Shown here: positions 1 through 64,000 of the stretch, piece after piece | Numbering within the stretch: the first letter of the stretch is position 1 | Layout of the letters: the number at the start of each line of letters is the position of its first letter | From: a virus | Virus record (IMG/VR): IMGVR_UViG_3300050581_000221 | DNA: 64,000 nt | Direction: 5' to 3' (one strand) | Translations under genes and position numbers: made by a program | The notes under the pieces: generated by a model | The model's input: only the letters and a program-made list of their open reading frames with translations | What the model was told of the DNA's origin: nothing | The model's database searches: none

Positions 1-612
1 ATGTTCCCCTTCAAGCGGAAAATCGTGCTGCCCGGCGAAAGGGAGATCAAGGCCGGAGACATCATCGCTTTCAGCGGTCGTAGCTGGCTGAGCGCCGCCA
101 TCAACATCGCCACATACGGGATTCCGCTGTGGGGAATCAGCCATGTCGGGATCATAGCGCACGCTGCGGATGGCCGCCTGCTGATCTTCGAGAGCACGTC
201 ACTGGATGGCGACATCCCGTGTGAAATCACCGGCAAGCCGATCTGCGGCACGCAGGCGCACGTCCTGGACTTCATCCTCGGACGCTATCGCGGCAAGGCA
301 TGGCACTACCCGCTTTATCGACCGCTGTATGCGAACGAGGACGAGCGGCTGACGGAATTCCTGATAGACACCATCGGTGTGCCCTACGACATGATGGGCG
401 CATTTCGTTCGGCCGGCGTCGGCCTGTCCTGGATCGAGTCCCTGTTTCGTGAGCAGAACCTTACTTCGATCTTTTGCAGCGAGTGGACGGCGGCTGCTTA
501 TGCGGTCGTGGGATTGTTTGCGACGGATAACGTCTCACGTTGGAACCCGAATCGTCTGTGCCGGACGCTCCGGCGGCATCAAATCCTATGCAAGCCTCGG
601 AGGCTCAAATGA
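1..612 (+). CDS. Permuted papain-fold cysteine peptidase/amidase, C92 (YiiX/poxvirus G6R-like) family; may be 5'-partial because the ORF starts at window base 1
   Basis: His-before-Cys order typical of the permuted papain fold (GISHVGII ... IFCSEWTAAAY); the stop overlaps the next start (ATGA at 609-612); GGAGG lies 7 nt upstream of the next gene. Confidence 0.45.
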   Translation: MFPFKRKIVLPGEREIKAGDIIAFSGRSWLSAAINIATYGIPLWGISHVGIIAHAADGRLLIFESTSLDGDIPCEITGKPICGTQAHVLDFILGRYRGKAWHYPLYRPLYANEDERLTEFLIDTIGVPYDMMGAFRSAGVGLSWIESLFREQNLTSIFCSEWTAAAYAVVGLFATDNVSRWNPNRLCRTLRRHQILCKPRRLK

Positions 613-1166
613 CGCGAATCTTCATCACATTGGCTCTGCTCGCGTCTGTAGCCGGGTGCGACACCGAGTGGAACTGGGGAGCCACGGCACCCAAGAAGGA
701 ACGGCCGACCATCAACGTGCCGGCCTCCATGCGGCAGAGCAATTGGCGCGGCCCCCAGGGTCAAGGCTCGTGCGTCCACGCCTCCATGATCTCGCTCTTT
801 CGCTGGCAGTATCGGCTCAAGACGGCAGACCACTGGCGGCGGGCCTACGGTGACGGTGAGTACCCGGAAGACTTGGCCGCGAAGTTTGATCGCGAGGGCA
901 TCCGTTACGCCTACGTCACGAATGGGGACGTGCGTTTCCTGGAGTGGGCGTGCCGCACGAGGCGAGGGGCGGGTGTGACGGTTCTTGGCGGCGCTCACAT
1001 GGTCTGTCTGGTGCATCTTGACGATAAGTGGGCCGCGATCCTCGATAACAACAGCGTCGAGCGGTTCGTCTGGGTTCCACGCGAGACGTTCATCGCAGAG
1101 TGGAAAGCATCGTATGGTTGGGCCGTCACTCCAATCTACACGCCGCCCGCCCCGCTACCCCAGTAG
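609..1166 (+). CDS. Secreted lipoprotein, putative papain-like (C39-like) cysteine peptidase
   Basis: Signal peptide with lipobox LLASVAGC; catalytic-type Cys in QGQGSCVHASMISLF and a downstream His (GGAHMVCLVHLDD); start read as ATG 609 rather than the track start at 540. Confidence 0.4.
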   Translation: MTRIFITLALLASVAGCDTEWNWGATAPKKERPTINVPASMRQSNWRGPQGQGSCVHASMISLFRWQYRLKTADHWRRAYGDGEYPEDLAAKFDREGIRYAYVTNGDVRFLEWACRTRRGAGVTVLGGAHMVCLVHLDDKWAAILDNNSVERFVWVPRETFIAEWKASYGWAVTPIYTPPAPLPQ

Positions 1167-1170
1167 AGGC

Positions 1171-1626
1171 GTGAAGCGGTGCCCGGCGTGTGGACAGGAG
1201 AAGCCCCTCAGTGAGTTTCATTACCGCAACAAGGCAAAGGGGTATCTCAAGACAAGGTGCAAGGTTTGCGAGCGTGACGCTGTGCGTCGGCGGACATTGC
1301 AGATGTCTTCGGATGAACGACGCCTTGATAACCGGAGTGGTCACTACAAGTCGCAGTATGGCATGACGATTGAGCAGTACCAAGAAATGCTCAATGCTCA
1401 AGGCGGCTGTTGTGCGATTTGTGGCACGGGTGAGCCTGGACGAAGAGGGAACCTGCATTTCTGTGTTGACCACGACCATATCACCGGCAAGGCGCGTGGA
1501 CTGCTTTGCAACAACTGTAATCTAGGTCTGGGTCGCTTTCGAGACAGCCCGAAGTTCCTTGAGCAGGCGGCGGGCTACTTGCGACACCACATTGGAACCA
1601 ATCATCAACCAAAGGAAGAACCATGA
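1171..1626 (+). CDS. Endonuclease VII-like (T4 gp49-type) junction-resolving/HNH-type nuclease
   Basis: Motifs CPACG, CKVCE and DHDHITGKARGLLCNNCNLGLG match the Endonuclease VII fold; GTG start chosen at 1171 (151 aa, close to T4 endo VII size); the track start at 985 would overlap the upstream gene by 180 nt. Confidence 0.65.
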   Translation: MKRCPACGQEKPLSEFHYRNKAKGYLKTRCKVCERDAVRRRTLQMSSDERRLDNRSGHYKSQYGMTIEQYQEMLNAQGGCCAICGTGEPGRRGNLHFCVDHDHITGKARGLLCNNCNLGLGRFRDSPKFLEQAAGYLRHHIGTNHQPKEEP

Positions 1627-2315
1627 ACAAGCTGCTCCTGAGTGTGCTGTGCTTGCTCGCCGTCTTCGCGGTGGTTGTGCCCTGCCTCGGCGATACCGTC
1701 AACGGTGTCCTGGCCGAAGATCGCGTGGTCAACCTTCCGCAAGACGCCGGCAAGTGGCATGTCAGCGTGGTCGGCAATGCGACCGATCCCCGCTACAACG
1801 AGATCGTGGGTTGGTTCGACACCAACGCCAGTCTGAAGAAGCTGAAGAACCAGGTTCATTTCTGCCCGGTCACCACGGGTACGGCGATCTACCAGGCCCG
1901 CTACTCCAGCAACGTGAAGGCCCTGCCGACCGTGCGGTTGCAGAAGCCGGACGGCACCGTGGTCTATGAGGCCGCTGGGAAGAACATTCCCATGACGGCG
2001 GCTGGGCTGAACGGCGCGCTGGCCGGCGCGGTCAGTACGGCCTCGGGGCTACGCCCGGTCCTGCCTTGGCGGAGGGAAATGGAACGCCGGTGCCCTGGCC
2101 CGTGCCCGAACCCTCAGCCGAATCCGCAGCCTCAGCCTGATCCCGAGCCGCAGCCGATCGACGATGGCGGGACGCCCAACGTCGATCCCGAGCCGGTCGA
2201 GAGCACTGTTCCGTGGGGCGTGCTCCCCTTGCTGTGTGTCACCGGCCTCGCGGTCGGCCTCGCGTGCGGCTACGGCAGACAGTTGTATCAAAAGCTGCAC
2301 CCGGCCGTGAAGTAG
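1623..2315 (+). CDS. Secreted Pro/Cys-rich protein with N-terminal signal peptide and C-terminal transmembrane anchor (u-spanin-like topology)
   Basis: ATGA overlap with the upstream gene; hydrophobic N-terminus MNKLLLSVLCLLAVFAVVVPC; CPGPCPNPQPNPQPQPDPEPQP linker; C-terminal TM helix VLPLLCVTGLAVGLACGYG. Confidence 0.5.
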   Translation: MNKLLLSVLCLLAVFAVVVPCLGDTVNGVLAEDRVVNLPQDAGKWHVSVVGNATDPRYNEIVGWFDTNASLKKLKNQVHFCPVTTGTAIYQARYSSNVKALPTVRLQKPDGTVVYEAAGKNIPMTAAGLNGALAGAVSTASGLRPVLPWRREMERRCPGPCPNPQPNPQPQPDPEPQPIDDGGTPNVDPEPVESTVPWGVLPLLCVTGLAVGLACGYGRQLYQKLHPAVK

Positions 2316-2316
2316 C

Positions 2317-2347
2317 GTCCCGTTTGTCCCGTTTCTGCCTCGTTTGA
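2317..2347. promoter_or_regulatory. Three direct CCGTTT(G/C) repeats at roughly 10-bp phasing in the intergenic region
   Basis: gtCCCGTTTGtCCCGTTTCtgcCTCGTTTGacc seen directly; lies between a stop codon and the RBS of the next gene. Confidence 0.2.
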
Positions 2348-2393
2348 CCATTCGGCTGAACGACAGCCATTCCCAGTACACCGGAGAAGAACA

Positions 2394-2819
2394 ATGAACC
2401 CCATCGTCGTGATCTGGATTCTCGCAGTCGTCGTCGCCGTGCTCGTGGGCCGCGAAGTCGGCAGGTGGCTCTTCGGCGAGAACGCCAAGCTGATGCAGAA
2501 GAAGCGAGCCGCCCAAGTGCTGGCCGGCAAACTGCGGGCCGCTGGCCTCAAGTGGATTCCTGCCCTGTTGGAAGACTTCGCCGTGGGCGATGTCCAGGAC
2601 ATGGTGGAGAAGATCCACGATCTCGCCAAGCTGGTGGAGGCCGGCAGTGACGCCATCGAGAAGGAATTGGAGACGACCTACGAGAACGTCCTGGCCAGGA
2701 AGCTGGCCAGCCCCGAGGGCCTTGCCTACATCAAGGCGAAAATTGCCACGATCGAGGGCCCGGCCTCTGCGCCGGCAGCCGAGACTCCTGCCCCGGCGGC
2801 CCTGCCCGCGAAGTCGTAA
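2394..2819 (+). CDS. Type II membrane protein with N-terminal TM helix and coiled-coil ectodomain (holin/i-spanin-like)
   Basis: RBS GGAGAAG; N-terminal TM IVVIWILAVVVAVLVG; charged helical remainder; Ala/Pro-rich tail. Confidence 0.45.
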   Translation: MNPIVVIWILAVVVAVLVGREVGRWLFGENAKLMQKKRAAQVLAGKLRAAGLKWIPALLEDFAVGDVQDMVEKIHDLAKLVEAGSDAIEKELETTYENVLARKLASPEGLAYIKAKIATIEGPASAPAAETPAPAALPAKS

Positions 2820-2926
2820 GACCTTCTCGATGCTCTTTCACGTCAGCCCTGTGGCCACACGCGGGGCTGATTCTCCGGTGGCTCCCGGGCGCTCCGCGAG
2901 CCACCCGAGAATCGGAGAACCTGACG

Positions 2927-3265
2927 ATGATTCAACACCTGCTGTTTGGGATTGCCGCGTTGACGTTGCTGGCCGGTTGCGAGAATCAGCCGCCCAAAGA
3001 GCAACACGGCTGCGTGCGGCCGAAGGTGATTGCCTTCACGGCCGCCTGGTGCGGCCCGTGTAAGCAGGCGAAGCCTGTCCTGGTTCAGGTGAAGGCAGCC
3101 GGCGTCGATGTGCAGGTCGTGGACATTGACGAACACCCTGATATGGCTCGGCGATATGGCGTCACGAGTGTGCCGACGTTCTTCGTCTATGTCTGTGGGA
3201 GGAAAGCAGTGCGGACCCAGGACGTAGCCGTAGTCGTGGCCCTCACGCGATTCGGGTGCAAGTGA
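2927..3265 (+). CDS. Thioredoxin-family lipoprotein (periplasmic thiol-disulfide oxidoreductase)
   Basis: Lipobox LLAGC followed by the thioredoxin active site WCGPC; RBS GGAGAA. Confidence 0.7.
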   Translation: MIQHLLFGIAALTLLAGCENQPPKEQHGCVRPKVIAFTAAWCGPCKQAKPVLVQVKAAGVDVQVVDIDEHPDMARRYGVTSVPTFFVYVCGRKAVRTQDVAVVVALTRFGCK

Positions 3266-3468
3266 TGGTCCGCCGTTGCCGTAACTGTCCCGAAGGGCCG
3301 AGGCCGGCGGGGGAGCCGAGAACGACGAGGATCGTTGGCCCCCGTCGTCGCCGAGAACGAAACACGAGGTTGCACCGGGCCGAACGCCGAAGCAACCAGC
3401 GAGCCGCACTTGCCGCTGTCCCACGCGAACCCGCGATGCAACCTCAATTAGACCAATGATCTCCCTCC

Positions 3469-5142
3469 ATGAAGTTCTCGGACGAGTTGCTGTTGGCCTT
3501 GGGGGAGGGATTGCGCAGCAACAACCTTCGATCGTGCAGCCGGTGGGCGGAGCATCGGCGGGTGATGGGGTCACCGTTCAGCGGTCCTTACAGCTTCGCA
3601 CGGCATCCGTGGTGCCGGGAGATTCACGACAGCAAGGCGGCGTGGACGGTCGCCATGAAGGCGGCCCAACTGGGCGTGACGGAGACGGGGATCAACCGGG
3701 CCTTCTTCACGCTCGACCAGTCCAAGCGGGACGTGCTGTACGTCCTGCCGACCGCACTAAACGCGAGCGACTTTTCCAAGGCCCGTTTTGCGACCGCATT
3801 GAAGCTGAGCCCGTACCTGAAAGACCTGTTTGTCGATACGAACACGGTAGGGCTGAAATCGACCGGCACGAACGTCCTGTACATCCGCGGGAGTCGAGGA
3901 GACAGCAACCTGAAGTCCATCCCAGTGTCCGAGCTGATCTTGGACGAGTTGGACGAGATGGACACCCATGCGGTGTGGCTGGCCTTGGAGCGGCTCTCGG
4001 GCCAGATCGAGAAGCACATCCTGGCGATCTCGACGCCGACCGTGCCCAAGTACGGCATCCACAAGCTCTACCTTACGAGCACCCAGGAGCACTTTTACTT
4101 TCGGTGTCCGCATTGCAGCCGGTGGACGGAGTTGCTTTGGCCCGATTGCGTGGAGATCATCGGCGAGTCGGTCAACGATCCCCGCTGCCAAGAATCGTTC
4201 CTCAAGTGCAAGGAGTGCAAGCACAAGCTGGAACACGAAGCGAAGCCCGGGTTTCTTGCCGGCGGTAAGTGGCAGGCGACGGAGCCGAACGTCTCGGTGG
4301 AGGAGTCGCGGGGCTTTTACATCAATCAGCTTTACTCGTCCACGGTGACGCCGGGCGAATTGGTGATCGCCTACCATCGTGGACTCGGCGATGAGGCGGC
4401 CAACACGGAGTTCCATTGCAGTAAGTTGGGCGTGCCGTTCATCGCCGAAGGGGCCCAGGTCACGGACGAAATGATCGAGCACTGCGTCAAGCCGCACTCG
4501 ATCAATGACAAACGCCCCCAGATCGGCGGCGACCGTCTGATAACGATGGGCGTAGACCAAGGCAAGGTCGGCTATGTCTCGGTCGTGGAGTGGCTGTTCG
4601 ATAGGCCACCCGGGAGCGACATCAATGCGGCAGCCATCGGCAAGCTGTTGTGGTTCGGAAAGTTCCCTGGGGAGGAATGGAGTTACCTGGACGAGTTGAT
4701 GCGGGAGTGGCAGGTCTTGGCCTGCGTGGTGGACGCCGACCCATTCACGAACGACGCCCGCCGTTTTGCCAAGAAGTTCCACGGCTACGTGTGGCTGACG
4801 CGATACCGCCGGGGGCAGACGGCCAAGGAAATCGCCCTGAGTGAGGAGGAGACGGGTGCCCCGTTCGCCACAGTGGACCGAACGAATTGGCTCAGTTGCA
4901 CGCTGGGAAGATTCAAGACTAATCCGCCGCGCATCCTGCTGCCGCGCGACGTTTCGTTTGAGTTCCGGGAGCACATAAAGAACCTGGTCCGCACCTACAA
5001 GAAGGACGACACGGGCAACATGGCCGCCGAGTATGTGAACACGGGGGCCGACCACTTTGCTCACTCCCTCTGCTACGCGGACATCGGCCTGGCCCTAGCG
5101 CCGGTTGGCGGCATTGGCGAGAACACGGGAAAAGTCACCTAA
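3469..5142 (+). CDS. terL: Terminase large subunit, GpA-like (ATPase plus nuclease)
   Basis: Walker A-like KAAQLGVTETG (compare lambda gpA KSARVGYS); Walker B ILDELDEMD; zinc ribbon CPHCSRW...CKECKH typical of the Terminase_GpA family; 557 aa; followed by a portal-sized gene. Confidence 0.8.
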   Translation: MKFSDELLLALGEGLRSNNLRSCSRWAEHRRVMGSPFSGPYSFARHPWCREIHDSKAAWTVAMKAAQLGVTETGINRAFFTLDQSKRDVLYVLPTALNASDFSKARFATALKLSPYLKDLFVDTNTVGLKSTGTNVLYIRGSRGDSNLKSIPVSELILDELDEMDTHAVWLALERLSGQIEKHILAISTPTVPKYGIHKLYLTSTQEHFYFRCPHCSRWTELLWPDCVEIIGESVNDPRCQESFLKCKECKHKLEHEAKPGFLAGGKWQATEPNVSVEESRGFYINQLYSSTVTPGELVIAYHRGLGDEAANTEFHCSKLGVPFIAEGAQVTDEMIEHCVKPHSINDKRPQIGGDRLITMGVDQGKVGYVSVVEWLFDRPPGSDINAAAIGKLLWFGKFPGEEWSYLDELMREWQVLACVVDADPFTNDARRFAKKFHGYVWLTRYRRGQTAKEIALSEEETGAPFATVDRTNWLSCTLGRFKTNPPRILLPRDVSFEFREHIKNLVRTYKKDDTGNMAAEYVNTGADHFAHSLCYADIGLALAPVGGIGENTGKVT

Positions 5143-5155
5143 CGCGAGGTCCGTC

Positions 5156-6952
5156 ATGGCGGAAAGCCAAACCCTGAGCCTGGTTGATAGCCGGCACCCC
5201 GGCTACCTCTCCGGCATGACGGACTGGGAGAAGTGGCGGCGGACCTACGAGGGCGGCGACAGCTTTCGTGACTCCTACCTGGAGCGGTTCTCGAACCGTG
5301 AGGATCAGGCGGACTTCGCCACCCGCAAGGCCATCACGCCCGTGCCGGCATTCGCCAAGGCGGCCATCAACGACATTCGCAACGCGATTTACCAGCGACT
5401 CCGGGACGTGGTGCGCAAGGGCGGCAGCGAGGTCTATCAGGCGGCCGTCAATGGCAACAGCCTCGGCGTGGACCACCGCGGCTCGACCATGAACGCCTTT
5501 CTGGGCGTGAAGGTCTTGACCGAGCTATTGGTCATGGGGCGGGTGGGCGTGTACGTCGATCATCCGTTCGTGCCGGTGGACGCCACCTTGGCCGCCGTGC
5601 GCCGGCCGGCTCCGTACCTCTACAAGTACGACATCGAGGACATCCTTTCCTGGACCTGCTCGAAGCCTGAATCGCCGTCCGAGTTTCAGGCATTGCTGCT
5701 TCGTGACACGACGATGCAGTACGACCAGTCCAGCCTATTGCCAACGCTGACGGTGCAGCGGTATCGCTATCTGCGGATCGACCCGAACACTGGCAAAGTG
5801 CGCTTGCAGTTCTACAACCTCAACAAGGAGCCGGTCGATCAGTTCGGCGAACCCGGCGGCGAAATCCAGTTGGAGCTGGACCGCATCCCCTTTGTCTTGC
5901 TTGACATTGGCGGGAGTCTGATCGCCGACGTCTGCCAGCAACAAATCGCTTTGCTCAACCTCGGCTCCAGTGACGTGAATTACGCCTTGCGGAGCAACTT
6001 CCCCTTCTACATCGAGCAGCGGGACTTGAAGGCCAAGGGCGCGCACCTGAAGATCTCCGCCACCGCGGACGGCACGGCCACCAGTGGCGGCCAGAGCGCG
6101 GCGGACGAGGACGTTCAGATCGGTGTGACCCACGGCCGGTACTACGACAAGCAGATGAATCCGCCTGGCTTCATCGCCCCGCCGTCCGAACCGCTGCGGG
6201 TGAGCCTGGAGTTGCAGGACCGGCTGAAGCGGGACATCCGGGAATTGGTCAATCTGGCCGTGTCGAGCTTGGCAGTGCGGGTCTCGGCCGAGTCCAAGGC
6301 GATGGACAACCAAGGGCTGGAAGCGGGGTTGTCGTATATCGGGCTGCTCCTGGAAAGCGCCGAGCGGCAGATTGGCGAGTTCTGGGCCGCCTATGAAGAG
6401 CGGAACCCGGGCAAGCGGGAAGTGGCGACGATCAAGTACCCGGAGCGGTATTCGCTGAAATCGGATGCCGATCGGATCAAGGAAGCGCAAGAGTTGCAGA
6501 AGCTCATGGGCGCGGTCCCCGGCCGCCGGGTGAAGCGGGAATTGGCAAAGGGCATCGTTCAAGCGCTCCTGGGCGGCAAGATCAGCCTGGACGATCTGGG
6601 CGCGATCAACCGTGAGATCGACAGTGCCAATTACACCAACAGCGATCCGCAGACTATCATCCTCGCTGCACAGGCCGGATTGGTCGGCGAGAAGACGGGC
6701 TCCATAGCGCTGGGCTTCGACGATGACGAGTACCTGGCGGCCCGCGAGGACCATCTGGCGCGAATCAAGCGGATTGCTGAGGCCCAGGGGATGGACGAAG
6801 ACGTCGGCGGCGACCCGGCAGCGCGAGGCGTGCCGGACCTCTCGGCCGATCCCAACGCCGGGGCAGCAGAGAAGGCAACCAGCCGCAATACCGATTTGCG
6901 AGACACCACGGCCAGGCGCGTGCGCGGGAAGGGCCGCTTTGCAGGGGAGTAG
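5156..6952 (+). CDS. Putative portal protein
   Basis: 599-aa protein immediately downstream of terL; RBS GAGG; size and position only, no motif-level confirmation. Confidence 0.5.
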   Translation: MAESQTLSLVDSRHPGYLSGMTDWEKWRRTYEGGDSFRDSYLERFSNREDQADFATRKAITPVPAFAKAAINDIRNAIYQRLRDVVRKGGSEVYQAAVNGNSLGVDHRGSTMNAFLGVKVLTELLVMGRVGVYVDHPFVPVDATLAAVRRPAPYLYKYDIEDILSWTCSKPESPSEFQALLLRDTTMQYDQSSLLPTLTVQRYRYLRIDPNTGKVRLQFYNLNKEPVDQFGEPGGEIQLELDRIPFVLLDIGGSLIADVCQQQIALLNLGSSDVNYALRSNFPFYIEQRDLKAKGAHLKISATADGTATSGGQSAADEDVQIGVTHGRYYDKQMNPPGFIAPPSEPLRVSLELQDRLKRDIRELVNLAVSSLAVRVSAESKAMDNQGLEAGLSYIGLLLESAERQIGEFWAAYEERNPGKREVATIKYPERYSLKSDADRIKEAQELQKLMGAVPGRRVKRELAKGIVQALLGGKISLDDLGAINREIDSANYTNSDPQTIILAAQAGLVGEKTGSIALGFDDDEYLAAREDHLARIKRIAEAQGMDEDVGGDPAARGVPDLSADPNAGAAEKATSRNTDLRDTTARRVRGKGRFAGE

Positions 6953-6955
6953 CTG

Positions 6956-7555
6956 ATGCTCGTTGACATTGATCGAGAATCGCAGGTGGAGTTTCGCACC
7001 GGCAGCGGCACCGTGGGCACAACGGTCGTGCGCGTCGGCGCGGCCAGCGCTCGGCAGACCGTGACGCTCACCGACGTGACCGCCGGCACCTTCAAGCTGG
7101 CCCCGGGGGAATCGGAGACGGACGCAATAGCCTTCGACGCTGCTGCTGCGGTCGTCCAGACCGCCTTGGAGGCCGTCGTCGGCGAAGGCAACGTTGCAGT
7201 CTCGGGCGATGCCGGCGGGCCGTGGACTGTGGATTTCACCGGCGCGCTGCGCTGGCAGCTTATCGCGGCCATGACGGCAATCGACGTGGACCTGGAAGGT
7301 GAAGGCCACAGCATCGCAGTGACGGTCAACGAGCATGGACACGCGGTCGGCTGGCCGGTGAAGAAATACGTCATGCTCCGGGCCAATGGGGCGAACGCAA
7401 GTGTCATTATGATCGGCAACCGGGCTGACAATGCCAGCGACGGCTTCATTCTTTCCGCTGGCCAGCAGTCGCCGCCGATCTACGTGAACGACGTAAACCG
7501 AATCTACATCGTGGGTGGGGCGGTGGATCAGGGCTACTCGTGGATCGCCTGTTAA
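6956..7555 (+). CDS. Hypothetical head-morphogenesis protein
   Basis: RBS GGGGAG; coding-like GC3 bias; sits between portal and scaffold. Confidence 0.4.
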   Translation: MLVDIDRESQVEFRTGSGTVGTTVVRVGAASARQTVTLTDVTAGTFKLAPGESETDAIAFDAAAAVVQTALEAVVGEGNVAVSGDAGGPWTVDFTGALRWQLIAAMTAIDVDLEGEGHSIAVTVNEHGHAVGWPVKKYVMLRANGANASVIMIGNRADNASDGFILSAGQQSPPIYVNDVNRIYIVGGAVDQGYSWIAC

Positions 7556-7565
7556 GGAGTAGCCG

Positions 7566-8114
7566 ATGCCGCTCAATTTTGACTACTACGGCAAGCAGAC
7601 TGGCGACACGCCGGCCGAGCGAGTCGCTGAGGCCAGCGAGTATTTCTCCCAGCGGCTCCACGAGACGGCCTGGACGGGCGCCAGCGATGCCGACCGCGAG
7701 AAGGCGTTGATCGCCGCACGTGGAATCATCGACGGGCTGAACTACAAAGGCCACAAGGCGAGCGTTTATACGCTCTTGCAGACGAACCCATCGGCATCGC
7801 AAGAGCAGATCAGGGCGGCCGAGGCCAGCCAGCCCCTGGAGTTTCCGCGCGGGGCCGACACGGAAGTCCCCGAGGCGATCCGCATCGCGGAGTACGAGAT
7901 TGCCTATGCCTTGCTGGACGGCAAAGACCCTGAGTTGGAGCTTGAGAACTTGGCCGTAAGCGCGATGGGGTACGGAGCGGTCAAAACCAACTATGAGCGG
8001 TCGCAACTGCCCATCGAGCACGTCGTCAACCTGGTGCCGAGTTCCGCCGCGTGGCGACTCTTGAAGCCTTTCTTGCGCGACTCGGATGCTTTGAAACTGT
8101 CACGACTGAGCTAG
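7566..8114 (+). CDS. Hypothetical head protein
   Basis: RBS AAGGAG 6 nt upstream; position in the head module. Confidence 0.4.
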   Translation: MPLNFDYYGKQTGDTPAERVAEASEYFSQRLHETAWTGASDADREKALIAARGIIDGLNYKGHKASVYTLLQTNPSASQEQIRAAEASQPLEFPRGADTEVPEAIRIAEYEIAYALLDGKDPELELENLAVSAMGYGAVKTNYERSQLPIEHVVNLVPSSAAWRLLKPFLRDSDALKLSRLS

Positions 8115-8218
8115 GCGTGTGCCCTGGCTCCCTTTTACCGGCCCATTGCCGGGCCAGACCCGCTGATAACCGAATAGGCGGATGCTCTGTGATTTCCTTT
8201 CGGGTGTGAGGAACAGTT

Positions 8219-9151
8219 ATGTCCATCTCTCTGTATCTGTCCCGTCCGTGGTCCGCGTGCTTCGAGGGTGAGGGCGCTGGCGATGCCGGAGGCGCAGGCG
8301 CGGGTGCGTCAACTGGTGCAGGGGCCGGCGCGGATGCTGGCAACGGGGCTGGCGCGGGGGCCTGCGCGGTAACCGGCGTGGCGGCCAGCGGAGGAACCGG
8401 TGGCGCGGGCGCTGGCAAGACCTTCACGCAGGATGACGTGAACCGCATCGTGGCGGCCGACCGCCGCAAGCTGGAAGATGCCCTCAAGAAGACCGAGAAG
8501 CAGTACCAGGACTTGCTGGCCAGCCAGAGCCTCACCGAGCAGGAACGGAAGGCCCTGCAGGCGAACCTAGAAATGGTGCAAGGCCAACTGCGCAGCAAGG
8601 AAGAGCAGCTTCTCATCGAGAAGAAGCAGATCGAGGAGACCTACGCCGGCAAGTTGCAGGAGATGGAAAAGAAGGCGAGCCACTTCGAAACGCTGTACCG
8701 TGATTCCACCATCGACCGGGCGCTCCAGGACGCGGCCGTGAAACACGAGTCGTGGAGCCCTTCACAGGTCGTCGCCCTGCTGCGCGGGCAGACGAAGATG
8801 ATCGAAGAGACGGACCCCAGGACCGGCAAGTTGACCGGCAAGTACAAGCCGGTGGTCGAGATGCAGACCCTCAACACGACGACCGGCGAGATGGAGACCA
8901 AGACGTACACGCCCGAAGACGCCGTGAAGAAGATGAAGGACACGCCCGACGTGTGGGGCAATCTCTTCAAGTCCGGCGTGGTCTCGGGCATCGGCGCGGG
9001 AACGGCTACCGGCGGCCTTACGCTGGGTCAGAGCGGCAAGCTGAGCGCGGAGGCGATCACCAAGCTGACGCAGGAACAGTTCCGCGAGATTCGGGCCAAC
9101 CACCCTGAATGGCTCGGACTCGATCCTCTGCCTGGCAAGAGGAGCCGCTGA
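8219..9151 (+). CDS. Putative scaffolding protein
   Basis: Gly/Ala-rich low-complexity N-terminus followed by a long Q/E/K-rich predicted coiled coil; directly precedes the major capsid gene. Confidence 0.5.
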   Translation: MSISLYLSRPWSACFEGEGAGDAGGAGAGASTGAGAGADAGNGAGAGACAVTGVAASGGTGGAGAGKTFTQDDVNRIVAADRRKLEDALKKTEKQYQDLLASQSLTEQERKALQANLEMVQGQLRSKEEQLLIEKKQIEETYAGKLQEMEKKASHFETLYRDSTIDRALQDAAVKHESWSPSQVVALLRGQTKMIEETDPRTGKLTGKYKPVVEMQTLNTTTGEMETKTYTPEDAVKKMKDTPDVWGNLFKSGVVSGIGAGTATGGLTLGQSGKLSAEAITKLTQEQFREIRANHPEWLGLDPLPGKRSR

Positions 9152-9254
9152 GCATTCGGGGGTCGGCAAACCCAAGGTCTGCTCGCAGTTGGCGCACGTC
9201 ACGGTGACGAGGCGCGGCGAGCAGAAGTCACACGAGAAACTTCGGAGAGCAGCG

Positions 9255-10649
9255 ATGAACCGTTTGTACCTCAGCCAGCCTTTCACGGCTTGCTACGAGA
9301 ACCAACTGGACGCCTTCGTCCCCGCCCTGTGGGCGGACGAGGGCCTGCGCATGTTGGAGGCCAACCTGGTCATGGCCAACATGGTCCACCGGGACTTCCA
9401 GAATGACATTGCCAAGTTCGGCGATGTGGTCAACACCCGCCGGCCCGGCGAGTTCAAGATTCGCCGCAAGAAGGACGGCACCACCCTGGTGCAGCAGGAC
9501 GCCGTGGCCACCAACGTGCAGGTGCCGTTGGACCAGTGGTTCTACTCGTCCTTCGTCATCCGCGACGGGGAAGGCAGCAAGTCCTTCAAGGAGTTGAGCC
9601 AGATTTACCTCCAGCCGGCGATGAAGACCATCGCCGAGGGCGTCGACCGCGCCCTCTTGGGTCGGGTCCACGCCTACATGGGCGCCCCGGCCAACCGCGT
9701 GGGCAAGCTCGGCGGGCTGACCCCCAGCACCGCCAAGGACCATGTGCTGGACGCCCGTGAGAAGCTCAATATCGCCAAGGCCCCGGTGGACGGCCGCAAG
9801 TTGGTCATGGCCCCCACCAGCGAGACGGCCATGCTCAAGACCGACCTGTTCGTCAAGGCCAACGAGCGCGGCGACGGCGGCTCGGCGCTGGAGAGCGCCA
9901 TCCTCGGCCGCATCCTCGGCTTCGACACCTACATGGACCAGAACGTCAACTGCGTCCTGTCGGGGTCGGACACCGACAGCGATCCGGTCACGGAGCCGTA
10001 TGCGGCGGGCGCGACGGGCGACCTGGCTTGTGTCTTGAACCCCACGGTCGGCGAGTTCGTGAACGTCGCCGGTAACGACCAGCCCACCTGGGCAGTGACG
10101 GGTTCAGACGCGGATGCCATCGTCCTCAACGAGCCGCTCAAGTACGCCACCGAGGACAACGCGGTGGCCACCCGCTGGGTGAAGTGCGTGACGGCCGCCG
10201 CCTATGCGGCCGGCTACAGCGAGGGCATCGCCCTGACCGTGACCGAGGGGAAAGCCCCGCAGGTCGGCCAGTTGCTCGCCTTCGGCACGACCCCCGGCAC
10301 CCGGCACACCTACACGGTGATCGAGTCCGAGGGGAGCGGCACCTCCTGCACCGTGTACCTGGATCGGCCGCTGGTGGCCGCGGTGGGCAACGGTGCCGAT
10401 GCGTTCCCCGGCCCCTACGGAGCGATGAACCTGGCGTTCCACCCGGACGCCCTGGCCCTTGTGACCCGGCCGCTGGCCCTGCCGGACACCCGTGCGGGCG
10501 TGATGGCCGGACATGCCGCCTACAACGGCATCACCATGCGGGTCCTGGCCCAGTACGACATCAACGCGGGCGGCCTGATCGTCAACTGCGACATCCTCGC
10601 GGGCGTGGCGGTCTTGAACAGCAGCCTGTTGGTCCCCGTGCTCGGCTAA
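9255..10649 (+). CDS. Putative major capsid protein
   Basis: 464 aa; RBS GGAGAG; follows the scaffold gene; a hairpin plus T-tract lies immediately downstream; start chosen at ATG 9255 rather than track 9189. Confidence 0.55.
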   Translation: MNRLYLSQPFTACYENQLDAFVPALWADEGLRMLEANLVMANMVHRDFQNDIAKFGDVVNTRRPGEFKIRRKKDGTTLVQQDAVATNVQVPLDQWFYSSFVIRDGEGSKSFKELSQIYLQPAMKTIAEGVDRALLGRVHAYMGAPANRVGKLGGLTPSTAKDHVLDAREKLNIAKAPVDGRKLVMAPTSETAMLKTDLFVKANERGDGGSALESAILGRILGFDTYMDQNVNCVLSGSDTDSDPVTEPYAAGATGDLACVLNPTVGEFVNVAGNDQPTWAVTGSDADAIVLNEPLKYATEDNAVATRWVKCVTAAAYAAGYSEGIALTVTEGKAPQVGQLLAFGTTPGTRHTYTVIESEGSGTSCTVYLDRPLVAAVGNGADAFPGPYGAMNLAFHPDALALVTRPLALPDTRAGVMAGHAAYNGITMRVLAQYDINAGGLIVNCDILAGVAVLNSSLLVPVLG

Positions 10650-10668
10650 TCCTGTGAGCGAGCTGGTC

Positions 10669-10710
10669 GCCCGTCCGAGCCGAACGCTCGGGCGGGCGGC
10701 CTTTCTATCG
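10669..10710 (+). terminator. Rho-independent terminator-like hairpin after the capsid gene
   Basis: gcccgtccgagc/gctcgggcgggc stem followed by cctttctatcg. Confidence 0.4.
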
Positions 10711-10741
10711 TCAACTGCCTCCGGGCGGACGGAGATGCGTC

Positions 10742-10996
10742 ATGGATTTTCTACTCTTCGCCCAAGCCGATACGTTTGCTGACGCCGTTTCCGTACTCAA
10801 GCAGTACGGACCGTTGGTCCTGGTCGTGGCCTTCCTTCTCTGGCAAGGCTGGGTCCGGGAGTGTCGCATGAACAAACGGATCGTGAAGCTCGAAGACGAG
10901 CAGCGCAACGTCCTCATGCCGCTCGTCGAAAGGTGTGCCGACGTGATCGCCCAGAACACCTTGATGATGGAGCGGCTGGAAAAGGCCCTTGAGTAA
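10742..10996 (+). CDS. Small membrane protein (84 aa)
   Basis: RBS GGAGATG; one TM segment LVLVVAFLLWQGW. Confidence 0.35.
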   Translation: MDFLLFAQADTFADAVSVLKQYGPLVLVVAFLLWQGWVRECRMNKRIVKLEDEQRNVLMPLVERCADVIAQNTLMMERLEKALE

Positions 10997-11008
10997 GTCG
11001 CAACGCCG

Positions 11009-11521
11009 ATGACCTATCCTGCCAACTGTGGATTGAACCAGCAGATTCGGCGCGTCTTGTATGCGCTGAAACGTCAGTACGGCGGCAGCATCGTTGTCTA
11101 TCAGAACGGCGTGGTGACTACGGATACGAAGACCGGCGAAGTGGCCCGGACGAAGACGGCGACCCGGATTCACCGGGCCATCGTCCTGCCCGTGACGGTA
11201 AACCGCGAAGTGAAGCAGTCGATTTCGCTGATCTCCGCGAACAAGCAGATGGTCACGGGCGGCGGCTTCGAGTCGGGCAAGCGGCTGTTCATCATCGAGC
11301 GCCGCGACTGCCCGAACCTCGTGCTGCACAAGACGGATTGGCTGGCCTACAACGGCCGCAGGTACGCCATTGAGAACTATGAAGAGTACGAGTTCGATGC
11401 GGCGTACATCATCACCGGCAAGGAGTTGCCGGGCGAGGGACTGGGCGTGGCCGGGTCGATAGTCGATCCCTCGGCCGGCGACGTGCTGGCCTTGGCTTCG
11501 CAGGCTGGAGCGGAGACCTAA
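11009..11521 (+). CDS. Hypothetical neck/head-completion protein
   Basis: ORF in the head-tail joining region; coding GC3 bias. Confidence 0.4.
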   Translation: MTYPANCGLNQQIRRVLYALKRQYGGSIVVYQNGVVTTDTKTGEVARTKTATRIHRAIVLPVTVNREVKQSISLISANKQMVTGGGFESGKRLFIIERRDCPNLVLHKTDWLAYNGRRYAIENYEEYEFDAAYIITGKELPGEGLGVAGSIVDPSAGDVLALASQAGAET

Positions 11522-11524
11522 GCC

Positions 11525-12019
11525 ATGCCCGCCAATCCGAACTGGGCGCGCTGGGTGTTCGCATCCGTAGCCACCTTCTTGAAGCAAGTGGCCCAAAGCC
11601 AGCAGCTTCCCGTTCTGGTTGAAGGTTTGGACGACCGGACCACGGAGTTCATGGAAGCCTCGGATCGGTGCGAAATCCGCATCACGGGACCGTTCACGAA
11701 GGAACTGAGCCACAAATACTTCCAGATCGAAGTCGTGGTGAACGTGCTGTTCCTCAGCCGCTACGAGGAGCAGAAGAACCAGTACGCCATCATGCAAAAG
11801 ATGGGCGTGTTCCATGAGGCAATGGACGGAGCCATCGCCGTCCACAAGTACGGAAACCAGGCCGGAGACGACGAACACGCACTGGTCGGCTGCCTCTCAC
11901 CGCTCCAAGGCCGCAGCGACGCCATCCGCGTCATGCACTTTGGGCAGATTACTCCGACCGACCGGATCAAGCAGTCGATGGTAGACGCTCGCTACCGGAT
12001 GGAGACTTCCACCAACTAA
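11525..12019 (+). CDS. Hypothetical neck/tail-completion protein
   Basis: Tightly packed with neighbouring genes; position. Confidence 0.4.
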   Translation: MPANPNWARWVFASVATFLKQVAQSQQLPVLVEGLDDRTTEFMEASDRCEIRITGPFTKELSHKYFQIEVVVNVLFLSRYEEQKNQYAIMQKMGVFHEAMDGAIAVHKYGNQAGDDEHALVGCLSPLQGRSDAIRVMHFGQITPTDRIKQSMVDARYRMETSTN

Positions 12020-12037
12020 TGACAGGAGAACCCGAAT

Positions 12038-12787
12038 ATGGCACGCATTGAGCTTCGCGACTGCGATGTCATTCTGCAAGACGGCCTCAGCGGCACGGCG
12101 GCGGTGAACGAACCCGTCACCCCACCCGCTGCGACCGACACCAGCTTTGCCATCGACACCGTGGCCCTGAACACGGCTGACACCGATAAGGTGCCCGTGG
12201 GGGCGCGTTTCAAAATCGCGGGCGAGACGGATCAAGTGTTCCACACCGTCACGGCCCGCACCCCGGCCGACGCCGGCCCGACGACCGAGATTACGTTTTC
12301 GCCGGCCCTCGGGGCGGGCACCTATGCCGATGGCGCGGTGGTGACGTTCTATCCCCAGAACCTCGACATCAAGATCGGGGAAGGGAACCTCACCTACACC
12401 GAGCACAACGAGTACGAGTACCTCAAGGACCGGGGGAATCTCGACACCGTGAAGGAAGGCGACGAAGTGCCGATGGACGTGAAGCTGGAGGCCGTCTTCG
12501 AGCACATCACCCAGGGCACCGGCGAGCCAGTCAGTCCGATGGACGCCATCAAGGGCGTCGGCGGCGCGGCCGAGTGGGTGAGCGCTTCGAGCGACCTCTG
12601 CGAGCCGTACTGCGTGGACGTGGTGGTCCTTCACACGCCGCCCTGCGGCACCTCTGAGCTTGAGCGAGTCACCTTCCCCGACTTCCGCTCGGAGACCCGC
12701 GAGATCAACTACAAGGAATCCACCATCTCGATTACGGGCAAGTGCAAGGCGACCGAGCCCATTATCGAACGCGAGTCGGCCTCGTAG
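12038..12787 (+). CDS. Putative major tail (tube) protein
   Basis: 249-aa acidic protein upstream of the chaperone and tape measure; followed by a cluster of three hairpins with pyrimidine tracts. Confidence 0.45.
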   Translation: MARIELRDCDVILQDGLSGTAAVNEPVTPPAATDTSFAIDTVALNTADTDKVPVGARFKIAGETDQVFHTVTARTPADAGPTTEITFSPALGAGTYADGAVVTFYPQNLDIKIGEGNLTYTEHNEYEYLKDRGNLDTVKEGDEVPMDVKLEAVFEHITQGTGEPVSPMDAIKGVGGAAEWVSASSDLCEPYCVDVVVLHTPPCGTSELERVTFPDFRSETREINYKESTISITGKCKATEPIIERESAS

Positions 12788-12797
12788 TGACGACTCC

Positions 12798-12888
12798 CCG
12801 GCCCTCGAAGGCCGGTTTCTCTGGTCTACATGACCAGATATGCGGTGCCGGCAACCGGTGCCGGCACCGCCTCTGTCTCTTTCCTTTC
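12798..12888 (+). terminator. Cluster of three hairpins with T/pyrimidine tracts downstream of the putative major tail gene
   Basis: ccggccctcgaaggccgg+tttctct (12798-12822); tctggtc-tacat-gaccaga (12819-12838); ggtgccggc-aaccggt-gccggcacc+gcctctgtctctttcctttc (12844-12888). Confidence 0.4.
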
Positions 12889-12909
12889 AGCGAGCGAGGG
12901 AACCAATCC

Positions 12910-13437
12910 ATGAAGATTGCCGGCGTTGACCCCAAGACACTCTCCAACGAGGTGCTGCTCGTTCTGCCGCGCGGCGAGAGCGAGATCATCTTCCGCGCCA
13001 AGGGCCTGCCTGACATGACGGAGTTCGAGGCCGTGTGCCCGAACCCCAAACCGCCGGGCAAGTTCACGAAGGATGGCTGGATTCCGAACCTCAACGACCC
13101 CACCTACCAGCAAATCCTCGGCGAGTGGGCCAAGAAGCGGCTGGGCTACATGGTCGTCAAGTCGTTGGCTCCGACCGAAATCGAATGGGATACCGTCAAG
13201 GAGAGCGATCCCCGCACCTGGTCCAAGTGGGAGGAAGACCTGAAAAGCGCCGGCCTGACCCAGGTAGAGTGCAACCGCGTGCTGGCCCTGGTCCTGGAGG
13301 CGAACGCCTTGGACGACGCCAAGCTGCAACGGGCGCGCGAGTCTTTTCTGCGTGGTCAGGAACCGATGCCCGCCGAGTTCTCTTCGCCCCATACCGCACC
13401 GCCGAGTTCGCCGTCTGGCGAGCCTGCGAACGGTTAG
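12910..13437 (+). CDS. Putative tail assembly chaperone (gpG-like)
   Basis: RBS GAGGGA; 175 aa; located between the major tail and tape measure genes. Confidence 0.4.
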   Translation: MKIAGVDPKTLSNEVLLVLPRGESEIIFRAKGLPDMTEFEAVCPNPKPPGKFTKDGWIPNLNDPTYQQILGEWAKKRLGYMVVKSLAPTEIEWDTVKESDPRTWSKWEEDLKSAGLTQVECNRVLALVLEANALDDAKLQRARESFLRGQEPMPAEFSSPHTAPPSSPSGEPANG

Positions 13438-13613
13438 GCATCCGGCCGCCGGGCGTCAAGCTCTCCTGGGACGAGTGTGGCGTTGAGACACAAGCTCTGA
13501 TCGTCGCCTTCGACCAACTGCGGAGTTACGACGAAGCGGAGCGGGAAGCTCAACTGGCTGGGGCACGGATGCCCTTCACGGCAGCCCGGCCAGCGAAGGG
13601 AGACGGTTCCTGA
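13035..13613 (+). other. Alternative-frame ORF (-1 relative to the chaperone) running through the chaperone stop to 2 nt before the next gene; candidate programmed-frameshift (GT-like) extension
   Basis: The -1 frame stays open from within the chaperone gene to 13613 and the next gene starts at 13616; the 13438-13613 stretch otherwise has no start codon; no canonical XXXYYYZ slippery heptamer was found. Confidence 0.25.
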
Positions 13614-13615
13614 CC

Positions 13616-14149
13616 ATGAAGTTCACGGCCCAATTCTCCATCCCGCGAATCGACGTGGCGGCCTACCGCAATGCCCTGGACAACCACATGAAGGCGGCGA
13701 TCGCCCAGGGCCTCATGGAGTGGCTGGAGGCGGTCCTGGCGGAGATTCCGGTGTGGAGCGGGGCATCGCGGGCGACGTTCGTGAAGCTGGCCCAGCAGAT
13801 CGGCTACAACTTGCCTGTCGCCCCGGCCGCGGTGGAAGCCGCACACGGTCTGTTCACCGAGCGGATGGACCGCACATGGATGGGGATGGCCCAGAGCGAC
13901 GGCAAGCTGACGGCGGACAAGGAGAGCGGCGAGTACACGTTCACTTACACGACGACACTGCCGTGGCTGATCTGGAACGAGTACCACAACGCCAACGTCG
14001 AGCCGGACCCGACCCTTTTCTACCGCCTGATTGAACCTGGCCCCTACAACTTCCAAGTCACGGGTGCCAGGGCCTTCCTGCGGTTCGCAGAGACCGTGGA
14101 CCTTCCCAAAGTCAAGCCTCACATGCGCGTGGTGCGAGTGAAGTCCTAG
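13616..14149 (+). CDS. Hypothetical tail protein (177 aa)
   Basis: ORF immediately upstream of the tape measure gene. Confidence 0.4.
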   Translation: MKFTAQFSIPRIDVAAYRNALDNHMKAAIAQGLMEWLEAVLAEIPVWSGASRATFVKLAQQIGYNLPVAPAAVEAAHGLFTERMDRTWMGMAQSDGKLTADKESGEYTFTYTTTLPWLIWNEYHNANVEPDPTLFYRLIEPGPYNFQVTGARAFLRFAETVDLPKVKPHMRVVRVKS

Positions 14150-14161
14150 CAAGGTGCCGCA

Positions 14162-17100
14162 ATGGCCGATGAAACCATCGTCAATAGACTCGGCTTCAGC
14201 GTCGAAGACGCCTTGCGCGAGCTTCAGCGATTGGACTCCGCGCTGCAATCCTCGGGCACCGCCTTCCAGACGTTCGGCGAGCGGATCAACGCTTGGAACA
14301 GCCAGTCGGACGCCGCGCTCTCGCGGATGAAGGACATGGCCTCAGCCGCCTCGCGGCTGGCCAACTCGATGGCCAAGATGGGCAACGGCGCGGCCACGCC
14401 TGCCGCGCCTGCTGCCGCTGCGCCGGCGTCGAAGCTCTGGCTGCCCTCTGACGTGAGCGAGGAGATTCAGAAGGCCAACCAAAACATGACGAATCTCGGC
14501 GACACGGCAACCCGCGCCGGGGAGAAGATGCGTCAGGCCGGCGAGCACGGCAAGAAGGCAGGCCACGATGCTGGTGAGGCCGCGAAGAAAGCCCACGAGC
14601 ATACTAAGGATTGGACTGTCACCTGGGAGACCCTGACGCGGGTGGTGATGACCCAGGCCATCGTCCGCGCCTTGAGCCAAATCCGCGATCTGCTGCGCGA
14701 GTCGGTGGACGAGGCCCTGAAGTTCTCCACGAAAATCTCGGAAATCCAGACCATTGCCCCGAGGATCGACCGGAACTTCCAAGGGCTGAGCAAAGAAATC
14801 GCCAATATGGCGCGGGAGTTCAACTTCCCGCTGCCGGACGTGGCCGAGGCGACCTACCAGACGATCTCCGACCAGTTCACCACGGCCGCCCAACGCGCAG
14901 ACATCATGACGGCCGCCGCCAAGCTGGCCAGGGTCGGCGTGATGGACCTGAACGAGGCGGCCCAACTCTTGACGGGCACGCTCAACGCCTATGGCATGGC
15001 GTCCAGCCAGGCCGACATCGTGGCGGCCAAGTTCTTCCAGACCGTCAACTTGGGCCGCGTTCGCGGTGCCGAGTTGACGCCGATCATCGGCCGCATCGTG
15101 CCGATCGCCAATGAACTGGGCGTCAGCCTGGATGAAGTCAACTCCTCGATGGCCGCCTTGACCATCAGCTCGATGAAGCCCGCCGAGGCGGCCACCGCCT
15201 TCCGCTCCGCTCTGTCGGCCCTGATCAAGCCGTCCGAGCAGATGCAGAAGGAGATGGCCGCCTTGGGCTACGCCACGCCGCAACTGGCAGTCAAGGCTGA
15301 GGGCCTTCAAGGCATCTTCCTCAAGCTGAAGGACACGACGGACGAGAACGTGGCGGCGATGGCCAAGCTGTTCCTCAACATTCGTGGCCTCAATGCGGAA
15401 GCGCGTTTGACCGGCGAAGGCGCGGAGAAGGTCGCCGAGGCCATGAAGGCGATGACCGACCCGAATCTCACGGACAGCTTCAACGAAATGGTCAAGGTGT
15501 TCACCTCGACCGACGCCCAGCAATACACGAAGGAGTTGAACAAGTTCCAGGTCACGCTGGCGACCGAAGTGGGGCCGGAACTGGTCAAGTTCCTCAAGAC
15601 CTTGCTCGACGCGGCGGGCGGGGCGGACGGGCTGGCCTCTGCGATCAAGAGCATCGCCACCTCCTTAACGAGCCTGGCCGAGCTGCTTGCCCCGGTCGGC
15701 GGGTTGCTGGCGTTGTTCTCGCTTCGCGGCAAGCTGGCGGGCATGGCCGGCTTCAAAGGCGTTGTTTTCAACAACGTGGTCGCGCCGCTGACAATGGCGG
15801 CGTGGACCGTGGATTACTTGGACTCGCAGATGGCGTCGATGCTCGACAACGCTAATGCGAAGTTCCGCAAGGACGTAGAGGAGATCGTGGCAGCCCAGAA
15901 GAAGGCCGCCCAAACGCGGCTGGACGCCGAGATGAAAGTCTATGACGAAGCCGGCCGCCGCCTTGCGCAATACGCAGCCGAGGTGCGGAGGGCGCTCAAC
16001 GTTCAGGTGGAGCAAACGCGGAAGGCCAATGAAGAGTTGGTCGTGTCGTCGCGGACCACGATGCAGGCGATGATTACGGCGCGCGAAAAGGTCGTGCAGC
16101 AGTTCCGCGCGGCCGCCCAGGATGCCAACAAGGCGGCCGAAGACTCCATGAAGCGTCAGGCGGATGCGCAGGCCAAGCTGGACGATCTGCTCTTCAAGCG
16201 ACGGCTCGAAGAGCGGCAGAAGTACGACGACTACTTCAAGAAGCCCGAAGTCACGTCGGATATGTACGGCCGGCGTGCGCTGGAATTGGCGCAGCAGGCG
16301 GCAAGCCTCCTGGCGAAGGCCGAGACCCCGGACCAGGAGCGAACGGCCCAGGCAATCTTCCAGCGGGCGGCGGCCTACGCCCAGGAAGCGGAGCAAATCG
16401 CCAAGGGGACGGAGAACGAGTGGCTGCGGAAGCGTGCCGCCGACACTGTGGAAGACATCATCCGCAAGCAGATCGCCGCCGAAAAGGAGCTTCAGGCCAA
16501 TAGCGCCCAACGCGCTTCGGCGGCAGCCCGAGCGGCGGCCCACGAGCAAGAGCGCGTGGACCGGATGAAGGTCTTGATGAAGGGAATCCTGGAAGACCTG
16601 GACCTGTTCGACAAGAAAGGCCAGAAGGAACCCAAGGTGACGGCCGCCTTGTCGGAAGACCTGAAGGTCAAGATGGCGGAGTTCAAGAAGCAGTGGATGG
16701 AAGGCACTGCCAACCTCAACCTGGACGAGGCGTTGAAGTTTGACGATCTGCAACGGCGGGTCAAGACGGCCTTGGAGGGCGGCGTCTCGGAAGCGGAGGT
16801 CCAGAAGCTCTTTGCCGCCCCGAAGACGATTGATGATTTCCGTGCCCAGATCGAAGCCGGCTTGAACAAGAAGGCGGTGGACATTGCCATTTTGATGCCG
16901 GTGGCCTCGCCCGAGCTGGCCAAAAAACTGTTGGCGGAGATGCCCTTGCCCGACCGGGATAAGTACATCCAACAACAGAACACGGCCTACGAGAAGCAGT
17001 CGGAACTGGTCAAGAAGCTCGAAGGCGAGCAGCAGACCTTGACCGATGGCACGACTCGGCAGAAGGCGGCCGTGGGCAGCCTCGCCGCAAACATGGAAAT

Positions 17101-17977
17101 CTACCAGAAGGGTCTGGAAGGTCTGCCTTTCTGGATGAACGCGGCGGCCAAGGCCAAGGGTGCGATCCTCGGTGGCGGGGACATCCAGAAGGAAACGAAG
17201 GCCCTGGCCGACCTGATTGCGCAGTTCCGGCAGTTATCCCAGACCGGTGGCAAAGGCTTTGGGCTAACGGAATACGAGGAGTTGCAGAAGAAGGCCACGG
17301 CCGTGCTCGCCAGTCCCACCACGACTGGATGGGACCAGAGTTTCATCACGAACCAGATGGCCAACTTGAAGTTTCTGGCCGAGCAAGCGGAGGCGATGAA
17401 GAAGTTGCAGACGCCGCAAGGCCAGCCCCGCGACCTAGAGGCGGAGTTGCTGAAGGCCCGGCAGGAGGCCGAACGCCTCAGGGAATTGATCGACAAGCTG
17501 AGGCCACAAGCGGCGACCGAGATGGGGCAAGGCGCGCAGGCGGCCCAAAACGCCTTGAGCGCGATCCCAAGCATGGCGGGCCTGGCCGGCGACATCCAAG
17601 AGGCGGCCACGGCCATGTGGGACTTGGCCGCCGCTTCGTGGAGTGTCCAGTCCCCGCCGCCCATCACCGCCGCCAAGGGCCGGACGGTGTGGAACTTCCT
17701 GGCCTTCGGCGGCCCGGCCCAGGGCACGGACGTAATACCGGCGATGCTCTCGCCGGGCGAGGTGGTCATCAACGCCGCCTCGGCACGGCGGTTCGCCGCG
17801 CAACTGACCGCCATCAATGCCGGCGTTCAGCCGGTCTACCGCAGCGAGGGCGGCAGCGTCACCAACATCGGTGACATCAACGTGAACGTAACCGGCGGCG
17901 GAACTAGCCGCCAGACGGCTAGGGAAATCGCCGCTGAGATTCGACGCGAATTGCGGCGCGGCACGGCGACCCTGTAA
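14162..17977 (+). CDS. Tail tape measure protein (TP901-family core)
   Basis: 1271 aa; long coiled-coil; core region KFSTKISEIQTIAPRIDRNF...EIANMAREFNFPLPDVAEATYQTIS typical of the TP901-type tape measure domain; C-terminal MLSPGEVVINAASARRFAAQL. Confidence 0.8.
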   Translation: MADETIVNRLGFSVEDALRELQRLDSALQSSGTAFQTFGERINAWNSQSDAALSRMKDMASAASRLANSMAKMGNGAATPAAPAAAAPASKLWLPSDVSEEIQKANQNMTNLGDTATRAGEKMRQAGEHGKKAGHDAGEAAKKAHEHTKDWTVTWETLTRVVMTQAIVRALSQIRDLLRESVDEALKFSTKISEIQTIAPRIDRNFQGLSKEIANMAREFNFPLPDVAEATYQTISDQFTTAAQRADIMTAAAKLARVGVMDLNEAAQLLTGTLNAYGMASSQADIVAAKFFQTVNLGRVRGAELTPIIGRIVPIANELGVSLDEVNSSMAALTISSMKPAEAATAFRSALSALIKPSEQMQKEMAALGYATPQLAVKAEGLQGIFLKLKDTTDENVAAMAKLFLNIRGLNAEARLTGEGAEKVAEAMKAMTDPNLTDSFNEMVKVFTSTDAQQYTKELNKFQVTLATEVGPELVKFLKTLLDAAGGADGLASAIKSIATSLTSLAELLAPVGGLLALFSLRGKLAGMAGFKGVVFNNVVAPLTMAAWTVDYLDSQMASMLDNANAKFRKDVEEIVAAQKKAAQTRLDAEMKVYDEAGRRLAQYAAEVRRALNVQVEQTRKANEELVVSSRTTMQAMITAREKVVQQFRAAAQDANKAAEDSMKRQADAQAKLDDLLFKRRLEERQKYDDYFKKPEVTSDMYGRRALELAQQAASLLAKAETPDQERTAQAIFQRAAAYAQEAEQIAKGTENEWLRKRAADTVEDIIRKQIAAEKELQANSAQRASAAARAAAHEQERVDRMKVLMKGILEDLDLFDKKGQKEPKVTAALSEDLKVKMAEFKKQWMEGTANLNLDEALKFDDLQRRVKTALEGGVSEAEVQKLFAAPKTIDDFRAQIEAGLNKKAVDIAILMPVASPELAKKLLAEMPLPDRDKYIQQQNTAYEKQSELVKKLEGEQQTLTDGTTRQKAAVGSLAANMEIYQKGLEGLPFWMNAAAKAKGAILGGGDIQKETKALADLIAQFRQLSQTGGKGFGLTEYEELQKKATAVLASPTTTGWDQSFITNQMANLKFLAEQAEAMKKLQTPQGQPRDLEAELLKARQEAERLRELIDKLRPQAATEMGQGAQAAQNALSAIPSMAGLAGDIQEAATAMWDLAAASWSVQSPPPITAAKGRTVWNFLAFGGPAQGTDVIPAMLSPGEVVINAASARRFAAQLTAINAGVQPVYRSEGGSVTNIGDINVNVTGGGTSRQTAREIAAEIRRELRRGTATL

Positions 17978-18006
17978 CCCCTTTTGTGAAGCAGAGAGGA
18001 AAACCC

Positions 18007-18615
18007 ATGAGCGTCAGTCGAATGAGTGTTGGGCAGAACGCGGGTTGCAGCATGGTCCGCGCCCGCAAGGCCGAAGATCAACTCCAGGCGCGAGGCCGGT
18101 TCGTGGTCGAACATTTTCGCAAAGGCGAGAAGATCGGCCATTACGAGTTCCCCAACGGGATCACCAACGAGGGCAAGAACAAGCTCTTGGACGTGATGTT
18201 CCACGCCCAGTCGGCCATCACGACCTGGTGGCTGGGCCTGATCGACAACAGCGGCTATAGCGCGCTGGCCGCCGGAGATACCTACGCCAACATCAATCAG
18301 GCCGGCAACGGCTGGGATGAGTTCACCGACTACACCGACGCCGGCAACGGCGGCAGCGCCAGCACCCGGCCCGAGTGGACGGAAGGCGCAGCGTCCGGCC
18401 AGGCGATCACCAACGGCAGTCCGGTGGTCTTCGACATCACCGACAGTGGAACGGTCAAGGGCTTATTCCTGGTGGGCGGGGCAGCCAACGCCCAGAACAA
18501 GGGCGACTACCAGGCGGCCGGGGCTGTGCTGTGGGCCACGGCCCTGTTCGGCACAGGCGACGTGCCGGTCAATGCCCAGGACCAGTTGAAGGTGACCTAC
18601 ACCGTCAGCGCGTAA
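18007..18615 (+). CDS. Hypothetical tail protein (203 aa)
   Basis: RBS AGAGAGGAAAA; follows the tape measure; terminator-like hairpin downstream. Confidence 0.4.
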   Translation: MSVSRMSVGQNAGCSMVRARKAEDQLQARGRFVVEHFRKGEKIGHYEFPNGITNEGKNKLLDVMFHAQSAITTWWLGLIDNSGYSALAAGDTYANINQAGNGWDEFTDYTDAGNGGSASTRPEWTEGAASGQAITNGSPVVFDITDSGTVKGLFLVGGAANAQNKGDYQAAGAVLWATALFGTGDVPVNAQDQLKVTYTVSA

Positions 18616-18634
18616 TCGGAGACTCCCTCGCCAC

Positions 18635-18690
18635 AGGTCGGGCGGGGTCTTCTACCAGGAAGTCCCGCCCGGCCTTTCTTTCCCTTCCTT
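18635..18690 (+). terminator. Rho-independent terminator-like hairpin
   Basis: ggtcgggcggggtcttc-taccag-gaagtcccgcccggcc followed by tttctttcccttcctt. Confidence 0.4.
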
Positions 18691-18705
18691 CGCTGAGGAA
18701 TCGCG

Positions 18706-19686
18706 ATGGCCTACGAACGATTTGCGAACGGCGGTCTCTCTTCGCTGGACGCCGGCATCGACAACGACGATCTCACGTTGACCGTGAAGTCGGCTGTCGG
18801 ATTCCCCACCGGCGGCAACTTCCGCATCATCGTGGACAACGAGATCATGCTGGTTACGGATGTGCAGGGGAAGACCTTCACCGTCACGCGGGCGCAAGAG
18901 GGCACCAGCGCCGCTTCCCATGACGCCGATGCCGCTGTCTTTCACGTCCTTACGGCCGGTGCCTTGGCTCAACGCGATAGCGACCAGTTTGCCACCGGCG
19001 CAGTGGCGAACCGTGACGCTGCCGGACAGGCGGGACGGCTCTATCTGCCGACCGATGGCTATATCGCCCGCGACAGCGGCGGCCTCGAATGGGAGCGGAT
19101 GCCCTTTTGGCGGTTCACTCCGCCCAGCGCCGGAGACTTCACTTGGGTCAACCAGGGTAGTGCCACTGTGACGGATCGTAAGGGGGTGATGGTCCTGGAG
19201 ACGCCGAGTGTGGCATCGGGCGAGAACCTGCGGTGTCTTGTCAAGTCCGCGCCGGCGACCCCTTACACGATTACCGTCGCCTTGCTGGCTCACAGCCCCA
19301 TCTACACGACTGGCTACACGCTTCCGCACTACGGCATCTGCCTGCGCGAGAGCGGTTCGGGCAAGTTGCTCATCTACGGCTTCGGCTATAACAGCTACCC
19401 GTTCCGCTTCCAGTACGCGCAGATGACGAACCCCACGACGATTACCACTGGTGGAATCGTGGACACAACCGCCCCCCGGCATTGGCCGCTTTGGCTGCGC
19501 GTCAGTGACGACGGCACCTATCGGCGGGTTTACGTCTCGGGGGATGGGGTCCGTTTTCAGCCTGCGGTGTCTGCCGAGTCCCGCACGGCGTTTCTCACGG
19601 CCGATCAGGTGGGCGTGTTCGCCAACAGTTGGAAGAACACCTACGTGCCGCGCGTCATTTCTTTCTTGCATTGGAGCGAGTCCTGA
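18706..19686 (+). CDS. Tail fibre/receptor-binding-like protein, paralogue 1
   Basis: Shared N-terminal module (GGNFRIIVDNEIMLVTDVQGKTFTVTRAQEGTSAASH...AAVFHVLT) with the next two genes; conserved internal PTDG and W(V)NQGSAT segments; divergent C-terminus. Confidence 0.5.
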   Translation: MAYERFANGGLSSLDAGIDNDDLTLTVKSAVGFPTGGNFRIIVDNEIMLVTDVQGKTFTVTRAQEGTSAASHDADAAVFHVLTAGALAQRDSDQFATGAVANRDAAGQAGRLYLPTDGYIARDSGGLEWERMPFWRFTPPSAGDFTWVNQGSATVTDRKGVMVLETPSVASGENLRCLVKSAPATPYTITVALLAHSPIYTTGYTLPHYGICLRESGSGKLLIYGFGYNSYPFRFQYAQMTNPTTITTGGIVDTTAPRHWPLWLRVSDDGTYRRVYVSGDGVRFQPAVSAESRTAFLTADQVGVFANSWKNTYVPRVISFLHWSES

Positions 19687-20669
19687 TGGCTGAGCAATTC
19701 AAGAACCTCGCGAGCACCACGCTCAACGGAGCGATTGACGATTCGGTCACCACGATTACCGTCGCCAGCGCGATGGGCTTCACGGGCGGCGACTTCCGCA
19801 TCCTCGTGGATAGCGAGATTATGAAAGTCACGGCCGTGAGCGGCTCGGACCTGACGGTCGCACGGGGCGCGGAGGGGACGAGTCCGAGTTCTCACGCTAA
19901 TGGCGCCACCGTTCGTCACGTCCTGACAGTCGGCGCGTTGGACGCCCACGACCAGAATGATCTAGTGGTCCGGGACGCCTATACCAGCAAACCCGCTGCC
20001 GGCGTGCCGGGGCGTATCTTTCTGCCCACCGATGGCATCTTCTTGGAGCGCGACAACGGCTCGGCGTGGGAGAAGTTCGGCCCGATCTGGCCGATGATCC
20101 CTCCGCAAATCTCGGACTTCCCGACCTGGGTGAACCAAGGCTCGGCGACCGTCATGGACAACAAGGGGGCGATTTGGTTTGAATCGCCGTCCGTGAGCGG
20201 CACCAACTACCGGCTGCGGGTGAAAGCCTATCCCAGCCCGCCGTTCACGGTGGAAATGGCGTTCATGTGTCTCCTTACCCCGAACACCAGCAGCTATCCC
20301 GGTGCCGGACTCGTCATCCGCGATGATGTGTCGGGCAAGTTGCAGCACTACGGTGTCTACGACACAAGTGGCAAGATCGGGGGCATCAATCGTCCCAGTC
20401 CCACGGGCAGTGCCAGCGCCATTACGGGTTGGCCTGGCTCTGGATCACTTGACCAGACGGAATCGGGTCTGGTGTGGGTCAAGTACGAGGACGACAACAC
20501 CAACCGCAAGATTTCGATTTCCACGGACGGCTACTCGTGGGTGCAGATGGTCAGCCTCTCCCGCACCGACTACCTGACACCGACACAAATCGGAATCTAC
20601 CTTCACGCGCCTCAGACCACCCCTGAGAGCAACCAGGGGGCAACCTTCTTTCATTGGAAACAAAGCTAA
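19686..20669 (+). CDS. Tail fibre/receptor-binding-like protein, paralogue 2
   Basis: ATGA overlap with paralogue 1; N-terminus GGDFRILVDSEIMKVTAVSGSDLTVARGAEGTSPSSH; same internal motifs. Confidence 0.5.
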   Translation: MAEQFKNLASTTLNGAIDDSVTTITVASAMGFTGGDFRILVDSEIMKVTAVSGSDLTVARGAEGTSPSSHANGATVRHVLTVGALDAHDQNDLVVRDAYTSKPAAGVPGRIFLPTDGIFLERDNGSAWEKFGPIWPMIPPQISDFPTWVNQGSATVMDNKGAIWFESPSVSGTNYRLRVKAYPSPPFTVEMAFMCLLTPNTSSYPGAGLVIRDDVSGKLQHYGVYDTSGKIGGINRPSPTGSASAITGWPGSGSLDQTESGLVWVKYEDDNTNRKISISTDGYSWVQMVSLSRTDYLTPTQIGIYLHAPQTTPESNQGATFFHWKQS

Positions 20670-21649
20670 TGGAAACCTTCGCCAACCAGGCCGTCACCAC
20701 GCTCTCAACCGCCATCAGCAGCGTGACCGCCACGAGTTGCACGGTCGTTGATGCCACGGCGTTCCCCGCCACCGGGAACTTCCGCATCAAAATCGACAGC
20801 GAAATCCTCATTGTCACGGCTCGCGCGGGCAACACCTTTACCGTGACGCGCGCGGCTGAGGGGACCACGGCGGCTACGCACGCCAGCGGCGCAAACGTCA
20901 TTCATCTTTTGACCAAGGGCAGCCTGGAGGCGCGGGTCGCCAACCGCTTCATCTCTGATGTCTACGCCAACAAGCCCGCCGCTGGAGTCAAGGGACGTTT
21001 GTTCCTGCCTACGGACGGACTGTTCCTGGAGTACGACGACGGGGCGGCTTGGCACAAGTACGGGCCGTACCGGCGGCTCAAAGCGCCGCCCGAGACTGGC
21101 TGGTCCTGGGTGAACCAGGGCAACGCCACGGCGACGTACATTGACGGTCGCGTGGTCATTGAAGACCCCGACCTCGATGCCGCTGATCCGCAGCTTCGCC
21201 TCTACGTCCGACCCGCGCCGCAATGGCCGGCGACACTGACGGTGGCGTATCTCTTCAATGGGATTGGCCCCGACACGCCACGCATGGGTTTCTGCATCCG
21301 CCAACACAGCCCCGGCATCAGCTATGACGGCTACATCGGTGCGTGCGGTGTCTTTCTGGGAAGTACGCAATGGCAGTCGTATGGCCAGTGGCTCACTTCT
21401 CCGACAAGCACGAGTTCGAGCTGGAGTTGGGACGATTACTTCCCTCCCCAACGGCTCATTTGGACGCGCTTCGAGATTTACGGCGATAGAAAGCGATTCT
21501 ATCTCTCCGCGGACGGCGTGAATTTCATCAAGGTGAAGGACGACAGCATGGGCAGCTATGCAATGCCCAATCAGGTCGGTATCTTCATCGACCCGACCGA
21601 CAACAACCAGCCTGTCTCCCTGTCTCTGGTGCATTGGGAAGAGAACTGA
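20669..21649 (+). CDS. Tail fibre/receptor-binding-like protein, paralogue 3
   Basis: TAATG overlap with paralogue 2; N-terminus TGNFRIKIDSEILIVTARAGNTFTVTRAAEGTTAATH; same internal motifs. Confidence 0.5.
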   Translation: METFANQAVTTLSTAISSVTATSCTVVDATAFPATGNFRIKIDSEILIVTARAGNTFTVTRAAEGTTAATHASGANVIHLLTKGSLEARVANRFISDVYANKPAAGVKGRLFLPTDGLFLEYDDGAAWHKYGPYRRLKAPPETGWSWVNQGNATATYIDGRVVIEDPDLDAADPQLRLYVRPAPQWPATLTVAYLFNGIGPDTPRMGFCIRQHSPGISYDGYIGACGVFLGSTQWQSYGQWLTSPTSTSSSWSWDDYFPPQRLIWTRFEIYGDRKRFYLSADGVNFIKVKDDSMGSYAMPNQVGIFIDPTDNNQPVSLSLVHWEEN

Positions 21650-21652
21650 GCG

Positions 21653-24211
21653 ATGGCCCAGACCGGCAAGCTCGGCACCGTCGATTCCCAACTGGCGAAT
21701 CTGCAACTGGCGTTCACGACTGCCGATCCGGCCCTGCCTTCGGTCACGACGGAGAGCGGCCGGTTCGGTGGGCAGTTGGGAGAAGTGGTTCTCGGCCTCG
21801 GCGGGATGATTGGCGCAAGCGTCATTCACCTTGCGGCCGAGACCGTGCTTGCCGCTGCGCAGACAGCGGACCCTGCCCCAACCTTCGCGCCCCATGCCTC
21901 TCCGCTCTGGGCGTTGGGCGGTCAAGACTGCCAATTGGGCGATACCGAGCTGGCCTTCGCCGGTGCGGACGCCGAGCCGCCCACGATTACTACCCAGAGC
22001 GGCCGGCTTGGCGTGCAATTGGGCGGTTTGGTCCCTGGCCTCGGTGGGCTGGTCGGCGCGGGCGTCATTCACCTCTCGGCCGAGAGCCTGCTGGCGATCG
22101 CGCAGACGGTCGATCCCGACCCAACGTTCGCGCCTCATTTGTCTCCCGCCTGGGTCTTGGGTGGCCGAGACGCCCAGCTTGGCGCGATCGAACCGGCGTT
22201 CGCCGGTGCCGAGGAGGGGCGGCCGGAGACTGACGACCAGACCGGCCAGCTTGGCACGCTCAATTCGCTCCTGGGCAACATGCGGCCCGCCCTGGGCGAG
22301 CAAGAGGGCGGCGGCGGAGCCAACATCCTCTACGCCAGCGCCGAGAGTGACTTGTTGCTCTCGACTGATGCCGGCACGAGCGCCGTGCGGACCTGCGCGG
22401 CTTCTAGCGCACTGGTCCTGTTGGACGCTGCCGGGCGCAACAATCTCCTAAGCGGGGCCGCCGAGTCTACCGTCAGCTTGGGCGTGGCGGCCGACTTCAC
22501 GGTCGCGCGGGCGGCCGAGGCCGAGAGCACGCTGGCGCTGGTCGATGCCGCCGGGCGCAACAATCTGCTCAGCGGAGCGGCCGAATCTCCGATCAGCCTG
22601 GATGTAGCGGCTGGTTTCACGGCCGCATGGGCGGTGGCGGGCGAAAGTACGCTTGTCCTGACGGATGCGGCGGCCAATATCGGCGGCCAGCTTATCGAGG
22701 CGGCAGCCGAGTCCACACTGGTTCTGGACGTGGTGGCCGACTTCGCGGTCGCGCGGGCGGCGGCAGCCGAGAGCGCACTGGCCTTGGCCGACGCAGCCGG
22801 CCGCAATGATCTGCTCAGCGTCGGCGCTGAGTCCGCGATCAGCCTGGATACGGCGGCGGAGTTCGCGGTGGCACGGGCGGCAGCAGCGGATAGCGCGTTG
22901 GCCTTGGCTGATGCGGCGGGCCGTAACAACTTGCTTAGCGCCAGCGCCGAGTCGGCACTCAGTTTGACCGTCGAAGCGGCCCGCGTCTTGCCGGCCGTTA
23001 TCGACGTGGCGGCCGAGTCCGCGATCAGCTTGACCGGGGCCGCCGGGCGAAATAACATCATCGCTGCCGCAGCCACAAGCACCTTGGACCTAACCAGTGC
23101 GGCGACGTGCATTCATGTTGTCCCCACCTTGGTCAGCGCCGAGTCGGCGGTCAGCCTGGACACGGCGGCGGCTGCCTCGGTCGCGCGGACAGGATGGGCC
23201 TGGGATTGGATTCCTCTGTGGGACTGGGCGACCGTCACCGTTGTACGAAAGGTTGCCGCCCAAAGCCCCTTGGCGCTTGTGCAGACCGAAGTAACCGCTC
23301 GGCCGTGGTACTTGTCGGTTGCGACTCCGGTTCAGAACGTCACGGAGGAGTACGATCCACAACTTGACAGGATGGTCGAGCGGATCGAGGGTCTGCAAGA
23401 TGTAGCGAGCGTGGCCTTGCCGCGGTCTCTGACGATCAACCAGCCGATTCCGCTGGGGCAGGCGGCTTCGGTTGTCAAGGTCAAGGCGACGGCGATCGAC
23501 GTGTCGGCGGAAAGCGTCCTGGACCTGTTGGGCGAAATCCGCACCAACCAGTTGGGAAACGCTGGCACCTGGTTGGCGTTCACGCAATCGGCTGCCGTCG
23601 ATAGGTGCAAGCTCGTTCGGTCGGCGTTGGCATTGACCGCCGAGGCCGCCGTGGCGCGGAGTGGTCAGCGGGGTGCAGTCTCGTCGCTCGGATTGCATCA
23701 GTCGGCGACGTACTATCTGGTCTCGGCGGGCGTCCTTCAGCGGTATCACCCGTTTGTCGGCGCGGGGGAAGTGGGGGCTTTGACAACCCCGCCGCTTTCC
23801 CTTGAGGGCCCACGCCCCGGCGTCACGGCCTCGTTCCAATTGGTCTACCCGGCAAGCGGCCCCACTACCGACTCGGTGACGCTCCGGGCACCCAACTTCG
23901 GCAACAAGGACCGGCTCGGCTTCAACCGAGTGCTCCGCGAGACGCGCGGCGGGACGCTGATCGTCTTCGCCGATCCGATCTGGCCGAAGATACAGACCCT
24001 CGTGCTGAACTTCTCCGGCCTCACGAGCGATCAGACCCAGCAGTTACTTGCCTTCCTGGACGCTCATCTTGGCGAAGAAGTGGGCGTCTACGACTGGGAG
24101 CACCGCTACTGGACCGGGGTGATTACTACCCCGACCGAGCCGGTGGTCCAGGACGGCCACGACCGCTTCTCGGCCAGTTTTGAGTTCGAGGGCGAGTTGG
24201 TCCCGGCATAA
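21653..24211 (+). CDS. Repeat-rich tail protein with lambda gpM-like C-terminal domain
   Basis: 852 aa; 2.5 copies of an ~81-aa repeat; six ~40-aa Ala-rich tandem repeats; C-terminus LVLNFSGLTSDQTQQLLAFLDAHLGE...HRYWTGVITTP...FSASFEFEGE resembles the lambda gpM C-terminus. Confidence 0.5.
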   Translation: MAQTGKLGTVDSQLANLQLAFTTADPALPSVTTESGRFGGQLGEVVLGLGGMIGASVIHLAAETVLAAAQTADPAPTFAPHASPLWALGGQDCQLGDTELAFAGADAEPPTITTQSGRLGVQLGGLVPGLGGLVGAGVIHLSAESLLAIAQTVDPDPTFAPHLSPAWVLGGRDAQLGAIEPAFAGAEEGRPETDDQTGQLGTLNSLLGNMRPALGEQEGGGGANILYASAESDLLLSTDAGTSAVRTCAASSALVLLDAAGRNNLLSGAAESTVSLGVAADFTVARAAEAESTLALVDAAGRNNLLSGAAESPISLDVAAGFTAAWAVAGESTLVLTDAAANIGGQLIEAAAESTLVLDVVADFAVARAAAAESALALADAAGRNDLLSVGAESAISLDTAAEFAVARAAAADSALALADAAGRNNLLSASAESALSLTVEAARVLPAVIDVAAESAISLTGAAGRNNIIAAAATSTLDLTSAATCIHVVPTLVSAESAVSLDTAAAASVARTGWAWDWIPLWDWATVTVVRKVAAQSPLALVQTEVTARPWYLSVATPVQNVTEEYDPQLDRMVERIEGLQDVASVALPRSLTINQPIPLGQAASVVKVKATAIDVSAESVLDLLGEIRTNQLGNAGTWLAFTQSAAVDRCKLVRSALALTAEAAVARSGQRGAVSSLGLHQSATYYLVSAGVLQRYHPFVGAGEVGALTTPPLSLEGPRPGVTASFQLVYPASGPTTDSVTLRAPNFGNKDRLGFNRVLRETRGGTLIVFADPIWPKIQTLVLNFSGLTSDQTQQLLAFLDAHLGEEVGVYDWEHRYWTGVITTPTEPVVQDGHDRFSASFEFEGELVPA
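21758..22330 (+). repeat. About 243-bp (81-aa) tandem repeat, 2.5 copies, inside the tail protein gene
   Basis: Repeat units SGRFGGQLGEVVLGLGGMIGASVIHLAAETVLAAAQTADPAPTFAPHASPLWALGG / SGRLGVQLGGLVPGLGGLVGAGVIHLSAESLLAIAQTVDPDPTFAPHLSPAWVLGG. Confidence 0.6.
22410..23130 (+). repeat. Six tandem ~120-bp repeats inside the tail protein gene
   Basis: Peptide unit LALVDAAGRNNLLSGAAESxISLDVAAxFTVARAAEAES recurs with variation; nucleotide period about 120. Confidence 0.6.
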
Positions 24212-24231
24212 CCTCTGGCGAGGAGAGGCCC

Positions 24232-24630
24232 ATGTTCACGCTTACAGCCCCTTATCCGCTTTTGCAGACCACGACGCTGCTGCCTAATCCGCAATTTAGC
24301 GATCAGGAGGGCCTGACGGCGACCGTGACCCGCAAGCTGGCGATGGACGGCACCCGTTACACCTACGTCAAGCGCAAGGGCGACCGCCGGAAGCTGAAGT
24401 GGACCTTCCGGCTGATGCGCAACAAGGGCCTCGAATTGCGGGCCTTCCTCTTCGCCTACTTCGCCTCGCCAGTGAGGATCATCGACCACAACGGGCGGGT
24501 GTGGATCGGCAACTTCACCAACAATCCGTTCGAGTTCGACACTGCCCAGAAGGCCGGGCCGGCGATCAGCCCGATGCCGCGCGGCGAGGCCCAGATGATC
24601 GAACTCGAATTCGAGGGAGTCGAGCAGTGA
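24232..24630 (+). CDS. Lambda gpM-like minor tail protein
   Basis: 132 aa; ELRAFLFAYF...HNGRVWIGNF...EFEGVEQ resembles lambda gpM (EATVLESFLEEHGG...VEFSAEFEQV); RBS GGCGAGGAGAGG. Confidence 0.5.
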   Translation: MFTLTAPYPLLQTTTLLPNPQFSDQEGLTATVTRKLAMDGTRYTYVKRKGDRRKLKWTFRLMRNKGLELRAFLFAYFASPVRIIDHNGRVWIGNFTNNPFEFDTAQKAGPAISPMPRGEAQMIELEFEGVEQ

Positions 24631-27521
24631 GAAATATATCACCAGCCGGATTGGCGAAACTGGCGAACCGCTACGGCAACGAACCCATCACCATCATTGA
24701 GGTGGACTGGGTGGCCGGGAGCACCGTGTGCTATGCCGACCGCACCGTGGGGACGATTCCGGGCCGGATCGTGGAGGTCGGCGACCTGGATAACGTGGTC
24801 AACGTGAGCAACAGCAGCGGGTCGCAGTCGCTTGCTGTCACGCTGGACGACACGGATGGTTCGATCAAGGCCATCATGGACGCCCACGACGTTCACAAGC
24901 GGACCTGCCGGGTCTACCAGTATTTCTCGGGCCTTGATCTGGCCGACAAGTTTCTGCTCTTCAGCGGCAAGGTGAGTTCGCCCATCAGTTGGAGCGAGCG
25001 GGACCGGACGGTGAAGTTTACGATCCTCTCGCAACTGGAAGACAAGGAGATCGGCTTCTCTGCCGAGGAAGGCCAGTTCCCTTACCTGCCGGCAGACATG
25101 GTGGGCAAGGCGTGGCCGATGATCTTCGGCAAGGTGGTCAACTGTCCGGCACTCCAGGTCAACAAGGCGGTCACGGGCACGACGCTCACCGGCGTAGGTA
25201 TCCTCAGCGGCATGGACTTGTGGGCCTCGTTGTCGGACGGTGCCGACGACTCGGAATTCACCATGAGCCTCATGCAAATGGTGGTTGAGCGGAATCACTA
25301 TGCTGAGGTGAAGGATTGCTGGGCACCCGCGTTTCACCCGCCGGTAGACGCCCAGAAGGCGGCAGAGCTTCAGCAGCGCGTTGACTCGCTCAATCAGCAG
25401 ATCAACGCCGCCGTGGCCCGCCGCGACAAACAGCGGGCTTGCGCTTTAGCCCGCCGGCAGCAACAGATCGACGAGGCTTTCGCCCAAGGGGAAGGCGAGA
25501 ATCCCATTCGCATCCTGGGCGGCGAGGACTTTCCCCAGGGGCAGACTTTGACCATCAACATCAACGGCGGTCTGTTTACCGGGCACTTTGAGGGCGAGTT
25601 GTTCCGTGTCCAGAGCCGGCAGCACCCGGCGGACGATGCCACGGCCGCCGATGCCTATGCGGAAAAGACCCAGGAGCCGGCTGTCTGCCTGGAGCCGACA
25701 CAGACCCGGTACTATCGGTACGAGGATGAGATTCCGCCAGGCTGCGGTGCGCGGCCGTCTTGGCAGAAGACGATTCTTCACTACGGCGTGATAACGACGA
25801 TCAGCCAGGCCACCACGCACCAGATGGACACCGAGCCGGTGGCCCAACATTTCTGGGTCGATCCCGGCGCGTCGGTGAAGATCGCCAGCGACGAGCCGAT
25901 TACCTACATCGTCTCCATCGTGCCCGGCACTGTCTTGGCGGTGAAAGCCTACAAGCAACTCACCGGGGAACGGCGGCTGGTGGACGTGCCCACCGATCTC
26001 TACAGGGTCGAAAGCCATGCCTACGGGTCGGTGACCGCCGTGCAGATCGTCGTCAACAAGCCCCTCTCGTCCATCACGGATCAGGGATGGAGCGATGATC
26101 TCTACGTGACCATTCAGTCGAGCGTCGGCCCGGACACCGTGAACATCCTCAAGTACCTGATCGCCAACTACACCGATCTGACGTGGGATGCCACGTCGTT
26201 CAACCATGTCCAGGAGAAGCTCCAGCCATTCCCGGCGAACTTCCCGATCTTGGACCGCAAGAACGCGATCCAGGTGTTGCAGGAGATCGCCTTTCAGGCC
26301 CGCTGCGCCATCTGGCTCAGTAACGGCGTCTTCTACCTCAAGTACCTGCCCGAGGAGCCGACACCAGCCGGCACGATCACCGTGAGCGACATCGACGCCG
26401 AAAAGGGAATCGAGGTGGAGCTAACCAGTACGGAAGACATCGTGACCAAGATGGTAGTCAAGTGGCGGCTGAGTTGGGCGGACATCTCGGACCAGCCCAA
26501 GGACAAGGCCGAGAAGACGATCATCCTGCGGCACAACGTCAATAAGTACGGCACTCAGGAGCAGGAGTACGACTGGTACATCTACAACCAGCCTGACATC
26601 GTGTACAAGTGCGCGACGTTCTGGCTGATTCGCAAGGCGAAGACCTGGAAGCGGATCAAGTTCAAGACCTTCTTGAACAAGTTGAACCTGGAGACCTTCG
26701 ATGCCGTGACGCTGGACTTCGACCAGTCCTATGTGGCCAACGGGCCGGTGCTGGCAATTGTGGAGAGGGCCAACTACAACTCGGCGGACAACTGCGTCGA
26801 TTTCGAGTGCCTAGTGCCGGTGCTGGCCGGCACGATGGAGCCGTACCACTTCTTCTGGCCGGCGGCGCTGCCGCAAACGGACACCTGGCCGCCCGCCAAC
26901 GAGATCGCGGCCGGGTGCGCCGGAGGAGACGGGATCGGGGCGGGCGCGACGGGCAATTTGCCGGTGGGCGACACGACGACGATCCCGGACGGCAGCGTGG
27001 TCTTCGTCGGCGGCCCCAATGTCGTCTTCCGCGCGCAAAGCGATTGGGGTGACAATACGCCTACCGACGTGGGCTTCACAGCTCAGCCGGTTGTTGATAC
27101 GGCCACGTACATCAATCTTTCGCCCGGCTCGAAGCCGCGATTGAATCTGCGGACCTACCCCCGGCGGAGTCTGCCGGCCATCATGCCGGCTGCTTCGCCA
27201 GCCAGCGCGATCACGGTCGATATTCACCAGACCAAGATTCTCGATACGTCAGGAAGTGAAACCAAGGTCGCCTACCTCTCCTCGATTCTTCACGGCATCA
27301 ACGAGGACGGCAGCCTGACCATTGATCGTGGGGCGCTGGTGGCGGACGACGCGCATTCTGACGGGCAGCCATTGTCCGATGTGCTGAAGAATGGCGACGA
27401 GTATCTGGCGATCCGCACGGATGTTTCTATCTGGGACGCCGAAGACGGAGAGCACGAGTTTCATTTCCAGTACGACGAGGAAACCGAGAGGTTCGGCGCA
27501 GGGACGGCGTTTCTGCAATAA
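24627..27521 (+). CDS. Large tail protein (964 aa), possible tail-tip/host-specificity protein
   Basis: GTGA overlap with the gpM-like gene; RBS GAGGGAG; position after the M-like gene analogous to lambda L/K/I/J. Confidence 0.4.
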   Translation: MRNISPAGLAKLANRYGNEPITIIEVDWVAGSTVCYADRTVGTIPGRIVEVGDLDNVVNVSNSSGSQSLAVTLDDTDGSIKAIMDAHDVHKRTCRVYQYFSGLDLADKFLLFSGKVSSPISWSERDRTVKFTILSQLEDKEIGFSAEEGQFPYLPADMVGKAWPMIFGKVVNCPALQVNKAVTGTTLTGVGILSGMDLWASLSDGADDSEFTMSLMQMVVERNHYAEVKDCWAPAFHPPVDAQKAAELQQRVDSLNQQINAAVARRDKQRACALARRQQQIDEAFAQGEGENPIRILGGEDFPQGQTLTININGGLFTGHFEGELFRVQSRQHPADDATAADAYAEKTQEPAVCLEPTQTRYYRYEDEIPPGCGARPSWQKTILHYGVITTISQATTHQMDTEPVAQHFWVDPGASVKIASDEPITYIVSIVPGTVLAVKAYKQLTGERRLVDVPTDLYRVESHAYGSVTAVQIVVNKPLSSITDQGWSDDLYVTIQSSVGPDTVNILKYLIANYTDLTWDATSFNHVQEKLQPFPANFPILDRKNAIQVLQEIAFQARCAIWLSNGVFYLKYLPEEPTPAGTITVSDIDAEKGIEVELTSTEDIVTKMVVKWRLSWADISDQPKDKAEKTIILRHNVNKYGTQEQEYDWYIYNQPDIVYKCATFWLIRKAKTWKRIKFKTFLNKLNLETFDAVTLDFDQSYVANGPVLAIVERANYNSADNCVDFECLVPVLAGTMEPYHFFWPAALPQTDTWPPANEIAAGCAGGDGIGAGATGNLPVGDTTTIPDGSVVFVGGPNVVFRAQSDWGDNTPTDVGFTAQPVVDTATYINLSPGSKPRLNLRTYPRRSLPAIMPAASPASAITVDIHQTKILDTSGSETKVAYLSSILHGINEDGSLTIDRGALVADDAHSDGQPLSDVLKNGDEYLAIRTDVSIWDAEDGEHEFHFQYDEETERFGAGTAFLQ

Positions 27522-27593
27522 GGCAAGTGCGGCTGTGCAAATGCCCAGGTGGAAACCCACCTGGGCATTTGCCTTCCTGGGAGGAGGCATCTT

Positions 27594-28169
27594 ATGGAAA
27601 GCGCGTTTGCTTGGCTGAATCAGCTATTCCAGGCCATTTACCAATTCTTCCCTCGCATCCTAATTGTGCGGGCGACTCACGGTGGGGTCAAATGGGTCAA
27701 AGGCAAACACGTCAAGTTGCTGGTGCCGGGGTTGCACATCTATTGGCCGCTTGTGACCGACGTGGAGGTAGTCGTGACCGCCCGGCAGACGCTCGCCATC
27801 CCGGACCAGGTGATGGCCACCAAGGACGGCAAGAAGGTGGTCGTGAAGACCTTGGTGGTCTACAAGATTCCCGACCCCGTGCGGGCCATCGGCAAGTTGA
27901 ACTGGGACGTGGACACCACGATCAACGACCTGACGCAATCCGCCGTGGTCCGCGTAATCGCTACGCACGCCTACGACGAGATCATGGCGGGCATCCAGGA
28001 CGAGAGCCTGACGAAGACCCTGACGAAAGAAACTCGCCGCGAACTGCGGCAGTTCGGTGTCCACGTCACCCGGTGCAAGCTGGTGGACTTCGCGGACTGT
28101 AGGGTCTTCAAGTTGCTCACTTCCCAAGCGGATCGCCAGGGGATGGCTACGCATCAGTTCTACCAGTAG
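27594..28169 (+). CDS. SPFH/band-7 (stomatin/prohibitin-like) domain membrane protein
   Basis: RBS GGGAGGAGG; N-terminal TM AFAWLNQLFQAIYQFF; SPFH-like core ILIVRATHGGVKWVKGKHVKLLVPGLHIYWPLVTDVEVV...QVMATKDGKKVVVKTLVVYKIPDPVRA. Confidence 0.6.
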   Translation: MESAFAWLNQLFQAIYQFFPRILIVRATHGGVKWVKGKHVKLLVPGLHIYWPLVTDVEVVVTARQTLAIPDQVMATKDGKKVVVKTLVVYKIPDPVRAIGKLNWDVDTTINDLTQSAVVRVIATHAYDEIMAGIQDESLTKTLTKETRRELRQFGVHVTRCKLVDFADCRVFKLLTSQADRQGMATHQFYQ

Positions 28170-28328
28170 GGCCCTCGGTGGCCCGCCTTGCATCCACCAT
28201 CGTCAAACACGTGGTCGTTGACCGTGTCGATGTTCTCGCCTCGGCAGGTCTTGCACGTTCCGAGTCATTCGCCCGCACCGCTTCGATTCATCGGTCGATG
28301 TGACCGAAGCACGGAATCAGTGGCGGTG

Positions 28329-28359
28329 TTGTATCCGACTGGCAACGCTTTCATAATAT
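28329..28359 (+). promoter_or_regulatory. Sigma70-like promoter candidate in an AT-rich patch
   Basis: TTGTAT (-35), 17-nt spacer, CATAAT (-10), about 55 nt upstream of the 28415 start; conspicuously AT-rich in a GC-rich genome. Confidence 0.3.
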
Positions 28360-28414
28360 GATTCGTGATTTGGGGATGGGGTGAAGGGAACCGGATCGGG
28401 ACGAGAAGAAGCAA

Positions 28415-29100
28415 TGCCGACCATTGATGAAGCGATCAGCCTGACTCGGACCGAGCTTGTCGCTTTCTGCGAGGAGTTTCTGACGTACCCCTATCTCTGC
28501 TACACCGAGCACGGCCAGCACTGTCGTTTCGCATCCCGCCTCTACCGGGCGATACCCCTAGAAGAGCGATACCAGACGCTCGGTGACCTCCGCATATGCC
28601 GGGTCCAGAAGGAGTACCCGACGCACCAAGATTTGTCCAAGTCCCGCCGGCAGCACTGGGATGTGTCGCTGATCGCCAAGGTGGCCGAGCTGCCCCATTG
28701 CCAGTATCCTTACGACCATCTTCCGCTCGCGACCGTCGTCGAGTTCGGTCTGAACTGCGACCTCGGTCACCTCAAGGACGACATCCAGCGCCTCTCGCAC
28801 CCCGGCTCGAACGTGCATCAGGGGTTCGCGGCCCATCTGTTTCGCCTGTCCGAGTCGCAAAAGCGGCCCTCGGCTCGGGATTGGTCGCCGCGTTCCGGGC
28901 GGCTGCACGTGACCGACGCCATCCAACCGCTCCTGGTCGGGACGACGATCGAAGTCTACCTCGGCGTGTTCGATCCGACGAATAGTAACCCCACCGGGCT
29001 GTGGCGAATCACCGCGAGCGAGATCGTTACACTCGCCCCGGCCGGGCTCCCGCCTGAAGCGGCCACACTGCCGGAAGGTCAGACTGAGAATCTTCCGTAG
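28415..29100 (+). CDS. Hypothetical protein (228 aa) in the accessory island
   Basis: ORF downstream of the promoter-like patch; start at ATG 28415 (alternative GTG 28381). Confidence 0.4.
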
Positions 29101-29196
29101 GACTCGGAAGGGCCGGAGCCCCATTCTTGAACTTACGGTGCAGCGACTTGGCGCGTCTCCGAGCCGGACGATGTGAACCGAGGTTGGGGAGGCGCT

Positions 29197-30345
29197 ATGG
29201 AACCGTTCCGCGGAAGGGTACAGTATATGGCAGTATTCAATTTTTGGGATTTCACAATCGACATCTCGGATCTCGCGGATCGTGCGCGGGTCGAAGGGCT
29301 GCCAGGGCACCCCTTGGCGACACTCTCGTTTGTGCATGAGTACAGCCATTTCCTCCAGAGTTGTAGCAGCCTGATTGGTTTCAATACGCTGGAACAGTTG
29401 ATCACCGTCGGTGTCGCGGCAGCCGTGACCTTGAATGGGTTAACCGGCTCGCAGCAAAACCTCAGCATCTTTTCACTGCTTGAGGCACTTCCAGACCATG
29501 CCGGACAGTCGCACGAGCAGGTGCGCGAGAAAACGAGAAGCCTAGCCGACGAAATGGTCGTCCTTACGACTCCACTCGAAATTCCTTATCACGGCGGCGC
29601 AGGCGATTGGGATGTGGTCGAACACAGTGTCGTGAACGGAACTTATAACCAAGCTCATTGGGGTTTTGTGACGCAGCGAAGAACATTCCAACCATTTACA
29701 ACATTAGTACCCATCGAAGGTGTCGCGCGCCGCGTCGATCGGTGGTTTGCGGCGAACGAGGGGTATATCGGACATCAATGGACGGCTAGCGACGTTGAGG
29801 ACGAGGTATATAATGGCCTGCGAAATCTCCTCTTGCGTCCACGATTCTCCCGACTCGTGTCCGAAGCCAATGTTGATGAGATCACGGTTCTCATCGGAAG
29901 CCTTGCGCTGCTTACACCTCATACCGACTGGTCGGTCTGCCAAATGCTGCAGTTGATTGAAGGCATGGACACCTGGGTGCCAGTCGCTGAGCTAGAATTA
30001 CTTTTGCGCCGTTGTCTCATTGAAGAAGATGAACTTCACGCACGTTACTTTAACGAGACGATGGACACGCTACTGCACGGGAACGCTGAGATGATTGCCC
30101 CGTCAGAGTTCACGCCGATCTATAGCCAGTTGAGGCTCATTCATGCTGCTGCGTCCCGCGTCTTGGATGGTCCTGGCACGCTCTTTCGCCCAGACATCAA
30201 TTGGCAAACGATGGTGGACCTGATGCGACAATACTCAGTTCCACCAGTGGTGGTGAGCGACGGGACCTTGTTTCGAGTCGGAGGCGTGGATTCCAACCAA
30301 GACCTTCACCGGCTGATTTCGCTGATCCACCAGAAGCTGTTCTGA
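29197..30345 (+). CDS. Putative zincin-like metallopeptidase (HExxH)
   Basis: RBS GGGGAGG 5 nt upstream; motif TLSFVHEYSHFLQ; lower GC than the genome average. Confidence 0.4.
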   Translation: MEPFRGRVQYMAVFNFWDFTIDISDLADRARVEGLPGHPLATLSFVHEYSHFLQSCSSLIGFNTLEQLITVGVAAAVTLNGLTGSQQNLSIFSLLEALPDHAGQSHEQVREKTRSLADEMVVLTTPLEIPYHGGAGDWDVVEHSVVNGTYNQAHWGFVTQRRTFQPFTTLVPIEGVARRVDRWFAANEGYIGHQWTASDVEDEVYNGLRNLLLRPRFSRLVSEANVDEITVLIGSLALLTPHTDWSVCQMLQLIEGMDTWVPVAELELLLRRCLIEEDELHARYFNETMDTLLHGNAEMIAPSEFTPIYSQLRLIHAAASRVLDGPGTLFRPDINWQTMVDLMRQYSVPPVVVSDGTLFRVGGVDSNQDLHRLISLIHQKLF

Positions 30346-30894
30346 TACTTGCACCAAGCCGGACGTTGCATTTTGGAGCACCTCCGGCGACGAATACGGC
30401 CCGTCGGTGCGACATCCCTGAAAGAGGCACCGTTGTCAAGTGGTTTTCCCGTTGGTTCTTTTCTTCTTTACCCAGGCAAGGGGCATACGCTCCACGCCGA
30501 AGCCCTTGGCTTCGTTTTGAACGTCTTTGTCAGGGCACCCGTGGCAGCTCGTCTATGGCAAGGCCGAGGGGTTCAAGTGTCGATCGCTCATGGTCTTTTC
30601 AGCGAGTCCGGTCGCAGTCGTTCTTGTCCTGGCGACTGCACCTCAACACATCCCTTCGTGCGTCCGCTGGCCCTACGGCTAGCGCTCAGGCAGTCCGATT
30701 TCGGACGACCTGGCACGGTACTGTTTTTTGCGACCATCCTGCGCGGCCAAGCTCGTCCCAATCACACCGACGTCCCTCTGGGATTGCTCCCGACGGATCT
30801 ATGTCGCACCTCGGACTGAACAAGGCCCGCAGGGATCGTGACGGTTGTCACGATCGATGCAATCACTATTTCGCTGTCTTTCGTCCGTCTGCGG

Positions 30895-31170
30895 CTACCA
30901 ACGTGTCACCCATGGTGGATCCAGCCCCAACAACTCGCACAGGTCCACTGCCGCGCTGTACAGGCTCACGCCATGCACCGCTGACCACAGTTCCAACGCG
31001 TGGCCTCGCGATCCGCAGGCAAAGCAATGGTACCGCCCCAATCGTATGTTCACCGAGAACGAACGACTCCGCAGATTCTGCGAGCCATGCACGGGGCAGG
31101 GACCACGCCACTGGTCCCCACGCCGCACCATCGGCTCGAAATGCAAGAGTTGCAGGACCTCCCGCATCAT
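30895..31170 (-). CDS. Stand-alone DnaG-type CHC2 zinc-finger protein (primase N-terminal domain, 91 aa)
   Basis: WRGPCPVHGSQNLRSRSFSVN...GRYHCFACGSRGHALELW matches the zf-CHC2 signature (CPFH..TPSF.V....YHCFGCG..G..I.F); internal Met taken as the start so as not to overlap the transposase. Confidence 0.5.
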   Translation of the reverse strand: MMREVLQLLHFEPMVRRGDQWRGPCPVHGSQNLRSRSFSVNIRLGRYHCFACGSRGHALELWSAVHGVSLYSAAVDLCELLGLDPPWVTRW

Positions 31171-32600
31171 GATTCGCTCGCGAAGCAGTCGGAAGTCTAC
31201 ACCGGGCACCGCGTCACCTCCTCTCCAGGGGACAGAGAAGAGGAACCGGTGCTGGAACCAGCGACGGCGGCCGCGCTCGCCGACAGGGCCGAAAGCATGG
31301 TTCGCCTGGGCCGCCACAGACAGGCCTGCCGAGGATCACTGCTCTCCACCGACGTCTCCGAATTGGCGGCTCCCGGCCTCCAGAGTTCTCCCGTGCTGAG
31401 CATCCGCCACATGATCACGGCCGTTCGCCGCATCACCGCGACACGTGCGATCTTCGAGCCTCGACGCCGTTTGATCCGCAGATACCACGCCCGCACCGTG
31501 GAGTCCCGCCGCAGCAGGTGCAGAATCACCTGGGCCAGCAGCAAACGCACCATCCGGCTGCCCGCCTTGGTGATCGAACCCAATCGTTCCGTTTCGCCCG
31601 AATTGTTGCTGCCTGGAGTCAGGCCGAGGAAATTGGCCAAGCTCCGGCCATGTGGAAACCGCCCGATCGGGACGATCCGGCAGACGATCGCCAGGGCGAT
31701 GAACATGCTTACGCCGGGCATCGTCGCAAGCAACTGGGCATCCGGGTTCGCGAGAAATCGTTCCGCAACCCGATTGTCTGTTGCCACGAGCTGCTCTTCC
31801 CACAACCTCCACTGCACGAGCAGATGGTCCACGGCCAAACGGTCCATCGGGTCAAGTGGCATGGTCTTCAGCCACTCCGTCACCTTTCGGGTCTGGAAAG
31901 TCTTCGTCGGCCGTTCCCATTCCAGGTTGTGCCGTCGCAGGATCTTATGGATCTGGTTGAGCGTTTGCGTCCGCCTTCGTACCAACCTTTCTCGCAGTTG
32001 GGTCAGATACCGGTCGGCCTGTTGCTCCGCGCTTGGCAGATACACGATCCGCACCCCTTGCACGCGATCCCCGCGCAGCAAGCGATCACGATTGACCCAC
32101 AATAGTTCGCTCAAGGCATTCGCGTCGCGCCGGTCGGTCTTGTTGGCGGTGCGTCCCAGCGGCTGGACCACCAGCACCAGGTGACACCGTTCATCCTGCT
32201 GGAGCCATTTCACCAGCCAGTCGTGAAATCCGCAGACCTCGACGACCGCCACGTATTTTTCACCGACGGCCAAGGCTCGATGCAATTGTTCCCGAAACTC
32301 CGCCAGTTTGGGCCAGCGGGTGCTGACCTGGCGTCGAAGGATGACGTCGCCATCGTCGTTGCGCAGTGAGATAGTCAGTTGCTTCTGATGCAGGTCGATT
32401 CCGAGGTACAGCATAGCCGGTTCTCCTGGTCATGCCGCGTCGCTCGCGGCTGATGAAAACTCTCGGCGAGCCCCACTGGCCCGTCGTTCCACTCAGGAAA
32501 ACCTAGCCTTTGCCCTCTTTCATAGAATCACACCGACGTGATGTTCAGTAGTCATTGGCAAGCCGACACCGCACGATCATGTGCCGGTTGGCGTCAGGAA
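31150..32600 (-). mobile_element. IS110-family insertion sequence (boundaries approximate)
   Basis: Contains a DEDD-type IS110 transposase gene; flanking non-coding DNA on both sides; lower-GC surroundings. Confidence 0.5.
31197..32414 (-). CDS. IS110-family transposase
   Basis: N-terminus MLYLGIDLHQKQ...VVEVCGF (DEDD/RuvC-like); C-terminal domain ATMPGVSMFIALAIV...FLGLTPGSNNSGETERLGSITKAGSRMVR...ARVAVMRRTAVIMWRML typical of Transposase_20; RBS AGGAGA. Confidence 0.8.
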   Translation of the reverse strand: MLYLGIDLHQKQLTISLRNDDGDVILRRQVSTRWPKLAEFREQLHRALAVGEKYVAVVEVCGFHDWLVKWLQQDERCHLVLVVQPLGRTANKTDRRDANALSELLWVNRDRLLRGDRVQGVRIVYLPSAEQQADRYLTQLRERLVRRRTQTLNQIHKILRRHNLEWERPTKTFQTRKVTEWLKTMPLDPMDRLAVDHLLVQWRLWEEQLVATDNRVAERFLANPDAQLLATMPGVSMFIALAIVCRIVPIGRFPHGRSLANFLGLTPGSNNSGETERLGSITKAGSRMVRLLLAQVILHLLRRDSTVRAWYLRIKRRRGSKIARVAVMRRTAVIMWRMLSTGELWRPGAANSETSVESSDPRQACLWRPRRTMLSALSASAAAVAGSSTGSSSLSPGEEVTRCPV

Positions 32601-32995
32601 TGGCGCACCGGGCAGTTCTGGCATTGGTCCAGCGTGGCTTCACGGCTGAAGTGCTCGGATTCCGGATTGCCGCAGATGCCCCCGATGTTCAGCACGCCGT
32701 CAAGGACTTGGACCCGGAGCATCCGCAACGTGCAAAGCGGCCAGATGGGATAGAGGCGGGAGCCTTCTTGCCGGAAGCCGGCCAGCACCGGTGGAGGTCC
32801 TGGGAATTCCAGTGAGCCGTCCGGGTGGACCGTGGGCCGTCCGTGGGTCATGGCCACCTCGGGGATGGCTTGTGCCAGAAGCCGATAGAGACGCGCGGGC
32901 GGGCCACCGGAGTAGACGAGGTAATTGCAGCCGCCGGCCGGCGTCGGGCGGCGGGGTTGGTCGTCAGGACAACCGCACGGCATGGACGTCACCAT
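32594..32995 (-). CDS. Hypothetical Cys-rich protein (133 aa)
   Basis: ORF at the distal end of the minus-strand operon; PCGCPDD ... CQNCPVRH cysteine pairs. Confidence 0.3.
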   Translation of the reverse strand: MVTSMPCGCPDDQPRRPTPAGGCNYLVYSGGPPARLYRLLAQAIPEVAMTHGRPTVHPDGSLEFPGPPPVLAGFRQEGSRLYPIWPLCTLRMLRVQVLDGVLNIGGICGNPESEHFSREATLDQCQNCPVRHS

Positions 32996-33486
32996 AGTTC
33001 GCGGGGGCAGTGCTCTGTGGCCATCTTGATCTTGTTGGTGACGGCGTATCCGGCCTCGGCCACTCGGCAGCCGCAGCCTTGGCAGATTCGCCGCTCAGGG
33101 TCGAACCACTTGCACGGCTTGCAGTGCTGGTGGAATATCCGCTCGACTTCCTTGTTGGATCGCTCGGGCCGACCTGCCGCCGTCCAGGCGATCAACGCCT
33201 CGGCATACGATAGTGTTCGGCGCACGAGGCTGGGAGTCTCGGGAGGCGGCGCATCGTCCGCCGGGACGCTTTCGTCGGGGCGTGGTGGTGCCTCTTTCGT
33301 ATCCTCCGCCGAGGCTGCTTTGGTGTGGTTCGTCTTCGGTGATTGGCATAGCCTGCACGCTCGGGCCGTCACTACCATCCGGTAGGTCGGTTTCTTCTCG
33401 TCAAGACAGACACGATGCACGACGCGATCAGTCGGCGTCCGGCTGTCGAATGTCGCGGGACAAGCGGGAAACGCCATTGCAGGCAC
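32989..33486 (-). CDS. Hypothetical protein with C-terminal Cys cluster (165 aa)
   Basis: CKPCKWFDPERRICQGCGCRV...HCP; overlaps its neighbours by a few nt. Confidence 0.35.
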   Translation of the reverse strand: MPAMAFPACPATFDSRTPTDRVVHRVCLDEKKPTYRMVVTARACRLCQSPKTNHTKAASAEDTKEAPPRPDESVPADDAPPPETPSLVRRTLSYAEALIAWTAAGRPERSNKEVERIFHQHCKPCKWFDPERRICQGCGCRVAEAGYAVTNKIKMATEHCPRELW

Positions 33487-33493
33487 TCCACGA

Positions 33494-34198
33494 TCAGCAA
33501 CAGTTGGCGCTTGCGGTATCCCAAACCGTGAAAGGGTAGCCGCCTGGCTGGACCAGAAGCCGGTAGTCCACCGGAAACACCTTGACGAACGTGCCGGATG
33601 GAGCGGAGGTCACTGTGCCATCGCAGTTGGTATCGACGATCCCCAAGTCATGCACTTCCGTGATGTACTCCGGCAATTGGTACGGGTCCCAAGGGTCGTA
33701 CCAATACTCGATATGCCACTTGGCTGCGTGCCTCACATTGTTCATGCCCCGCTGTCCGTAGCCGTACCCTATGGCAATGGTGAAGTCGTAGTCCTGCCGG
33801 TAAGTCCATTGGAAGTGCCAGTGGTCATCGCCTCCGAACCACTCGTTCTTCGTGAACTGAGCCGGATAGAGCAGATAGGGAACGTAGGACGAGCGGCCGT
33901 GCAGGGAGCGCATATCATCGACGAGGAACTGGGTGCATCCGCAGTCGCAGTTGTCGATCGCGTCGTCAAGTTCGTCGATGATCTCCTGCTTCCATTTCCA
34001 GGTTTCTGTCCACGACTCCGGCGCATTGCGGCACAGCCACTCTAATCGGCCACGGACCTCCATGATGTCCGACATGGACCACTTGTGGCCTGCGGGCACC
34101 TCGGGAAGTGGATCGCCAGGGTCGCACTGCTCCGCACGCTCATTGACCCGCTGGATGATCTCGTTCCACTTGGCTCGCGTCCAGACCTGTCCCATCAT
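33494..34198 (-). CDS. Hypothetical Trp/Tyr-rich protein (234 aa)
   Basis: ORF with coding GC3 bias; CDCGC motif; no recognisable family. Confidence 0.4.
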   Translation of the reverse strand: MMGQVWTRAKWNEIIQRVNERAEQCDPGDPLPEVPAGHKWSMSDIMEVRGRLEWLCRNAPESWTETWKWKQEIIDELDDAIDNCDCGCTQFLVDDMRSLHGRSSYVPYLLYPAQFTKNEWFGGDDHWHFQWTYRQDYDFTIAIGYGYGQRGMNNVRHAAKWHIEYWYDPWDPYQLPEYITEVHDLGIVDTNCDGTVTSAPSGTFVKVFPVDYRLLVQPGGYPFTVWDTASANCC

Positions 34199-34209
34199 GC
34201 CCTCCGCCC

Positions 34210-34779
34210 TCAGAACATCCTCAGCATGGAGTGGTAGACTTCGGCCTCAGCGATGCAATCGGCTAGGGCGTCGTGGGGATTGGTGTTCGTGACGCCCAGC
34301 TTTTTGCACATGGCCCCCAGGCCCACGAACGGGAACGGCACTGGCTCGCCCGCGAAGGCGGCCTTGTCGTTGAGCGAAATCGCGTAGAGCATCCCGTCGC
34401 GGGCGTGGCTGTGGAACAAGAGGTCCATTTCCTCCACGCCCAGCCACGCCTTCAGGAACGACGACTCGAAGGCCCAGTTGTGGGCCAGCGGCACGAGGCA
34501 CTTCTTGAAGGGCAGCTTCAAATTCAAGAACCAGTCGTGGAGCCAGTCCGCCACCTGCTCGGACTCGGGGGCGTGGAGCAGGAGTTCCGTCATGGGTATC
34601 TTGTGCTTGTGCTTCGCGCCGAGCGACTCTCGCTCCGGGTGCTTTGGCTTGACGCGGGTGTAGAACGGCCGCACGCTAGCCAGGGGCCTGAAGTCGGAGT
34701 CCAGCGGCACCACGGCGATCTGGATGATTTCGTGGTAGCCGGGCCGGGTGCCGGTGGTCTCCAGGTCAACGGCCGCCAT
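34210..34779 (-). CDS. DEDDh 3'-5' exonuclease (DnaQ/epsilon-like)
   Basis: Exo I MAAVDLETTG, Exo II LAHNWAFE, Exo III HDALADCIAEAEVY; start taken at the Met before Exo I. Confidence 0.7.
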   Translation of the reverse strand: MAAVDLETTGTRPGYHEIIQIAVVPLDSDFRPLASVRPFYTRVKPKHPERESLGAKHKHKIPMTELLLHAPESEQVADWLHDWFLNLKLPFKKCLVPLAHNWAFESSFLKAWLGVEEMDLLFHSHARDGMLYAISLNDKAAFAGEPVPFPFVGLGAMCKKLGVTNTNPHDALADCIAEAEVYHSMLRMF

Positions 34780-34822
34780 GAGGTTGCCGTTGAGATGGAC
34801 CAGGCCGGGATAGACGATGGAA

Positions 34823-35245
34823 TCAGCCACGGCGGGTCTTCCTCCCCTTCCTGAAAGGCTTGCGAGGCGACTTGGCGGGCGGCTGGTAGCTCGGCATATC
34901 GTTGAGTTCGGCCGGCAGCAGTCCGCGATCAATCATCTCCTCGTAATGGATCAGGGCCATCGCGTTGAACATGATCGCGGCCAGGTGGTCTTCGTCGCGT
35001 TTGCCCTGCTGGTACTTCATTACGTGCCGCTTGAGTGAGGCGACGCAACGGCTGAAGGGCATCCCGTTCTCCCAATTCCGTTCGGCGTACTTGGCCGCGC
35101 CCATGCGGAGCCAATGGCCTTGGCGTTCCTCGGCGAACGGCGAGATCAGGTCGGGGCGGGGCTTATCGTCCGCTGTGTCGCGGATCGCCATGCCCTTGCC
35201 AAAGGACTGCCGCTTGCCGCTGTCGGTCATGCCGTACTTACTCAT
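34823..35245 (-). CDS. dATP/dGTP diphosphohydrolase-like (MazG-like) nucleotide pyrophosphohydrolase domain protein
   Basis: KPRPDLISP...GAAKYAERNWENGMPFSR...SLKRHV...DEDHLAAIMFNAMAL resembles the phage dGTP/dATP diphosphohydrolase N-domain; RBS GGAGAAG. Confidence 0.45.
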   Translation of the reverse strand: MSKYGMTDSGKRQSFGKGMAIRDTADDKPRPDLISPFAEERQGHWLRMGAAKYAERNWENGMPFSRCVASLKRHVMKYQQGKRDEDHLAAIMFNAMALIHYEEMIDRGLLPAELNDMPSYQPPAKSPRKPFRKGRKTRRG

Positions 35246-35419
35246 GGTCTTCTCCAATGTCCTCTGAATCAGTGGGTGCAAGTTCGATGATGTCTCCGCC
35301 GTACTCGTCGGCGAAGGCCGCTTCGTCGTCCGGTGGCTGGTCCACTTCGACTTCGGCGATCAATTCGGCCCGCAGCACGGAGCGGGAGACGAAGCCGGTC
35401 GAGCGATAGATGCGGAGTG

Positions 35420-38086
35420 TCACGGCTTGCTCCCTTCCGTCGCCTTGAGGGTCAGATTGGAAACATAGGTCTTGTGGTAGTTTCCGTTGAACTTCTGATG
35501 TCGAACGGGCAAGTCCCGCCCCACACGGACTTTTGACCAGGCCCCCTTCTCGCTGGCATGGTCCGGAGCGTCGAGCCAGTTCTGGAAGCGGTCGTAGAAC
35601 TCGGAAAAGAGGGTGTGCTGACCGGGCGTCCGTTTGCAGCACTCCGCGATGAACCGCTCCAAGGATGTTTGGTTCGCTTCCTCGGCCTCCCGCTTGCTGG
35701 CCGTGGTGACGACCGGCAGCCGCAGCCGGTCGATCATGGGCGGCAGCTCCATGTGCATGATCGTGTAGAGAAAGTGCGGGGCCTCCTGGTCGAGAAACAT
35801 CTCCATTTTCGGCTTGGCAATCTTCTGTTCCTCCAGGAGATCGCCGACGCAGACGGCCGTAATTCGGGTGTCGCCGGGGAAAACGGGGCAGTTCTCCCGC
35901 TTGTTGGCCGTCTGGACCCAGTGAGTTGTGTTGGGCTGCTCGAACCGATCGTGACGCATCTTGCGGATCGGGATAGTCCGGCCAGTGACGTACTCCTTGA
36001 TCCTGGCCAGAGCACCGGGGGCCTTGGAGATGTCCTTTTCTTCCACGGCGCAAATGACCGCCCCGGAAAGTTCGCCGTTGAATTCGCTGGTCAAGGCACC
36101 GTCCGCTTTCACCACGCCCTTGGTGACCAGCCGCCCGAGAGACTCGTAGAAGATGCTCTTGCCGCTGTCTTCGGGGCCGAAGAAGAAGAGATAAGGAAGC
36201 GGCTGGAAAGGGTCGCGGAAGGCACAGGCCACCCAGGCGCGGAGATAATCGGCTCCGCTCCTGATCTTTGCCTCGATGGCCCAAGGCAGCTCTCGCAGCA
36301 CGGGCGTCAATTCGTGGCCGATGTGCTCGAAGATCATGTCCCAGTGCGGGTGACAGGGAACCTCGTCGTCGCCGAGTTCGGCGGGCTTGAACCTGAACTG
36401 GGCCGCGTCGAGATTCCACTGCCGGCCGCCGGGGTACTCTTCGCGGAAGGGAAGAGTGACCAGTCGCCAACCGCGTCCGGCGGCCTTCCCCATGATGGCT
36501 TCCGCTTCGTTTTTCGCATGGTCCAGACTTTGCAGCAGCATCTTGACGTTGGAGGCCGGATGGCGGACCCATTCCTTCTCCTCTTTTATCATCCACCCTG
36601 AGTGCTCGGCGGCGGTCGTCTTTACGGCGCGGATGATGCCGTCGTACTGGTTGAAATCGAGCGTGTCGTCCTGCTCAGGGTCCGTCCTGACGGTGAAAAT
36701 CTTGACGTACTTCCCCTTCTTGTTGTCCCAGCCTTCCATTGCCGGGTCGTTCTTGTCTCGCTCAATTTCCGTCACAAGCCGGCCGTCCTTGTGGGCCTTG
36801 AGCGTCACCTTGCGCCCTTCCGGCGTGCCGTCCAGCTTGAGTTCTTCGCCCAGACTCCTTGCGGCCTTGATCGCCTCCTCGGCGGAGGAGAAGACGTAAC
36901 CGCCCTGCTCCCGTTCCACGCCGCCGAACAGCCGGCAGGCCGTCTTCAGGTCCGGGTAGCGATTGAAGTAGCAGGTCGTCCACCCCTGGCCGTCTTGGGT
37001 CCAGGTGTCCGCCTCGGGCGTGCCGGGCGAGAAGCGGTAAACCCGCCACGCGCCGCTGGGCAGCGGGAAGAGGAAGCAGTTGGGCGTGCCTAGATCGCGG
37101 CCTTCGGAGATCGTCTTGAAAACGCCGGCCAGCTTGAGCGCCCTTGCCTCGGCGCCTTCCATCAGGTCCCGCAGGGCGACGGTGTGGGTCTGCAAGAGAT
37201 GGTGGTCGGCCACCCAGAGCGTCGTCGCGCTGGATCGCATGAGCGCTTCGATCTGGGCCTTGTGGCTGTCGTCCAAGGGGATGATCTTCCGGCTGGACGC
37301 CAGGGCCTCGAAGGGATCTACGTGGTCTTCGGCCACCTCGTTGATGCGTACTTTCGCGCGGCGGCCCTTGACCACTTCGATATGGTCCCGCCAGTTGGCC
37401 GGTAGATCGGCCGCTCCGAGCCGCTTGGCGGCCGGCTTGATGATTTCCAGGCCGCGATTTTCGGCCGACATCTTGCGGTGCCAAATCCACATGACGTGGC
37501 CGCAGGCGTCGATGGCGCTGGCGAAGTCGAAACCGCACTCGGCCGACATCATCCCCAGAATGCAGCGGGCCAGCGCGGCGTGCTCGGTGTGATTGGCGGT
37601 AGGAATGCCGGCATCGTCGAGATAGACGTAGAGGTGGACGCCGCCCCCGCCCGTGCTCCGCCGGACTTCGACGTAGGGCAGAGCGCAGGCGGCTTGCTTG
37701 ACTTTCTCCAAATCCTTTTCTTCGATGCCGACGCCTTGGGCATGGCCGGTCAAGGCGTCGAAATCGTAACCGAAGTGGCGCGAGAGGCGGGCTTGCCAAT
37801 CCCAACCGGTCATGCCAACGCCCTCGGCGTGCAGAGCCAATGGGAAGCCGATCTGGTAATCGGTGAACGTCGGGTCCGTGGCCGCGTTCTTCGGCACCCG
37901 GATGTTGAACCACTCGTTGATCCCATCGGACCAGGTGGAGCGTTTGCCGGCTACCGATTCGCCATCGCCGGGGGCCACGTTCACCTGGGTCTCCATGCCG
38001 ATCGCCCACCGATCAATCAGGTCGGCGTTGGCCGGCGTCTTCCGGGCGTGGAGGAAGCTGGAGAGCGACTGGCTTACTAGGGGCAT
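35420..38086 (-). CDS. Bifunctional primase-polymerase / SF3 (D5/P4-alpha-like) helicase
   Basis: N-terminal prim-pol-like region (GGGVHLYVYLDD); C-terminal Walker A FFFGPEDSGKSIF and Walker B AVICAVEE of phage/plasmid primase P4-type helicases; start at the Met of MPLVSQ (the upstream extension to 38326 runs into the palindrome). Confidence 0.7.
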   Translation of the reverse strand: MPLVSQSLSSFLHARKTPANADLIDRWAIGMETQVNVAPGDGESVAGKRSTWSDGINEWFNIRVPKNAATDPTFTDYQIGFPLALHAEGVGMTGWDWQARLSRHFGYDFDALTGHAQGVGIEEKDLEKVKQAACALPYVEVRRSTGGGGVHLYVYLDDAGIPTANHTEHAALARCILGMMSAECGFDFASAIDACGHVMWIWHRKMSAENRGLEIIKPAAKRLGAADLPANWRDHIEVVKGRRAKVRINEVAEDHVDPFEALASSRKIIPLDDSHKAQIEALMRSSATTLWVADHHLLQTHTVALRDLMEGAEARALKLAGVFKTISEGRDLGTPNCFLFPLPSGAWRVYRFSPGTPEADTWTQDGQGWTTCYFNRYPDLKTACRLFGGVEREQGGYVFSSAEEAIKAARSLGEELKLDGTPEGRKVTLKAHKDGRLVTEIERDKNDPAMEGWDNKKGKYVKIFTVRTDPEQDDTLDFNQYDGIIRAVKTTAAEHSGWMIKEEKEWVRHPASNVKMLLQSLDHAKNEAEAIMGKAAGRGWRLVTLPFREEYPGGRQWNLDAAQFRFKPAELGDDEVPCHPHWDMIFEHIGHELTPVLRELPWAIEAKIRSGADYLRAWVACAFRDPFQPLPYLFFFGPEDSGKSIFYESLGRLVTKGVVKADGALTSEFNGELSGAVICAVEEKDISKAPGALARIKEYVTGRTIPIRKMRHDRFEQPNTTHWVQTANKRENCPVFPGDTRITAVCVGDLLEEQKIAKPKMEMFLDQEAPHFLYTIMHMELPPMIDRLRLPVVTTASKREAEEANQTSLERFIAECCKRTPGQHTLFSEFYDRFQNWLDAPDHASEKGAWSKVRVGRDLPVRHQKFNGNYHKTYVSNLTLKATEGSKP

Positions 38087-38162
38087 GGCATTTCTCTGAC
38101 GCCGCGTCGGTCGATCCGGTGAGCGTATAAACGCTTTGCGCCGCGCCGCGCATACGCGCCTG

Positions 38163-38256
38163 CGCTGACACCTACAAATGGCCCCAGAAATGCGCCGATT
38201 TTCAGAAGAAGTTCTGAAAAACGCGGCGTTTTTGGGGCCATTTGTAGGTGTCAGCG
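38163..38256. repeat. 94-bp nested palindrome in the divergent intergenic region (candidate origin/operator)
   Basis: Perfect 24-bp arms cgctgacacctacaaatggcccca (38163-38186) / tggggccatttgtaggtgtcagcg (38233-38256); inner palindrome tttcagaa-gaag-ttctgaaa (38200-38219). Confidence 0.8.
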
Positions 38257-38273
38257 TAAACGCGGATGCAACG

Positions 38274-39203
38274 ATGCCCGACCCGCTGCCCGACGAGTTC
38301 CGCCAGATTCCCCTGGACCAGATCATCGAGCCGTGGGTTGTCCTGCGGATCGTGGACCGTGAGTCCGTCGACTATCTGGAGTTGCGCGACTCGCTGGCGG
38401 TGGTCGGTCCTCTCAACTCGATCTGCGTGCGGCCGTCCGTGCGGCGGCCGGGTCGCTACGAGGTGGTGGACGGTCTTTATCGCTATACGGCCGCCTGCGA
38501 ACTGCGCTTGCTCTCGCTGCCCTGCATCGTGAAGCACAACCTTACGGACGGCGACGTGTTGGCGCTTCAGATTCAGGCCAACGCCGTGCGTCCCGAGACG
38601 ACGGCGCTGGAATACGCGCGGCAGATCAGGCGGATCATGGATGCGATCACGGCCCGTCAAGGAACGGACGCCACCTTGGCCGACGTGAGCAACTTGGTCC
38701 ACAAGAGCCCCGAATGGATCGGCGACCAACTCCGGCTGCTCAGCCTGCGGCCGGATATCCAGAAGGCCGTGGAACGCGGCGAGATACCGCTGAAATCGGC
38801 CTACACGCTGGCCAGGTTGCCAAGGATTCAGCAATCGCAGCTTGTGGAACTGGCAAAGACCGCCCCGGCGCAGGAGTTCGTTCCTGTGGCGGCGCGGCTA
38901 GTCAAGCAGATTCAAGAGGCGGCCCGACAAGGCAAACTGCACGACCTCTGCAAGGACTTCGAGCCGGTGCCGCACCTGCGGCCCTTGAAGGAAGTGCTTG
39001 CCGAATACCGCGCGCACCAGCTTGGCGGCCTAGCGATCGTGAAGGCCAACTGCAAGACCGCGGCCGACGGCTGGTACTTGGCCCTGGAGTGGGCGCTGAA
39101 CCTGGACGAGGAAAGCGTCCGCGCACAACGCGAGAGAGTCCTGGCGCGAACCCGCGCGAATCTACTGCAACGGAGGAGAGAGCCATGTGACGACAACGAG
39201 TGA
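38274..39203 (+). CDS. ParB/Srx-like nuclease domain protein
   Basis: IPLDQIIEPWVVLR...ELRDSLAVVGPLNSICVRP...RYEVVDGLYRYTAA resembles the ParB N-terminal domain; start moved to ATG 38274 because the track start at 38178 lies inside the palindrome. Confidence 0.55.
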   Translation: MPDPLPDEFRQIPLDQIIEPWVVLRIVDRESVDYLELRDSLAVVGPLNSICVRPSVRRPGRYEVVDGLYRYTAACELRLLSLPCIVKHNLTDGDVLALQIQANAVRPETTALEYARQIRRIMDAITARQGTDATLADVSNLVHKSPEWIGDQLRLLSLRPDIQKAVERGEIPLKSAYTLARLPRIQQSQLVELAKTAPAQEFVPVAARLVKQIQEAARQGKLHDLCKDFEPVPHLRPLKEVLAEYRAHQLGGLAIVKANCKTAADGWYLALEWALNLDEESVRAQRERVLARTRANLLQRRREPCDDNE

Positions 39204-39257
39204 ACCACCTTCTCGAAGCCAGAATCCTGAACCCTGAACCCAACAACGAGGAAAACA

Positions 39258-39998
39258 ATGTCCGACACCACTGCAATGGTCCCCCTCAATCTCGACCAGC
39301 TTCCCTCCACCCAGATCGGCACCGACGACCAGTTCGCGGAACTGGCCAAGGGCGGCGACTACATCGGCCGGATGCAGCTCTACACGAAGTCCAAGGCCAA
39401 CATGAAGGGCCTCATTCCGCAGGGCCACTACGGCATCCCCGAATCCGATGAGGAGATCATCGACCTGGGGCCATCCGCAGACGTGCTCCCGCTGGCCCGC
39501 CGGCCCAAGGCCATCGACATGACCGACATGGAGGCCCTGGTCATTTCCTACGACATGGAATCGGAGGAATTCAAGCGGATCGCCGCCAAATCCGCCGAAG
39601 CCGATTCCCACTGCCAGTACGGCCCCTCGTTCCTCGTCTACGAACGCTCCACCGGCCGGTTCCTGGAGTTCTTCTGCGGCAACAAGTCGAGCCGCATCGA
39701 AGCCAAGAAGATCTTTCCCTTCCTGCCGCTTACGCAGGCGGACATCGACGCCAAGGCCGCGGCCGGCAATCCGGTCGGCGACCTGAAGCCGCACGGCCCG
39801 ATCCCTGTCACCCTGAAGGTGAAAGTGGCCGAGAACCGCAAGGGCACTTGGCACGTCCCCGTGGTGGTGATGTGCTCCACGCCATTCACCCGGCTGCCCT
39901 CTGACGACGTGATCCGGCGGGAGATCGTCAAGTTTCTCGCCGTCAAGGACAACGGCGTCGAGAAAGTCCAGGACAGCAAGCCGGCCCGCGCCCGGTAG
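39258..39998 (+). CDS. Hypothetical protein (246 aa), possibly DNA-binding
   Basis: Good RBS context; followed by a strong terminator. Confidence 0.4.
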   Translation: MSDTTAMVPLNLDQLPSTQIGTDDQFAELAKGGDYIGRMQLYTKSKANMKGLIPQGHYGIPESDEEIIDLGPSADVLPLARRPKAIDMTDMEALVISYDMESEEFKRIAAKSAEADSHCQYGPSFLVYERSTGRFLEFFCGNKSSRIEAKKIFPFLPLTQADIDAKAAAGNPVGDLKPHGPIPVTLKVKVAENRKGTWHVPVVVMCSTPFTRLPSDDVIRREIVKFLAVKDNGVEKVQDSKPARAR

Positions 39999-40011
39999 TC
40001 TCCTCTTCGGC

Positions 40012-40052
40012 CGAGGGCGGCGATAGGGACCGCCCTCGGCTTTCCTTATTCC
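40012..40052 (+). terminator. Rho-independent terminator
   Basis: ccgagggcgg-cgatagggac-ccgccctcgg followed by ctttccttattcc. Confidence 0.55.
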
Positions 40053-40110
40053 ACTTGGCCTCGACTGGGCTGTCGGTGAAGGGGATTCAGCAAGCAGGGT
40101 TTACCGAGCC

Positions 40111-40638
40111 ATGATGCCCGACGCTGTGCTCATTCAGGTTCCATCCATCGACTTTCGCACCTTCATCGGCCTCAGCCATAAGGTGCTGGGCCGCTCGCCG
40201 GCTGCGCCTTCCGACGCCTGCCGTCGCGAATTGTCGGATGCCGAGCGGTTCCTGAGCTGCCTGGCAGCGATGCGCGACGAACGGGCACCTGTGGGACTTT
40301 CGCCCCATCTCTTGAGGCACGTCTCGTTCAGCGCCTTCATCGGGGCCGACGAGCGGGACATGCTCGACATCCTCCAGCTTTGCGCGGGGATGCCGTTCGT
40401 AGTGGTCGAAACGGTTGTGCGAAGCGTGCAGGCCGCCGTCGTCACCGGCACCCTCTCCCAATGGCGGGATGCAGTAGTTTCCGGCTGTAACAGAAGCGTT
40501 GAATCTACCGTCCGGCACTGCTTCAACAAGCTCCACGGTCTGTTCACGGCCGCCGGCCTCAACGTCTGGGGCGACTATACCCCTCGCAGCGCACCGGACC
40601 AGACCTTCCTGCTCTTGGAAGACAAAAGGGGCCGGTAG
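40111..40638 (+). CDS. Hypothetical protein (175 aa)
   Basis: ORF with strong GC3 codon bias between the terminator and the methyltransferase gene. Confidence 0.35.
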   Translation: MMPDAVLIQVPSIDFRTFIGLSHKVLGRSPAAPSDACRRELSDAERFLSCLAAMRDERAPVGLSPHLLRHVSFSAFIGADERDMLDILQLCAGMPFVVVETVVRSVQAAVVTGTLSQWRDAVVSGCNRSVESTVRHCFNKLHGLFTAAGLNVWGDYTPRSAPDQTFLLLEDKRGR

Positions 40639-40710
40639 CACTCCAGATTCGCGCCGCGTTCCGGTCCTATCTAAGTGGCGAGTGTCACACCTGTCGCTCA
40701 CTCCACTACC

Positions 40711-41901
40711 ATGCAACCCTTCTTCGAGCAAGACAACCTGAGCCTGTATTGCGGCGATCTCCGCGAGATCCTGCCGACGCTGCCCGAGGCGTCGGTGGAC
40801 TTCGTGGTCACGGACCCGCCCTACGGGATCGGCTTCATGGAGAAGGACTGGGACCATGAGGTTCCCGGACCCGAGTATTGGCGGGCCATCGCCCGCGTGT
40901 GCAAGCCTGGAGCACTGCTCCTGGCCTTTGGTGGCACGCGGACTTATCACCACTTGACCTGCGCGATCGAGGAAGCCGGCTGGGAGATTCGGGACTGCCT
41001 CATGTGGCTCTACGGGCAAGGGATGCCCAAGTGCGGCGACATCGGCAAGCTGATTGATAAGTCGAAGGGCGCGGAGCGCCAAGTCATCGGCGACAAGCTG
41101 GATCGCCCCGGCTACCACCTGCACGAAGGCAAGGGAAATGGGTGCTATGGCGGCGGCAATGGACTTCATGCTCCCGGGACAGATGCTCGGGTTCGCGCCG
41201 CGCAGATAACGGCTCCTGCCACTCCCGAGGCCGCGCGATGGACCGGCTGGGCGATGGCCCTGAAGCCGGCGTGGGAACCAATCGTCCTTGCGATGACGCC
41301 GCTGGACGGCACGATAGCCCACAATGCACTGACTTGGGGCGTAGCGGGGATGAACATCGAGGCGAGCCGCATCGGCAGCGAAAGCACGGTGCGCGTCCGC
41401 GGGGACAGCCTGACGGACGCCGGCTGGGCCAGTACGAAACGCTCGCCCGTGGGCGGATCGGAGTGCGGACGCTGGCCGGCGAATCTGGTGCTGGATGAAG
41501 AGGCCGCCGCCGAACTGGACGCTCAAACCGGCACGCTCACCAGCGGAACCAACTGCGTCCGCACCAAGTCCGGCGACGGCTACCACGGCCGCATAGGCAA
41601 GGCGGGCGACGTTCAAGTGAGCTACGGCGACTCCGGCGGGGCAAGCCGGTTCTTCTATTGTCCTAAAGCGGCAAGGAACGATCGCGGGCCGGGCAATGAC
41701 CACCCGACCGTCAAGCCCCTGGCCCTCATGGAATACCTGTTGACGCTGCTTTCGACACCGGACGGCGGCGTGATTCTCGACCCGTTCGCAGGCAGCGGGA
41801 CCACGCTCTTGGCCGCCAAGCGGCTCGGCCGCCGCTCGATCGGCGTCGAATTGACCGAGCACAACTGCGAGATTGCGCGAGGAAGATTGCATGTCGCTTG
41901 A
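40711..41901 (+). CDS. DNA methyltransferase, N6-adenine/N4-cytosine type (beta class)
   Basis: Motif IV VVTDPPYGIGFMEKDWD near the N-terminus and motif I DPFAGSGTTLLAA near the C-terminus; paralogue of the genes at 55583 and 59462. Confidence 0.75.
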   Translation: MQPFFEQDNLSLYCGDLREILPTLPEASVDFVVTDPPYGIGFMEKDWDHEVPGPEYWRAIARVCKPGALLLAFGGTRTYHHLTCAIEEAGWEIRDCLMWLYGQGMPKCGDIGKLIDKSKGAERQVIGDKLDRPGYHLHEGKGNGCYGGGNGLHAPGTDARVRAAQITAPATPEAARWTGWAMALKPAWEPIVLAMTPLDGTIAHNALTWGVAGMNIEASRIGSESTVRVRGDSLTDAGWASTKRSPVGGSECGRWPANLVLDEEAAAELDAQTGTLTSGTNCVRTKSGDGYHGRIGKAGDVQVSYGDSGGASRFFYCPKAARNDRGPGNDHPTVKPLALMEYLLTLLSTPDGGVILDPFAGSGTTLLAAKRLGRRSIGVELTEHNCEIARGRLHVA

Positions 41902-43927
41902 AGCCGTCAAGATCGAAGCTCAGACATCCAGCGGCACGCGCATTCGCGTCCCGGTTCTGTTGGAAAGGAAAGACGGCCGCATCTACTTTTGGGACGGGAA
42001 GGTCGGCACGAAGACACGCTACGGCCTGATGGCGGAAGTCAAGGCCATGCGCGGCGCACGCTTCCACGGCTACGACGACGAGGGCGAGTACGCTCGTGTC
42101 AAGGTGTGGTCCGTGGACGACTGCCAGCGGAACCGCCTCCAGATCGGCTACCTCTGTGGCGAAGACGGTTACGCCTGGTTCGACCGGCCGCTGGCGCGCC
42201 ACGAGTACCGGCCCCTGGCGCGCGGCGGCGCGCCGCAGAAATTCATGCCGCACCAGGCGGACATGGCCGACGCCGGCTTGACGTACCACTACCAGATATT
42301 TGGGGCGGAAATGGGCACGGGCAAGACCCTGGCCGCCCAGATGGTCATCGAGAAGTCGGGCGTCGATCTGGTGTGGTGGGCGGGGCCGAAGACGAGTATC
42401 CCCAACATCAAGCGCGAGTTCAAGCTGTGGGGCTTCCCCTTCGACTGCATCCAGGTGGAATTCTTCACCTACGAGGGCCTGGTCCGCGTGATGGACGAGT
42501 GGGACGGCTCCCAGAGCTTGCCCCGGTTCTTTGTGGCCGACGAATCGAGTCGGTGTAAGAACGCCACCACGCATCGCTCCAAAGCCTGCCAGAAGCTCGC
42601 GGACATGATCCGCGAGAAGTACGGCCTCGACGGCTACGTGATCCTCATGTCCGGCACGCCGTCGCCCAAAACGCCTGTCGACTGGTGGAGCCAGTGCGAG
42701 ATCGCCTGGCCTGGTTTCCTCAAGGAAGGCGGGCCAAGGGCGATGGAAGAGCGGCTGGCTTTCATGGCCCAGCAGGAGTACGACGGCCAGAAGTTCAAGA
42801 AACGGATCGGTTGGAAAGACGACGAGCGGAAGTGCGCCGAGTGCGGCGAAACCTTCGAGGAAGGGCCGCACGATTTGGATGGCGTGACCGACCCGGACGA
42901 CTATCACCGGTTCGTCGCGAGCGCCAACGAAGTCTCGTACCTCTATGAACGGCTCAAAGGGCTGGTCGTCGTCAAACACAAGAAGGATTGTCTGCAACTG
43001 CCCGAGAAGCGATACCGCAAAGTCATTTGCAGGCCCACTGCCAGCATTCTGCGCGTGGCGGAGGCGATCGTCCAAGCGGCCCCCAACGCCGTAACGGGCA
43101 TGACTCTGCTGCGGGAACTGAGCGACGGGTTCCAGTACCGCGAACAGCAAAACGGCGTGACGGCCTGCACGCACTGCATGGACGGCACGATCGCCGAGTG
43201 GCTGGACCCTGATGATCCGCAGGCCCGCTATCAGGCCATCGACATGCTGGGTCCAGACTTGATGGCCCGACTGGTCAAACAGACCGTCCCCTGTCCGGCG
43301 TGCGGTGGCAAGCAGGAAGTCCCACGGACGGTCCGCATCGCGCGGGAGGTTCCCTGCCCGAAGGATGCCGCGCTGAAGATGCTCTTGGACGAGAACGAGG
43401 AGGTCGGGCGGCTGGTGATCTTCGCTGGCTTCACTGGCTCGGTGGATCGCATCGTCAAGCTGTGCCTCAAGGAGAAATGGGACGTGGTGCGTTGCGATCA
43501 GGGGAACTTCCAGGTATTCCGCGCCAAGAGTGACAGCTCGGAGGGTGCGTTGGCTACGGAAGAGGAGCCGTTGGATTACTGGGCGAACTTGGAAGGGCAC
43601 GGCAAGGTTGCTTTCGTGGCCAATCCCGAGTCGGGCGGTATGAGCCTGACGCTGGTAGAGGCCCGCATGGCGGTCTACTGGTCCAACTCGTGGAAGCCTG
43701 AGTACCGCGTGCAGAGCGAGGATCGCATCCATCGCAAGGGCATGGACGAGAACCTGGGCTGCACCATCGTGGACCTGATCCATCTGCCGAGCGACGAGCG
43801 CGTGTTGGACGTGATTCGCGCCAACCGGAAGCTGGAACTGATGACGATGGGCGAAATCCTCCAGGGCGTCGATTGGAAGGATGCCGGCGAGGAGGGCGAG
43901 ATGTCCGTGGAAGAAGTGACACCGTGA
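41891..43927 (+). CDS. SNF2-family helicase with Cys-rich insertions
   Basis: Walker A GTGKT, DExx box VADESSRCKN, C-terminal helicase motifs ANPESGGMSLTLVEAR...YWSNSW and QSEDRIHRKG; several CxxC pairs; the start overlaps the MTase stop. Confidence 0.7.
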   Translation: MSLEAVKIEAQTSSGTRIRVPVLLERKDGRIYFWDGKVGTKTRYGLMAEVKAMRGARFHGYDDEGEYARVKVWSVDDCQRNRLQIGYLCGEDGYAWFDRPLARHEYRPLARGGAPQKFMPHQADMADAGLTYHYQIFGAEMGTGKTLAAQMVIEKSGVDLVWWAGPKTSIPNIKREFKLWGFPFDCIQVEFFTYEGLVRVMDEWDGSQSLPRFFVADESSRCKNATTHRSKACQKLADMIREKYGLDGYVILMSGTPSPKTPVDWWSQCEIAWPGFLKEGGPRAMEERLAFMAQQEYDGQKFKKRIGWKDDERKCAECGETFEEGPHDLDGVTDPDDYHRFVASANEVSYLYERLKGLVVVKHKKDCLQLPEKRYRKVICRPTASILRVAEAIVQAAPNAVTGMTLLRELSDGFQYREQQNGVTACTHCMDGTIAEWLDPDDPQARYQAIDMLGPDLMARLVKQTVPCPACGGKQEVPRTVRIAREVPCPKDAALKMLLDENEEVGRLVIFAGFTGSVDRIVKLCLKEKWDVVRCDQGNFQVFRAKSDSSEGALATEEEPLDYWANLEGHGKVAFVANPESGGMSLTLVEARMAVYWSNSWKPEYRVQSEDRIHRKGMDENLGCTIVDLIHLPSDERVLDVIRANRKLELMTMGEILQGVDWKDAGEEGEMSVEEVTP

Positions 43928-44077
43928 GACTGTACAACCGCGCGGGGCGTCGGTCCTCTTGAGGCTGTCCATCCCTTTCTGCCCCTTGCTTTGCCTCTTG
44001 CGACCGACAGCACTTGAGCCGGGCGGCGGCGGGCAGCGCCGTCCGGCCTCTCTAACCTGTGGCATGACGACAGGCGT

Positions 44078-44911
44078 GTGGATCAACGTACCCTCTACAA
44101 CCTCAGCCTTTGTACCGGCGGCGCAGGTCTCGACCTGGGGCTCGGGCTCGCGCTCGGAAGCGTTCGCACCGTCTGTTGTGTGGAACACGAGGCGGCTGTC
44201 ATCGAAATCCTGGCTGAGGCAATGGAAGCGGGTTGCCTGGATGAAGCTCCTATTTGGACGAGTGTGCAATCCTTCGACGGCCGAGCTTGGCGTGGAGTCG
44301 TGGATACGCTCACTGCGGGCTACCCGTGCCAGCCATTCAGCAAGGCTGGGCGACGCCGTGGGCGCGATGATCCTCGCCACCTTTGGCCGCACGTGCATCG
44401 AATCATTGGCGAGGCTTAACCCGGCCTCGTGTTTCTCGAAAACGTGCCCGCGCATCTCAGCCTTGGATTCAGAGAGGTCATCAAAGACCTGGCGGGGCTG
44501 GGTTACGAGATTGCGGCAGGACTGTTCACGGCGGCAGAGGTTGGCTCAAGCCAAGGGAGGCAACGGCTTTTCGCACTCGCGGTGGCCGACGCCGACTGTC
44601 CACGATTATCGGACGCCCAACAGCGCCTATTCACAGAATCACCGGAAGCGGGACTGGTGCAAGGGGCAGCAACTCAGCAACTATGTCGCCCACTATTTCC
44701 GCCCGGACCCGAAAGCCCCTACTGGGAGCGAGAAGCGGACAACGCATTTGCCCCGGCTCAATCCACGGTTCGTCTGCTGGCTGATGGGCTGGCCCGAGAT
44801 CGCGCCCATTGGCTCCGGCTTCTCGGCAACGGCGTGGTCCCTTTGGCGGCGGCGTATGCGTTCTGCTCTCTGTGCGGTTCTTTGTGGAGCGGTCAAGAGG
44901 AAACACTATGA
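44078..44911 (+). pseudogene. Disrupted C5-cytosine DNA methyltransferase (dcm-like): in-frame TAA plus an internal +1/-1 frame excursion
   Basis: Motif I LSLCTGGAGLDLG and motif IV GYPCQPFSKAG (frame 2); TAA at 44417-44419; motif VI FLENVP and motif VIII QGRQRLFALAV (frame 2); WPTPT and motif IX-like RLNPRFVCWLMGWPE only in frame 0; motif X LGNGVVPLAAAYAF back in frame 2. Confidence 0.55.
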
Positions 44912-46224
44912 AGCTGACCAAGAAAAGGGTTGAGAAGATCAAGCAGGCCATCGTCGAAGGCGTCACACAGCCCGACATCGCCAAGCGGTTCCAGGTCAGT
45001 CGGTCCATCGTGTCTGACATCGCCACGGGCCGGGTCCACAAAGACGTGGCGTGGCCGGGCGGCGAGCCGCCGAAGCCGAAGCGGGCTGGCGGCCAGCACA
45101 AGACCCTCCCGGACTACGACCCCACCGACAAGCGGGTTTTGGAGTTGGAGGCCGAAATCGTCCACCTCACGGAGGAGCGGAACCGAGAGCGGCAAAAGGT
45201 CAAGGCCGGAGCGAAGATCGCTGGGCTGTTCAAGGCCGTCGTTGCTGAGATGGAACAGCGTGTCAAGCCGGTTGAGCCGCTGCCGCCTGCTTTTGAATAC
45301 CGCCGCAAGGCGCAGATCGTCGAGCATTGCGTCATGCACCTGTCGGACGGCCACCACGATCAAGTCGTGCGGCCGGAGGAGGTCGGCGGTCTGGAAGACT
45401 ACAACTTCCCGGTCTCGTGCTGTCGGGCCGAACGGTACGTCAACACAGTCGTGGAGTGGACCCAAGACACCTTGGCCCCGAAGTTCTACTTCCCCGTGCT
45501 CTGGGTCTTGGCCTACGGCGACTTCACCAGCGGGGAAATCCACAAGGCGTGCGAGCGCAGCTACTACCGCAATCAATTCAAGAACTGCCTCGCCATCGGC
45601 CAACTTCATGCCTTGATGTACCGCGACCTGGCCGCTCACTTCGAGGAGGTTCACGTCTTGTACCTGGCCGGCAACCACGGCCGGCGCACTCCCAAGAAGG
45701 ATTACCTCGGCGCACACGACAACTGGGACTATCTCGTCGGTGAAGTCGCCCGACTGCATTGTCGTAGTGTGGAGAATGTCCACTTCACGATTCCCGATGC
45801 CTGGAGCGCCAACGTCAACATCAACGGCGTCGGCTTCAACATCGCGCATGGCGACGACGTGCGGAGCAACCTGGGCATCCCCTGGTACGGGATGGTCCGC
45901 CGGCAGAAGGGTCTGATCGCCCTGGGCGCGGCGGCCGGTGCCCAGCGATGCCGCTACTTCTGTGTCGGCCACCATCATGCCGCCAGCGTCCTTTCGGATG
46001 TGGACGGCGAACTGCTGGTCAATGGCTCGTGGGTCGGCACCGATGCCTTCGCCTACAACGCCCTGTCCGGCTACCGAGAGCCGTCGCAATGGCTCCACGG
46101 CGTCAATCCCAAGCACGGCATCACCTGGCGGATGAACTGCAAGCTGCGCCACGAGAACGAGAAACATGGCCCCAAGCGCTACCTGATCGACGGTGGCCGC
46201 GACGTGGGACCGCTGAAGACCTGA
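44908..46224 (+). CDS. HTH domain fused to a calcineurin-like metallophosphoesterase
   Basis: RBS AAGAGGAAA; N-terminal HTH QPDIAKRFQVSRSIVSDIATGR; phosphoesterase motifs MHLSDGHHD, GDFT, GNHGRR, AHGDD, GHHH. Confidence 0.6.
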   Translation: MKLTKKRVEKIKQAIVEGVTQPDIAKRFQVSRSIVSDIATGRVHKDVAWPGGEPPKPKRAGGQHKTLPDYDPTDKRVLELEAEIVHLTEERNRERQKVKAGAKIAGLFKAVVAEMEQRVKPVEPLPPAFEYRRKAQIVEHCVMHLSDGHHDQVVRPEEVGGLEDYNFPVSCCRAERYVNTVVEWTQDTLAPKFYFPVLWVLAYGDFTSGEIHKACERSYYRNQFKNCLAIGQLHALMYRDLAAHFEEVHVLYLAGNHGRRTPKKDYLGAHDNWDYLVGEVARLHCRSVENVHFTIPDAWSANVNINGVGFNIAHGDDVRSNLGIPWYGMVRRQKGLIALGAAAGAQRCRYFCVGHHHAASVLSDVDGELLVNGSWVGTDAFAYNALSGYREPSQWLHGVNPKHGITWRMNCKLRHENEKHGPKRYLIDGGRDVGPLKT

Positions 46225-46237
46225 CTCGGAGCAGATC

Positions 46238-46411
46238 ATGCCAGTCCATCGAACTACGAAGAACGGGAGGCCGGCGTTTCAGTACGGTGCTACAGGCGCC
46301 AAGTACACCTACGTGCCCGGCAACACCGCGAGCCGCGACGCCGCCAAGAAGAAAGCCATCAAGCAGGCACTCGCCATTGCACGTCGCACTGGCAAGCCTG
46401 CCCACCTGTAA
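46238..46411 (+). CDS. Small basic protein (57 aa)
   Basis: Not in the ORF track (below 60 aa); K/R-rich C-terminus KKKAIKQALAIARRTGK. Confidence 0.35.
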   Translation: MPVHRTTKNGRPAFQYGATGAKYTYVPGNTASRDAAKKKAIKQALAIARRTGKPAHL

Positions 46412-46428
46412 GCCGAAAGGACACCCCT

Positions 46429-46578
46429 ATGGCACGCAAGGCGACCGCCAACATGCCCATGACGATGAAGCCGGCCGCGATGCCGATGAAGCCGGCAACG
46501 ATGGCGTCCATGATGGGCGTTTCGACCACAAGGAAGGCTGCAAAGAAGCCAGCCGCGAAGCAAGGCCGTCGGAAGTAA
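46429..46578 (+). CDS. Small, very basic, Met/Pro/Lys/Ala-rich protein (49 aa), histone-like or DNA-condensing candidate
   Basis: RBS AAAGGA; MARKATANMPMTMKPAAMPMKPATMASMMGVSTTRKAAKKPAAKQGRRK. Confidence 0.35.
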   Translation: MARKATANMPMTMKPAAMPMKPATMASMMGVSTTRKAAKKPAAKQGRRK

Positions 46579-46844
46579 GTCGGCCTTGACCTGCGAGACG
46601 CTTATGGCCACATGCACGATCGAACATCATCGGGACGGAGAGTGCATCGCACGGTGGAAAGTGACCGAGCAGATGATCCAGCGCGAAGGCGACATGGCGA
46701 GGATCGTCTTTCCTCTGGGGCAGATCGTCCTGGCCAGCCACGACGAGCTTCACTTTTGTTTGCCAGAGAGCGTGCGAGTCCTGAGCGAGGTCCAACAACG
46801 GTGGAGTATCGCCGATTATGGCACTTCTATAAGGGGAAAGACTT

Positions 46845-47072
46845 ATGTTGAGCAAGTTGTGCTGGTGCTTCTGGCAACTGTTCCCTTGCACCTACCGGAC
46901 GTTCTATGCCGACGAATTCGGCCGCATCCATTTCGCCGTTTGGAAGATGTGGCTCGGCCGCTGCTACCGCGTCAACGACGTGATCGTGGATACGTTCACC
47001 ACGGCGCTTGACGAGACGTTACGGCTCCTGGAAGCCTTGTGCCACGCCGACCGGACGCCTGCGCCACGGTGA
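46845..47072 (+). CDS. Hypothetical small protein (75 aa)
   Basis: Strong RBS AAGGGGAAAG 5 nt upstream; an overlapping alternative ORF 46586..47011 is less convincing. Confidence 0.4.
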   Translation: MLSKLCWCFWQLFPCTYRTFYADEFGRIHFAVWKMWLGRCYRVNDVIVDTFTTALDETLRLLEALCHADRTPAPR

Positions 47073-47082
47073 AAACCGCTGC

Positions 47083-47157
47083 TGTAGCGTAGCTCAGTCG
47101 GTAGAGCGGGTGCCTGTTAAGCACTGGGTCGCTGGTTCGAGTCCAGCCGCTACAGCC
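47083..47157 (+). tRNA. tRNA-Asn (anticodon GTT)
   Basis: Cloverleaf folded by hand: acceptor TGTAGCG/CGCTACA, U8, D arm GCTC-AGTCGGTA-GAGC, anticodon arm GGTGC-CTGTTAA-GCACT, T arm GCTGG-TTCGAGT-CCAGC, discriminator G; CCA not fully encoded. Confidence 0.8.
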
Positions 47158-47176
47158 TCACTCCTGGAGAAATCCT

Positions 47177-47977
47177 ATGCCCATCTTCTGCGTGAGCGAT
47201 CTGCACCTCTGCGACCGTGGCTACCGCGACAACTTCGCGGTGGAAGGCCGGGAGGCCCGCTTCCACAAGTTCCTGGACTACGTGGAGGCTGAGGGTGGTC
47301 AACTCTATATCCTCGGCGACTTGTTCGACTGGTGGCAAGCCAATCTGAGCCGGTCGATGCGCGCCTATCAAGACCTGCTGACTCGGTTGGCGCACATGGG
47401 ACCGCTTGGGGCTGTGTGGGTCGTCGGCAACCACGACAACGCCTTGACCGATTTCATTGGCAGCACGGTCGGACTGCGGGGGCTTGAGTTGCCAGCCATG
47501 TCCAAGACGTTCGAGGCAACCATCGGCGGTCGGCGGTTCGCCTTCCTCCACGGCCACGAGTCCGACCCCTATTGCCGGGACGGCAACCCTGGCACCGGCG
47601 AGATCACCGCGATCATTTCCGGGCTGCTGGAAGACCGCAACCGAGGGCCGTTCACGACGGATCGCCATGCCGTCGAAGACCAGTTCGTGGGGACGTTGGA
47701 AGGAGCTTTGACCCTTTGGAGGAAGCTGACGCTCCAACATGGCCGCCTGGATGAAATGCTCGATGGCGTCGAGGCGTGGCGGAAGGAGGCTGGGGCCGAC
47801 GCAGTGGTCTACGGTCACACTCATGAGCCGGGCCACATCGGCGATTACCACTTCAATACCGGCACCTGGGCCAGGACAAACGACACCTTCGTCCGAATCA
47901 ACGATGACGGCCGCGCCGAGGTCTGGGAGTGGCTACCGAACAACCGGCCCGCGTTGTTTCCCCACGCTCTGCGATGA
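47177..47977 (+). CDS. Calcineurin-like metallophosphoesterase (Ser/Thr phosphatase or diesterase-like)
   Basis: Motifs CVSDLH, GDLFD, GNHD, FLHGHE, GHTHEPG; RBS CTGGAGAAA. Confidence 0.7.
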   Translation: MPIFCVSDLHLCDRGYRDNFAVEGREARFHKFLDYVEAEGGQLYILGDLFDWWQANLSRSMRAYQDLLTRLAHMGPLGAVWVVGNHDNALTDFIGSTVGLRGLELPAMSKTFEATIGGRRFAFLHGHESDPYCRDGNPGTGEITAIISGLLEDRNRGPFTTDRHAVEDQFVGTLEGALTLWRKLTLQHGRLDEMLDGVEAWRKEAGADAVVYGHTHEPGHIGDYHFNTGTWARTNDTFVRINDDGRAEVWEWLPNNRPALFPHALR

Positions 47978-48837
47978 ACCTACCGGAACTGGAACAGTAC
48001 AAGGCGTACTCCATCCCGGCGGCGGCCATCTATTACGACGCCGCCTTCAATTGCCGGGGCGAGTTCACGCTGCAATCCGTCAAGGAATTGGCCGAGAGCA
48101 TTGCCCAGGCTGGGCGGCTGATCTGCCCGGTCGCCGTGCAGCCGTGGACGACAAACCCAGGCTTTGAGTACCGGCTGATCGTTGGACACCGCCGCTTCCG
48201 GGCCGTGACCGAGTTCCTGAAATGGACCGAGATACCGGCCTACGTCTGCGGTGGGCTGAGCGACCATGAAGCCCGCATGTTGAACTTCGTGGAGAACCTG
48301 CAACGCAAGAGCCTCAATGTCCTGGAAGAGGCTCGCGCGATCGAGCATCTGTTTCCCGAAGGCGTGAGCGTGCGGGAGGCGGCCCGCGAGTTGAAGCAGC
48401 CCACGCGATGGGTTTGGATTCGCCGCCAATTGCTACGGATGCCCGCGGCCGTTCAGCAGAAAGCCGCCGCCGGCCTGTTGTCGCAATGGAACCTGGACAC
48501 GCTAGCGGGCATCGAGTCGGCCGACGAGCAGATCGCCGCGGCCGACAAGATTGCTGAGGCGCGTACGCGGGGCAAAGGGAAGTTTCTGCCCGGCCTCAAC
48601 AAGGCGTATAAACGCCGCCGAAGCGTCCGGCCGCGCGAGGAGATCAATCGCATGATCGAACGGCTGTTGGCCGCCGGCATCGGCGGCCTGCCGCCCCGTG
48701 TAGCGGCGTGGTGTGCGGGAGATGTCTCCGACGAGGAGTTATGGAAGGAAATTCAGGCCGCGGCTCCAGAAACCGGCACAGATTCGGTCCTACTGATAGG
48801 TGCATCGAATGAGTTCGTCAACGGCAAGGCTGGCTGA
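47974..48837 (+). CDS. ParB N-terminal domain protein (second ParB-like gene)
   Basis: Signature GHRRFRAV (ParB GERRxRA box) preceded by ICPVAVQPW...YRLIVG; ATGA overlap with the upstream gene. Confidence 0.6.
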   Translation: MNLPELEQYKAYSIPAAAIYYDAAFNCRGEFTLQSVKELAESIAQAGRLICPVAVQPWTTNPGFEYRLIVGHRRFRAVTEFLKWTEIPAYVCGGLSDHEARMLNFVENLQRKSLNVLEEARAIEHLFPEGVSVREAARELKQPTRWVWIRRQLLRMPAAVQQKAAAGLLSQWNLDTLAGIESADEQIAAADKIAEARTRGKGKFLPGLNKAYKRRRSVRPREEINRMIERLLAAGIGGLPPRVAAWCAGDVSDEELWKEIQAAAPETGTDSVLLIGASNEFVNGKAG

Positions 48838-49168
48838 GCCTGGGATCGACGTTCGGAGGCTGAAGCCGGAAACCACCATCCTCTTGGAAGCGGACCCTTA
48901 TCTCTATGAGATGCGGGCCGTGCATCCGGTCCACGGCATTGTGGAGATCAGTTCCAGCGACCCCGTGCTGCGGGTCGCCACCGTGGGGCAAGTGCTCCAC
49001 AGCGTCCATTGGTCGAGTCCGGCAGCGCCAAGGCCCCTGTGGATTGGCAAGGGCCTCGCCCTGGAGATCCGCTTCCGCAACGGCTTCTACCGCACGCAGC
49101 CAGTGACGGCCGCCAGCGTGCAAGGGAAACGGGAAGACGGCAGCCGTTGGTCCTACGAGGTCTTCTGA
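48809..49168 (+). CDS. Hypothetical protein (119 aa)
   Basis: ORF filling the space before the polymerase gene; start uncertain and overlaps the ParB-like gene. Confidence 0.3.
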   Translation: MSSSTARLAEPGIDVRRLKPETTILLEADPYLYEMRAVHPVHGIVEISSSDPVLRVATVGQVLHSVHWSSPAAPRPLWIGKGLALEIRFRNGFYRTQPVTAASVQGKREDGSRWSYEVF

Positions 49169-51832
49169 ATGAGCGATCGTCCGTCGAAACTCTACCTCGA
49201 TACGGAGACCTGCGGGCTGCACAGCATGATGGTGCTGTTGCAGTACGCCGTGGAAGATGGCCCAGTCACTTTGTACGAGGTCTGGCGGCGGCCCGTGAGG
49301 GAGACCCTCGCACTGATCGAATGGATATGCCGCCACACGGTCGTCGGCTTCAACCTGGCCTTCGATTGGTTCCACGTCTGCAAAACCTACACCATCTTCC
49401 GGCTCTGCGCCCCGGACTGGATTCCCGAGGAGCACATCGACGAGATCGCCATGCTGGAACCGCAGGGGCAGGACGGCCCGTGTGTCAAGCCGGCGGCGGC
49501 CCTGGACCTGATGCTTCACAGCCGCAAAGGCCCCTACCAGTCGCTCATGGCACGCGAGGACATTCGCATCAAGCGGGTGCCGACTGCGCTGGCCTACGCC
49601 TTGGCGCAAGAACTGGAGGCCCGAGTCCAGTTCGACAATATCTACTTCGCCAAGCGGGCCGACCCGGAAGCGCCCAAGTGGCAGGTTTTCGACCGCCACG
49701 ACTCGTTCGGGGATGTCGATACCGAGTTCAAGGATGTTGTCTTGAAGTTCAATCCGGCAGGCGGCCTCAAGTTCCTTGCCGAGCACGCCCTGAAGCTCAA
49801 GCCCAAGTATCACTACAAGGACGTGGAGCCGCCCCCCGCGTGGCGGCCCTATGAGCTGGGCTACGCGCCCACGGCTCTGGCCGTATCGAGTCCCGACAAG
49901 GGCTGGGTGATCGAAGCCGACGAAGAGGGCGGCAAGAAGGTCACGAAATACGCCTGGCCCGGCGTGATTCGCAGGTTCATCGACCATTGGGCCACTCGTG
50001 AAGACGCCCGCGAGTATGCCACCGACGACATCGTTTATACGCGCGCTCTGGACAAGCACTTCGGCTGCCCGGAACCGGGGGACAACGACTCCACCTTGGC
50101 CTGCATGGTGGCGGCAGTCCGCTGGCACGGCTTCACCATCAACCGCGAAGGGATCGCGGCCCTGAAGGCGAAAGCCGAAGCTACGGTGGCCGCCAGTCCG
50201 GTCAACATCAACAGGCCGGGCGAGGTCCGAGCTTACGTCACGGCGGTGATGGACGATACCGAGAAGGTGATTCTCGACGAGTCCACGAAGAAGGCCAACC
50301 TCGAAGCGATCAGCAAGTGGGGCGTCGGTCACTTGTGTCCGGAGTGCAAAGGAAAGGGCTATTTGGACAAGGAGACGGACATCTGCCCCCGGTGCAATGG
50401 CGCCTGTTATGTCGGTGAGCCGGAGCCGTGCGGCAGGTGTGAAGTAGCCATTCCACCACAATCGCTTCGCGTTCTCGGGCTGGAGCATGGAGGCAGCATC
50501 CAGACGATCGGCGCTGCGTATCGGCGTCTGGCCAAGCAATACCATCCCGACCATGGTGGCAATGCTGAGGATTTCAAGCGGCTTCAAGAGGCATTCGAGA
50601 CGGCAACTGCCAGTCTGGCAAATCGGGCGAAGTGCGCCCGTTGCGGCGGTACAGGCTTTCTGAAGGTGGGTCGTCATCCGGCTGCTGTCCGTGCCAAGGA
50701 AATCCTCGCGGTGAAATTCGCCGCCAAGGAGGTCGAGCTGTACGAAAAGCTGCTATTGGCCGGCAAGTTCCACGCCTCTTTCATCGTGATCGGCGCCCTT
50801 TCCTCGCGCATGGCGGGGGCGGACGGCCTGAATGCCCAGGGCATCAAGCACACCAAAGAAGTCCGCCAGATGTTCCCCTTGGCGTGGCCCGGATATGTGC
50901 TCTGTGGCGGCGACTTCAGTTCCTTCGAGGTGACGATCGCCGACGCCGTGTGCAACGACGAGGCCCTCCGCGCAGAGTTGATCGCGGGCCGGAAGATTCA
51001 CGCCTTGTTCGGCATGGCGATCTTCCCCGGCACGACCTACGAAGAGGTCAAGTCGAGCGACGGCAGCACGACCAACGACATGTACACCAAGGGCAAGCAG
51101 GGGTTCTTCGGCACGATGCTCTATGGCGGCGATCACAGCACCTTGGTCAACCGTCTGGGCATCAGCGAGGAAGTCGCCAAGCAGGCCATCGAGAGCTTTG
51201 GCCGCCGCTTTACGGGCGTCAAGAAGTGGCGAAAGCAGGTCGCCGACTCGTTCTGCTCCATGACTCAGCCCGGCGGCATCGGCACAAAGGTGGTCTGGAA
51301 GGAGCCGGCCGAATATGCCGAGACGATGCTCGGCTTCCGGCGCTATTTCACGTTGGAAAACCGCATCGCAAGGGCGATCTTCGACCTGGCCCGCAAGCCG
51401 CCGACACACTGGAAGGACTGCAAGGTCAAGGTGGTCCGCCGCGACCGCGTGCAGACAGCCGGCGGTGCCGTCTCGTCGGCCCTTTACGGCGCGGCCTTCT
51501 CGATGCAGGCGGCCAACATGCGGGCCGCTGCCAACCATGAGATCCAGTCGCCCGGTGCGGAAATCACCAAGCACGTTCAGCGGGAGATTTGGGACTTGCA
51601 GCCGGTCGGAGTGAACGATTGGCACATCGCCCCGATGAACATCCATGACGAGATCATGTGCGTCACGCGACCGGACATGGTTTCGAGCGTCACGGATGCG
51701 GTCCGCGAGTCGGTTGAGCGTTTCCGCCCCTACGTGCCGCTGATCGGGATGGATTGGAACGAGGAAATGGCGAACTGGGCGGAGAAGAAAAGCGGCACGA
51801 TCAAGATTCGCGCCCCGGAGATGATGAAGTGA
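49169..51832 (+). CDS. Family A DNA polymerase with 3'-5' exonuclease domain and an inserted DnaJ-like module (CxxCxGxG zinc finger plus J-domain)
   Basis: Exo I YLDTETCGL, Exo II GFNLAFDWF; Pol motif A CGGDFSSFEVTIADAV, motif B KGKQGFFGTMLYGG, motif C NIHDEIMCV; between the exo and pol parts: CPECKGKGY, CPRCNGACY, CGRCE, CARCGGTGF and a J-domain core LRVLGLEHGGSIQTIGAAYRRLAKQYHPDHGGNAEDFKRLQEAFE (HPD motif). Confidence 0.8.
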   Translation: MSDRPSKLYLDTETCGLHSMMVLLQYAVEDGPVTLYEVWRRPVRETLALIEWICRHTVVGFNLAFDWFHVCKTYTIFRLCAPDWIPEEHIDEIAMLEPQGQDGPCVKPAAALDLMLHSRKGPYQSLMAREDIRIKRVPTALAYALAQELEARVQFDNIYFAKRADPEAPKWQVFDRHDSFGDVDTEFKDVVLKFNPAGGLKFLAEHALKLKPKYHYKDVEPPPAWRPYELGYAPTALAVSSPDKGWVIEADEEGGKKVTKYAWPGVIRRFIDHWATREDAREYATDDIVYTRALDKHFGCPEPGDNDSTLACMVAAVRWHGFTINREGIAALKAKAEATVAASPVNINRPGEVRAYVTAVMDDTEKVILDESTKKANLEAISKWGVGHLCPECKGKGYLDKETDICPRCNGACYVGEPEPCGRCEVAIPPQSLRVLGLEHGGSIQTIGAAYRRLAKQYHPDHGGNAEDFKRLQEAFETATASLANRAKCARCGGTGFLKVGRHPAAVRAKEILAVKFAAKEVELYEKLLLAGKFHASFIVIGALSSRMAGADGLNAQGIKHTKEVRQMFPLAWPGYVLCGGDFSSFEVTIADAVCNDEALRAELIAGRKIHALFGMAIFPGTTYEEVKSSDGSTTNDMYTKGKQGFFGTMLYGGDHSTLVNRLGISEEVAKQAIESFGRRFTGVKKWRKQVADSFCSMTQPGGIGTKVVWKEPAEYAETMLGFRRYFTLENRIARAIFDLARKPPTHWKDCKVKVVRRDRVQTAGGAVSSALYGAAFSMQAANMRAAANHEIQSPGAEITKHVQREIWDLQPVGVNDWHIAPMNIHDEIMCVTRPDMVSSVTDAVRESVERFRPYVPLIGMDWNEEMANWAEKKSGTIKIRAPEMMK

Positions 51833-52140
51833 AGTACATCGACCGCTATGAGATCGAGTACCGGGATGGCGACGGCCCGTGGGAACGGGTCGCCGAGGTC
51901 TACCCGCAATATCGCTGGCGGACGGCTCGCACTTGGCTTCTCCTTGGGCTGGTTTGCCGGGCGAAGATCGTCAACAACGCCGAGGCCGCCGCGCTGCGGG
52001 CGCGGTGCGAGGCCACCGAGATTGCCCTGGGCCTGATCAAGGGCGATGCGCGGGAGCAATTCCGCATCTGGAAATGGCACCACAACGGCTGGTGGCTCAC
52101 CAGAGAGATCGACGGCGAGTTCAACGGAAGCCTGATCTGA
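51829..52140 (+). CDS. Hypothetical protein (103 aa)
   Basis: GTG start overlapping the polymerase stop; Trp-rich. Confidence 0.35.
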   Translation: MKYIDRYEIEYRDGDGPWERVAEVYPQYRWRTARTWLLLGLVCRAKIVNNAEAAALRARCEATEIALGLIKGDAREQFRIWKWHHNGWWLTREIDGEFNGSLI

Positions 52141-52538
52141 TGGGCAGCATCTGCCGGCCAAAGCACAGCCAGGAATGGCACATCCAGCAAGCGTTGATTG
52201 CCTTCCTCAAGACTCGGGGCTGGCACGTGGAGCGGATGATCGGCAACGCCTTTCAGATGGGCGTGCCCGACCTGTTCGTGGCGCATCCCAAATGGGGCCA
52301 GCGCTGGATCGACGTGAAACGGCCGGGCAAGAACTACAGCTTCACCAAGGCCCAAAAGCTGAAATGGCCGGTGTGGGAAGCCTTCGGCATCGGCATCTGG
52401 ATACTCACGGCTGCCACACAAAACGAATACGACAAGCTGTTCGCGCCGCCCAATTGGCGCGACTACTGGAAGGCGTCGTGGGGCAACACCCCTGACATCG
52501 ACGCCCTTCTGGACGAGCTAGACCGCGAAGGCTGGTAG
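52140..52538 (+). CDS. VRR-NUC domain nuclease (PD-(D/E)XK)
   Basis: ATGA overlap with the upstream gene; catalytic core GVPDLFVAHPKWGQRWIDVK (D...D/E-x-K). Confidence 0.6.
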   Translation: MGSICRPKHSQEWHIQQALIAFLKTRGWHVERMIGNAFQMGVPDLFVAHPKWGQRWIDVKRPGKNYSFTKAQKLKWPVWEAFGIGIWILTAATQNEYDKLFAPPNWRDYWKASWGNTPDIDALLDELDREGW

Positions 52539-52593
52539 CTCGCCGCCCTCTGCAATTCGCTTACGCCTCCAACTGCGGAGAAACCCTGCGCCT

Positions 52594-53091
52594 ATGGAGA
52601 TGCAACAACGTCCCGAGCCGTGGATGTGCATGCCCTTGGCCTTCGCGATGGCTCTGGACATGCCCGTCGCCGACCTGCTCGCCGCTATTGGCCACGACGG
52701 CAGCGAGATCGTCTTCCCGAGTCTTCCCGAGCCGCTCTGCCGCCGGTGCTTCCACATCCAGGAGCTAATCCAAGTTGCGCTGGCGCGCGGCTGCGCCGTC
52801 ACGCCAGTGGAACTGTTCCCTGTGCTACAGCCCACGGATGCCGGGCCGCACAAGACAGTGCTCTACCCGGACAACAACTGGCGACGGTTTGAGGAAACGA
52901 TCCGCGCCAGTCGCGGCGTGATTGACGGCACCGGCGCACGCCACGGCCACACGGTCGCCTACGACCATGGCCGCATCTTCGACCCGAAAGGCCCGGTCTA
53001 CGACTACTCCCGCCTCGGCTGCGAAGCCCACCAGTTCTACACCCGCTGCGCCTGGCGGATCGACCCCATCGGAGAACGCACCTGTGAGTAA
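52594..53091 (+). CDS. Putative papain-like cysteine peptidase (Cys ... His) of unknown specificity
   Basis: EPWMCMPLAFAMAL (candidate nucleophile) and HGHTVAYDHGRIFDP (candidate His/Asp); weak, pattern-level only. Confidence 0.3.
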   Translation: MEMQQRPEPWMCMPLAFAMALDMPVADLLAAIGHDGSEIVFPSLPEPLCRRCFHIQELIQVALARGCAVTPVELFPVLQPTDAGPHKTVLYPDNNWRRFEETIRASRGVIDGTGARHGHTVAYDHGRIFDPKGPVYDYSRLGCEAHQFYTRCAWRIDPIGERTCE

Positions 53092-53752
53092 TCAGTACAA
53101 CGATCTCCTTGTTTCGCAAATGAACAAGCCGCTGGACGCTGCCAAGAACGCTGAATTGTACCGCCGGATTGTGGCCGGCGATGCCGCCGCTCGTGAAGAG
53201 ATGATTGTTGGCAACATGCCGTTGGCTATCGCGAACGTCGAGAAGTTCATTCGTCGCGTCCCGCAGGCGGCCCATCTGCGCGACGATCTCGTGAGCGCTG
53301 CGTTCACCGGATTGGTGAAAGCTGTCAACGGCATGATGAAAGGCCACCGAGTCAAGAAGCCCGACAAGTGGAATCCTGCCTGCCACATAGGGACTTCGAT
53401 CAATCACGAGTTGAGCCGGGCAATCGAGGACGAGAACCCGATTCACCTGCCCCACGAATCGGAACGGTTGGCAAAGCGAAAAGGGCAGCCCATTGAGTTG
53501 CCCGAGATCGTCAACACCGTTCCTGAACGCTTCGAGGTTCCTTCCTACGAGAAGGAACTGGAGATGCGCGATCTGATCGAGTCCTGCTGCACGTGCGAGG
53601 AAGAACGAACGTTCGTGACCATGCGGGAGGCAGGCTACACGTTTGTAGAAATCGCGGCGGCCATCAACATGCCGCTCGCGTCCACTCACGCAATGGCTAA
53701 GAAGTTGAACGCTCGCGTGCAACGCAAGTTGGAGGCCCTGCGCGACGAATGA
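53084..53752 (+). CDS. Sigma-70 family RNA polymerase sigma factor
   Basis: Region 2-like ELYRRIVAGDAAAREEMIVGNMPLAIANVEKF...DDLVSAAFTGLVKAV; region 4 HTH FVTMREAGYTFVEIAAAINMPLASTHAMAKKLNARVQRKL; GTG start with RBS GGAGAA. Confidence 0.65.
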   Translation: MSNQYNDLLVSQMNKPLDAAKNAELYRRIVAGDAAAREEMIVGNMPLAIANVEKFIRRVPQAAHLRDDLVSAAFTGLVKAVNGMMKGHRVKKPDKWNPACHIGTSINHELSRAIEDENPIHLPHESERLAKRKGQPIELPEIVNTVPERFEVPSYEKELEMRDLIESCCTCEEERTFVTMREAGYTFVEIAAAINMPLASTHAMAKKLNARVQRKLEALRDE

Positions 53753-54330
53753 TCCGACGCATCTTCCTCGACTTGGACGACGTGTGCAATACGTTGGCCC
53801 CCTTCGTACTGCACTCGGTCGGCTGCGACATCGGCCCGCGGGACTACGCGCGCTACCCGCGTGCGCACGGCTTCAACATCTCGGATGCGGCCAACGAAAT
53901 GCTGGGCGAGCCCCGCTATACGCCAGCCACCTTTTGGGCTGCCATCCCGCGCGGCGACTGGGCCGCAGTGCCCGAGTCCGAGTTCTTTCCCTGGCTCCTG
54001 GATGCGTGCGCCCAAGCTGTCGGCCGCGAGAACGTCTGCATCGCCACGTCGCCCACGAAAGACCCCGACTGCTTGGCGGGGAAGCTGGAGTGGATTCACG
54101 AGCATTTTCCTGCGTGGATGCACCGGCAGTTCGCTATCACGCCGCGCAAGCATCTCTTCGCCCGCCCCGACTCCTTGCTGATCGACGACTTCAGCGAGAA
54201 CGTCGAACGCTTCAAGGCCCACGGCGGGCACGCCATTACCGTCCCGAGGCCCTGGAACGACCATTGGGCCGCTGATCCCCGCGACTGTCTGGAAGAAAAG
54301 CTGGCGGCGGCACTCCAGAAAACGCTTTGA
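53749..54330 (+). CDS. HAD-superfamily 5'(3')-deoxyribonucleotidase
   Basis: Motif I FLDLDDV at the N-terminus; ATGA overlap with the sigma gene; overall NT5C-like layout. Confidence 0.6.
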   Translation: MIRRIFLDLDDVCNTLAPFVLHSVGCDIGPRDYARYPRAHGFNISDAANEMLGEPRYTPATFWAAIPRGDWAAVPESEFFPWLLDACAQAVGRENVCIATSPTKDPDCLAGKLEWIHEHFPAWMHRQFAITPRKHLFARPDSLLIDDFSENVERFKAHGGHAITVPRPWNDHWAADPRDCLEEKLAAALQKTL

Positions 54331-54355
54331 TTCCGGTCCTACTAAGGTGAGGCAC

Positions 54356-55537
54356 ATGTCTTTTGAGCAAAACACCGTGATGCAGGCTTCCGTGATGGCA
54401 AGACGCGAGTTCCTTCAACTGGCCGACCACTACGATCCCCGCAAACATGACGTGGCCGGGTGGTTCATCTCCGAGAAACTTGACGGCACCCGCTGCTTCT
54501 GGGACGGCGGGATCAGCCGCGGCTTGTCAACCGAACAAGTGCCGTGGGCCTCGCTCATCGACCCCAAGACGGGTGAGAGGAAGGCCAAGATCAAACCCGT
54601 GGCGACCGGCCTGTGGAGCCGCTACGGCAACCCGATCATGGCCCCGGACTGGTGGCTCAATCGACTGCCCGCGTGCCCGTTGGACGGCGAGTTGTGGGCC
54701 GGACGGGGCAAGTTCCAGCTTTGCCGGTCGATCTGCGGCGGCGATGCACCCGACGAGCGCTTCGACAAGATCGTCTTCGCCGTCTACTCGACGCCGCCCT
54801 TGGGCGCGGTCTTCAGTACGGGGCAGATCAAGAACGCCAACATGGTCTGCCAGGTCGATTACCTCACGATTGAGGCGTGGATCAGGCAGCGGCTCAACTC
54901 CCGAGGCAAGCGATTCGGCGGGCTGCCCATCCCGAAACGTTGCCTGGGTGATGACTTCAAGTTCCTCACGGCTGACCAGCCGTTCGGCAAGGAAGTGGCT
55001 GTGCTCAGCGAAGCCTTGGAGAACAGCGACGCTTCAATCTGTTACCTCCACCCGCAAACGAAGCTGATCGACATTCCTGAGGCGGCTGGCGACCAGGTAG
55101 AGGACTACCTGCAACGGGTGCTCGATCAGGGCGGCGAAGGCGTGGTGATTCGCAATCCTAATGCCATTTGGATGCCGAAGCGGCACCGAGCAATCCTCAA
55201 GTACAAGCCCTTCCAAGATGCCGAGGCCCGCATTGTGGGCTTCACCAGCGGCCGGGAGACGAGCAAAGGCAGCCGGCTGTTGGGCAAGATCGGTGCCCTG
55301 ATCGTGGACTACCAGGGCAAGCGGCTGGAACTCGCCGGCCTCACGGACGAAGAGCGGGAGTTCGCCGATCCGATGGCCCGTGACTGGGCCACAAACAATC
55401 CCGGCCAGGACACGCCGTACTGGGTCGAAGGCAAGCACTTCAAGAAGGGCCAGACGGTCACGTTCAAGTACCGCGAACTCTCTGATGACGGCATCCCGAA
55501 AGAGGCCCGCCTTTGGAGACTGCGTGACGCTGAATGA
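54356..55537 (+). CDS. ATP-dependent DNA ligase
   Basis: Motif I KLDGTR; motif IV EGVVIRNP; motif V ILKYK; RBS TAAGGTGAGG. Confidence 0.75.
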   Translation: MSFEQNTVMQASVMARREFLQLADHYDPRKHDVAGWFISEKLDGTRCFWDGGISRGLSTEQVPWASLIDPKTGERKAKIKPVATGLWSRYGNPIMAPDWWLNRLPACPLDGELWAGRGKFQLCRSICGGDAPDERFDKIVFAVYSTPPLGAVFSTGQIKNANMVCQVDYLTIEAWIRQRLNSRGKRFGGLPIPKRCLGDDFKFLTADQPFGKEVAVLSEALENSDASICYLHPQTKLIDIPEAAGDQVEDYLQRVLDQGGEGVVIRNPNAIWMPKRHRAILKYKPFQDAEARIVGFTSGRETSKGSRLLGKIGALIVDYQGKRLELAGLTDEEREFADPMARDWATNNPGQDTPYWVEGKHFKKGQTVTFKYRELSDDGIPKEARLWRLRDAE

Positions 55538-55582
55538 GACCGTGTCGTCTCCGCGCTGTGCATCATCTGATTGGGCAACTCG

Positions 55583-56827
55583 ATGACCGGCAAACACCGA
55601 ACCATTACGCTCGACCGGGCGACGCTTTGCCAAGGGGATTCCCGCGAGGTGCTTCCCTTGCTGGAGCCAGAACAGTTCACAGCGTGTGTGAGCGATCCAC
55701 CGTATCACTTGACGCAGGCGAGCCGCAAGGGGAGCCCGCGAAACAACGATCCCAAGACGCCCTTCGGCCGCACGCGGCTCGGCTCACGTGGATTCATGGG
55801 CAAAACCTGGGACGGCGGCGACACGGCCTTTCAGGCTGAATTCTGGGCCGAGGTGCTCCGTGTGCTCAAGCCGGGGGCAATGCTCCTGACGTTCGGCGGC
55901 ACGCGGACGTTTCACCGCCTGATCTGCGCGATCGAAGACGCAGGTTTCGAGGTCCGCGATTGCCTGATGTGGATCTATGGTTCCGGTTTTCCCAAGTCGT
56001 TGGACATCTCCAAGGCCCTCGACCAGGCAGCGGGGGTGGAGCGAAACGTGATTGGCCGTCGCAAGCATCCCACGCTCAGGGACACCCACAAGCTCGAAAA
56101 ACAAGCGAATGCGGCACACGGTGACAATGCGTGGGCAAGAGAGTGGGACGTTACCGCGCCCGCCACGGACTCAGCCAGGACGTGGGCCGGGTATGGCACT
56201 GCGCTCAAACCGGCGTGGGAGCCGATCGTCCTCGCGATGAAGCCCCTCGACGGCACGTTTGCCCAGAACGCTCAGCAGCACGGTGTCGCCGGGCTGAATA
56301 TCGACGCCTCGCGGATCGGCAGCGGCGATGCCAAAGGTCGCTGGCCAGCCAACGTATTGTTGGACGAAAAGGCGGGCAGCTTGCTTGACGCTCAAAGCGG
56401 CATCACGAAAAGCGGCGCGATGAAACGCTGCGTGGGCCCGTATCCAGGACAGAATGCAACCGGTTTCCTCCGCGGGCACTCCGGGCCGCACAACCAACGC
56501 GGCGACTCCGGCGGAGCCTCACGGTTCTTCTACTGCGCCAAGGCCAGCGAGCGAGACCGCACGTGTGAGGGCCAGGTCCAGAACAACCACCCAACGGTCA
56601 AGCCGCGTTCATTGATGGACTACCTGTGTCGCCTGGTCACCCCGCCGGGCGGCGGACTGATTCTGGATCCGTTCATGGGGTCGGGCTCGACCGGCATCGG
56701 GGCACTGCTGACCGGCAATCGGTTCGTAGGGATCGAGCTTGAGCCTGAGAGCTTCGAGATAGCGCGGCAGCGGGTCGAGATTCTGGCGCAGTCGCTTTCT
56801 CAATCGGAGAGCCTTGTCCGTGACTGA
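55583..56827 (+). CDS. DNA methyltransferase, N6A/N4C type (beta class), paralogue B
   Basis: CVSDPPYH motif IV at the N-terminus; DPFMGSGSTGIGA motif I at the C-terminus; shares ALKPAWEPIVLAMKPLDGT...GGASRFFYC...HPTVKP with the 40711 and 59462 genes. Confidence 0.75.
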   Translation: MTGKHRTITLDRATLCQGDSREVLPLLEPEQFTACVSDPPYHLTQASRKGSPRNNDPKTPFGRTRLGSRGFMGKTWDGGDTAFQAEFWAEVLRVLKPGAMLLTFGGTRTFHRLICAIEDAGFEVRDCLMWIYGSGFPKSLDISKALDQAAGVERNVIGRRKHPTLRDTHKLEKQANAAHGDNAWAREWDVTAPATDSARTWAGYGTALKPAWEPIVLAMKPLDGTFAQNAQQHGVAGLNIDASRIGSGDAKGRWPANVLLDEKAGSLLDAQSGITKSGAMKRCVGPYPGQNATGFLRGHSGPHNQRGDSGGASRFFYCAKASERDRTCEGQVQNNHPTVKPRSLMDYLCRLVTPPGGGLILDPFMGSGSTGIGALLTGNRFVGIELEPESFEIARQRVEILAQSLSQSESLVRD

Positions 56828-57584
56828 GACTGCCAAGATCACCTATCGCCAGTACGGCGGCAAGGCGTCCATCGCCAAGTGGATCGTCTCGCATTTCCCG
56901 GAGCACCGCACCTACTTGGAGCCACTGTGCGGGTCCGCCGCTGTGCTGTTGGCAAAGCCACGTTCATTCGTCGAGATCATCAACGACCTTGACGAGGTCA
57001 TCTTCCGAATGTGGGCCGCGATCAAGTCGCAGCCCGAGAAATTGGCTGCCCTGTTGTGGGCGACGCCATACACGGCCGCCAACTGGCGAGAACAACCCGT
57101 GGGCGACATCGACCAGGCTGTGCTGTTGATGGCCCAGGGCGCGCAGTTTTATTGCGGGAACGGCAACTCGTCCACTTGGTCGCTCGACAAGTGCCCGGCC
57201 CCGCACAAGCCCAAGCCCGAGGTCTGGGCAGACTGGTTCCGACGGGTCTTACCCGCCGCCAACCGGCTGCGAGGGGTCCAGTTGCTTCACGAGGACGCGC
57301 TGGTCGCCATCCAGCGGGTCTACCGTGACCCCGAAGCCCTGATTTTCGCAGACCCACCATACTACGGCCACGAAGACGAGTACCGCTACCGCATCGACTA
57401 TCCGGCGATGGTCGAACTGTTGAATGCGGCAAAGGCCAAGGTGGTCGTTTCCGAGTACCCGACCGCCGCCGAGTTCTACCGCGGCTGGAATCGCATCGAC
57501 CGCGTAACCGCCAGCCGGGCCGGCACGGGGCGACACAAATCCAGCGGCAAGAAAAAGACCGAAGTCCTGTTCACCAACTTTTGA
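56814..57584 (+). CDS. Dam-family (D12 class) DNA N6-adenine methyltransferase
   Basis: YRQYGGKASIAKWIV, EPLCGSAAV (motif I), IFADPPYY (motif IV). Confidence 0.7.
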   Translation: MSVTETAKITYRQYGGKASIAKWIVSHFPEHRTYLEPLCGSAAVLLAKPRSFVEIINDLDEVIFRMWAAIKSQPEKLAALLWATPYTAANWREQPVGDIDQAVLLMAQGAQFYCGNGNSSTWSLDKCPAPHKPKPEVWADWFRRVLPAANRLRGVQLLHEDALVAIQRVYRDPEALIFADPPYYGHEDEYRYRIDYPAMVELLNAAKAKVVVSEYPTAAEFYRGWNRIDRVTASRAGTGRHKSSGKKKTEVLFTNF

Positions 57585-57594
57585 GCTTGGCGCG

Positions 57595-58320
57595 ATGAAA
57601 CGCAATCCAAAACAGGCCGACAGCACTCTCTACGATTGCATCCCGCAGGCCGGGCCGTGCCCGATTGGCTGCAACCAGTGTTTCTACAATCGGCCAGGGG
57701 CCTTCTACGTCCCCATCGACCAGCCACACTTCCCGTCCCTGGAGGAAGTGGGCGACGGCATCGTGCGGGTCAACTGCGGCAACGACAGCAACAACCAGCG
57801 GGAACATGTAATCGCCTCGACGGCCCACTATCCGCGCCGATTCTTCAACACGAGCATCCCGAAGTTCGACTTCCCCGGCCCGGTCGTCTTGACCGCGAAC
57901 CCGCGCGAGGAGGTGCCGGGCTACCAGCCGCTCTTCCTCCACGAAGGCCCGCCCGCGAACCTCATGTTCGTGCGACTCCGGGTCTCCAGCACCAACTTGC
58001 ACCACATTGCCGAAGCGGTCAAACGCTGGACGGGCCAGGACGTGCCGGTCGTGCTGACCTTCATGGCCTACTACGATGCCGAGCCGCAAGTGCCGGCCGA
58101 GGTCCGGGCGGCAGTCGGCGGCCCATGCTACGAGTGGCGGGTCCGCCACATCAACTCGTACTGGTGCCCGACGCCGGCATTCATTCGCTGGGTCATGGCC
58201 GCTTATCGCAGTAACCGCCTGGTGTCCTACTGCGGCAGCCTGGAAGGCTCGTACTGCCGACTGTGCCGCAACTGTGAAACCCACTACCTGCAAACCATCA
58301 AACGCATGAAGGGAGAATGA
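57595..58320 (+). CDS. Cys-rich protein with radical-SAM-like CxxxCxxC motif (DUF5131/Gp37-Gp68-like?)
   Basis: N-terminal CPIGCNQCFY; a further Cys cluster at the C-terminus (CGSLEGSYCRLCRNCETHY); embedded in the methyltransferase island. Confidence 0.4.
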   Translation: MKRNPKQADSTLYDCIPQAGPCPIGCNQCFYNRPGAFYVPIDQPHFPSLEEVGDGIVRVNCGNDSNNQREHVIASTAHYPRRFFNTSIPKFDFPGPVVLTANPREEVPGYQPLFLHEGPPANLMFVRLRVSSTNLHHIAEAVKRWTGQDVPVVLTFMAYYDAEPQVPAEVRAAVGGPCYEWRVRHINSYWCPTPAFIRWVMAAYRSNRLVSYCGSLEGSYCRLCRNCETHYLQTIKRMKGE

Positions 58321-58322
58321 CC

Positions 58323-58469
58323 GTGGGCGGAGTCGTGACCTTGATTATCTCGCTCTTGGCCGGCGCGGTCGTCGTGACCATGACCTGCGAGGCACCCGTG
58401 GCCATCATCACCGTTTGCGGGGCCGTGGCCGTGGCTGCCATCATCGCCAAAGCCAAGGGGGTGTCTTGA
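58323..58469 (+). CDS. Small hydrophobic protein (48 aa, two TM segments)
   Basis: GTG start with RBS AAGGGAGAA; ATGA overlap with the next gene; not in the ORF track. Confidence 0.35.
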   Translation: MGGVVTLIISLLAGAVVVTMTCEAPVAIITVCGAVAVAAIIAKAKGVS

Positions 58470-58747
58470 TGACGACGCCCCGACAGAACGCCGATTTCGT
58501 CAACCACCTTCTCCCGGCGGAGCCACTCGGTGCGGCTATCGAGTGGATCAAAGCGAACCTTTCACCGGGCGACGTGTTTAGCGAGGAACAGCTTGCCGAG
58601 CACGCCCGCGCAAACCTGGAAATTGACGCCGTGTACTCCGAGAGCAACATCCTCAGCTACGTCGCCGGCACCTTCAATCCCGGCGAAGTCTTCGACACCG
58701 GCCAACTGGAAATCTGGGCCGAAGACAACGGCTACGTGAAAGAGTAG
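58469..58747 (+). CDS. Hypothetical acidic protein (92 aa)
   Basis: ATGA-coupled to the upstream small ORF. Confidence 0.35.
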   Translation: MTTPRQNADFVNHLLPAEPLGAAIEWIKANLSPGDVFSEEQLAEHARANLEIDAVYSESNILSYVAGTFNPGEVFDTGQLEIWAEDNGYVKE

Positions 58748-58814
58748 TCGGCCTGTCCATCTGAAACACGCGATTGCCAACTGTCTGAGACCCTGCGCCG
58801 AAGAGGAATGCGGA

Positions 58815-59321
58815 ATGAAAACCGGCATCGGAAGTCACACCCGTGCCTTCCGTGGAAAAACCGACTGCTGGCTGACGCCGCCGGAGATCATCCGGGCGCT
58901 GGGGCCTTTCGATCTCGACCCCTGCGCCGCTCCGGGCCAGCCGTGGCCGACCGCCAAGCATCACTACGCCCCGCCGCAAGATGGGCTGCAACTGCCGTGG
59001 TACGGCAGGATATTTTGCAACCCACCCTATGGCGAACAGACGGGGCGATGGTTGGAACGCCTGAGTGAGCATGGAAATGGCATCGCCCTGGTCTTCGCCC
59101 GGACTGAGACGGCGATGTTCTTCGAGCACGTCTGGGGAAAGGTCGCCGCGGCGCTGTTTCTGGAAGGCCGGCTGCACTTTTACCAACTGGACGGAACAAG
59201 GGCCAAGGGCAACTCCGGTGGGCCGTCCGTGTTGCTGGCCTATGGCGAAGAGAACGCCCGACTGCTGCGGCAGTGCCCGTTGAAGGGCGCGTACTGCACA
59301 ACAACCGCGAGGCATCGATGA
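58815..59321 (+). CDS. Phage-type DNA N6-adenine methyltransferase (T1/phage Dam-like)
   Basis: WLTPPEI, DLDPCA and CNPPYG motifs in the order typical of the phage Dam family. Confidence 0.6.
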   Translation: MKTGIGSHTRAFRGKTDCWLTPPEIIRALGPFDLDPCAAPGQPWPTAKHHYAPPQDGLQLPWYGRIFCNPPYGEQTGRWLERLSEHGNGIALVFARTETAMFFEHVWGKVAAALFLEGRLHFYQLDGTRAKGNSGGPSVLLAYGEENARLLRQCPLKGAYCTTTARHR

Positions 59322-59461
59322 AGAGACACCCGAGATAATCGTCCGCCGCTTCGAGGAAATCTGCCAATCCACGTAAGACCGCCCGGCCGCTCCTGATCCT
59401 TTCGAGCAAGGCCAATCGGTCGCTGACCCAATTACCCGTAACTGTCTCGCACTACGCGCCC

Positions 59462-60841
59462 ATGCTGCCTTACTACGAGAAAAACGGCATCACGCTCTAC
59501 CACGGCGATCTGCGGGAGGTGCTTCCGCAGGCGATGCAGCCGGGCACGGTGGACTTCGTTGTCACCGACCCGCCCTACGGCTTGGGCTTCATGGAGAAGG
59601 ACTGGGATTTCGACGTTCCCGGCCCGGCTTACTGGAACACGATTGCCAGCGTGTGCAAGCCCGGCGCTCTGCTCTTGGCCTTCGGCGGAACGCGCACATG
59701 GCACCGGCTCGTTGGGGCGATCGAGGATGCCGAGTGGGAAATCCGTGACTGCCTGATGTGGCTCTACGGCCAGGGATTCCCGAAGTCGTTGGACATCTCC
59801 AAGGCCCTCGACAAGTTGGCCGGAGCAGAGCGGGAGATCGTCGGCCGGCGTTCTCAACCGGACATCCGCGGCGACAGTTTTCAGAACCGGCAGCGACACG
59901 GCAAGGCCGGCAACGTCGAGATCCTCGACACCATTCCGGCCACGGAAATGGCCAAACGCTGGAACGGTTGGGGTTCCTCCTTGAAGCCGGCCTGGGAACC
60001 GATCGTCCTGGCCATGAAGCCACTCGACGGCACCTTCGCGCAGAACGTCCAGCGCCACGGCGTCGCCGGCATGAACATCGACGCCTGCCGGATACCCTGT
60101 GACTACGCCGCTGAGTACGGCGAGAAGTGGCTTTCGTCAGGCAAGGGAAAAGCTGGCCCCTGGCACGCCACCGAGTACGAAGAAACTCGCAGCGTGGCAG
60201 AACGGGTTTCGCCCCTCGGCCGCTGGCCGGCGAACCTGCTCTTGGAGCATCATCCCGAGTGCCGGCAAGTGGGCACCACGACCCTGCGTGGCGATCCGCG
60301 GGGCAACTGCGCTGGGCGGCGCCCTGGGGGCTTCGGCAACGTGGGCGCGGACTCTGGCGATGGCGAGCCGAACGCTCGGGTTTACGGGAACGAGGTCGTG
60401 CCGCTCTATGAATGCCATCCCGATTGTCCCGTGGGAGCGCTGGACGCCCAGACCGGCACGCTCGCCAGCGGCAAGATGAAGGCCGGTCAGCAACGCAATC
60501 GCAGCAAGGGCGAAGGCGGCTATCACGGAGACTTCCCGGACACAGCGTCGGCCACCGGCACCTATGGCGACTCCGGCGGAGCCTCTCGTTTCTTCTACTG
60601 TAGCAAGGCGACGAAGAAGGAACGCGGCCCGGGCAACGACCATCCCACGGTCAAGCCGCTGGAACTGATGGGCTACCTGCTGACGCTGCTCTCCACGCCG
60701 ACCGGCGGCGTCGTTCTCGACCCCTTCGCTGGCAGCGGAACGACCCTGATCGCCGCCAAGAGACTCGGCCGCCCGTGCATCGGCGTCGAACTGGATGCCC
60801 ACAACTGCGAGATCGCCGTCGCCCGCTTGGAACGCGCATGA
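59462..60841 (+). CDS. DNA methyltransferase, N6A/N4C type (beta class), paralogue C
   Basis: VVTDPPYGLGFMEKDWD (motif IV); DPFAGSGTTLIAAKRLGR (motif I); about 55-60% identical at the termini to the 40711 gene, with a divergent central region. Confidence 0.75.
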   Translation: MLPYYEKNGITLYHGDLREVLPQAMQPGTVDFVVTDPPYGLGFMEKDWDFDVPGPAYWNTIASVCKPGALLLAFGGTRTWHRLVGAIEDAEWEIRDCLMWLYGQGFPKSLDISKALDKLAGAEREIVGRRSQPDIRGDSFQNRQRHGKAGNVEILDTIPATEMAKRWNGWGSSLKPAWEPIVLAMKPLDGTFAQNVQRHGVAGMNIDACRIPCDYAAEYGEKWLSSGKGKAGPWHATEYEETRSVAERVSPLGRWPANLLLEHHPECRQVGTTTLRGDPRGNCAGRRPGGFGNVGADSGDGEPNARVYGNEVVPLYECHPDCPVGALDAQTGTLASGKMKAGQQRNRSKGEGGYHGDFPDTASATGTYGDSGGASRFFYCSKATKKERGPGNDHPTVKPLELMGYLLTLLSTPTGGVVLDPFAGSGTTLIAAKRLGRPCIGVELDAHNCEIAVARLERA

Positions 60842-61365
60842 CTTATCTAACTATTTGTGCCGATCCGCCGTGGGAGCCCGCTCTGGGTGCCAACTGGAAG
60901 ACCCGGTTTACCGACAAGGCCCGGCCGCAGAAGCACTACCGGACCATGGGCGTGGCGGAGATCTGCAGCCTGAAGGTGCTGGCTGCGAAGCAAGCTCACC
61001 TGTGGCTCTGGGTGCTCAACCAGCATGTCGATTGGGGTTACGAGGTGGCGCGGGCCTGGGGATTCGAGCCGTGGACTGCGATTACCTGGTGCAAACCAGG
61101 GTTGGGCGTTGGCCGCTTCCAGTGCAACACCGAGCACGTCCTGATTTGCCGCAAGGGGCCGCGACACAGCAACCCCTTCGGCCGCACCGGCGGGACATGG
61201 TTCACCTGGCCGCGTGGCCGACATAGCGAGAAACCGGAGGAGTTCTACCGCTTGGTCGAATCTGTCTCCCCCGGTCCCTACTTGGAAATGTTCGCCCGCC
61301 GACGCCGCCCCGGTTGGGATGCCTTCGGCGATGAAGTGGAGGATTCGATATGCCTGGCCGATTGA
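60838..61365 (+). CDS. MT-A70 family N6-adenine methyltransferase
   Basis: ATGA overlap with the upstream MTase; ICADPPWE catalytic motif (DPPW); about 175 aa, typical size. Confidence 0.65.
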   Translation: MTYLTICADPPWEPALGANWKTRFTDKARPQKHYRTMGVAEICSLKVLAAKQAHLWLWVLNQHVDWGYEVARAWGFEPWTAITWCKPGLGVGRFQCNTEHVLICRKGPRHSNPFGRTGGTWFTWPRGRHSEKPEEFYRLVESVSPGPYLEMFARRRRPGWDAFGDEVEDSICLAD

Positions 61366-61399
61366 CCGTCAAACGCAACGGCTACCGGGAGTTGCTGCC

Positions 61400-61996
61400 A
61401 TGACCAAACGGAAGATCAACCGCCTCGCCCTGAACCGCGGCTATCTGTGCGGCGCGATGGACCGGGTAACGGACGGCGGCATCGGCTGGCGTCAAGACCT
61501 GATCGAGAGTCTCAAGGACTTGGGCATCCTCTGGCTCGATCCCACGCGAAAGCCCATCGACATCGGCGTCGAGGACTTGGAGAACCGTGCCCTGCGCCAC
61601 AAGGCGAAGCGAGCCGGTGACTTCGAGTTTGTCCGCAGCCAGATGAAGCAAATTCGCCCCGTCGATTTGCGGATGGTGGACATCTGCGACTTCCTCGTGG
61701 TCAACCTCGACCTCGAAGTCCACGCTTGCGGAACCTACGAAGAGCTGTACTGGGGAAACCGCATGAAGAAGCCGATCCTCGTGCGGATCGAACAGGGCAT
61801 CGAGCACACGCCTGATTGGCTCTTCGGCGTTCTCCCCTTCCAGATGATCTTCGCGACGTGGGATCAAGTGAAGAGCTACCTGCGGCACATTGCCCACGAT
61901 CCGATGATCGACCGGCTCAACCGCTGGTACTTCTTCGACTGGATGGGTGAGCCTGAGAAGGCCGCCATAGCGAAAGCCGGGGAGGGAGGCCGGTGA
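61400..61996 (+). CDS. Nucleoside 2-deoxyribosyltransferase-like (NDT-fold) protein
   Basis: N-terminal YLCGAMD and a C-terminal ACGTYEELYWGNRMKKPIL resembling the NDT motif DSGTAFEIGYAAALGKPV. Confidence 0.4.
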   Translation: MTKRKINRLALNRGYLCGAMDRVTDGGIGWRQDLIESLKDLGILWLDPTRKPIDIGVEDLENRALRHKAKRAGDFEFVRSQMKQIRPVDLRMVDICDFLVVNLDLEVHACGTYEELYWGNRMKKPILVRIEQGIEHTPDWLFGVLPFQMIFATWDQVKSYLRHIAHDPMIDRLNRWYFFDWMGEPEKAAIAKAGEGGR

Positions 61997-62107
61997 GGTT
62001 TCGGTAGTAGCCGGCCGCGGTGTGGGAAAGGGCGCGTGGAGTACGGGCGATTATACCGACGACACGGAAACGCGCAGTACCCGGCTTTGGAACCTTCGGA
62101 GAACGAC

Positions 62108-62293
62108 ATGGAACCCTATCGGAAAGAGAAGTTGCCCGGCCGTAATGACAAGTGCCCGTGCGGCAGCGGCAAGAAGGCCAAGCGGTGCTGTTTGGACAAG
62201 CTCAAAGCCTTTGCCGCCCTGCCGCCGCGCTTGCGCGAGCAAGTCGTGGTCGCCAAGATTCTCGGCCAACCTGCCAATACCCTCGGAGCCTGA
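62108..62293 (+). CDS. SEC-C motif small protein
   Basis: NDKCPCGSGKKAKRCC (SecA C-terminal metal-binding motif); RBS GGAGAA. Confidence 0.5.
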   Translation: MEPYRKEKLPGRNDKCPCGSGKKAKRCCLDKLKAFAALPPRLREQVVVAKILGQPANTLGA

Positions 62294-62294
62294 T

Positions 62295-63287
62295 ATGCGC
62301 ATCCCCAAGTCTCTCAGCTACTCGTCAATGTCCCTGTGGTACAAGGACCAGGACGAGTTCTACATCCGCTACCTGGCCGATCACGCCGCGCCGCGATTGC
62401 CGCAGGAACAGCCGGCCGCTGTGGGCAGCGCCTTCGACGCCTACGTCAAGGCCCAGCTCAACTGGCACCTCTATGGTCGGGCCATTTCGCCGCAATTCGA
62501 GTTCCCCGCCATCTTCGAGAATCAGGTTGAGCCGCAGAACCGGGACTTCGCGCTCAAGGCCGGCAAGCACGTTTTCAAGGCATACAAGCTCTGCGGAGCC
62601 TACGACGATCTCTTGAAGCAATTGCAGCAATCGGTCGAACCGCCGCGATTCGAGTTCAAGGTGGACGGCCTGATCGAAGGCGTCCCCTTTACGGGCAAGC
62701 CCGATTGCCGCTTCGTCTTGGACCTTAGGCAGGGTCGCATCCCCTGCATCTACGACTGGAAGGTCCGCGGGTACTGCTCCAAATACGGAGCCTCCCCGTC
62801 AAAAGGATACGCCGTCTGCCTGGACGGCTTCGTGGGCAAGGCCAGCCGCAGCCAGGGCAAGGAACACGCCATGTACAAAGCGATGGATTTCCGGGGCTTG
62901 ACGATCAACTCGGGCTACATGGAGTTCTGCAACGACGAGTATGCCGACCAGCTTTGCCTCTACGCCTGGCTCTTGGGCGAGAGGATCGGCGACGAGAACA
63001 CGGTGCTGGGGATTGAGGAGTTGTGCGCCAAGCCGGGCAACCCGCCTACGCTCCGCTACGCCCGCCATCGCGGCCGGGTCAAGGGCGACTATCAGCAGAA
63101 GCTTGCCGAGCGGGTCACTACCTGTTGGCAGGCCATTACGAGCGGCCACGTCTTTTCCAGCCTCAGCCGCGAAGACAGCGACGCCCGCTGCCGAGTCTTG
63201 GACGAAATGGCCGTGGGCCTCATGTCCAACGGCACCGCTTTGGACGACTGGTTCAACGATGTCACCCGACCGAAGTTCTTCCACTAA
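62295..63287 (+). CDS. PD-(D/E)XK nuclease (Cas4/RecB-like exonuclease fold)
   Basis: YSSMSLWYKDQDEFYIRYL N-terminal motif; GKPDCRFVLD ... IYDWKV (D...D/E-x-K). Confidence 0.5.
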   Translation: MRIPKSLSYSSMSLWYKDQDEFYIRYLADHAAPRLPQEQPAAVGSAFDAYVKAQLNWHLYGRAISPQFEFPAIFENQVEPQNRDFALKAGKHVFKAYKLCGAYDDLLKQLQQSVEPPRFEFKVDGLIEGVPFTGKPDCRFVLDLRQGRIPCIYDWKVRGYCSKYGASPSKGYAVCLDGFVGKASRSQGKEHAMYKAMDFRGLTINSGYMEFCNDEYADQLCLYAWLLGERIGDENTVLGIEELCAKPGNPPTLRYARHRGRVKGDYQQKLAERVTTCWQAITSGHVFSSLSREDSDARCRVLDEMAVGLMSNGTALDDWFNDVTRPKFFH

Positions 63288-63290
63288 GCC

Positions 63291-63554
63291 ATGCCTATTC
63301 CATTGTTTCTCTTGGATCGCATTAAGACATCGGCCATGAGCGGCAAGCAGGTGGCCGACGCGCTCGCCAAGCTGGCAACCGTGGCGGACAAGACCGGAAT
63401 CGACGGCTGTGCCGTCAATCTCGAATACGTCAAGAACGGCGACAGATTGCTGTCCGGCGACCTGGTTCCGACCGTCACGTTCTCCTTGAGACGCCAGGAA
63501 CGAGACGTGGAGCCGATGCCGGACGACGTGATCGACGTGGAGGCACAGCCGTGA
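63291..63554 (+). CDS. Hypothetical protein (87 aa)
   Basis: ORF with GTGA overlap to the next gene. Confidence 0.3.
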   Translation: MPIPLFLLDRIKTSAMSGKQVADALAKLATVADKTGIDGCAVNLEYVKNGDRLLSGDLVPTVTFSLRRQERDVEPMPDDVIDVEAQP

Positions 63555-63838
63555 ACCTAGTTCTGTTCATCGTCGGCGTCGTCGGCATGACCCATATCAT
63601 CGTGGACAGCGAAATCAGCGCGCCGGTCTACCAGTGGATCAGGCCGCGCAGCCCGTGGCTCGCGGACATGATGGATTGTTACCAGTGCGCCGGGTTTTGG
63701 TGTGGGGTTGCCCTGGGATTGGCCTTGCTGAGCTATCGGCCCTGCATCGTGTTCGCGGCAGGCTGTGCGGGCAGCTTCCTGGCACAGCTCGGCTGGCTCG
63801 TGCTTGATGCCCTCGAACGCTTCGCAAAGGGCACTTGA
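63551..63838 (+). CDS. Small membrane protein, DUF1360-like (CxxC..W)
   Basis: Two TM segments; DCYQCAGFW motif. Confidence 0.4.
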   Translation: MNLVLFIVGVVGMTHIIVDSEISAPVYQWIRPRSPWLADMMDCYQCAGFWCGVALGLALLSYRPCIVFAAGCAGSFLAQLGWLVLDALERFAKGT

Positions 63839-63889
63839 CCCAAAGCCATCACGCCGACGTGAGCTGGGGCATCGAAGAGGCTCATTTTC

Positions 63890-64000
63890 TATGCACCGAT
63901 TGATAAATGCCGACTGCCTCGACGTGCTGCCGTCGTTACCGGACTTCGCGTGCTGTTTCATGGACCCTCCCGACGCCATCGGGCTGAGCCACAACGGCTA
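63890..64000 (+). CDS. DNA methyltransferase N-terminus (3'-partial at the window end)
   Basis: MHRLINADCLDVLPSLPDFACCFMDPPD resembles the start of N6A/N4C MTases (LxxGDxLexL...DPPY). Confidence 0.35.

Follow-up and report, generated by a model that had tools for sequence, protein, structure and literature searches.

The 64,000-nucleotide window analysed here carries, within its tail module, three consecutive genes of almost equal size, and the question they raise is what three such similar proteins do side by side in one phage. The first-pass annotation had described a run of 326-, 327- and 326-aa tail-fibre-like proteins, translationally coupled and arising by triplication, and open reading frames of precisely these lengths and positions are present; we refer to them as A, B and C (Table 1). 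B and C start with ATG codons at 19686 and 20669, and the stop and start codons overlap by one base at both the A/B junction (TGATG) and the B/C junction (TAATG), in agreement with the proposed coupling. C is separated from the next gene, encoding an 852-aa protein, by 3 nt. A megablast search of 50,697 phage records returned no near-identical genome. The related prophages have Planctomycetota MAGs as their hosts, and the trio probably comes from a phage or prophage of Planctomycetota that, in our preferred reading, is temperate and siphovirus-like.

Table 1. Features of the tail module around the three paralogous genes (positions in the window).
Feature	Coordinates	Strand	Basis or remarks
Tape measure protein, 1271 aa	14162..17977	+	16 PHROG tape-measure families, best E 1e-29
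Conserved 202-aa protein	18007..18615	+	Always between tape measure and putative fibre genes
Terminator-like element, GC-rich hairpin (18635-18675) and U-rich tract	18635..18692	+	Between 202-aa gene and A
Putative fibre paralogue A, 326 aa	18706..19686	+	N-anchor, neck, ConA-like head
Putative fibre paralogue B, 327 aa	19686..20669	+	AlphaFold2 model, Foldseek, 8jov profile match
B, N-terminal anchor, aa 10-79	about 19713-19922		Predicted model
B, neck, aa 82-145	about 19929-20120		Helix and PTDG
B, ConA-like beta-sandwich, aa 147-326	about 20124-20663		
Putative fibre paralogue C, 326 aa	20669..21649	+	Motifs, PHROG matches, orthologue comparison
852-aa protein	21653..24211	+	N-terminal/central repeats, conserved C-terminal domain
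852-aa gene, repeats	about 22336-23190		120/126-nt period, 'AES.L.L' units (DNA repeats D1-D3)
852-aa gene, 160-aa C-terminal domain	23720-24208		Strongly conserved, across the wider clade
Conserved 132-aa tail-module protein	24232..24630	+	96/66/69% to orthologues; syntenic throughout clade
Distal tail protein, about 964 aa, last conserved gene of module	24627..27521	+	86/42/43% to orthologues; syntenic

The three proteins are paralogous along their whole length. In tblastn comparisons they are mutually 37-41% identical over ~325 residues (E 1e-48 to 1e-59), with identities of 48-52% in residues 1-90, 44-56% in residues 91-155 and 23-32% in residues 156-327. The motifs that had been pointed out, FRI.(V/I)D.EI..VT, TV.R...EGT....H......H(V/L)LT, LPTDG and WVNQG(S/N)AT, are all present, and the full-length match, together with the confident fold described below, indicates that the paralogy is not confined to low-complexity sequence. 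The shared N-terminal module is therefore real; the C-termini, which had been called divergent, are diverged copies of one domain within a similarity that spans the full length. All three end in HW, and they are not unrelated modules. At the nucleotide level the paralogues are only ~55% identical, and no long DNA repeats were found among them in the region examined (17900-24300); the triplication is therefore old. Searches for gene-conversion tracts found none, nor are there near-identical DNA tracts among the three genes. We favor a history in which the trio probably arose once, when a gene present in one copy, in an expandable slot, was long ago triplicated in tandem.

A homologue search with paralogue B returned 180 homologues, and a profile of 69 family members was compared with the PDB. 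Residues 4-118 matched residues 5-129 of the 'Putative tail fiber protein' 8jov (E 1.2e-8), a 439-aa chain identical (100%) to the product of the tail fibre gene in Ralstonia phage GP4. The N-terminal module also matches PHROG tail-fibre families (E 1e-5 to 4e-13), and BFVD places the same domain at the N-termini of the tail fibres of BcepMigl, DC1, Gamede and others. The tail-fibre-like nature ascribed to the proteins is borne out by these matches, which show that the N-domains of the trio are homologous, over ~115 residues, to the GP4-type tail fibre anchor. The GP4 record encodes this N-domain at two places, in more than one gene, and several kinds of fibre are borne on a single GP4 tail (PMC11445570, PMC12609058). 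In this podovirus the fibres are suspended from an Ig-like adaptor ring where head and tail meet (PMC11445570). In contrast, the phage analysed here has a long tape measure, carries these genes in a tail-tip module and has a distal ConA-like sandwich; the distal part of the GP4 fibre also differs from the trio, the Gamede homologue being annotated with a peptidase S74 domain.

To the C-terminal side of the anchor, the AlphaFold2 model of paralogue B (pLDDT 90.4) predicts a neck and a compact ConA-like beta-sandwich, with no long coiled-coil or beta-helical shaft of the type usual in fibres. Foldseek matched the C-domain with probability 1.0 to the DUF1349 proteins 3o12 and 3mep (E 5.5e-8 to 1e-6, TM to target 0.66-0.72), a GH43 C-terminal domain, CBM66 and the lectin ERGIC-53, the ConA-like matches together spanning E 5e-8 to 1e-4. 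The earlier guess of a lectin or jelly-roll C-domain thus finds a counterpart in the predicted ConA-like fold. All of these matches share the common beta-sandwich fold at only 12-17% identity, and all are cellular proteins rather than parts of a virion. At the sequence level, Pfam gave no family at threshold; DUF1349 (PF07081) scored 14.7 bits against a cut-off of 32.4 and gave any match at all in just one of the 69 family members. A weak profile match of the neck to the designed beta-propeller Scone-E was rejected, being the sum of three chance-level stretches.

A viral counterpart of the head was found in PHROG 19068, a family of unknown function whose HMM covers the C-terminal two-thirds of A, B and C (E 3e-21, 4e-24 and 1e-8, respectively). 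The homology extends over the C-terminal ~200-230 residues (25-32% identity by tblastn). In mycobacteriophage Thibault the PHROG 19068 member is gp38, a stand-alone 267-aa protein without the anchor domain, and in the Caulobacter phiCbK-like phage CcrRogue it forms the C-terminal end of a 1579-aa tail protein. Both are encoded among tail genes and both are uncharacterised; unlike the present locus, neither phage has a tandem trio.

The structural matches bear directly on the possibility that the proteins degrade glycans, acting as ConA-like glucanases or lyases in the manner of tail depolymerases. The ConA-like superfamily does include GH16 glucanases and some lyases, and alginate-lyase entries occur among the weaker Foldseek matches. 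However, the best matches are non-catalytic (DUF1349, the GH43 accessory domain, CBM66 and L-type lectins), the GH16-type E.D..E motif is absent from A, B and C, and no Pfam enzyme family was matched; we regard an enzymatic role as extremely doubtful.

The reading we favor, and consider moderately probable, is that A, B and C are three short, lectin-headed tail-tip fibres of the receptor-binding type that bind glycans on the host surface. In this model, the N-terminal beta domain would anchor each chain to the virion, a neck made of a helix and the PTDG beta-hairpin would link anchor and head, and the ConA-like beta-sandwich would most likely bind a host surface glycan. The one-base overlaps would couple translation, and A, B and C should therefore be made in similar amounts. 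We predict that the three proteins dock on a tail tip formed by the conserved proteins encoded next to them, where their three different heads would be displayed for adsorption.

The locus was then compared with its relatives. The same trio occurs in ~35 related viral contigs and Planctomycetota MAG prophages, always in the order A-B-C, and in a tree of these ~35 loci A, B and C form three monophyletic clades. In six loci the A-B-C block occurs twice in its entirety, with A', B' and C' each nested in its own clade. In more distant relatives that share the tail module, this slot contains 1 to 5 copies, so that copy number across the wider clade ranges from 1 to 6, and independent triplications are found in other lineages (L042 and L053). 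Chains of 604-618 aa in which two complete units are naturally fused also exist. A PHROG scan of the gene contexts of distant single-copy homologues (L006-L008) was too sparse in annotation to be informative.

This distribution raises the question of the oligomeric state. One alternative is that A, B and C form an obligate A:B:C heterotrimer through their homologous N-domains, giving a single pseudo-threefold fibre that derives from a homotrimer and carries three different lectin heads. Equal gene lengths and coupled translation would suit such an assembly, as would the constancy of order and number in ~35 loci, the amplification of the block as a whole with each copy staying in its own clade, the repeated origin of triplication in L042 and L053 and the existence of two-unit fusions. 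Similarly, the divergence of A, B and C proceeds in step (r 0.83-0.92), and the anchors should still be compatible, since A, B and C share the same residue at 26 of 30 strongly conserved N-domain positions. However, shared inheritance alone explains correlated divergence, and the presence of 1, 2, 4 or 5 copies in phages with the same module fits independent units better. We therefore consider the heterotrimer unlikely. If it were nevertheless correct, the six-gene loci would encode two such fibres, and the repeated triplications would mark a path, taken more than once, by which receptor-binding proteins of phages pass from homotrimer to heterotrimer. The conserved anchor positions were also considered as a possible mark of distinct docking sites for A, B and C; only 4 of the 30 differ between paralogues, which is uninformative.

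In line with the lectin-headed fibres that we prefer, the two parts of the proteins diverge at different rates among orthologues. The N-terminal half is 76-80% identical between orthologues and the head 48-59%. Among the three paralogues the head of A evolves most slowly; C combines the best-conserved N half (mean 80%) with the head that diverges fastest (mean 48%), and against the L001 orthologue C is 90% identical in the N half and 57% in the C-domain. Compared with the close relative L023, the trio is 91-96% identical across all domains. As a whole, the trio is conserved to about the same degree as the major capsid protein, and the 852-aa, 964-aa and tape-measure proteins are less conserved.

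The faster divergence of the heads, most marked in C, and the variable copy number in the wider clade are features expected of a host-range cassette, and to this extent the original proposal of a receptor-binding protein triplication is supported. An exchangeable unit, with C-terminal modules swapped horizontally or rapidly diversified, is a different matter, and we judge it highly unlikely. The three orthologue clades are clean and their order is fixed, the trio shares 92-96% identity with its counterpart in the closest relative along its whole length, as do the other tail-tip genes, and the 852-aa, 964-aa and tape-measure proteins all vary more than the trio. No swaps of distal modules were seen among the trio orthologues. 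Near-identical DNA tracts, inverted repeats and template repeats also speak against the cassette by their absence: DGR template repeats and invertible segments were sought at 17900-24300, where the only long direct or inverted repeats are those internal to the 852-aa gene. One candidate for a domain swap did come up, in L034/L035, where the third gene looks chimeric in tblastn; this apparent L035 chimera proved to be an ordinary paralogue-C orthologue. Instead of a hypervariable unit, the data point to a fixed and ancient trio, which we think is probably a vertically inherited set in which the anchor half is constrained and the lectin heads drift faster.

Conservation at the level of the capsid is unusual for receptor-binding proteins and counts against the fibre reading, as does the compact, shaftless build of the predicted model. 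Both would be natural in a baseplate or tail-tip scaffold without a receptor role, in which the sandwich would only mediate contacts between proteins, as happens in some evolved distal tail proteins. The fixed number and order of the genes would also agree with a scaffold, as would their position close to the tape measure, the usual place of core tip proteins, and their stronger conservation than that of the large neighbouring tail proteins. In contrast, the N-domain is specifically one of tail fibres, the C-domain is the fastest-evolving part of the proteins, and in the Caulobacter phages the C-domain forms the very C-terminal end of a giant tail protein. Furthermore, 1 to 6 copies in relatives with the same core module are hard to reconcile with a fixed scaffold. 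Based on these results we consider a scaffold quite unlikely and retain short lectin-headed fibres as the favored reading.

Phages such as CBA120, which has four tailspikes, and the multi-depolymerase Klebsiella phages encode several receptor-binding proteins in adjacent genes; the attachment modules at their N-termini are related, the distal heads differ, and the proteins are displayed together on one tail. Their tailspikes are large, enzymatic, beta-helical proteins that vary strongly between close relatives and whose N-termini build a branched scaffold, whereas the members of the trio are small, lectin-like, equal in size, old, fixed and vertically inherited. Tandem fibre paralogues with shared anchors are thus a known theme; the trio opens no new category and is real, though as multi-fibre arrangements go it is fairly ordinary. 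Its interest lies in the host group and in the family. A literature search found no description of tail proteins of Planctomycetota phages, whose receptor-binding proteins appear to be uncharacterised so far, and the trio provides concrete candidates, in which a recognisable fibre anchor is joined to three putative heads of lectin type. The protein family is very large (3,721 clusters at E ≤ 1e-30), is unannotated and has no Pfam model, and one experimental characterisation would therefore annotate thousands of phage genes. Moreover, the slot, with its 1 to 6 copies and, in one lineage, its fixed, block-duplicated trio, can serve as a clean natural series for studying how receptor-binding heads are gained by phages and whether fibres from paralogous genes assemble together.

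The genes on either side define the setting of the trio. Its location after the tape measure, on whose orthologues PF10145 is recorded, and the 202-aa gene is kept in every relative; the position that had been singled out as atypical is thus conserved. The naming of the downstream neighbour could not be confirmed. The gene presumably meant by 'gpM-like' is the 852-aa one, for which no Pfam, PHROG or PDB match was found. An apparent resemblance of its C-terminal domain to lambda gpM was rejected, as hhalign gave a probability of 2% and two PDB profile searches were empty. The length of this protein differs among relatives. Neither the 852-aa nor the 964-aa protein gave more than chance-level matches in PDB sequence searches, the 964-aa protein matched no family in Pfam, PHROGs or the PDB, and no family match was found for the 132-aa protein. 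The 202-aa protein (its open reading frame listed from GTG 17986 as 209 aa) is 93/61/63% identical to its positional orthologues, and an identical 202-aa protein, P0121, exists. Its profile matched the PDB entry 26la_U, 'Structural protein', which is ORF007 of the Pseudomonas podophage KPP25 (E 3.4e-5); the AlphaFold2 model (pLDDT 79) matched nothing in the PDB below E 0.1 by Foldseek. It may be a docking or distal-tail protein. Finally, the hairpin of the terminator-like element between the 202-aa gene and A has a predicted MFE of -40.1 kcal/mol (z -2.98), and a hairpin with a U-tract lies at the same site in six related loci (L001, L002, L003, L023, L025 and L047), with stem and loop sequences that differ.

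The three tandem fibre genes, here A, B and C (together, the trio), lie exactly where the first-pass annotation had placed them and encode proteins of 326, 327 and 326 aa when the ATG starts at 19686 and 20669 are used. Both junctions consist of a one-base stop/start overlap (TGATG and TAATG), an arrangement typical of translational coupling, and only 3 nt separate C from the next gene. The shared motifs quoted in that annotation are all present and invariant. Over their full length the proteins are 37-41% identical (tblastn E 1e-48 to 1e-59), with identities of 48-52% in residues 1-90, 44-56% in residues 91-155 and 23-32% in residues 156-327. The C-termini, which had been called divergent, are thus a single domain in diverged copies. 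The genes are ~55% identical in nucleotide sequence and no long repeats common to the three were found at that level; the triplication is old, without ongoing homogenisation.

The trio belongs to a siphovirus-type structural module on the plus strand, which also includes genes for the large terminase, portal, scaffold and major head protein. The G+C content of the window is 63%, and no phage similar to it at the DNA level was found in a collection of 50,697 phage records. None of the core tail-tip proteins could be assigned; of the position earlier called atypical, it can be said that the tape measure gene is usually followed by that for the distal tail protein and that this order is not evident around the trio. 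Using a structure model and Foldseek, the upstream 202-aa protein was not recognisable as a distal tail protein, and its sole link is a profile match (E 3.4e-5) to a structural protein of Pseudomonas podophage KPP25. Nor could the proposed gpM-like identity of the downstream gene be verified: the conserved C-terminal 160 residues of the 852-aa protein had no match in Pfam, PHROG or PDB and gave an hhalign probability of 2% against lambda gpM.

Features of the window in and around the tail module
Feature	Coordinates	Strand	Remark
Tail-tube-like gene, 249 aa	12038-12787		
Tape measure, 1271 aa	14162-17977	+	
202/209-aa gene	17986/18007-18615	+	After tape measure
Hairpin, then U-rich tract	18635-18692		Between 202-aa gene and A
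Fibre gene A	18706-19686	+	
Fibre gene B	19686-20669	+	
Fibre gene C	20669-21649	+	
852-aa gene	21653-24211	+	3' of trio
Tandem repeats	22336-23190		Inside 852-aa gene
132-aa gene	24232-24630	+	After 852-aa gene
~964-aa gene	24627-27521	+	After 132-aa gene
SPFH/Band_7 gene	27549-28169		Directly after last tail gene
tRNA-Asn (GTT)	47083-47157		Single; non-structural part

In PHROG, residues 1 to ~90 match many tail-fibre families and residues ~95-320 match phrog_19068, a family without assigned function; no Pfam family was found for the fibre proteins. A profile of 69 family members gave a single significant solved structure, 8jov_1 "Putative tail fiber protein" (residues 5-129, E 1.2e-8), a chain that agrees at 100% identity with the GP4 tail fibre gene; in this Ralstonia podophage, three fibre sets are mounted on an adaptor ring (PMC11445570; PMC12609058). 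The AlphaFold2 model of paralogue B, built from a 69-sequence alignment, is confident (pLDDT 90.4, pTM 0.77) and comprises a beta domain (10-79), a helix (82-93), beta hairpins across the PTDG region and a beta-sandwich (147-326). Foldseek comparison with the PDB showed that the sandwich resembles ConA-like modules, namely two DUF1349 proteins, 3o12 and 3mep (E 5.5e-8 to 1e-6, TM to target 0.66-0.72), the GH43 xylosidase C-terminal domain, CBM66 and the ERGIC-53 lectin. A GH16-type catalytic motif is absent. Among viral models, the N-domain is also N-terminal in proteins annotated as tail fibres, including those of Burkholderia phages BcepMigl and DC1 and of Ralstonia phage Gamede. A homologous C-domain forms the end of a 1579-aa tail protein in Caulobacter phage CcrRogue; in mycobacteriophage Thibault it is a stand-alone protein, gp38, encoded among tail genes. 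The domain matches and the ConA-like fold therefore bear out, at the domain level, the earlier picture of an anchor plus a lectin or jelly-roll head.

Paralogue B has 180 homologues in a large protein collection, and many of them come from Planctomycetota MAGs. The reference genomes in which a scan found the lineage are MAGs of Thermoguttaceae and Planctomycetaceae; the contigs concerned measure 1-4 Mb, indicating that relatives are present as prophages. Three related contigs have the same gene order, with three genes of 325-335 aa. Their positional orthologues are 86/62/66% (A), 79/52/59% (B) and 73/55/60% (C) identical to those of the window, compared with only 32-42% between paralogues. Among the other proteins compared there, the major head protein (55%) and tail-tube-like protein (60-62%) are better kept than the 964-aa protein (42-43%), the 852-aa protein (only 34-40%) and the tape measure (27-31%). 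An IMG/VR scan yielded 75 loci, and every locus of the window's lineage has the A-B-C arrangement; a neighbour-joining tree built from 142 family members separates A, B and C into three clades, each monophyletic. Six loci have six genes, in the order A-B-C-A'-B'-C', with A', B' and C' each nested in its own paralogue clade; the block was therefore duplicated as a whole and has lost no copy since. Its two versions are now 61-71% identical to each other.

Over 30 orthologous trios, mean identity is 76-80% in the N half (1-155) and 48-59% in the lectin domain, the contrast being greatest in C (80% versus 48%). Divergence of the heads from the window decreases from C to B to A, as in the related locus L001 (N half/head: A 88/84%, B 89/70%, C 90/57%), and in L023, the closest relative, identity is 91-96% whichever domain is compared. 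Across pairs of loci, A, B and C have diverged in a correlated way (r 0.83-0.92), and of 30 strongly conserved positions in the N-domain only 4 distinguish the paralogues. An apparently chimeric gene seen by tblastn turned out to be an ordinary orthologue.

When neighbouring genes were mapped onto all loci, the slot (behind the tape measure and one further gene) was kept throughout the wider clade, whose module reads tape measure, 202-aa protein, n fibre units, 852-aa C-domain, 132-aa protein and large protein. The slot holds one unit in L047 and L058, two to three in L061, L065 and L059, three in the window's lineage and, as an independent triplication, in L048/L049/L053, four in L052, five in L062 and six in L025 and L027-L031; L042 has a further independent trio, and single-copy homologues occur in unrelated gene contexts too. 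The trio is a fixed set with vertical inheritance rather than an exchangeable cassette, and the host-range cassette proposed earlier survives only in a weaker sense, in that the slot has expanded repeatedly and heads evolve faster than anchors. A search of 1.84 billion cluster representatives returned 3,721 clusters at E <= 1e-30, rising to 14,845 at E <= 1e-10, the best matches being mostly single units of 307-340 aa. Three proteins from different sequence clusters (P0325, P0326 and P0329; 604-618 aa) contain two complete units; they may be true fusions, although gene calls that read through a stop would look alike. True fusions would speak for neighbouring units working in one assembly. Giant proteins from public metagenomes (P0324, 1911 aa; P0330, 7472 aa; P0323, P0327 and P0451) carry 9-34 tandem copies of the ~70-residue N-domain, so the anchor domain serves also as a repeat unit.

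The best-supported reading is that the trio encodes three short tail-tip fibres with lectin heads, produced in similar amounts and presented together, for which we infer virion location and sugar binding. The anchor half would be held by structural constraint, and the heads may be slowly adapting to host surface glycans. The three chains may form either one heterotrimer or three separate homo-oligomers. Co-assembly is favoured by the duplication of the whole block, the fixed order and equal lengths of the genes, the independent triplications and the two-unit fusions, and independent fibres by the relatives with 1, 2, 4 or 5 units. As tandem tail-fibre paralogues that share an anchor, the trio is real and clearly delimited and belongs to a known kind; the phage group is poorly studied, and the protein family very large and unannotated.

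In the related loci L036 (2554-3812) and L017 (3737-5018), one has the 202-aa gene in two tandem copies and the other has ~1.3 kb extra between this gene and A, so plasticity extends upstream of the fibre slot. The GC-rich hairpin before A is strong (~-40 kcal/mol) and, with its U-tract, occupies the same position in L001, L002, L003, L023, L025 and L047; its stem and loop sequences differ among diverged relatives while the element is kept, which suggests a conserved terminator, attenuator or mRNA-stabilising 3' end dividing the tape-measure part from the fibre and tip genes. The repeats of the 852-aa gene have a 120/126-nt period and encode 'AES.L.L'-type units, whose number varies among relatives (proteins of 694-1024 aa); short versions are conserved only in the last ~160 residues. 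Compared with L001 and L010-L012 on the one hand and L014-L016 and L023 on the other, the tape measure has a mosaic make-up: in some relatives it shares 79-85% identity with that of the window, whereas in others its centre is only ~40% identical though other tail-tip genes there are 86-96% identical, which points to recombination within the gene. The SPFH/Band_7 gene (PF01145, E 1.8e-19), a cargo or accessory gene unusual for the end of a tail module, also follows the last tail gene in a distant relative (L003, 17332-17907). The same locus has, at 1234-3046, two adjacent copies (347 and 247 aa) of the tail-tube-like gene, both 60-62% identical to that of the window.

Follow-up and report, generated by a model that had tools for sequence, protein, structure and literature searches.

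The window, a 64,000-nucleotide stretch of viral DNA (IMG/VR record IMGVR_UViG_3300050581_000221), carries two co-extensive open reading frames on the plus strand at positions 44,076 to 44,933. The alpha frame (44078 to 44911) encodes the large (catalytic) domain of a C5-cytosine DNA methyltransferase (C5-MTase), with motifs I to VIII, a linker, and motif X. The beta frame (44076 to 44933) lies in the +1 frame, is intact in the window, and runs for 285 codons without a stop; an additional in-frame ATG is found at 44064. The start codons overlap in the sequence GTGTG (44076 to 44080), in which the GTG of beta is at 44076 and that of alpha at 44078. Translation of the alpha frame placed motif I (LSLCTGGAGLDLG) at 44102 to 44140, motif IV (GYPCQPFS) at 44318 to 44341, motif VI (FLENV) at 44432 to 44446, and motif VIII (QGRQRLFALAV) at 44552 to 44584; motif X (LLGNGVVPLAAAYAF), at 44819 to 44863, was further supported by ω and the AF2 model. 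A single in-frame TAA (44417 to 44419) separates motif IV (PCQ) from motif VI (ENV), the surrounding alpha sequence being RIIGEA-stop-PGLVFLENV, as an earlier note on this DNA had reported. That note had also placed motif IX in another frame between motifs VIII and X, and the translated +1 frame, which reads WPTPTVHDY…RLNPRFVCWLMGWPEI, bore this out. The WPTP module of beta (WPTPTVHDYRTPNSAYSQNHRKRDWCKGQQLSNYVAHY; 44583 to 44696), supported by ω and by comparison with relatives and presumed to be the target-recognition element, begins with WPTPTVHDYRTPNS (44583 to 44624), and the motif-IX-like segment RLNPRFVCWLMGWPEI, supported by ω and PHROG 1008, is at 44754 to 44801; both fall between alpha motifs VIII and X. 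Between these two beta-selected segments, alpha contributes LFPPGPESPYW (44693 to 44725), which conforms to the family motif (F/W)P(P/A/S)(G/R)P…W. GC3 tracked the selected frame in the window, with values of 0.78 to 0.82 in the beta frame at the WPTP and LNP segments.

Alpha matched Pfam PF00145 (E = 1.6e-25) and holds motifs I, IV, VI, VIII (QGRQRLF), and X (LGNGVVP) in one chain. In the AF2 model of alpha, pLDDT was >90 for residues 1 to 170 and 87 to 93 for the motif X helix, against 38 to 69 for the linker. Foldseek aligned about 175 columns of this model, corresponding to the large domain, with M.HaeIII and M.HhaI (E = 1.5e-13 to 1dct_A). Alpha thus resembles the single-chain enzymes M.HhaI, M.HaeIII, and Dcm in its superposition on the large domain and in its motifs; unlike these enzymes, in which the TRD and motif IX belong to the same chain and frame, alpha has no match to the small domain and contains neither a TRD nor motif IX between motifs VIII and X. 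The VIII-X segment of alpha was neutral or variable (ω, 0.5 to 15.6) and of low AF2 confidence. Residues P208, P209, P211, and W216 of the (F/W)P(P/A/S)(G/R)P…W motif were at least 90% conserved among 67 alpha sequences. A nucleotide search of known phages matched methylase genes over short stretches and nothing longer.

The beta frame comprises an N-terminal VWINVP peptide, a spacer of about 165 amino acids that shadows the catalytic domain, the WPTP module, and the motif-IX-like LNPRFVCWLMGWPEI. The motif-IX-like segment matched PHROG 1008, "DNA methyltransferase" (E = 1.8e-13), and residues L228, L236, M237, G238, and P240 were invariant in 43 beta sequences. Database open reading frames (ORFs) P0121 to P0127, named "hypothetical protein," were 74 to 79% identical to beta, and a beta profile matched 30,790 cluster representatives of called beta-type ORFs across phyla. 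No beta relatives were found in Pfam, NCBIfam, or the PDB, the last searched by profile. In occasional cases the beta frame itself is annotated as the methyltransferase, one example being gp46 of Acidovorax phage Alfacinha1. AF2 gave a poor model of beta alone (pLDDT, 61; pTM, 0.27).

In all, about 170 related loci had the layout of this one; they included intact genes as well as loci from isolate genomes and members of low GC content. Of 80 metagenomic relatives, retrieved with alpha motifs only, nearly all had the two-frame layout, with motifs IV, VIII, and X in frame 0 and LNPxFVxxLMGxP and one to six W[PAS]TP modules in frame +1; over both sets of relatives (the second is described next), modules of the WPTP type numbered 1 to 7, always in the beta frame. 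Conversely, in 79 genomic relatives retrieved with the beta motif only, all matches to motifs IV and X were in the frame preceding beta (beta minus 1), the patterns of both motifs being matched in 25 of these 79 loci. Complete isolate chromosomes (Devosia NZ_CP170082.1 and Neorhizobium CP147996.1) were among the loci found with the beta motif, and the two-frame loci included members at 46 to 52% GC. Beta-frame motifs persisted in low-GC loci and at alpha identities as low as 37%. Two database proteins joined alpha and beta segments in a single ORF. One of these, P0195, was rejected as a single-chain fusion and appears to be an indel chimaera, because it lacks motif VIII; the other, P0014, on a 2.3-kb contig, is presumed from the ORF alone to be a chimaera of the same kind.

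These comparisons bear on whether a once single-frame dcm-like gene is decaying, with a nonsense codon and paired compensating frameshifts that displaced motif IX. The TAA is real and motif IX does sit in the other frame, as decay would have it; however, the same frame layout is present in intact relatives, an alignment of the window with five relatives had no gaps from one end of the gene to the other, purifying selection acts strongly on the supposedly displaced frame (see below), and unique substitutions were not in excess in the window. We therefore regard decay of this kind as very improbable. Intact homologues of 254 to 324 amino acids were 77 to 87% identical to the alpha of the window over their full length and followed the alpha frame throughout, including the VIII-X stretch, so a model with frameshift lesions was dropped; this comparison revealed no such lesion. 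A composite protein with an alpha N terminus, a beta center, and an alpha C terminus, for which two frameshift lesions had been assumed, is contradicted by the same homologues. Judged from the sequences, the frame excursion is the normal alpha/beta architecture of the family and not damage.

Selection was assessed in both frames in two unrelated clades, and in both, the frame with low dN/dS changed along the gene, from alpha to beta, back to alpha, to beta again, and finally to alpha. In the clade of the window, ω for alpha was 0.05 to 0.4 in the N-terminal part, against 0.6 to 2.7 for beta; in the WPTP segment, ω was 0.07 to 0.14 for beta and 0.5 to 1.7 for alpha. Alpha was again constrained at LFPPGPESPYW (ω, 0.18), beta at the LNP segment (ω, 0.11 to 0.16), and alpha at motif X (ω, 0.09 to 0.2, versus 0.9 to 1.2 for beta). 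In a Rhodobacterales-like clade, the center of the gene had ω values of 0.03 to 0.29 for beta versus 1.2 to 15.6 for alpha, and alpha values were 0.27 to 0.45 at WPPGP…W and 0.02 to 0.05 at the C terminus. Openness of each frame was measured against synonymous shuffling, with the third frame as a control, in which stops occurred as expected. The alpha frame was free of stops across the beta-coded center in all 41 loci (mean shuffle probability of an open frame, 0.13), and the beta frame was free of stops across the alpha-coded N-terminal 163 codons in 40 of 41 loci (mean probability, 0.27); over these 163 codons, the probability for the beta frame was at most 0.013 in ten loci. The 21 other genes of the window that served as controls had 335 stops in their +1 frames, versus 349 expected. 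High GC content as the source of a long alternative ORF was ruled out by the synonymous permutation, the third frame, the 21 control genes, and the members at 46 to 52% GC. The "ghost of an ancient frameshift" was likewise ruled out, the beta motifs being conserved as protein with synonymous turnover. The earlier note's attribution of the frame excursion to decay, a frameshift, or assembly error does not hold for a second frame that is under strong purifying selection at its WPTP and LNP…LMG motifs (ω, 0.03 to 0.16), with both frames kept open.

The start of the gene, RTG-TGG or ATG-nnn-TGG, was retained in 78 of about 86 loci. The beta start codon preceding TGG was ATG in 48, GTG in 21, and TTG in 9, and in 17 of the loci with the conserved start a beta-frame stop lay immediately 5′ of it. 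The alpha start was 2 to 5 nucleotides from the beta start, at +2, −4, or +5, with alpha-frame stops 4 to 13 nucleotides upstream in many loci. Many relatives had a Shine-Dalgarno-like sequence 6 to 12 nucleotides upstream of the starts; in the window, inspection by eye showed only a weak AGG. The N-terminal peptide of beta was conserved as M/V-W-[IL]-x-[VIL]-P.

A single polypeptide might be produced from such a locus by programmed ribosomal frameshifting, which would yield the order motifs I to VIII, TRD, motif IX, and motif X. The selected segments do follow this canonical domain order, and the spacing from LNP…LMG to GNGVVP in the loci found with alpha motifs was mostly 65 or 68 nucleotides (3n + 2), which also suits such a mechanism. 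However, the (F/W)PPGP…W segment selected in alpha lies between two segments selected in beta, and four shifts would therefore be required; moreover, frameshifting needs neither alpha open in the center nor beta open in the N-terminal half, and both are maintained, with the zero frame open downstream in 41 of 41 loci. Beta also begins with a conserved start codon and N-terminal peptide of its own, no conserved slippery heptamer was seen at the frame junctions when the sequences were read by eye, and the experimentally studied analogue, M.EcoHK31I, consists of two polypeptides. Frameshifting is, in our estimate, improbable.

We consider it likely that the locus specifies a two-subunit C5-cytosine DNA methyltransferase read from two co-extensive, overlapping frames of the same strand and that its alpha subunit has been killed by the TAA. 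In this two-subunit enzyme, alpha would provide the AdoMet-binding and catalytic large domain, with motifs I to VIII, a poorly conserved and probably disordered linker, and then motif X. Beta, which would start at 44076 or 44064, would consist of the N-terminal peptide, a spacer of about 165 residues that need only stay open, the WPTP module, and LNPxFVxWLMGxP; the WPTP and motif-IX-like segments would take the place of the small domain that single-chain enzymes have between motifs VIII and X. With overlapping starts, GTGTG in the window and ATGTG in many relatives, a single mRNA might yield both chains in parallel. By analogy with M.EcoHK31I, we infer that beta is translated separately and that alpha and beta assemble into a heterodimer, which would be the active enzyme. 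With somewhat less assurance, we lean toward the broader view that the whole family of C5-MTase genes, very large and spread across phyla in phages and prophages, codes in two frames throughout, with the large domain in alpha and the small recognition domain in beta; under such dual coding, each frame would alternate selected segments with segments that must only stay open. It counts against a two-subunit enzyme that beta would have to carry about 165 non-conserved residues as an N-terminal spacer, which is an odd and expensive arrangement.

M.EcoHK31I is a natural two-polypeptide C5-MTase (Lee, Kam & Shaw 1995, as described in PMC2836561). It needs both alpha and beta, and the coding sequence of its beta, which has motif IX, is nested in a different frame of the alpha gene; the 23-kDa beta lies entirely within the 38-kDa alpha, the TRD was assigned to alpha, and the first 42 (N-terminal) residues of beta are dispensable in vitro (PMC2836561). 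By that published description, the alpha chain analyzed here shares with it the presence of motifs I to VIII and X and the lack of motif IX, and motif IX (RLNPRFVCWLMGWPEI) is likewise in the alternative frame, where it is under purifying selection. The present locus differs from M.EcoHK31I in that alpha holds no TRD. It differs further in that beta spans the same stretch as alpha from an overlapping start codon, the WPTP modules of beta are the only selected sequence between motifs VIII and IX, and the VIII-X segment of alpha is largely unselected and predicted to be disordered. M.AquI is a C5-MTase split in its variable region into two polypeptides that are both required; its subunits are consecutive with a short overlap, alpha having motifs I to VIII and beta motifs IX and X. 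Unlike in M.AquI, motif X here stays with alpha and the ORFs overlap completely. As in long same-strand overprinting in phages and other viruses, one stretch yields two proteins, constraint alternates between the frames, and the unselected parts are not conserved; unlike in typical overprinting, the overlap is complete over 280 to 450 codons and conserved across phyla, and the two proteins, far from being unrelated, supply complementary domains of a single ancestral enzyme. In the literature on a family-wide two-frame C5-MTase architecture, we found only the work on M.EcoHK31I.

The architecture has consequences for annotation. Gene callers choose one frame, so that alpha is named a complete methyltransferase though it is without a recognition domain and beta becomes a "hypothetical protein"; a motif in the other frame mimics decay yet is the normal state, which affects pseudogene calling. 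If dual coding holds across the family, beta subunits would account for tens of thousands of entries named "hypothetical protein," and beta would be the missing part of most "DNA cytosine methyltransferases" annotated in this group. The WPTP modules, in 1 to 7 copies, would then set specificity and could multiply in beta with no price in alpha beyond linker length, and specificity prediction for such enzymes (REBASE-type work) should draw on beta. At 280 to 450 codons, the overlap, which would split one enzyme at its structural domain boundary, may be one of the longest on a single strand to be conserved across phyla. It offers a natural system for the study of dual-frame selection, start-codon competition, and subunit stoichiometry.

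The only lesion of the methylase gene in the window is a GAA-to-TAA change, which replaces Glu with a stop in alpha and turns CTG into CTT in beta, where Leu is kept. The corresponding codon was GAA in eight relatives and AAA in one. TAA terminates 7 of 29 genes in the window, and the sole tRNA in the window is a tRNA-Asn, no suppressor tRNA having been found there. Recoding or suppression of TAA, one of the explanations raised in the earlier note, was therefore rejected; a recoded phage would have TAA inside many genes and unused as a terminator. TAA being an ordinary stop in this phage, the note's alternatives, that the gene is broken or was wrongly sequenced, are reasonable for this codon, though not for the frame excursion, which is present in intact relatives. 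Its suggestion of relaxed selection found no support, since alpha had 3 unique substitutions in the window and 2 to 7 in five relatives; the TAA allele shows no sign of long relaxed selection.

The stop is probably either a recent knockout or a base-call error. If the stop arose in sequencing or assembly, or if the consensus took up a minority variant, the gene would be intact and the phage DNA methylated. The codon is one base away from the GAA of relatives, and the rest of the gene is intact and conserved, both of which speak for an error; against it, the neighboring genes are intact with no other sign of poor quality, substitution errors are uncommon in consensus assemblies, and naturally interrupted alpha copies exist in two other loci (L110 and L124). 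We judge an error unlikely. Alternatively, the stop could be tolerated, either through a three-piece enzyme of alpha residues 1 to 113 (motifs I to IV), a product restarted at the GTG at 44429 (motifs VI to X), and beta or through low-level readthrough at TAA-C. A candidate restart point does exist, in that a GTG 9 nucleotides past the TAA leads directly into motif VI (VFLENV; 44429 to 44446) and has GAGG 14 nucleotides upstream; complementation between C5-MTase fragments is documented in the accounts given in PMC2836561 and PMC3404938, and relaxed selection was not apparent. However, intact relatives likewise have the GTG, there kept as a Val codon, together with the GAGG-like sequence, so neither is an adaptation; furthermore, a break at this point, between motifs IV and VI, severs the catalytic core, and the tRNA-Asn of the window is no suppressor. 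There is little probability, in our view, that the stop is tolerated in either way. The nonsense codon between motifs IV and VI of alpha most likely leaves the enzyme dead, whereas the beta ORF has stayed intact; methylase activity was most likely lost, we infer, through a recent mutation.

This phage probably does not C5-methylate its own DNA, and the N6/N4 methyltransferase next door is intact. The earlier note had described an overlapping upstream pair of an N6-MTase and an SNF2 helicase. The overlap stands, the N6_N4 MTase gene (40675 to 41901) sharing 29 nucleotides with the next ORF, but membership of its partner in the SNF2 family was unsupported; that 684-amino-acid protein matched PHROG 62, "DNA helicase."

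The C5-cytosine methyltransferase (C5-MTase) gene of the window belongs to a very widespread two-frame family, in which a catalytic (alpha) frame is overlapped by a +1 (beta) frame on the same (+) strand. The alpha ORF runs from a GTG at 44078 to 44911, matches Pfam PF00145 (E = 1.6e-25) and reads in translation through motifs I (LSLCTGGAGLDLG, 44102-44140), IV (GYPCQPFS, 44318-44341), VI (FLENV, 44432-44446), VIII (QGRQRLFALAV, 44552-44584) and X (LLGNGVVPLAAAYAF, 44819-44863). The beta ORF, which ends at 44933, is stop-free from 44076 (GTG) or further upstream, with an ATG at 44064. In the interval separating motifs VIII and X of alpha it carries a presumed target-recognition element, the WPTP module (WPTPTVHDYRTPNS…KGQQLSNYVAHY, 44583-44696), and a motif-IX-like LNP segment (RLNPRFVCWLMGWPEI, 44754-44801). 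The earlier note had thus rightly placed motif IX in another frame between motifs VIII and X. Its reading of this excursion as compensated decay was wrong, as intact relatives share the two-frame layout. Intact homologues (254 to 324 aa, 77 to 87% identical) aligned with the window over their full length in the alpha frame, including the ADADCPRLSDAQQ…LFPPGP…PAQSTVRLLADGLARDRAHWLRLLGNGVVP stretch, and because they follow this frame from end to end, the window can be explained without any frameshift. Translation of the DNA of four intact loci (L001 and L003-L005) in the +1 frame gave the same motifs, WPTPTARDY(K/R)TPNS… and RLNP(R/K)FVCWLMGWPEI, and no frameshift lesion was found.

Two independent sets of relatives were scanned, one with alpha motifs only and the other with a beta motif only. 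In the metagenome set (80 loci, searched by GYPCQPFS and [RK]L[LF]GNGVVP), motifs IV, VIII and X were in frame 0 in nearly all loci, and frame +1 carried one to six W[PAS]TP modules and LNPxFVxxLMGxP in nearly all, with a spacing from LMG to motif X of mostly 65 or 68 nt. In the genome set (79 of 329 loci from species-representative genomes, searched by FVxWLMG[WY]P), every match to the motif IV or X pattern was in the beta-minus-1 frame (both matched in 25 loci), and the alpha and beta ORFs were co-extensive in nearly all. These 79 loci included complete isolate chromosomes (Devosia sp. Naph2 and Neorhizobium sp. EC2-8), the genera Paracoccus, Rhodobacter, Rhizobium, Sinorhizobium and Brucella, and MAGs of Planctomycetota, Dehalococcoidia, Bdellovibrionales, Nitrospirales and Saccharibacteria; the closest relative among them was in a Thermoguttaceae MAG (78%). 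Both frames were open also in members of only 46 to 52% GC. In the cultured Acidovorax phage Alfacinha1 (OP131590.1), gp46 (712-1845 of locus L089), annotated as 'cytosine-specific methyltransferase', is a beta-type ORF (MWLYIPSNF…WPTPASRDYRTPNS…RLNPAFGCWLMGWPIWWT), and the catalytic alpha ORF that overlaps it (FPCQDIS, ENV, GNGVVPLQAA) is without annotation. In a library of 1.84 billion proteins, a profile of the beta-type ORF matched 30,790 cluster representatives with E ≤ 0.001, of which 4,054 reached E ≤ 1e-30; matches with a source name were labelled 'hypothetical protein'.

Of about 86 loci, 78 had an ATG (48), GTG (21) or TTG (9) as the beta start, with TGG after 0 or 1 codon. This encodes an N-terminal sequence, M(x)W[IL]x[VIL]P, whose amino acids were conserved in members of high and of low GC; read in alpha, these bases were variable. 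A beta-frame stop was found directly 5' of the beta start in 17 loci, and in many more at most six codons upstream with no intervening start. Alpha starts either 2 nt further on, at a GTG (RTGTGG), or at an ATG lying 4 nt upstream, or else 5 nt downstream at a GTG; stops in its frame were often just 4 to 13 nt upstream, and many loci had one Shine-Dalgarno-like sequence 6 to 12 nt upstream. In the window the start reads GGC-GTG-TGG-ATC-AAC-GTA-CCC, with the beta GTG at 44076 (VWINVP) and the alpha GTG at 44078. The form M/V-W-[IL]-x-[VIL]-P (44076-44093 in the window) was present in nearly all related loci (e.g., L029, L052 and L103), across phyla and GC contents, and the roughly 165 beta residues that follow it were without constraint; the peptide could serve as initiation context or in stability or docking. 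In the nearest relatives (L006 and L086-L088), TAG lies directly 5' of the beta GTG. In the window (44064-44078) GGC replaces this TAG and an additional in-frame ATG is present at 44064, which may give its beta four further residues (MTTGVWINVP).

Selection on each frame was assessed by sliding-window Nei-Gojobori dN/dS (ω) for six sequences from the window's clade that align without gaps. In the N-terminal domain, ω was 0.05 to 0.4 in alpha and 0.6 to 2.7 in beta; in the WPTP module, 0.5 to 1.7 in alpha and 0.07 to 0.14 in beta; at LFPPGP, 0.18 and 0.36, respectively; at LNPRFVCWLMGWP, 0.09 to 1.0 and 0.11 to 0.16; and at HWLRLLGNGVVPLAAAYAF, 0.09 to 0.2 and 0.9 to 1.2. The alternation was repeated, more sharply, in a second, unrelated clade of nine Rhodobacterales-like loci, with ω in alpha and beta of 1.2 to 15.6 and 0.03 to 0.29 in the centre, 0.27 to 0.45 and 0.8 to 1.0 at WPPGP…W, and 0.02 to 0.05 and 0.8 to 1.2 at the C terminus. 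GC at third codon positions (GC3) in the window tracked the selected frame: it was 0.78 and 0.82 in beta versus 0.50 and 0.53 in alpha for the WPTP and LNP segments, and 0.72 in alpha for motif X (control genes, about 0.83). Along the gene, segmental dN/dS and GC3 therefore place the constraint successively on alpha, beta, alpha, beta and alpha.

When synonymous codons were shuffled within the selected frame and stops counted in the others, openness of the alpha frame over the beta-coded centre (stop-free in 41/41 loci) had a mean probability of 0.13, with many loci below 0.01. Openness of the beta frame over the alpha-coded N-terminal 163 codons (40/41 loci) had a mean probability of 0.27, with ten loci at or below 0.013. 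In both regions, stops in the third frame, a control, were as frequent as expected. In 21 other window genes, 335 +1-frame stops were counted versus 349 expected (about 3 per 100 codons); the methyltransferase +1 frame had none in 278 codons. The two ORFs end about 10 to 60 nt apart. A single chain made by ribosomal frameshifting between the frames is very unlikely: it would require four shifts, and it leaves unexplained both the openness of the two frames and beta's own conserved start. GC3 was unusually low in the alpha-coded N-terminal region (44102-44581; 0.63 versus about 0.83 in the window's other genes), probably through codon choice that spares the beta frame stops.

When an intact alpha (P0003) was modelled by AlphaFold2 with 66 homologues, pLDDT was above 90 over residues 1 to 170 except the catalytic loop, 87 to 93 in the motif-X helix, and 38 to 69 in the 75-residue segment between them. 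With Foldseek, only about 175 columns, the large domain, aligned to M.HaeIII (E = 1.5e-13) and M.HhaI. The alpha/beta split coincides with the boundary between the structural domains of C5-MTases. For beta by itself the model was poor (pLDDT 61), and no relatives of it were found in Pfam, NCBIfam or PDB; its LNP segment matched PHROG 1008 'DNA methyltransferase' (E = 1.8e-13). We infer that beta is translated and assembles with alpha. The data agree with two co-extensive polypeptides that would be made from overlapping start codons: alpha, forming the large domain with a linker in place of other enzymes' small domain, and beta, in which a spacer leads into WPTP recognition-type modules and then the motif-IX-like segment. 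M.EcoHK31I is a published precedent for a two-chain C5-MTase: according to PMC2836561 (citing Lee, Kam and Shaw 1995), both chains are needed, motifs I-VIII and X are in alpha and motif IX in beta, and beta can do without its first 42 residues. Unlike in M.EcoHK31I, beta of the present family is co-extensive with alpha, uses a common start region and holds the sole selected sequence between motifs VIII and IX. We found no description of the family-wide architecture in the searchable literature; it may be familiar to REBASE curators.

Relatives carried from 0 to 7 W[PAS]TP modules in beta (L008-L066, L127, L146 and L152), and alpha linker length varied in step, which could be a modular route to altered or multiplied target specificity. 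Two database proteins, P0014 (475 aa) and P0195 (398 aa, without motif VIII), join an alpha N terminus to a beta C terminus in a single ORF and look like indel chimaeras, which are possible because both frames are open everywhere.

The other part of the earlier reading, a gene decaying through a stop, is plausible. The TAA that the note reported is indeed present at 44417-44419, between motifs IV and VI (…RIIGEA*PGLVFLENV…), and is the sole in-frame stop of alpha. The codon at this site is GAA in eight relatives and AAA in one, and the lesion is therefore one G→T change (Glu→stop), silent in beta, where the third position of a Leu codon is changed (CTG→CTT). Lineage-specific substitutions at otherwise invariant alpha positions were not in excess (three in the window versus two to seven in five relatives), so the change is recent or an error. 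Probably, the nonsense mutation in alpha is recent; beta is intact. Recoding of TAA was unsupported, because TAA terminates 7/29 window genes and the only tRNA is tRNA-Asn (GTT) (47083-47157), which is flanked by exonuclease-like and metallophosphoesterase genes. Translation could re-initiate at GTG 44429, nine bases 3' of the TAA, but this GTG and the GAGG upstream of it are found in intact relatives too. No second C5-MTase was found in the window. Breaks in just one of the two frames, as in the window, also occur in other natural copies, in alpha (L110 and L124) or in beta (L158).

As for the neighbouring "overlapping N6-MTase/SNF2-helicase pair", an N6_N4 DNA methyltransferase (PF01555; 40675-41901) does overlap, by 29 nt, a gene (41873-43927) whose 684-aa product matches PHROG 62 'DNA helicase', but no Pfam match supported the SNF2 assignment. 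A 909-aa antisense ORF (41726-44455, - strand) covering the helicase gene and the methyltransferase start is probably a high-GC by-product. In the Thermoguttaceae MAG (L086; JAXGPP010000005.1, 53.5-74.3 kb of a 481-kb contig), the gene's closest relative lies amid phage-like genes (ligase, several N6/N4 and D12 methyltransferases, RNase T-like), pointing tentatively to a planctomycete host, or else to a bin that contains a prophage or a large phage. The window's gene order (N6-MTase, helicase, …, C5-MTase, exonuclease, metallophosphatase, ParB, DNA polymerase A) was repeated in L003-L005.

Follow-up and report, generated by a model that had tools for sequence, protein, structure and literature searches.

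Five intact DNA methyltransferase (MTase) genes are closely packed on the same strand between positions 55583 and 61365 of the window, by which we mean the whole 64-kb stretch of DNA that was analyzed. We consider it likely that these orphan MTases are anti-restriction cargo carried in a phage replication module, and that the accompanying radical-SAM and nucleoside 2-deoxyribosyltransferase (NDT)-like genes are separate from that cargo. Judged from its sequence, the island looks like a dense set of apparently active orphan MTases of several families, and the grouping of five such genes in less than 6 kb is not due to chance, since the genes are supported by homology and the same type of arrangement recurs in relatives.

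The methyltransferase genes

The island MTases fall into four Pfam families, namely, N6_N4 (two paralogs), D12, PF05869 Dam, and MT-A70, with scores above the curated gathering cut-offs (26.7 bits for PF01555, the N6_N4 family, exceeded by M1, M4, and M0), and their PHROG matches outscore those to Pfam (134 to 218 bits) (Table 1). The initial annotation was headed as six MTases of five families for 55583-61996, a count that we correct to five genes and four families. The elements named in its text were each recovered in place, and its total of at least eight MTase genes for the window stands: six are intact, one C5 gene is disrupted by a nonsense codon, and one is truncated by the window end. 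Window-wide, the families number five (N6_N4, D12, Dam, MT-A70, and C5).

Table 1. Coordinates of the MTase genes and of the neighboring genes discussed in the text
Feature	Positions	Strand	Evidence or remarks
M0, third beta-class N6_N4 paralog, outside the island	40711..41901	+	Pfam 103.8 bits
C5 cytosine MTase, interrupted	44078..44911	+	Motifs LCTGGAGLDLG, PCQPFS, ENV, and GNGV in one frame
ATP-dependent DNA ligase, anchoring the first MTase junction on its upstream side	54347..55537	+	Pfam DNA_ligase_OB_2, DNA_ligase_A_M
M1, beta-class N6A/N4C MTase	55583..56827	+	Pfam N6_N4_Mtase 90.3 bits; phrog_67 218 bits
M2, D12-class N6-adenine MTase	56814..57584	+	Pfam MethyltransfD12 45.6 bits (cut-off 22); phrog_56 134 bits
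Radical-SAM-fold protein, unannotated family, 241 aa	57595..58320	+	CX3CX2C, predicted fold; lineage core gene
tiny50, hydrophobic 50-aa peptide	58317..58469	+	Conserved; ATGA overlap with the radical-SAM-like gene (58317-58320)
small92, acidic 92-aa protein	58469..58747	+	TGATG overlap with tiny50
M3, small phage-type Dam (PF05869), N6-adenine MTase	58815..59321	+	Pfam Dam 38.9 bits (cut-off 28.1); phrog_111 137.5 bits
M4, beta-class N6A/N4C MTase, M1 paralog	59462..60841	+	Pfam N6_N4_Mtase 88.3 bits
M5, MT-A70-family MTase	60838..61365	+	Pfam MT-A70 57.4 bits (cut-off 23.9); phrog_359 136.8 bits
NDT-superfamily protein, 198 aa	61400..61996	+	From ATG 61400 within ORF 61214-61996; lineage core gene
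Small N6_N4-type MTase, 5' end, cut by the window end	63892..64000	+	ATG 63892, then DPPD; phmmer match

Motif IV is kept in all six intact MTases, as DPPY in four, NPPY in one, and DPPW in one. M1, M4, and M0 pair a PF01555 score with motif IV followed by motif I, the beta order (DPPY at residue 42 and FMGSGS at residue 368, close to the C terminus, in M1; DPPY at residue 36 and FAGSGT at residue 422 in M4; DPPY at residue 47 and FAGSGT at residue 371 in M0). Likewise, M2 (PF02086, DPPY at residue 180), M3 (PF05869, NPPY at residue 69), and M5 (PF05063, DPPW at residue 9) combine a family score with motif IV. The three beta-class paralogs are 44 to 68% identical, with divergent middle regions, and M4 shares 72 to 74% nucleotide identity with M1 across two blocks; the island MTases probably differ in specificity and have several targets.

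The M1 ORF opens with a TTG at 55571, and the ATG at 55583 is its likely start; its end overlaps the start of M2. The proposed ATGA coupling of M5 was confirmed at its overlap with M4 (60838-60841). Of the two tiny ORFs described in the same terms, tiny50 is coupled in this way, whereas small92 is joined by TGATG. The C5 gene is interrupted by a single in-frame TAA (44417-44419) at a codon that is GAA in relatives, a GAA-to-TAA nonsense change, so some MTase decay has occurred (one gene of eight), and the partial gene at the window end matches by phmmer a 250-aa N6_N4 MTase found at the equivalent position in relatives.

We found no cognate endonuclease gene beside an MTase among the island ORFs, all of which are accounted for, with no unassigned ORF of nuclease size, or with PADLOC, in which the MTases matched only MTase_II and orphan-MTase models (M3 the latter) and the radical-SAM-like, NDT-like, small92, and 330-aa proteins matched nothing.

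A conserved backbone with two cargo junctions

Among the relatives, gene presence was searched by tblastn over 55 loci, and the MTases near a common anchor gene were counted in 31 nonredundant loci. The radical-SAM-like gene was detected in all 55 loci, the ligase in 39, PolA in 38, and the NDT-like gene in 37, and the MTases were detected in 19 (D12), 19 (MT-A70), 10 (Dam), and 7 (M1). The MTase count ranged from zero to six on the same backbone (six in L001 and L006, one in L005, none in L008), and from this spread we conclude that the MTases are variable cargo at two junctions. In MTase-poor relatives (e.g., L016 to L021), the ligase lies much nearer the radical-SAM-like gene, with no MTase between them. 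The radical-SAM-like and NDT-like genes are kept in relatives with no nearby MTase (e.g., L008, L038, and L045) and belong to the core of this phage lineage. Orthologs of M2 are 72 to 94% identical, and those of the closest relatives immediately precede the radical-SAM-like gene.

The island genes belong to the replication module, are read in the same direction as PolA and the ligase, and have ParB-like proteins and a sigma factor in their neighborhood, and, because they are codirectional and mostly overlap or nearly abut, they are probably cotranscribed with the replication genes. In the arrangement that we propose, the window belongs to the genome of a phage or prophage. The backbone of its module for replication and nucleotide metabolism is conserved and consists of PolA, three small genes including the sigma factor, an NT5C-like nucleotidase, the ATP-dependent ligase, the radical-SAM-fold protein, and a tiny membrane peptide, then deoC and the genes for the NDT-fold, SEC-C, and 330-aa proteins. 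The first cargo slot, at the junction of the ligase and radical-SAM genes, here holds M1 and M2, and the second, between the tiny peptide and deoC-NDT, holds small92, M3, M4, and M5, with loss of deoC.

In 17 distinct relatives, tiny50 follows closely behind the radical-SAM-like gene, and its substitutions fall mostly at codon position 3 (e.g., 4/0/13 and 10/3/29 by position). Matches to small92 were obtained by tblastn in 11 of the 55 loci, and it matched no family in Pfam, PHROG, NCBIfam, or PADLOC. As for the host, genome_contigs gave 10 matches, of which 6 fall on MAG contigs of Planctomycetota, including four large ones (137 kb to 1.07 Mb); the phage lineage, which is uncultivated and probably temperate, infects Planctomycetota.

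The radical-SAM-fold and NDT-fold proteins

The radical-SAM-like protein is predicted to adopt a radical-SAM fold, a partial TIM barrel with the cluster loop after beta-1. The cysteines of its CX3CX2C motif (C22, C26, and C29) are invariant across 47 family sequences with identities down to 29%. As in the radical SAM superfamily, in which the closest solved structure is that of spore photoproduct lyase (PDB 4fhc), followed by NifB, viperin, Mmp10, QueE, RlmN, and PFL-AE, this motif comes after the first beta strand, the predicted strands end at or shortly before conserved polar residues, and, as with QueE and PFL-AE, the protein is small. Unlike known radical SAM proteins, it has an additional invariant C-terminal CX7CX2CX2C motif (C213, C221, C224, and C227), its family is tied to phage replication modules, and it shows no sequence-level match to spore photoproduct lyase or to radical-SAM profiles of Pfam, PF04055 included (E < 0.01), or of NCBIfam (E < 1). 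Aligned by hhalign with an SplB-like radical-SAM protein, only the Cys loop was matched (probability of 1.5%), and identification as a spore photoproduct lyase was rejected, the TIGR04070 equivalog score not being reached. The family is isolated, with 229 representatives. In one homolog, an intein sits immediately ahead of the conserved CGNDSN motif, and six unrelated backgrounds each carry the gene within a replication module. We infer that the protein is an enzyme that cleaves SAM, has two Fe-S sites (or one Fe-S and one Zn site), and acts on DNA or on a nucleotide during replication; it may perform new chemistry.

The NDT-like protein scored below the Pfam cut-offs for PF05014 and PF15891 (18.1 and 20.1 bits versus 28.8 and 30), and a few of its homologs carry these families in precomputed annotation. 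Its match to an NDT-type fold is clear, and it contains an invariant G-T-x-E-E segment, with a conserved Glu after G-T, which we take to sit where the DxGTxxE nucleophile motif of the NDT family lies. Compared with the NDT superfamily (NDT PF05014, PF15891, the dNMP N-glycosidase Rcl/DNPH1, the CMP/hmCMP hydrolase MilB, and YtoQ), it differs in its subthreshold scores and in having a helical insertion of ∼40 residues and a C-terminal tail. In relatives, the gene abutting it upstream is a true deoC (TIGR00126, 193 bits versus a cut-off of 117), which adjoins it in ∼36 loci and is absent from the window. This direct neighborhood argues for cleavage of the glycosidic bond by hydrolysis and for degradation of deoxyribose, and it suggests a hydrolase feeding deoxyribose catabolism instead of a base-exchanging transferase. 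The NDT-fold protein is thus best read as a deoxynucleoside or deoxynucleotide N-glycosidase, which would yield deoxyribose(-5-phosphate), a product that DeoC would cleave in relatives.

The initial annotation suggested that the Fe-S and NDT-like genes may point to an additional pathway of base modification or exchange, and an extended version of this idea is that both proteins, together with one or several MTases, install or exchange a noncanonical base, for instance, by a radical C-methylation or methylthiolation that starts from m6A or by base swapping at the nucleoside level. We judge such a joint pathway unlikely. The D12 MTase gene lies upstream of the radical-SAM-like gene with a 10-nt gap in the window and in the closest relatives, an adjacency from which the two may be functionally linked; in L036, deoC, the radical-SAM-like gene, and the NDT-like gene follow one another without interruption; and MazZ-like dNTP pyrophosphohydrolases flank the radical-SAM-like gene in two backgrounds. 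In L039, the neighborhood of the radical-SAM-like gene includes another radical-SAM gene (SplB/PA0069-like) together with a D12 MTase and a PLP enzyme, a setting that resembles the hypermodification clusters of phages M6, ViI, and SP10, some of which hold radical-SAM and PLP enzymes beside nucleotide-metabolism genes (PMC5889632, PMC8989533). However, unlike these clusters, the window ORFs scanned include no 5-hmdU/5-hmdC synthesis gene, 5-HMUDK kinase, or aminoacyl or glycosyl transferase, and neither a gene of the thymidylate-synthase-like, hydroxymethylase, kinase, glycosyltransferase, or transglycosylase type nor any other known hypermodification enzyme was found among them. Moreover, both genes are core and persist with no nearby MTase, all distant backgrounds that have the radical-SAM-like gene lack the NDT-like gene (tblastn, 55 loci), and the constant partner of the NDT-like gene is a catabolic aldolase. 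We accordingly favor anti-restriction cargo for the MTases alone, with the radical-SAM-fold and NDT-fold proteins presumably outside it.

Restriction pressure and the role of the cargo

In the window, 32 of the 44 testable hexamer palindromes have z < -3, versus 0.3% of the nonpalindromic hexamers, and 519 palindromes were observed where 1,118 were expected. The pooled relatives follow the same trend, with observed/expected values of 0/182 for AGGCCT and 0/212 for CTCGAG, and this strong avoidance of 6-bp palindromes indicates strong restriction pressure. Together with the variable orphan MTases, it fits an anti-restriction role, in which the MTases would methylate fresh phage DNA at several motifs (N6-adenine and/or N4-cytosine), the methylated DNA would resist the hosts' numerous restriction systems, and methylation would complement the genome-wide removal of 6-bp palindromes as a second strategy. 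Depletion per locus did not correlate significantly with the MTase count (rho of 0.25, P of 0.18), so a trade-off between the two strategies is not demonstrable. The "heavy multi-specificity anti-restriction methylome" of the initial annotation is thereby supported as regards the density of orphan MTases, the lack of an endonuclease, the variability from zero to six, and palindrome avoidance, the activity and distinct specificities of the enzymes being predicted from their motifs.

Phage MTases can also serve in packaging or regulation, as with P1 Dam, and those described here might mainly regulate the life cycle through origin use, recognition of packaging sites, a lysis-lysogeny switch, or evasion of mismatch repair. 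Such a function would agree with their place in the replication module, close to the genes for PolA, the ligase, a sigma factor, and ParB-like proteins, and regulatory MTases of the Dam type are known in phages; it would, however, predict conservation together with the targets, whereas the content varies from zero to six between close relatives on one backbone, and the divergent target-recognition regions of the paralogs suit a diversification of specificity, making this function quite improbable. We regard as very improbable that the MTases are modification halves of a prophage-borne restriction-modification or defense island shielding the lysogen from other phages, for, although relatives lie within large bacterial MAG contigs, so that a prophage is possible, and the MTases match PADLOC Type II models, there is no endonuclease-like ORF or PADLOC match for the four non-MTase proteins tested, the genes are inside the replication module rather than in a moron-like lysogeny region, and the phage genome bears in its palindrome avoidance the signature of a restriction target.

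As anti-restriction cargo, the window MTases resemble the orphan phage MTases (T4/T2 Dam, P1 Dam, and PF05869 Dam), which are likewise stand-alone, Type II-like, and nuclease free, lie among early or replication genes, are presumed to shield against host restriction, and share the families N6_N4, D12, Dam, MT-A70, and C5. Unlike the usual examples, their load is at the high end, with five intact genes in 5.8 kb and eight genes in 64 kb; phages with up to four MTases have been reported, e.g., Cellulophaga phage phi18:1 (PMC11946311). They further differ from known orphan phage MTases in occupying two defined cargo junctions with a content of zero to six among relatives and in co-occurring with extreme palindrome avoidance.

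Methyltransferase cargo in a conserved replication backbone

The window, whose G+C content is ∼62%, reads as a phage genome. Long + strand open reading frames (ORFs) in its first ∼28 kb found no match in one Pfam scan, and a long replication and nucleotide-metabolism module extends on the + strand from ∼38 kb onwards, with two ParB-like proteins, a helicase, an exonuclease, a metallophosphoesterase, a family-A DNA polymerase (PolA), a sigma-70-type factor, an NT5C-like nucleotidase, and an ATP-dependent ligase. The island genes, all on the + strand, directly follow the ligase gene on its 3' side, and their inventory in the initial annotation proved correct upon Pfam, PHROG, and motif checks. 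All five intact methyltransferases (MTases), M1 to M5, passed the Pfam cut-offs and scored far higher against PHROG MTase families; their catalytic motifs are, in order, DPPY, DPPY, NPPY, DPPY, and DPPW, and the FxGxG SAM motif is kept in both N6_N4 enzymes of the island, M1 and M4. With M0, a paralog outside the island, these two share ends that are 44 to 68% identical and a divergent middle, as would be expected if their target specificity had changed. The numbers announced for the island, six and five families, are in fact those of intact genes and of families in the whole window, the interval itself holding five MTases of four Pfam families, and a phmmer search with twelve MTase queries against every ORF of the window found no further one. 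The proposed ATGA coupling corresponds to real overlaps at 58317 and 60838, whereas the junction between the small ORFs tiny50 and small92 is TGATG.

Coordinates of features in the window and in related loci
Feature	Locus	Coordinates	Strand	Description
IS110-family transposase	window	31197-32414	-	DEDD_Tnp_IS110 + Transposase_20
ParB-like protein	window	38178-39203		ParB_N + HTH_ParB
M0	window	40711-41901		third N6_N4 MTase paralog
C5 MTase	window	44078-44911		one in-frame TAA
tRNA-Asn(GTT)	window	47083-47157		replication region
ParB-like protein	window	47929-48837		ParB_N + HTH_ParB
PolA	window	49169-51832		family-A DNA polymerase, 887 aa
Sigma-70-family gene	window	52922-53752		
M1	window	55583-56827	+	N6_N4 MTase
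M2	window	56814-57584	+	D12 MTase
Radical-SAM-like protein	window	57595-58320	+	Cys-rich, 241 aa
tiny50	window	58317-58469	+	50-aa hydrophobic peptide
small92	window	58469-58747	+	92-aa protein without assigned function
M3	window	58815-59321	+	PF05869 Dam
M4	window	59462-60841	+	N6_N4 MTase
M5	window	60838-61365	+	MT-A70
NDT-like protein	window	61400-61996	+	nucleoside-deoxyribosyltransferase fold, 198 aa
SEC-C-motif protein	window	62108-62293		small, CPCGSGKK..CC
330-aa protein	window	62295-63287		conserved
Small N6_N4-type MTase	window	from 63892		first 36 codons
deoC	L001	13952-14599		
Sigma-70-family gene	L039	8468-9073		
MazZ-like gene	L039	9294-9731		PF18909
MazZ-like gene	L043	10791-11243		PF18909
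Sigma-70-family gene	L063	5036-5629		

A disrupted C5 MTase gene and a partial MTase near the end of the window had also been noticed from the sequence, and both were found. In the C5 gene, all motifs lie in a single frame interrupted by one TAA (44417-44419); since the relatives L003 and L004 have GAA at this position, the stop codon has arisen either by one G-to-T nonsense mutation or through an error in sequencing. A long ORF at 43959-44933, which gene callers chose in relatives, was rejected as a gene, as it is a shadow frame of the C5 MTase. A promoter and terminator scan and a repeat search gave no cassette boundaries, the only notable repeats corresponding to the M1/M4 paralogy.

We collected 55 loci from contigs carrying homologs of the radical-SAM-like gene and from an IMG/VR scan, and ∼39 of them share the backbone of the window in the same order: PolA, three small genes, sometimes NT5C, ligase, the radical-SAM-like gene, and the tiny peptide, then deoC, the NDT-like gene, the SEC-C protein, and the 330-aa protein. 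Scored by tblastn, the radical-SAM-like protein was matched in 55/55 loci, the ligase in 39, PolA in 38, the NDT-like protein in 37, and the 330-aa protein in 36, and the MTases D12 in 19, MT-A70 in 19, Dam in 10, and M1 in 7. The number of MTases counted by phmmer within ∼10 kb of the radical-SAM-like gene ranges from 0 (L008, L038, and L045) through 1 (L005, L016, L030, and L035) to five or six (the window, L001, L006, and L049). In the MTase-poor relatives L016-L021, the interval between the ligase and radical-SAM-like genes is free of MTases, and the tiny peptide is soon followed by deoC and the NDT-like gene; the MTases of the window occupy two junctions, one between the ligase and radical-SAM-like genes and the other between the tiny peptide and the position of deoC. 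Hence the MTases are variable cargo, and the radical-SAM-like and NDT-like genes are core. The SEC-C protein, 3' of the NDT-like gene, and the 330-aa protein directly after it are also core genes of the lineage, the latter with no family match.

Restriction pressure, host, and competing readings

Palindromes were evaluated against a maximal-order Markov expectation. Among the 44 testable 6-bp palindromes, 32 have a z score below -3 in the window, compared to only 0.3% of 3,046 nonpalindromic hexamers, and 519 palindromes were observed in total versus 1,118 expected. CTCGAG, CAGCTG, AGTACT, GTGCAC, and GAGCTC are absent from the window, and AAGCTT occurs once where 21 occurrences are expected. 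When 31 related loci were pooled, many sites appeared near-completely purged (observed/expected: AGGCCT, 0/182; CTCGAG, 0/212; GTGCAC, 0/98; TTCGAA, 2/167), and TCGA, CATG, CCGG, GATC, CGGCCG, AGCGCT, GAATTC, and CAATTG showed little or no depletion. A tempting reading is that these spared sites might be those protected by methylation. This profile shows that the lineage evolves under strong Type II-like restriction, a setting in which an MTase cargo pays, and the near-complete removal of many 6-bp palindromes from genomes that carry MTases implies that two probable anti-restriction strategies coexist. Some individual sites differ in avoidance between relatives according to MTase richness; per locus, palindrome depletion and MTase count did not correlate significantly (rho 0.25, p 0.18), and since the comparison is also confounded by relatedness, we do not claim a trade-off. 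Since CAATTG and GATC are not depleted, they could be taken as targets of the MT-A70 enzyme and of the Dam or D12 enzymes, respectively, but this assignment was rejected as unsupported.

Taken together, we consider it likely that orphan MTases, which would protect the phage DNA against restriction, fill two cargo junctions of a conserved replication backbone, that genome-wide palindrome avoidance acts alongside, and that the Fe-S and NDT-fold genes belong to the backbone, with separate roles. The initial annotation had suggested that these two genes may point to an additional base-modification or base-exchange pathway. Such a joint hypermodification pathway is weakened by the fact that both genes persist without MTases, that the radical-SAM-like gene is found without the NDT-like gene, and that the scanned ORFs of the window contain no hallmark hypermodification gene, and we regard it as improbable. 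A mainly regulatory role of the MTases, which fits poorly with a content varying from 0 to 6, seems a little less probable still. A defence or restriction-modification island is very unlikely, being devoid of any nuclease: the non-MTase ORFs show no nuclease likeness, the radical-SAM-like, NDT-like, small92, and 330-aa proteins gave no PADLOC defence match, and the MTases matched only Type II or orphan MTase models, in line with their being, as judged from sequence, orphan enzymes.

Phages are known to use clustered orphan MTases against restriction, and the island exemplifies this strategy strongly; up to four MTases per phage have been reported (e.g., PMC11946311). What is new is the cargo-junction architecture, with a content of 0 to 6 MTases among relatives, its occurrence in planctomycete phages that have also purged their palindromes almost totally, and, most of all, an unannotated radical-SAM-fold family. 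Phages of Planctomycetota, a little-studied host group, would thus display two anti-restriction strategies side by side.

No close relative of the window exists among 50,697 GenBank phage records, and searches of GenBank phages at near and protein levels with the island, PolA, and the radical-SAM-like protein returned no informative relative. In a scan covering a single genome per species, the radical-SAM-like gene was detected in ten contigs of metagenome-assembled genomes (MAGs), six of them from Planctomycetota (Thermoguttaceae, Planctomycetaceae, and Planctomycetia), including four large ones (480 kb, 137 kb, 188 kb, and 1.07 Mb). Since the gene lies on mostly planctomycete and partly large MAG contigs, we take planctomycetes as the most likely hosts and a temperate lifestyle as the most likely one for the lineage; bin assignments do not fully agree, the same cluster being labelled Bryobacteraceae in one protein record. 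The replication region contains two ParB-like proteins and a tRNA-Asn(GTT); these features, combined with the placement on large MAG contigs, may be relevant to lysogeny or to maintenance in a plasmid-like state. PolA shows an unusual fusion or insertion: its residues 435-478, which separate the polymerase domain from the N-terminal part, match DnaJ (J-domain). An IS110-family transposase gene also sits inside the phage genome, flanked on one side by the upstream block of + strand ORFs and on the other by - strand genes (exonuclease and DUF5906 protein).

The NDT-like protein and its pairing with deoC

The NDT-like protein matched Pfam PF15891 and PF05014 below cut-off, and precomputed annotation assigns these families to a few of the 609 homologs; no PDB sequence matched, and the YtoQ literature was uninformative. 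In ∼36 related loci, the gene directly 5' is deoC, an equivalog of deoxyribose-phosphate aldolase (NCBIfam TIGR00126, 193 bits versus a cut-off of 117), and in L001 the end of deoC overlaps the start of the NDT-like gene. A deoC search of the whole window found none, the corresponding site being the gap at 61365-61400. In L036, deoC, the radical-SAM-like gene, and the NDT-like gene are contiguous in this order. From this context, the most economical reading is that the NDT-like protein is an Rcl/MilB-type hydrolase, which would release deoxyribose(-5-phosphate) for DeoC to split. Together with the NT5C-like nucleotidase, the two would form a branch for the breakdown of deoxynucleotides or the sanitising of their pool, and not for base exchange. 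The pairing suggests a phage-encoded route from deoxynucleotides down to central metabolites.

A radical-SAM-fold family of phage replication modules

The island frames a highly conserved and wholly unannotated radical-SAM-fold family, which carries most of the upside of this work. The Cys-rich protein had no match in Pfam, PHROGs, NCBIfam, PADLOC, or PDB sequences, and its clusters bear no database name other than "hypothetical protein"; a metagenome protein collection holds 803 close homologs. Searched with a profile of the family, 1.84 billion representative proteins (50%-identity level) yielded only 229 sequences at E ≤ 1e-3 and 188 at E ≤ 1e-10, a profile search against PDB sequences gave chance matches only, and hhalign against the SplB-like radical-SAM protein of L039 aligned the Cys loop alone. 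At the sequence level, the family therefore appears discrete, with no bridge to other radical-SAM families. The AlphaFold model, built from 36 sequences, is confident (pLDDT 88.6, pTM 0.88), and the assignment to the radical-SAM fold is sound. Members with unrelated functions gave moderate fold-match scores that hardly differ from one another, and consequently no subfamily can be inferred; Foldseek found no significant counterpart among BFVD viral structures.

In an alignment reaching down to 29% identity, N4, K6, C22, C26, C29, D64, N102, M124, R127, T155, C213, C221, C224, and C227 are invariant, a set that includes the canonical CX3CX2C motif and a C-terminal CX7CX2CX2C motif. Invariant or near-invariant polar residues (D64/S65, N85/T86, T100/N102, R127, and T155) fall at or just after predicted strands, as expected for a barrel active site, and the G-N-D-S segment after strand 2 would correspond, by position, to the GGE SAM-binding motif. 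In the homolog P0242, an intein with an HNH endonuclease is inserted exactly before the C-G-N-D-S-N motif; inteins typically occupy conserved motifs of nucleic-acid-metabolism enzymes. Pfam scans of fused or longer members detected this insertion and one WDGH domain only, at the N terminus of P0280, and no function-revealing fusion; some members, such as P0055, have an N-terminal extension of ∼95 aa.

The most distant representatives lie on contigs too short to show gene context. Elsewhere, the context is consistent across unrelated phage backgrounds, in that the gene resides in replication modules. In the main lineage, the homolog lies between ligase and deoC/NDT-like, near PolA and the sigma factor. 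L043 has the order PrimPol-D5 helicase, small ORF, homolog, MazZ-like dATP/dGTP diphosphohydrolase, RuvX-like, and terminase, and the L039 group has sigma factor, MazZ-like, homolog, and an SplB/PA0069-like radical-SAM gene, beyond which lie a PLP enzyme and a D12 MTase. The homolog is followed by a small ORF and PolA in L047, preceded by sigma factor and small ORF and followed by an 857-aa protein, SNF2 helicase, and dNMP kinase in L063 (an Armatimonadia MAG), and found in the order PolA, small ORFs, homolog, and DUF3987 on an ENA contig. We conclude that the phage replication and nucleotide module has, in this protein, a radical-SAM-type enzyme whose substrate is probably DNA or a deoxynucleotide. 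A literature search found no described phage radical-SAM enzyme of this kind. Tentatively, we put forward the possibility that it founds an undescribed radical-SAM family, fixed in the replication modules of several unrelated phage lineages, and catalyzes a radical reaction on DNA or a deoxynucleotide undescribed for viruses, candidates being a novel modification of a base or sugar and a repair reaction like that of SPL, with participation of the auxiliary four-Cys site. If the family does act on DNA or nucleotides, it would bring a new reaction to phage nucleic-acid chemistry.

MazZ-like genes flank the homolog in two unrelated backgrounds (L039 and L043), and a sigma-70-family gene lies a few genes 5' of it in three (the window, L039, and L063). 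Just 3' of the radical-SAM-like gene, the main lineage has a conserved, very hydrophobic peptide of 48 to 50 aa with two cysteines, the tiny50 type. Its substitutions fall at codon position 3 far more than at positions 1 and 2, which makes it a real gene under purifying selection; possible roles of its product are those of a membrane partner and of a peptide substrate.
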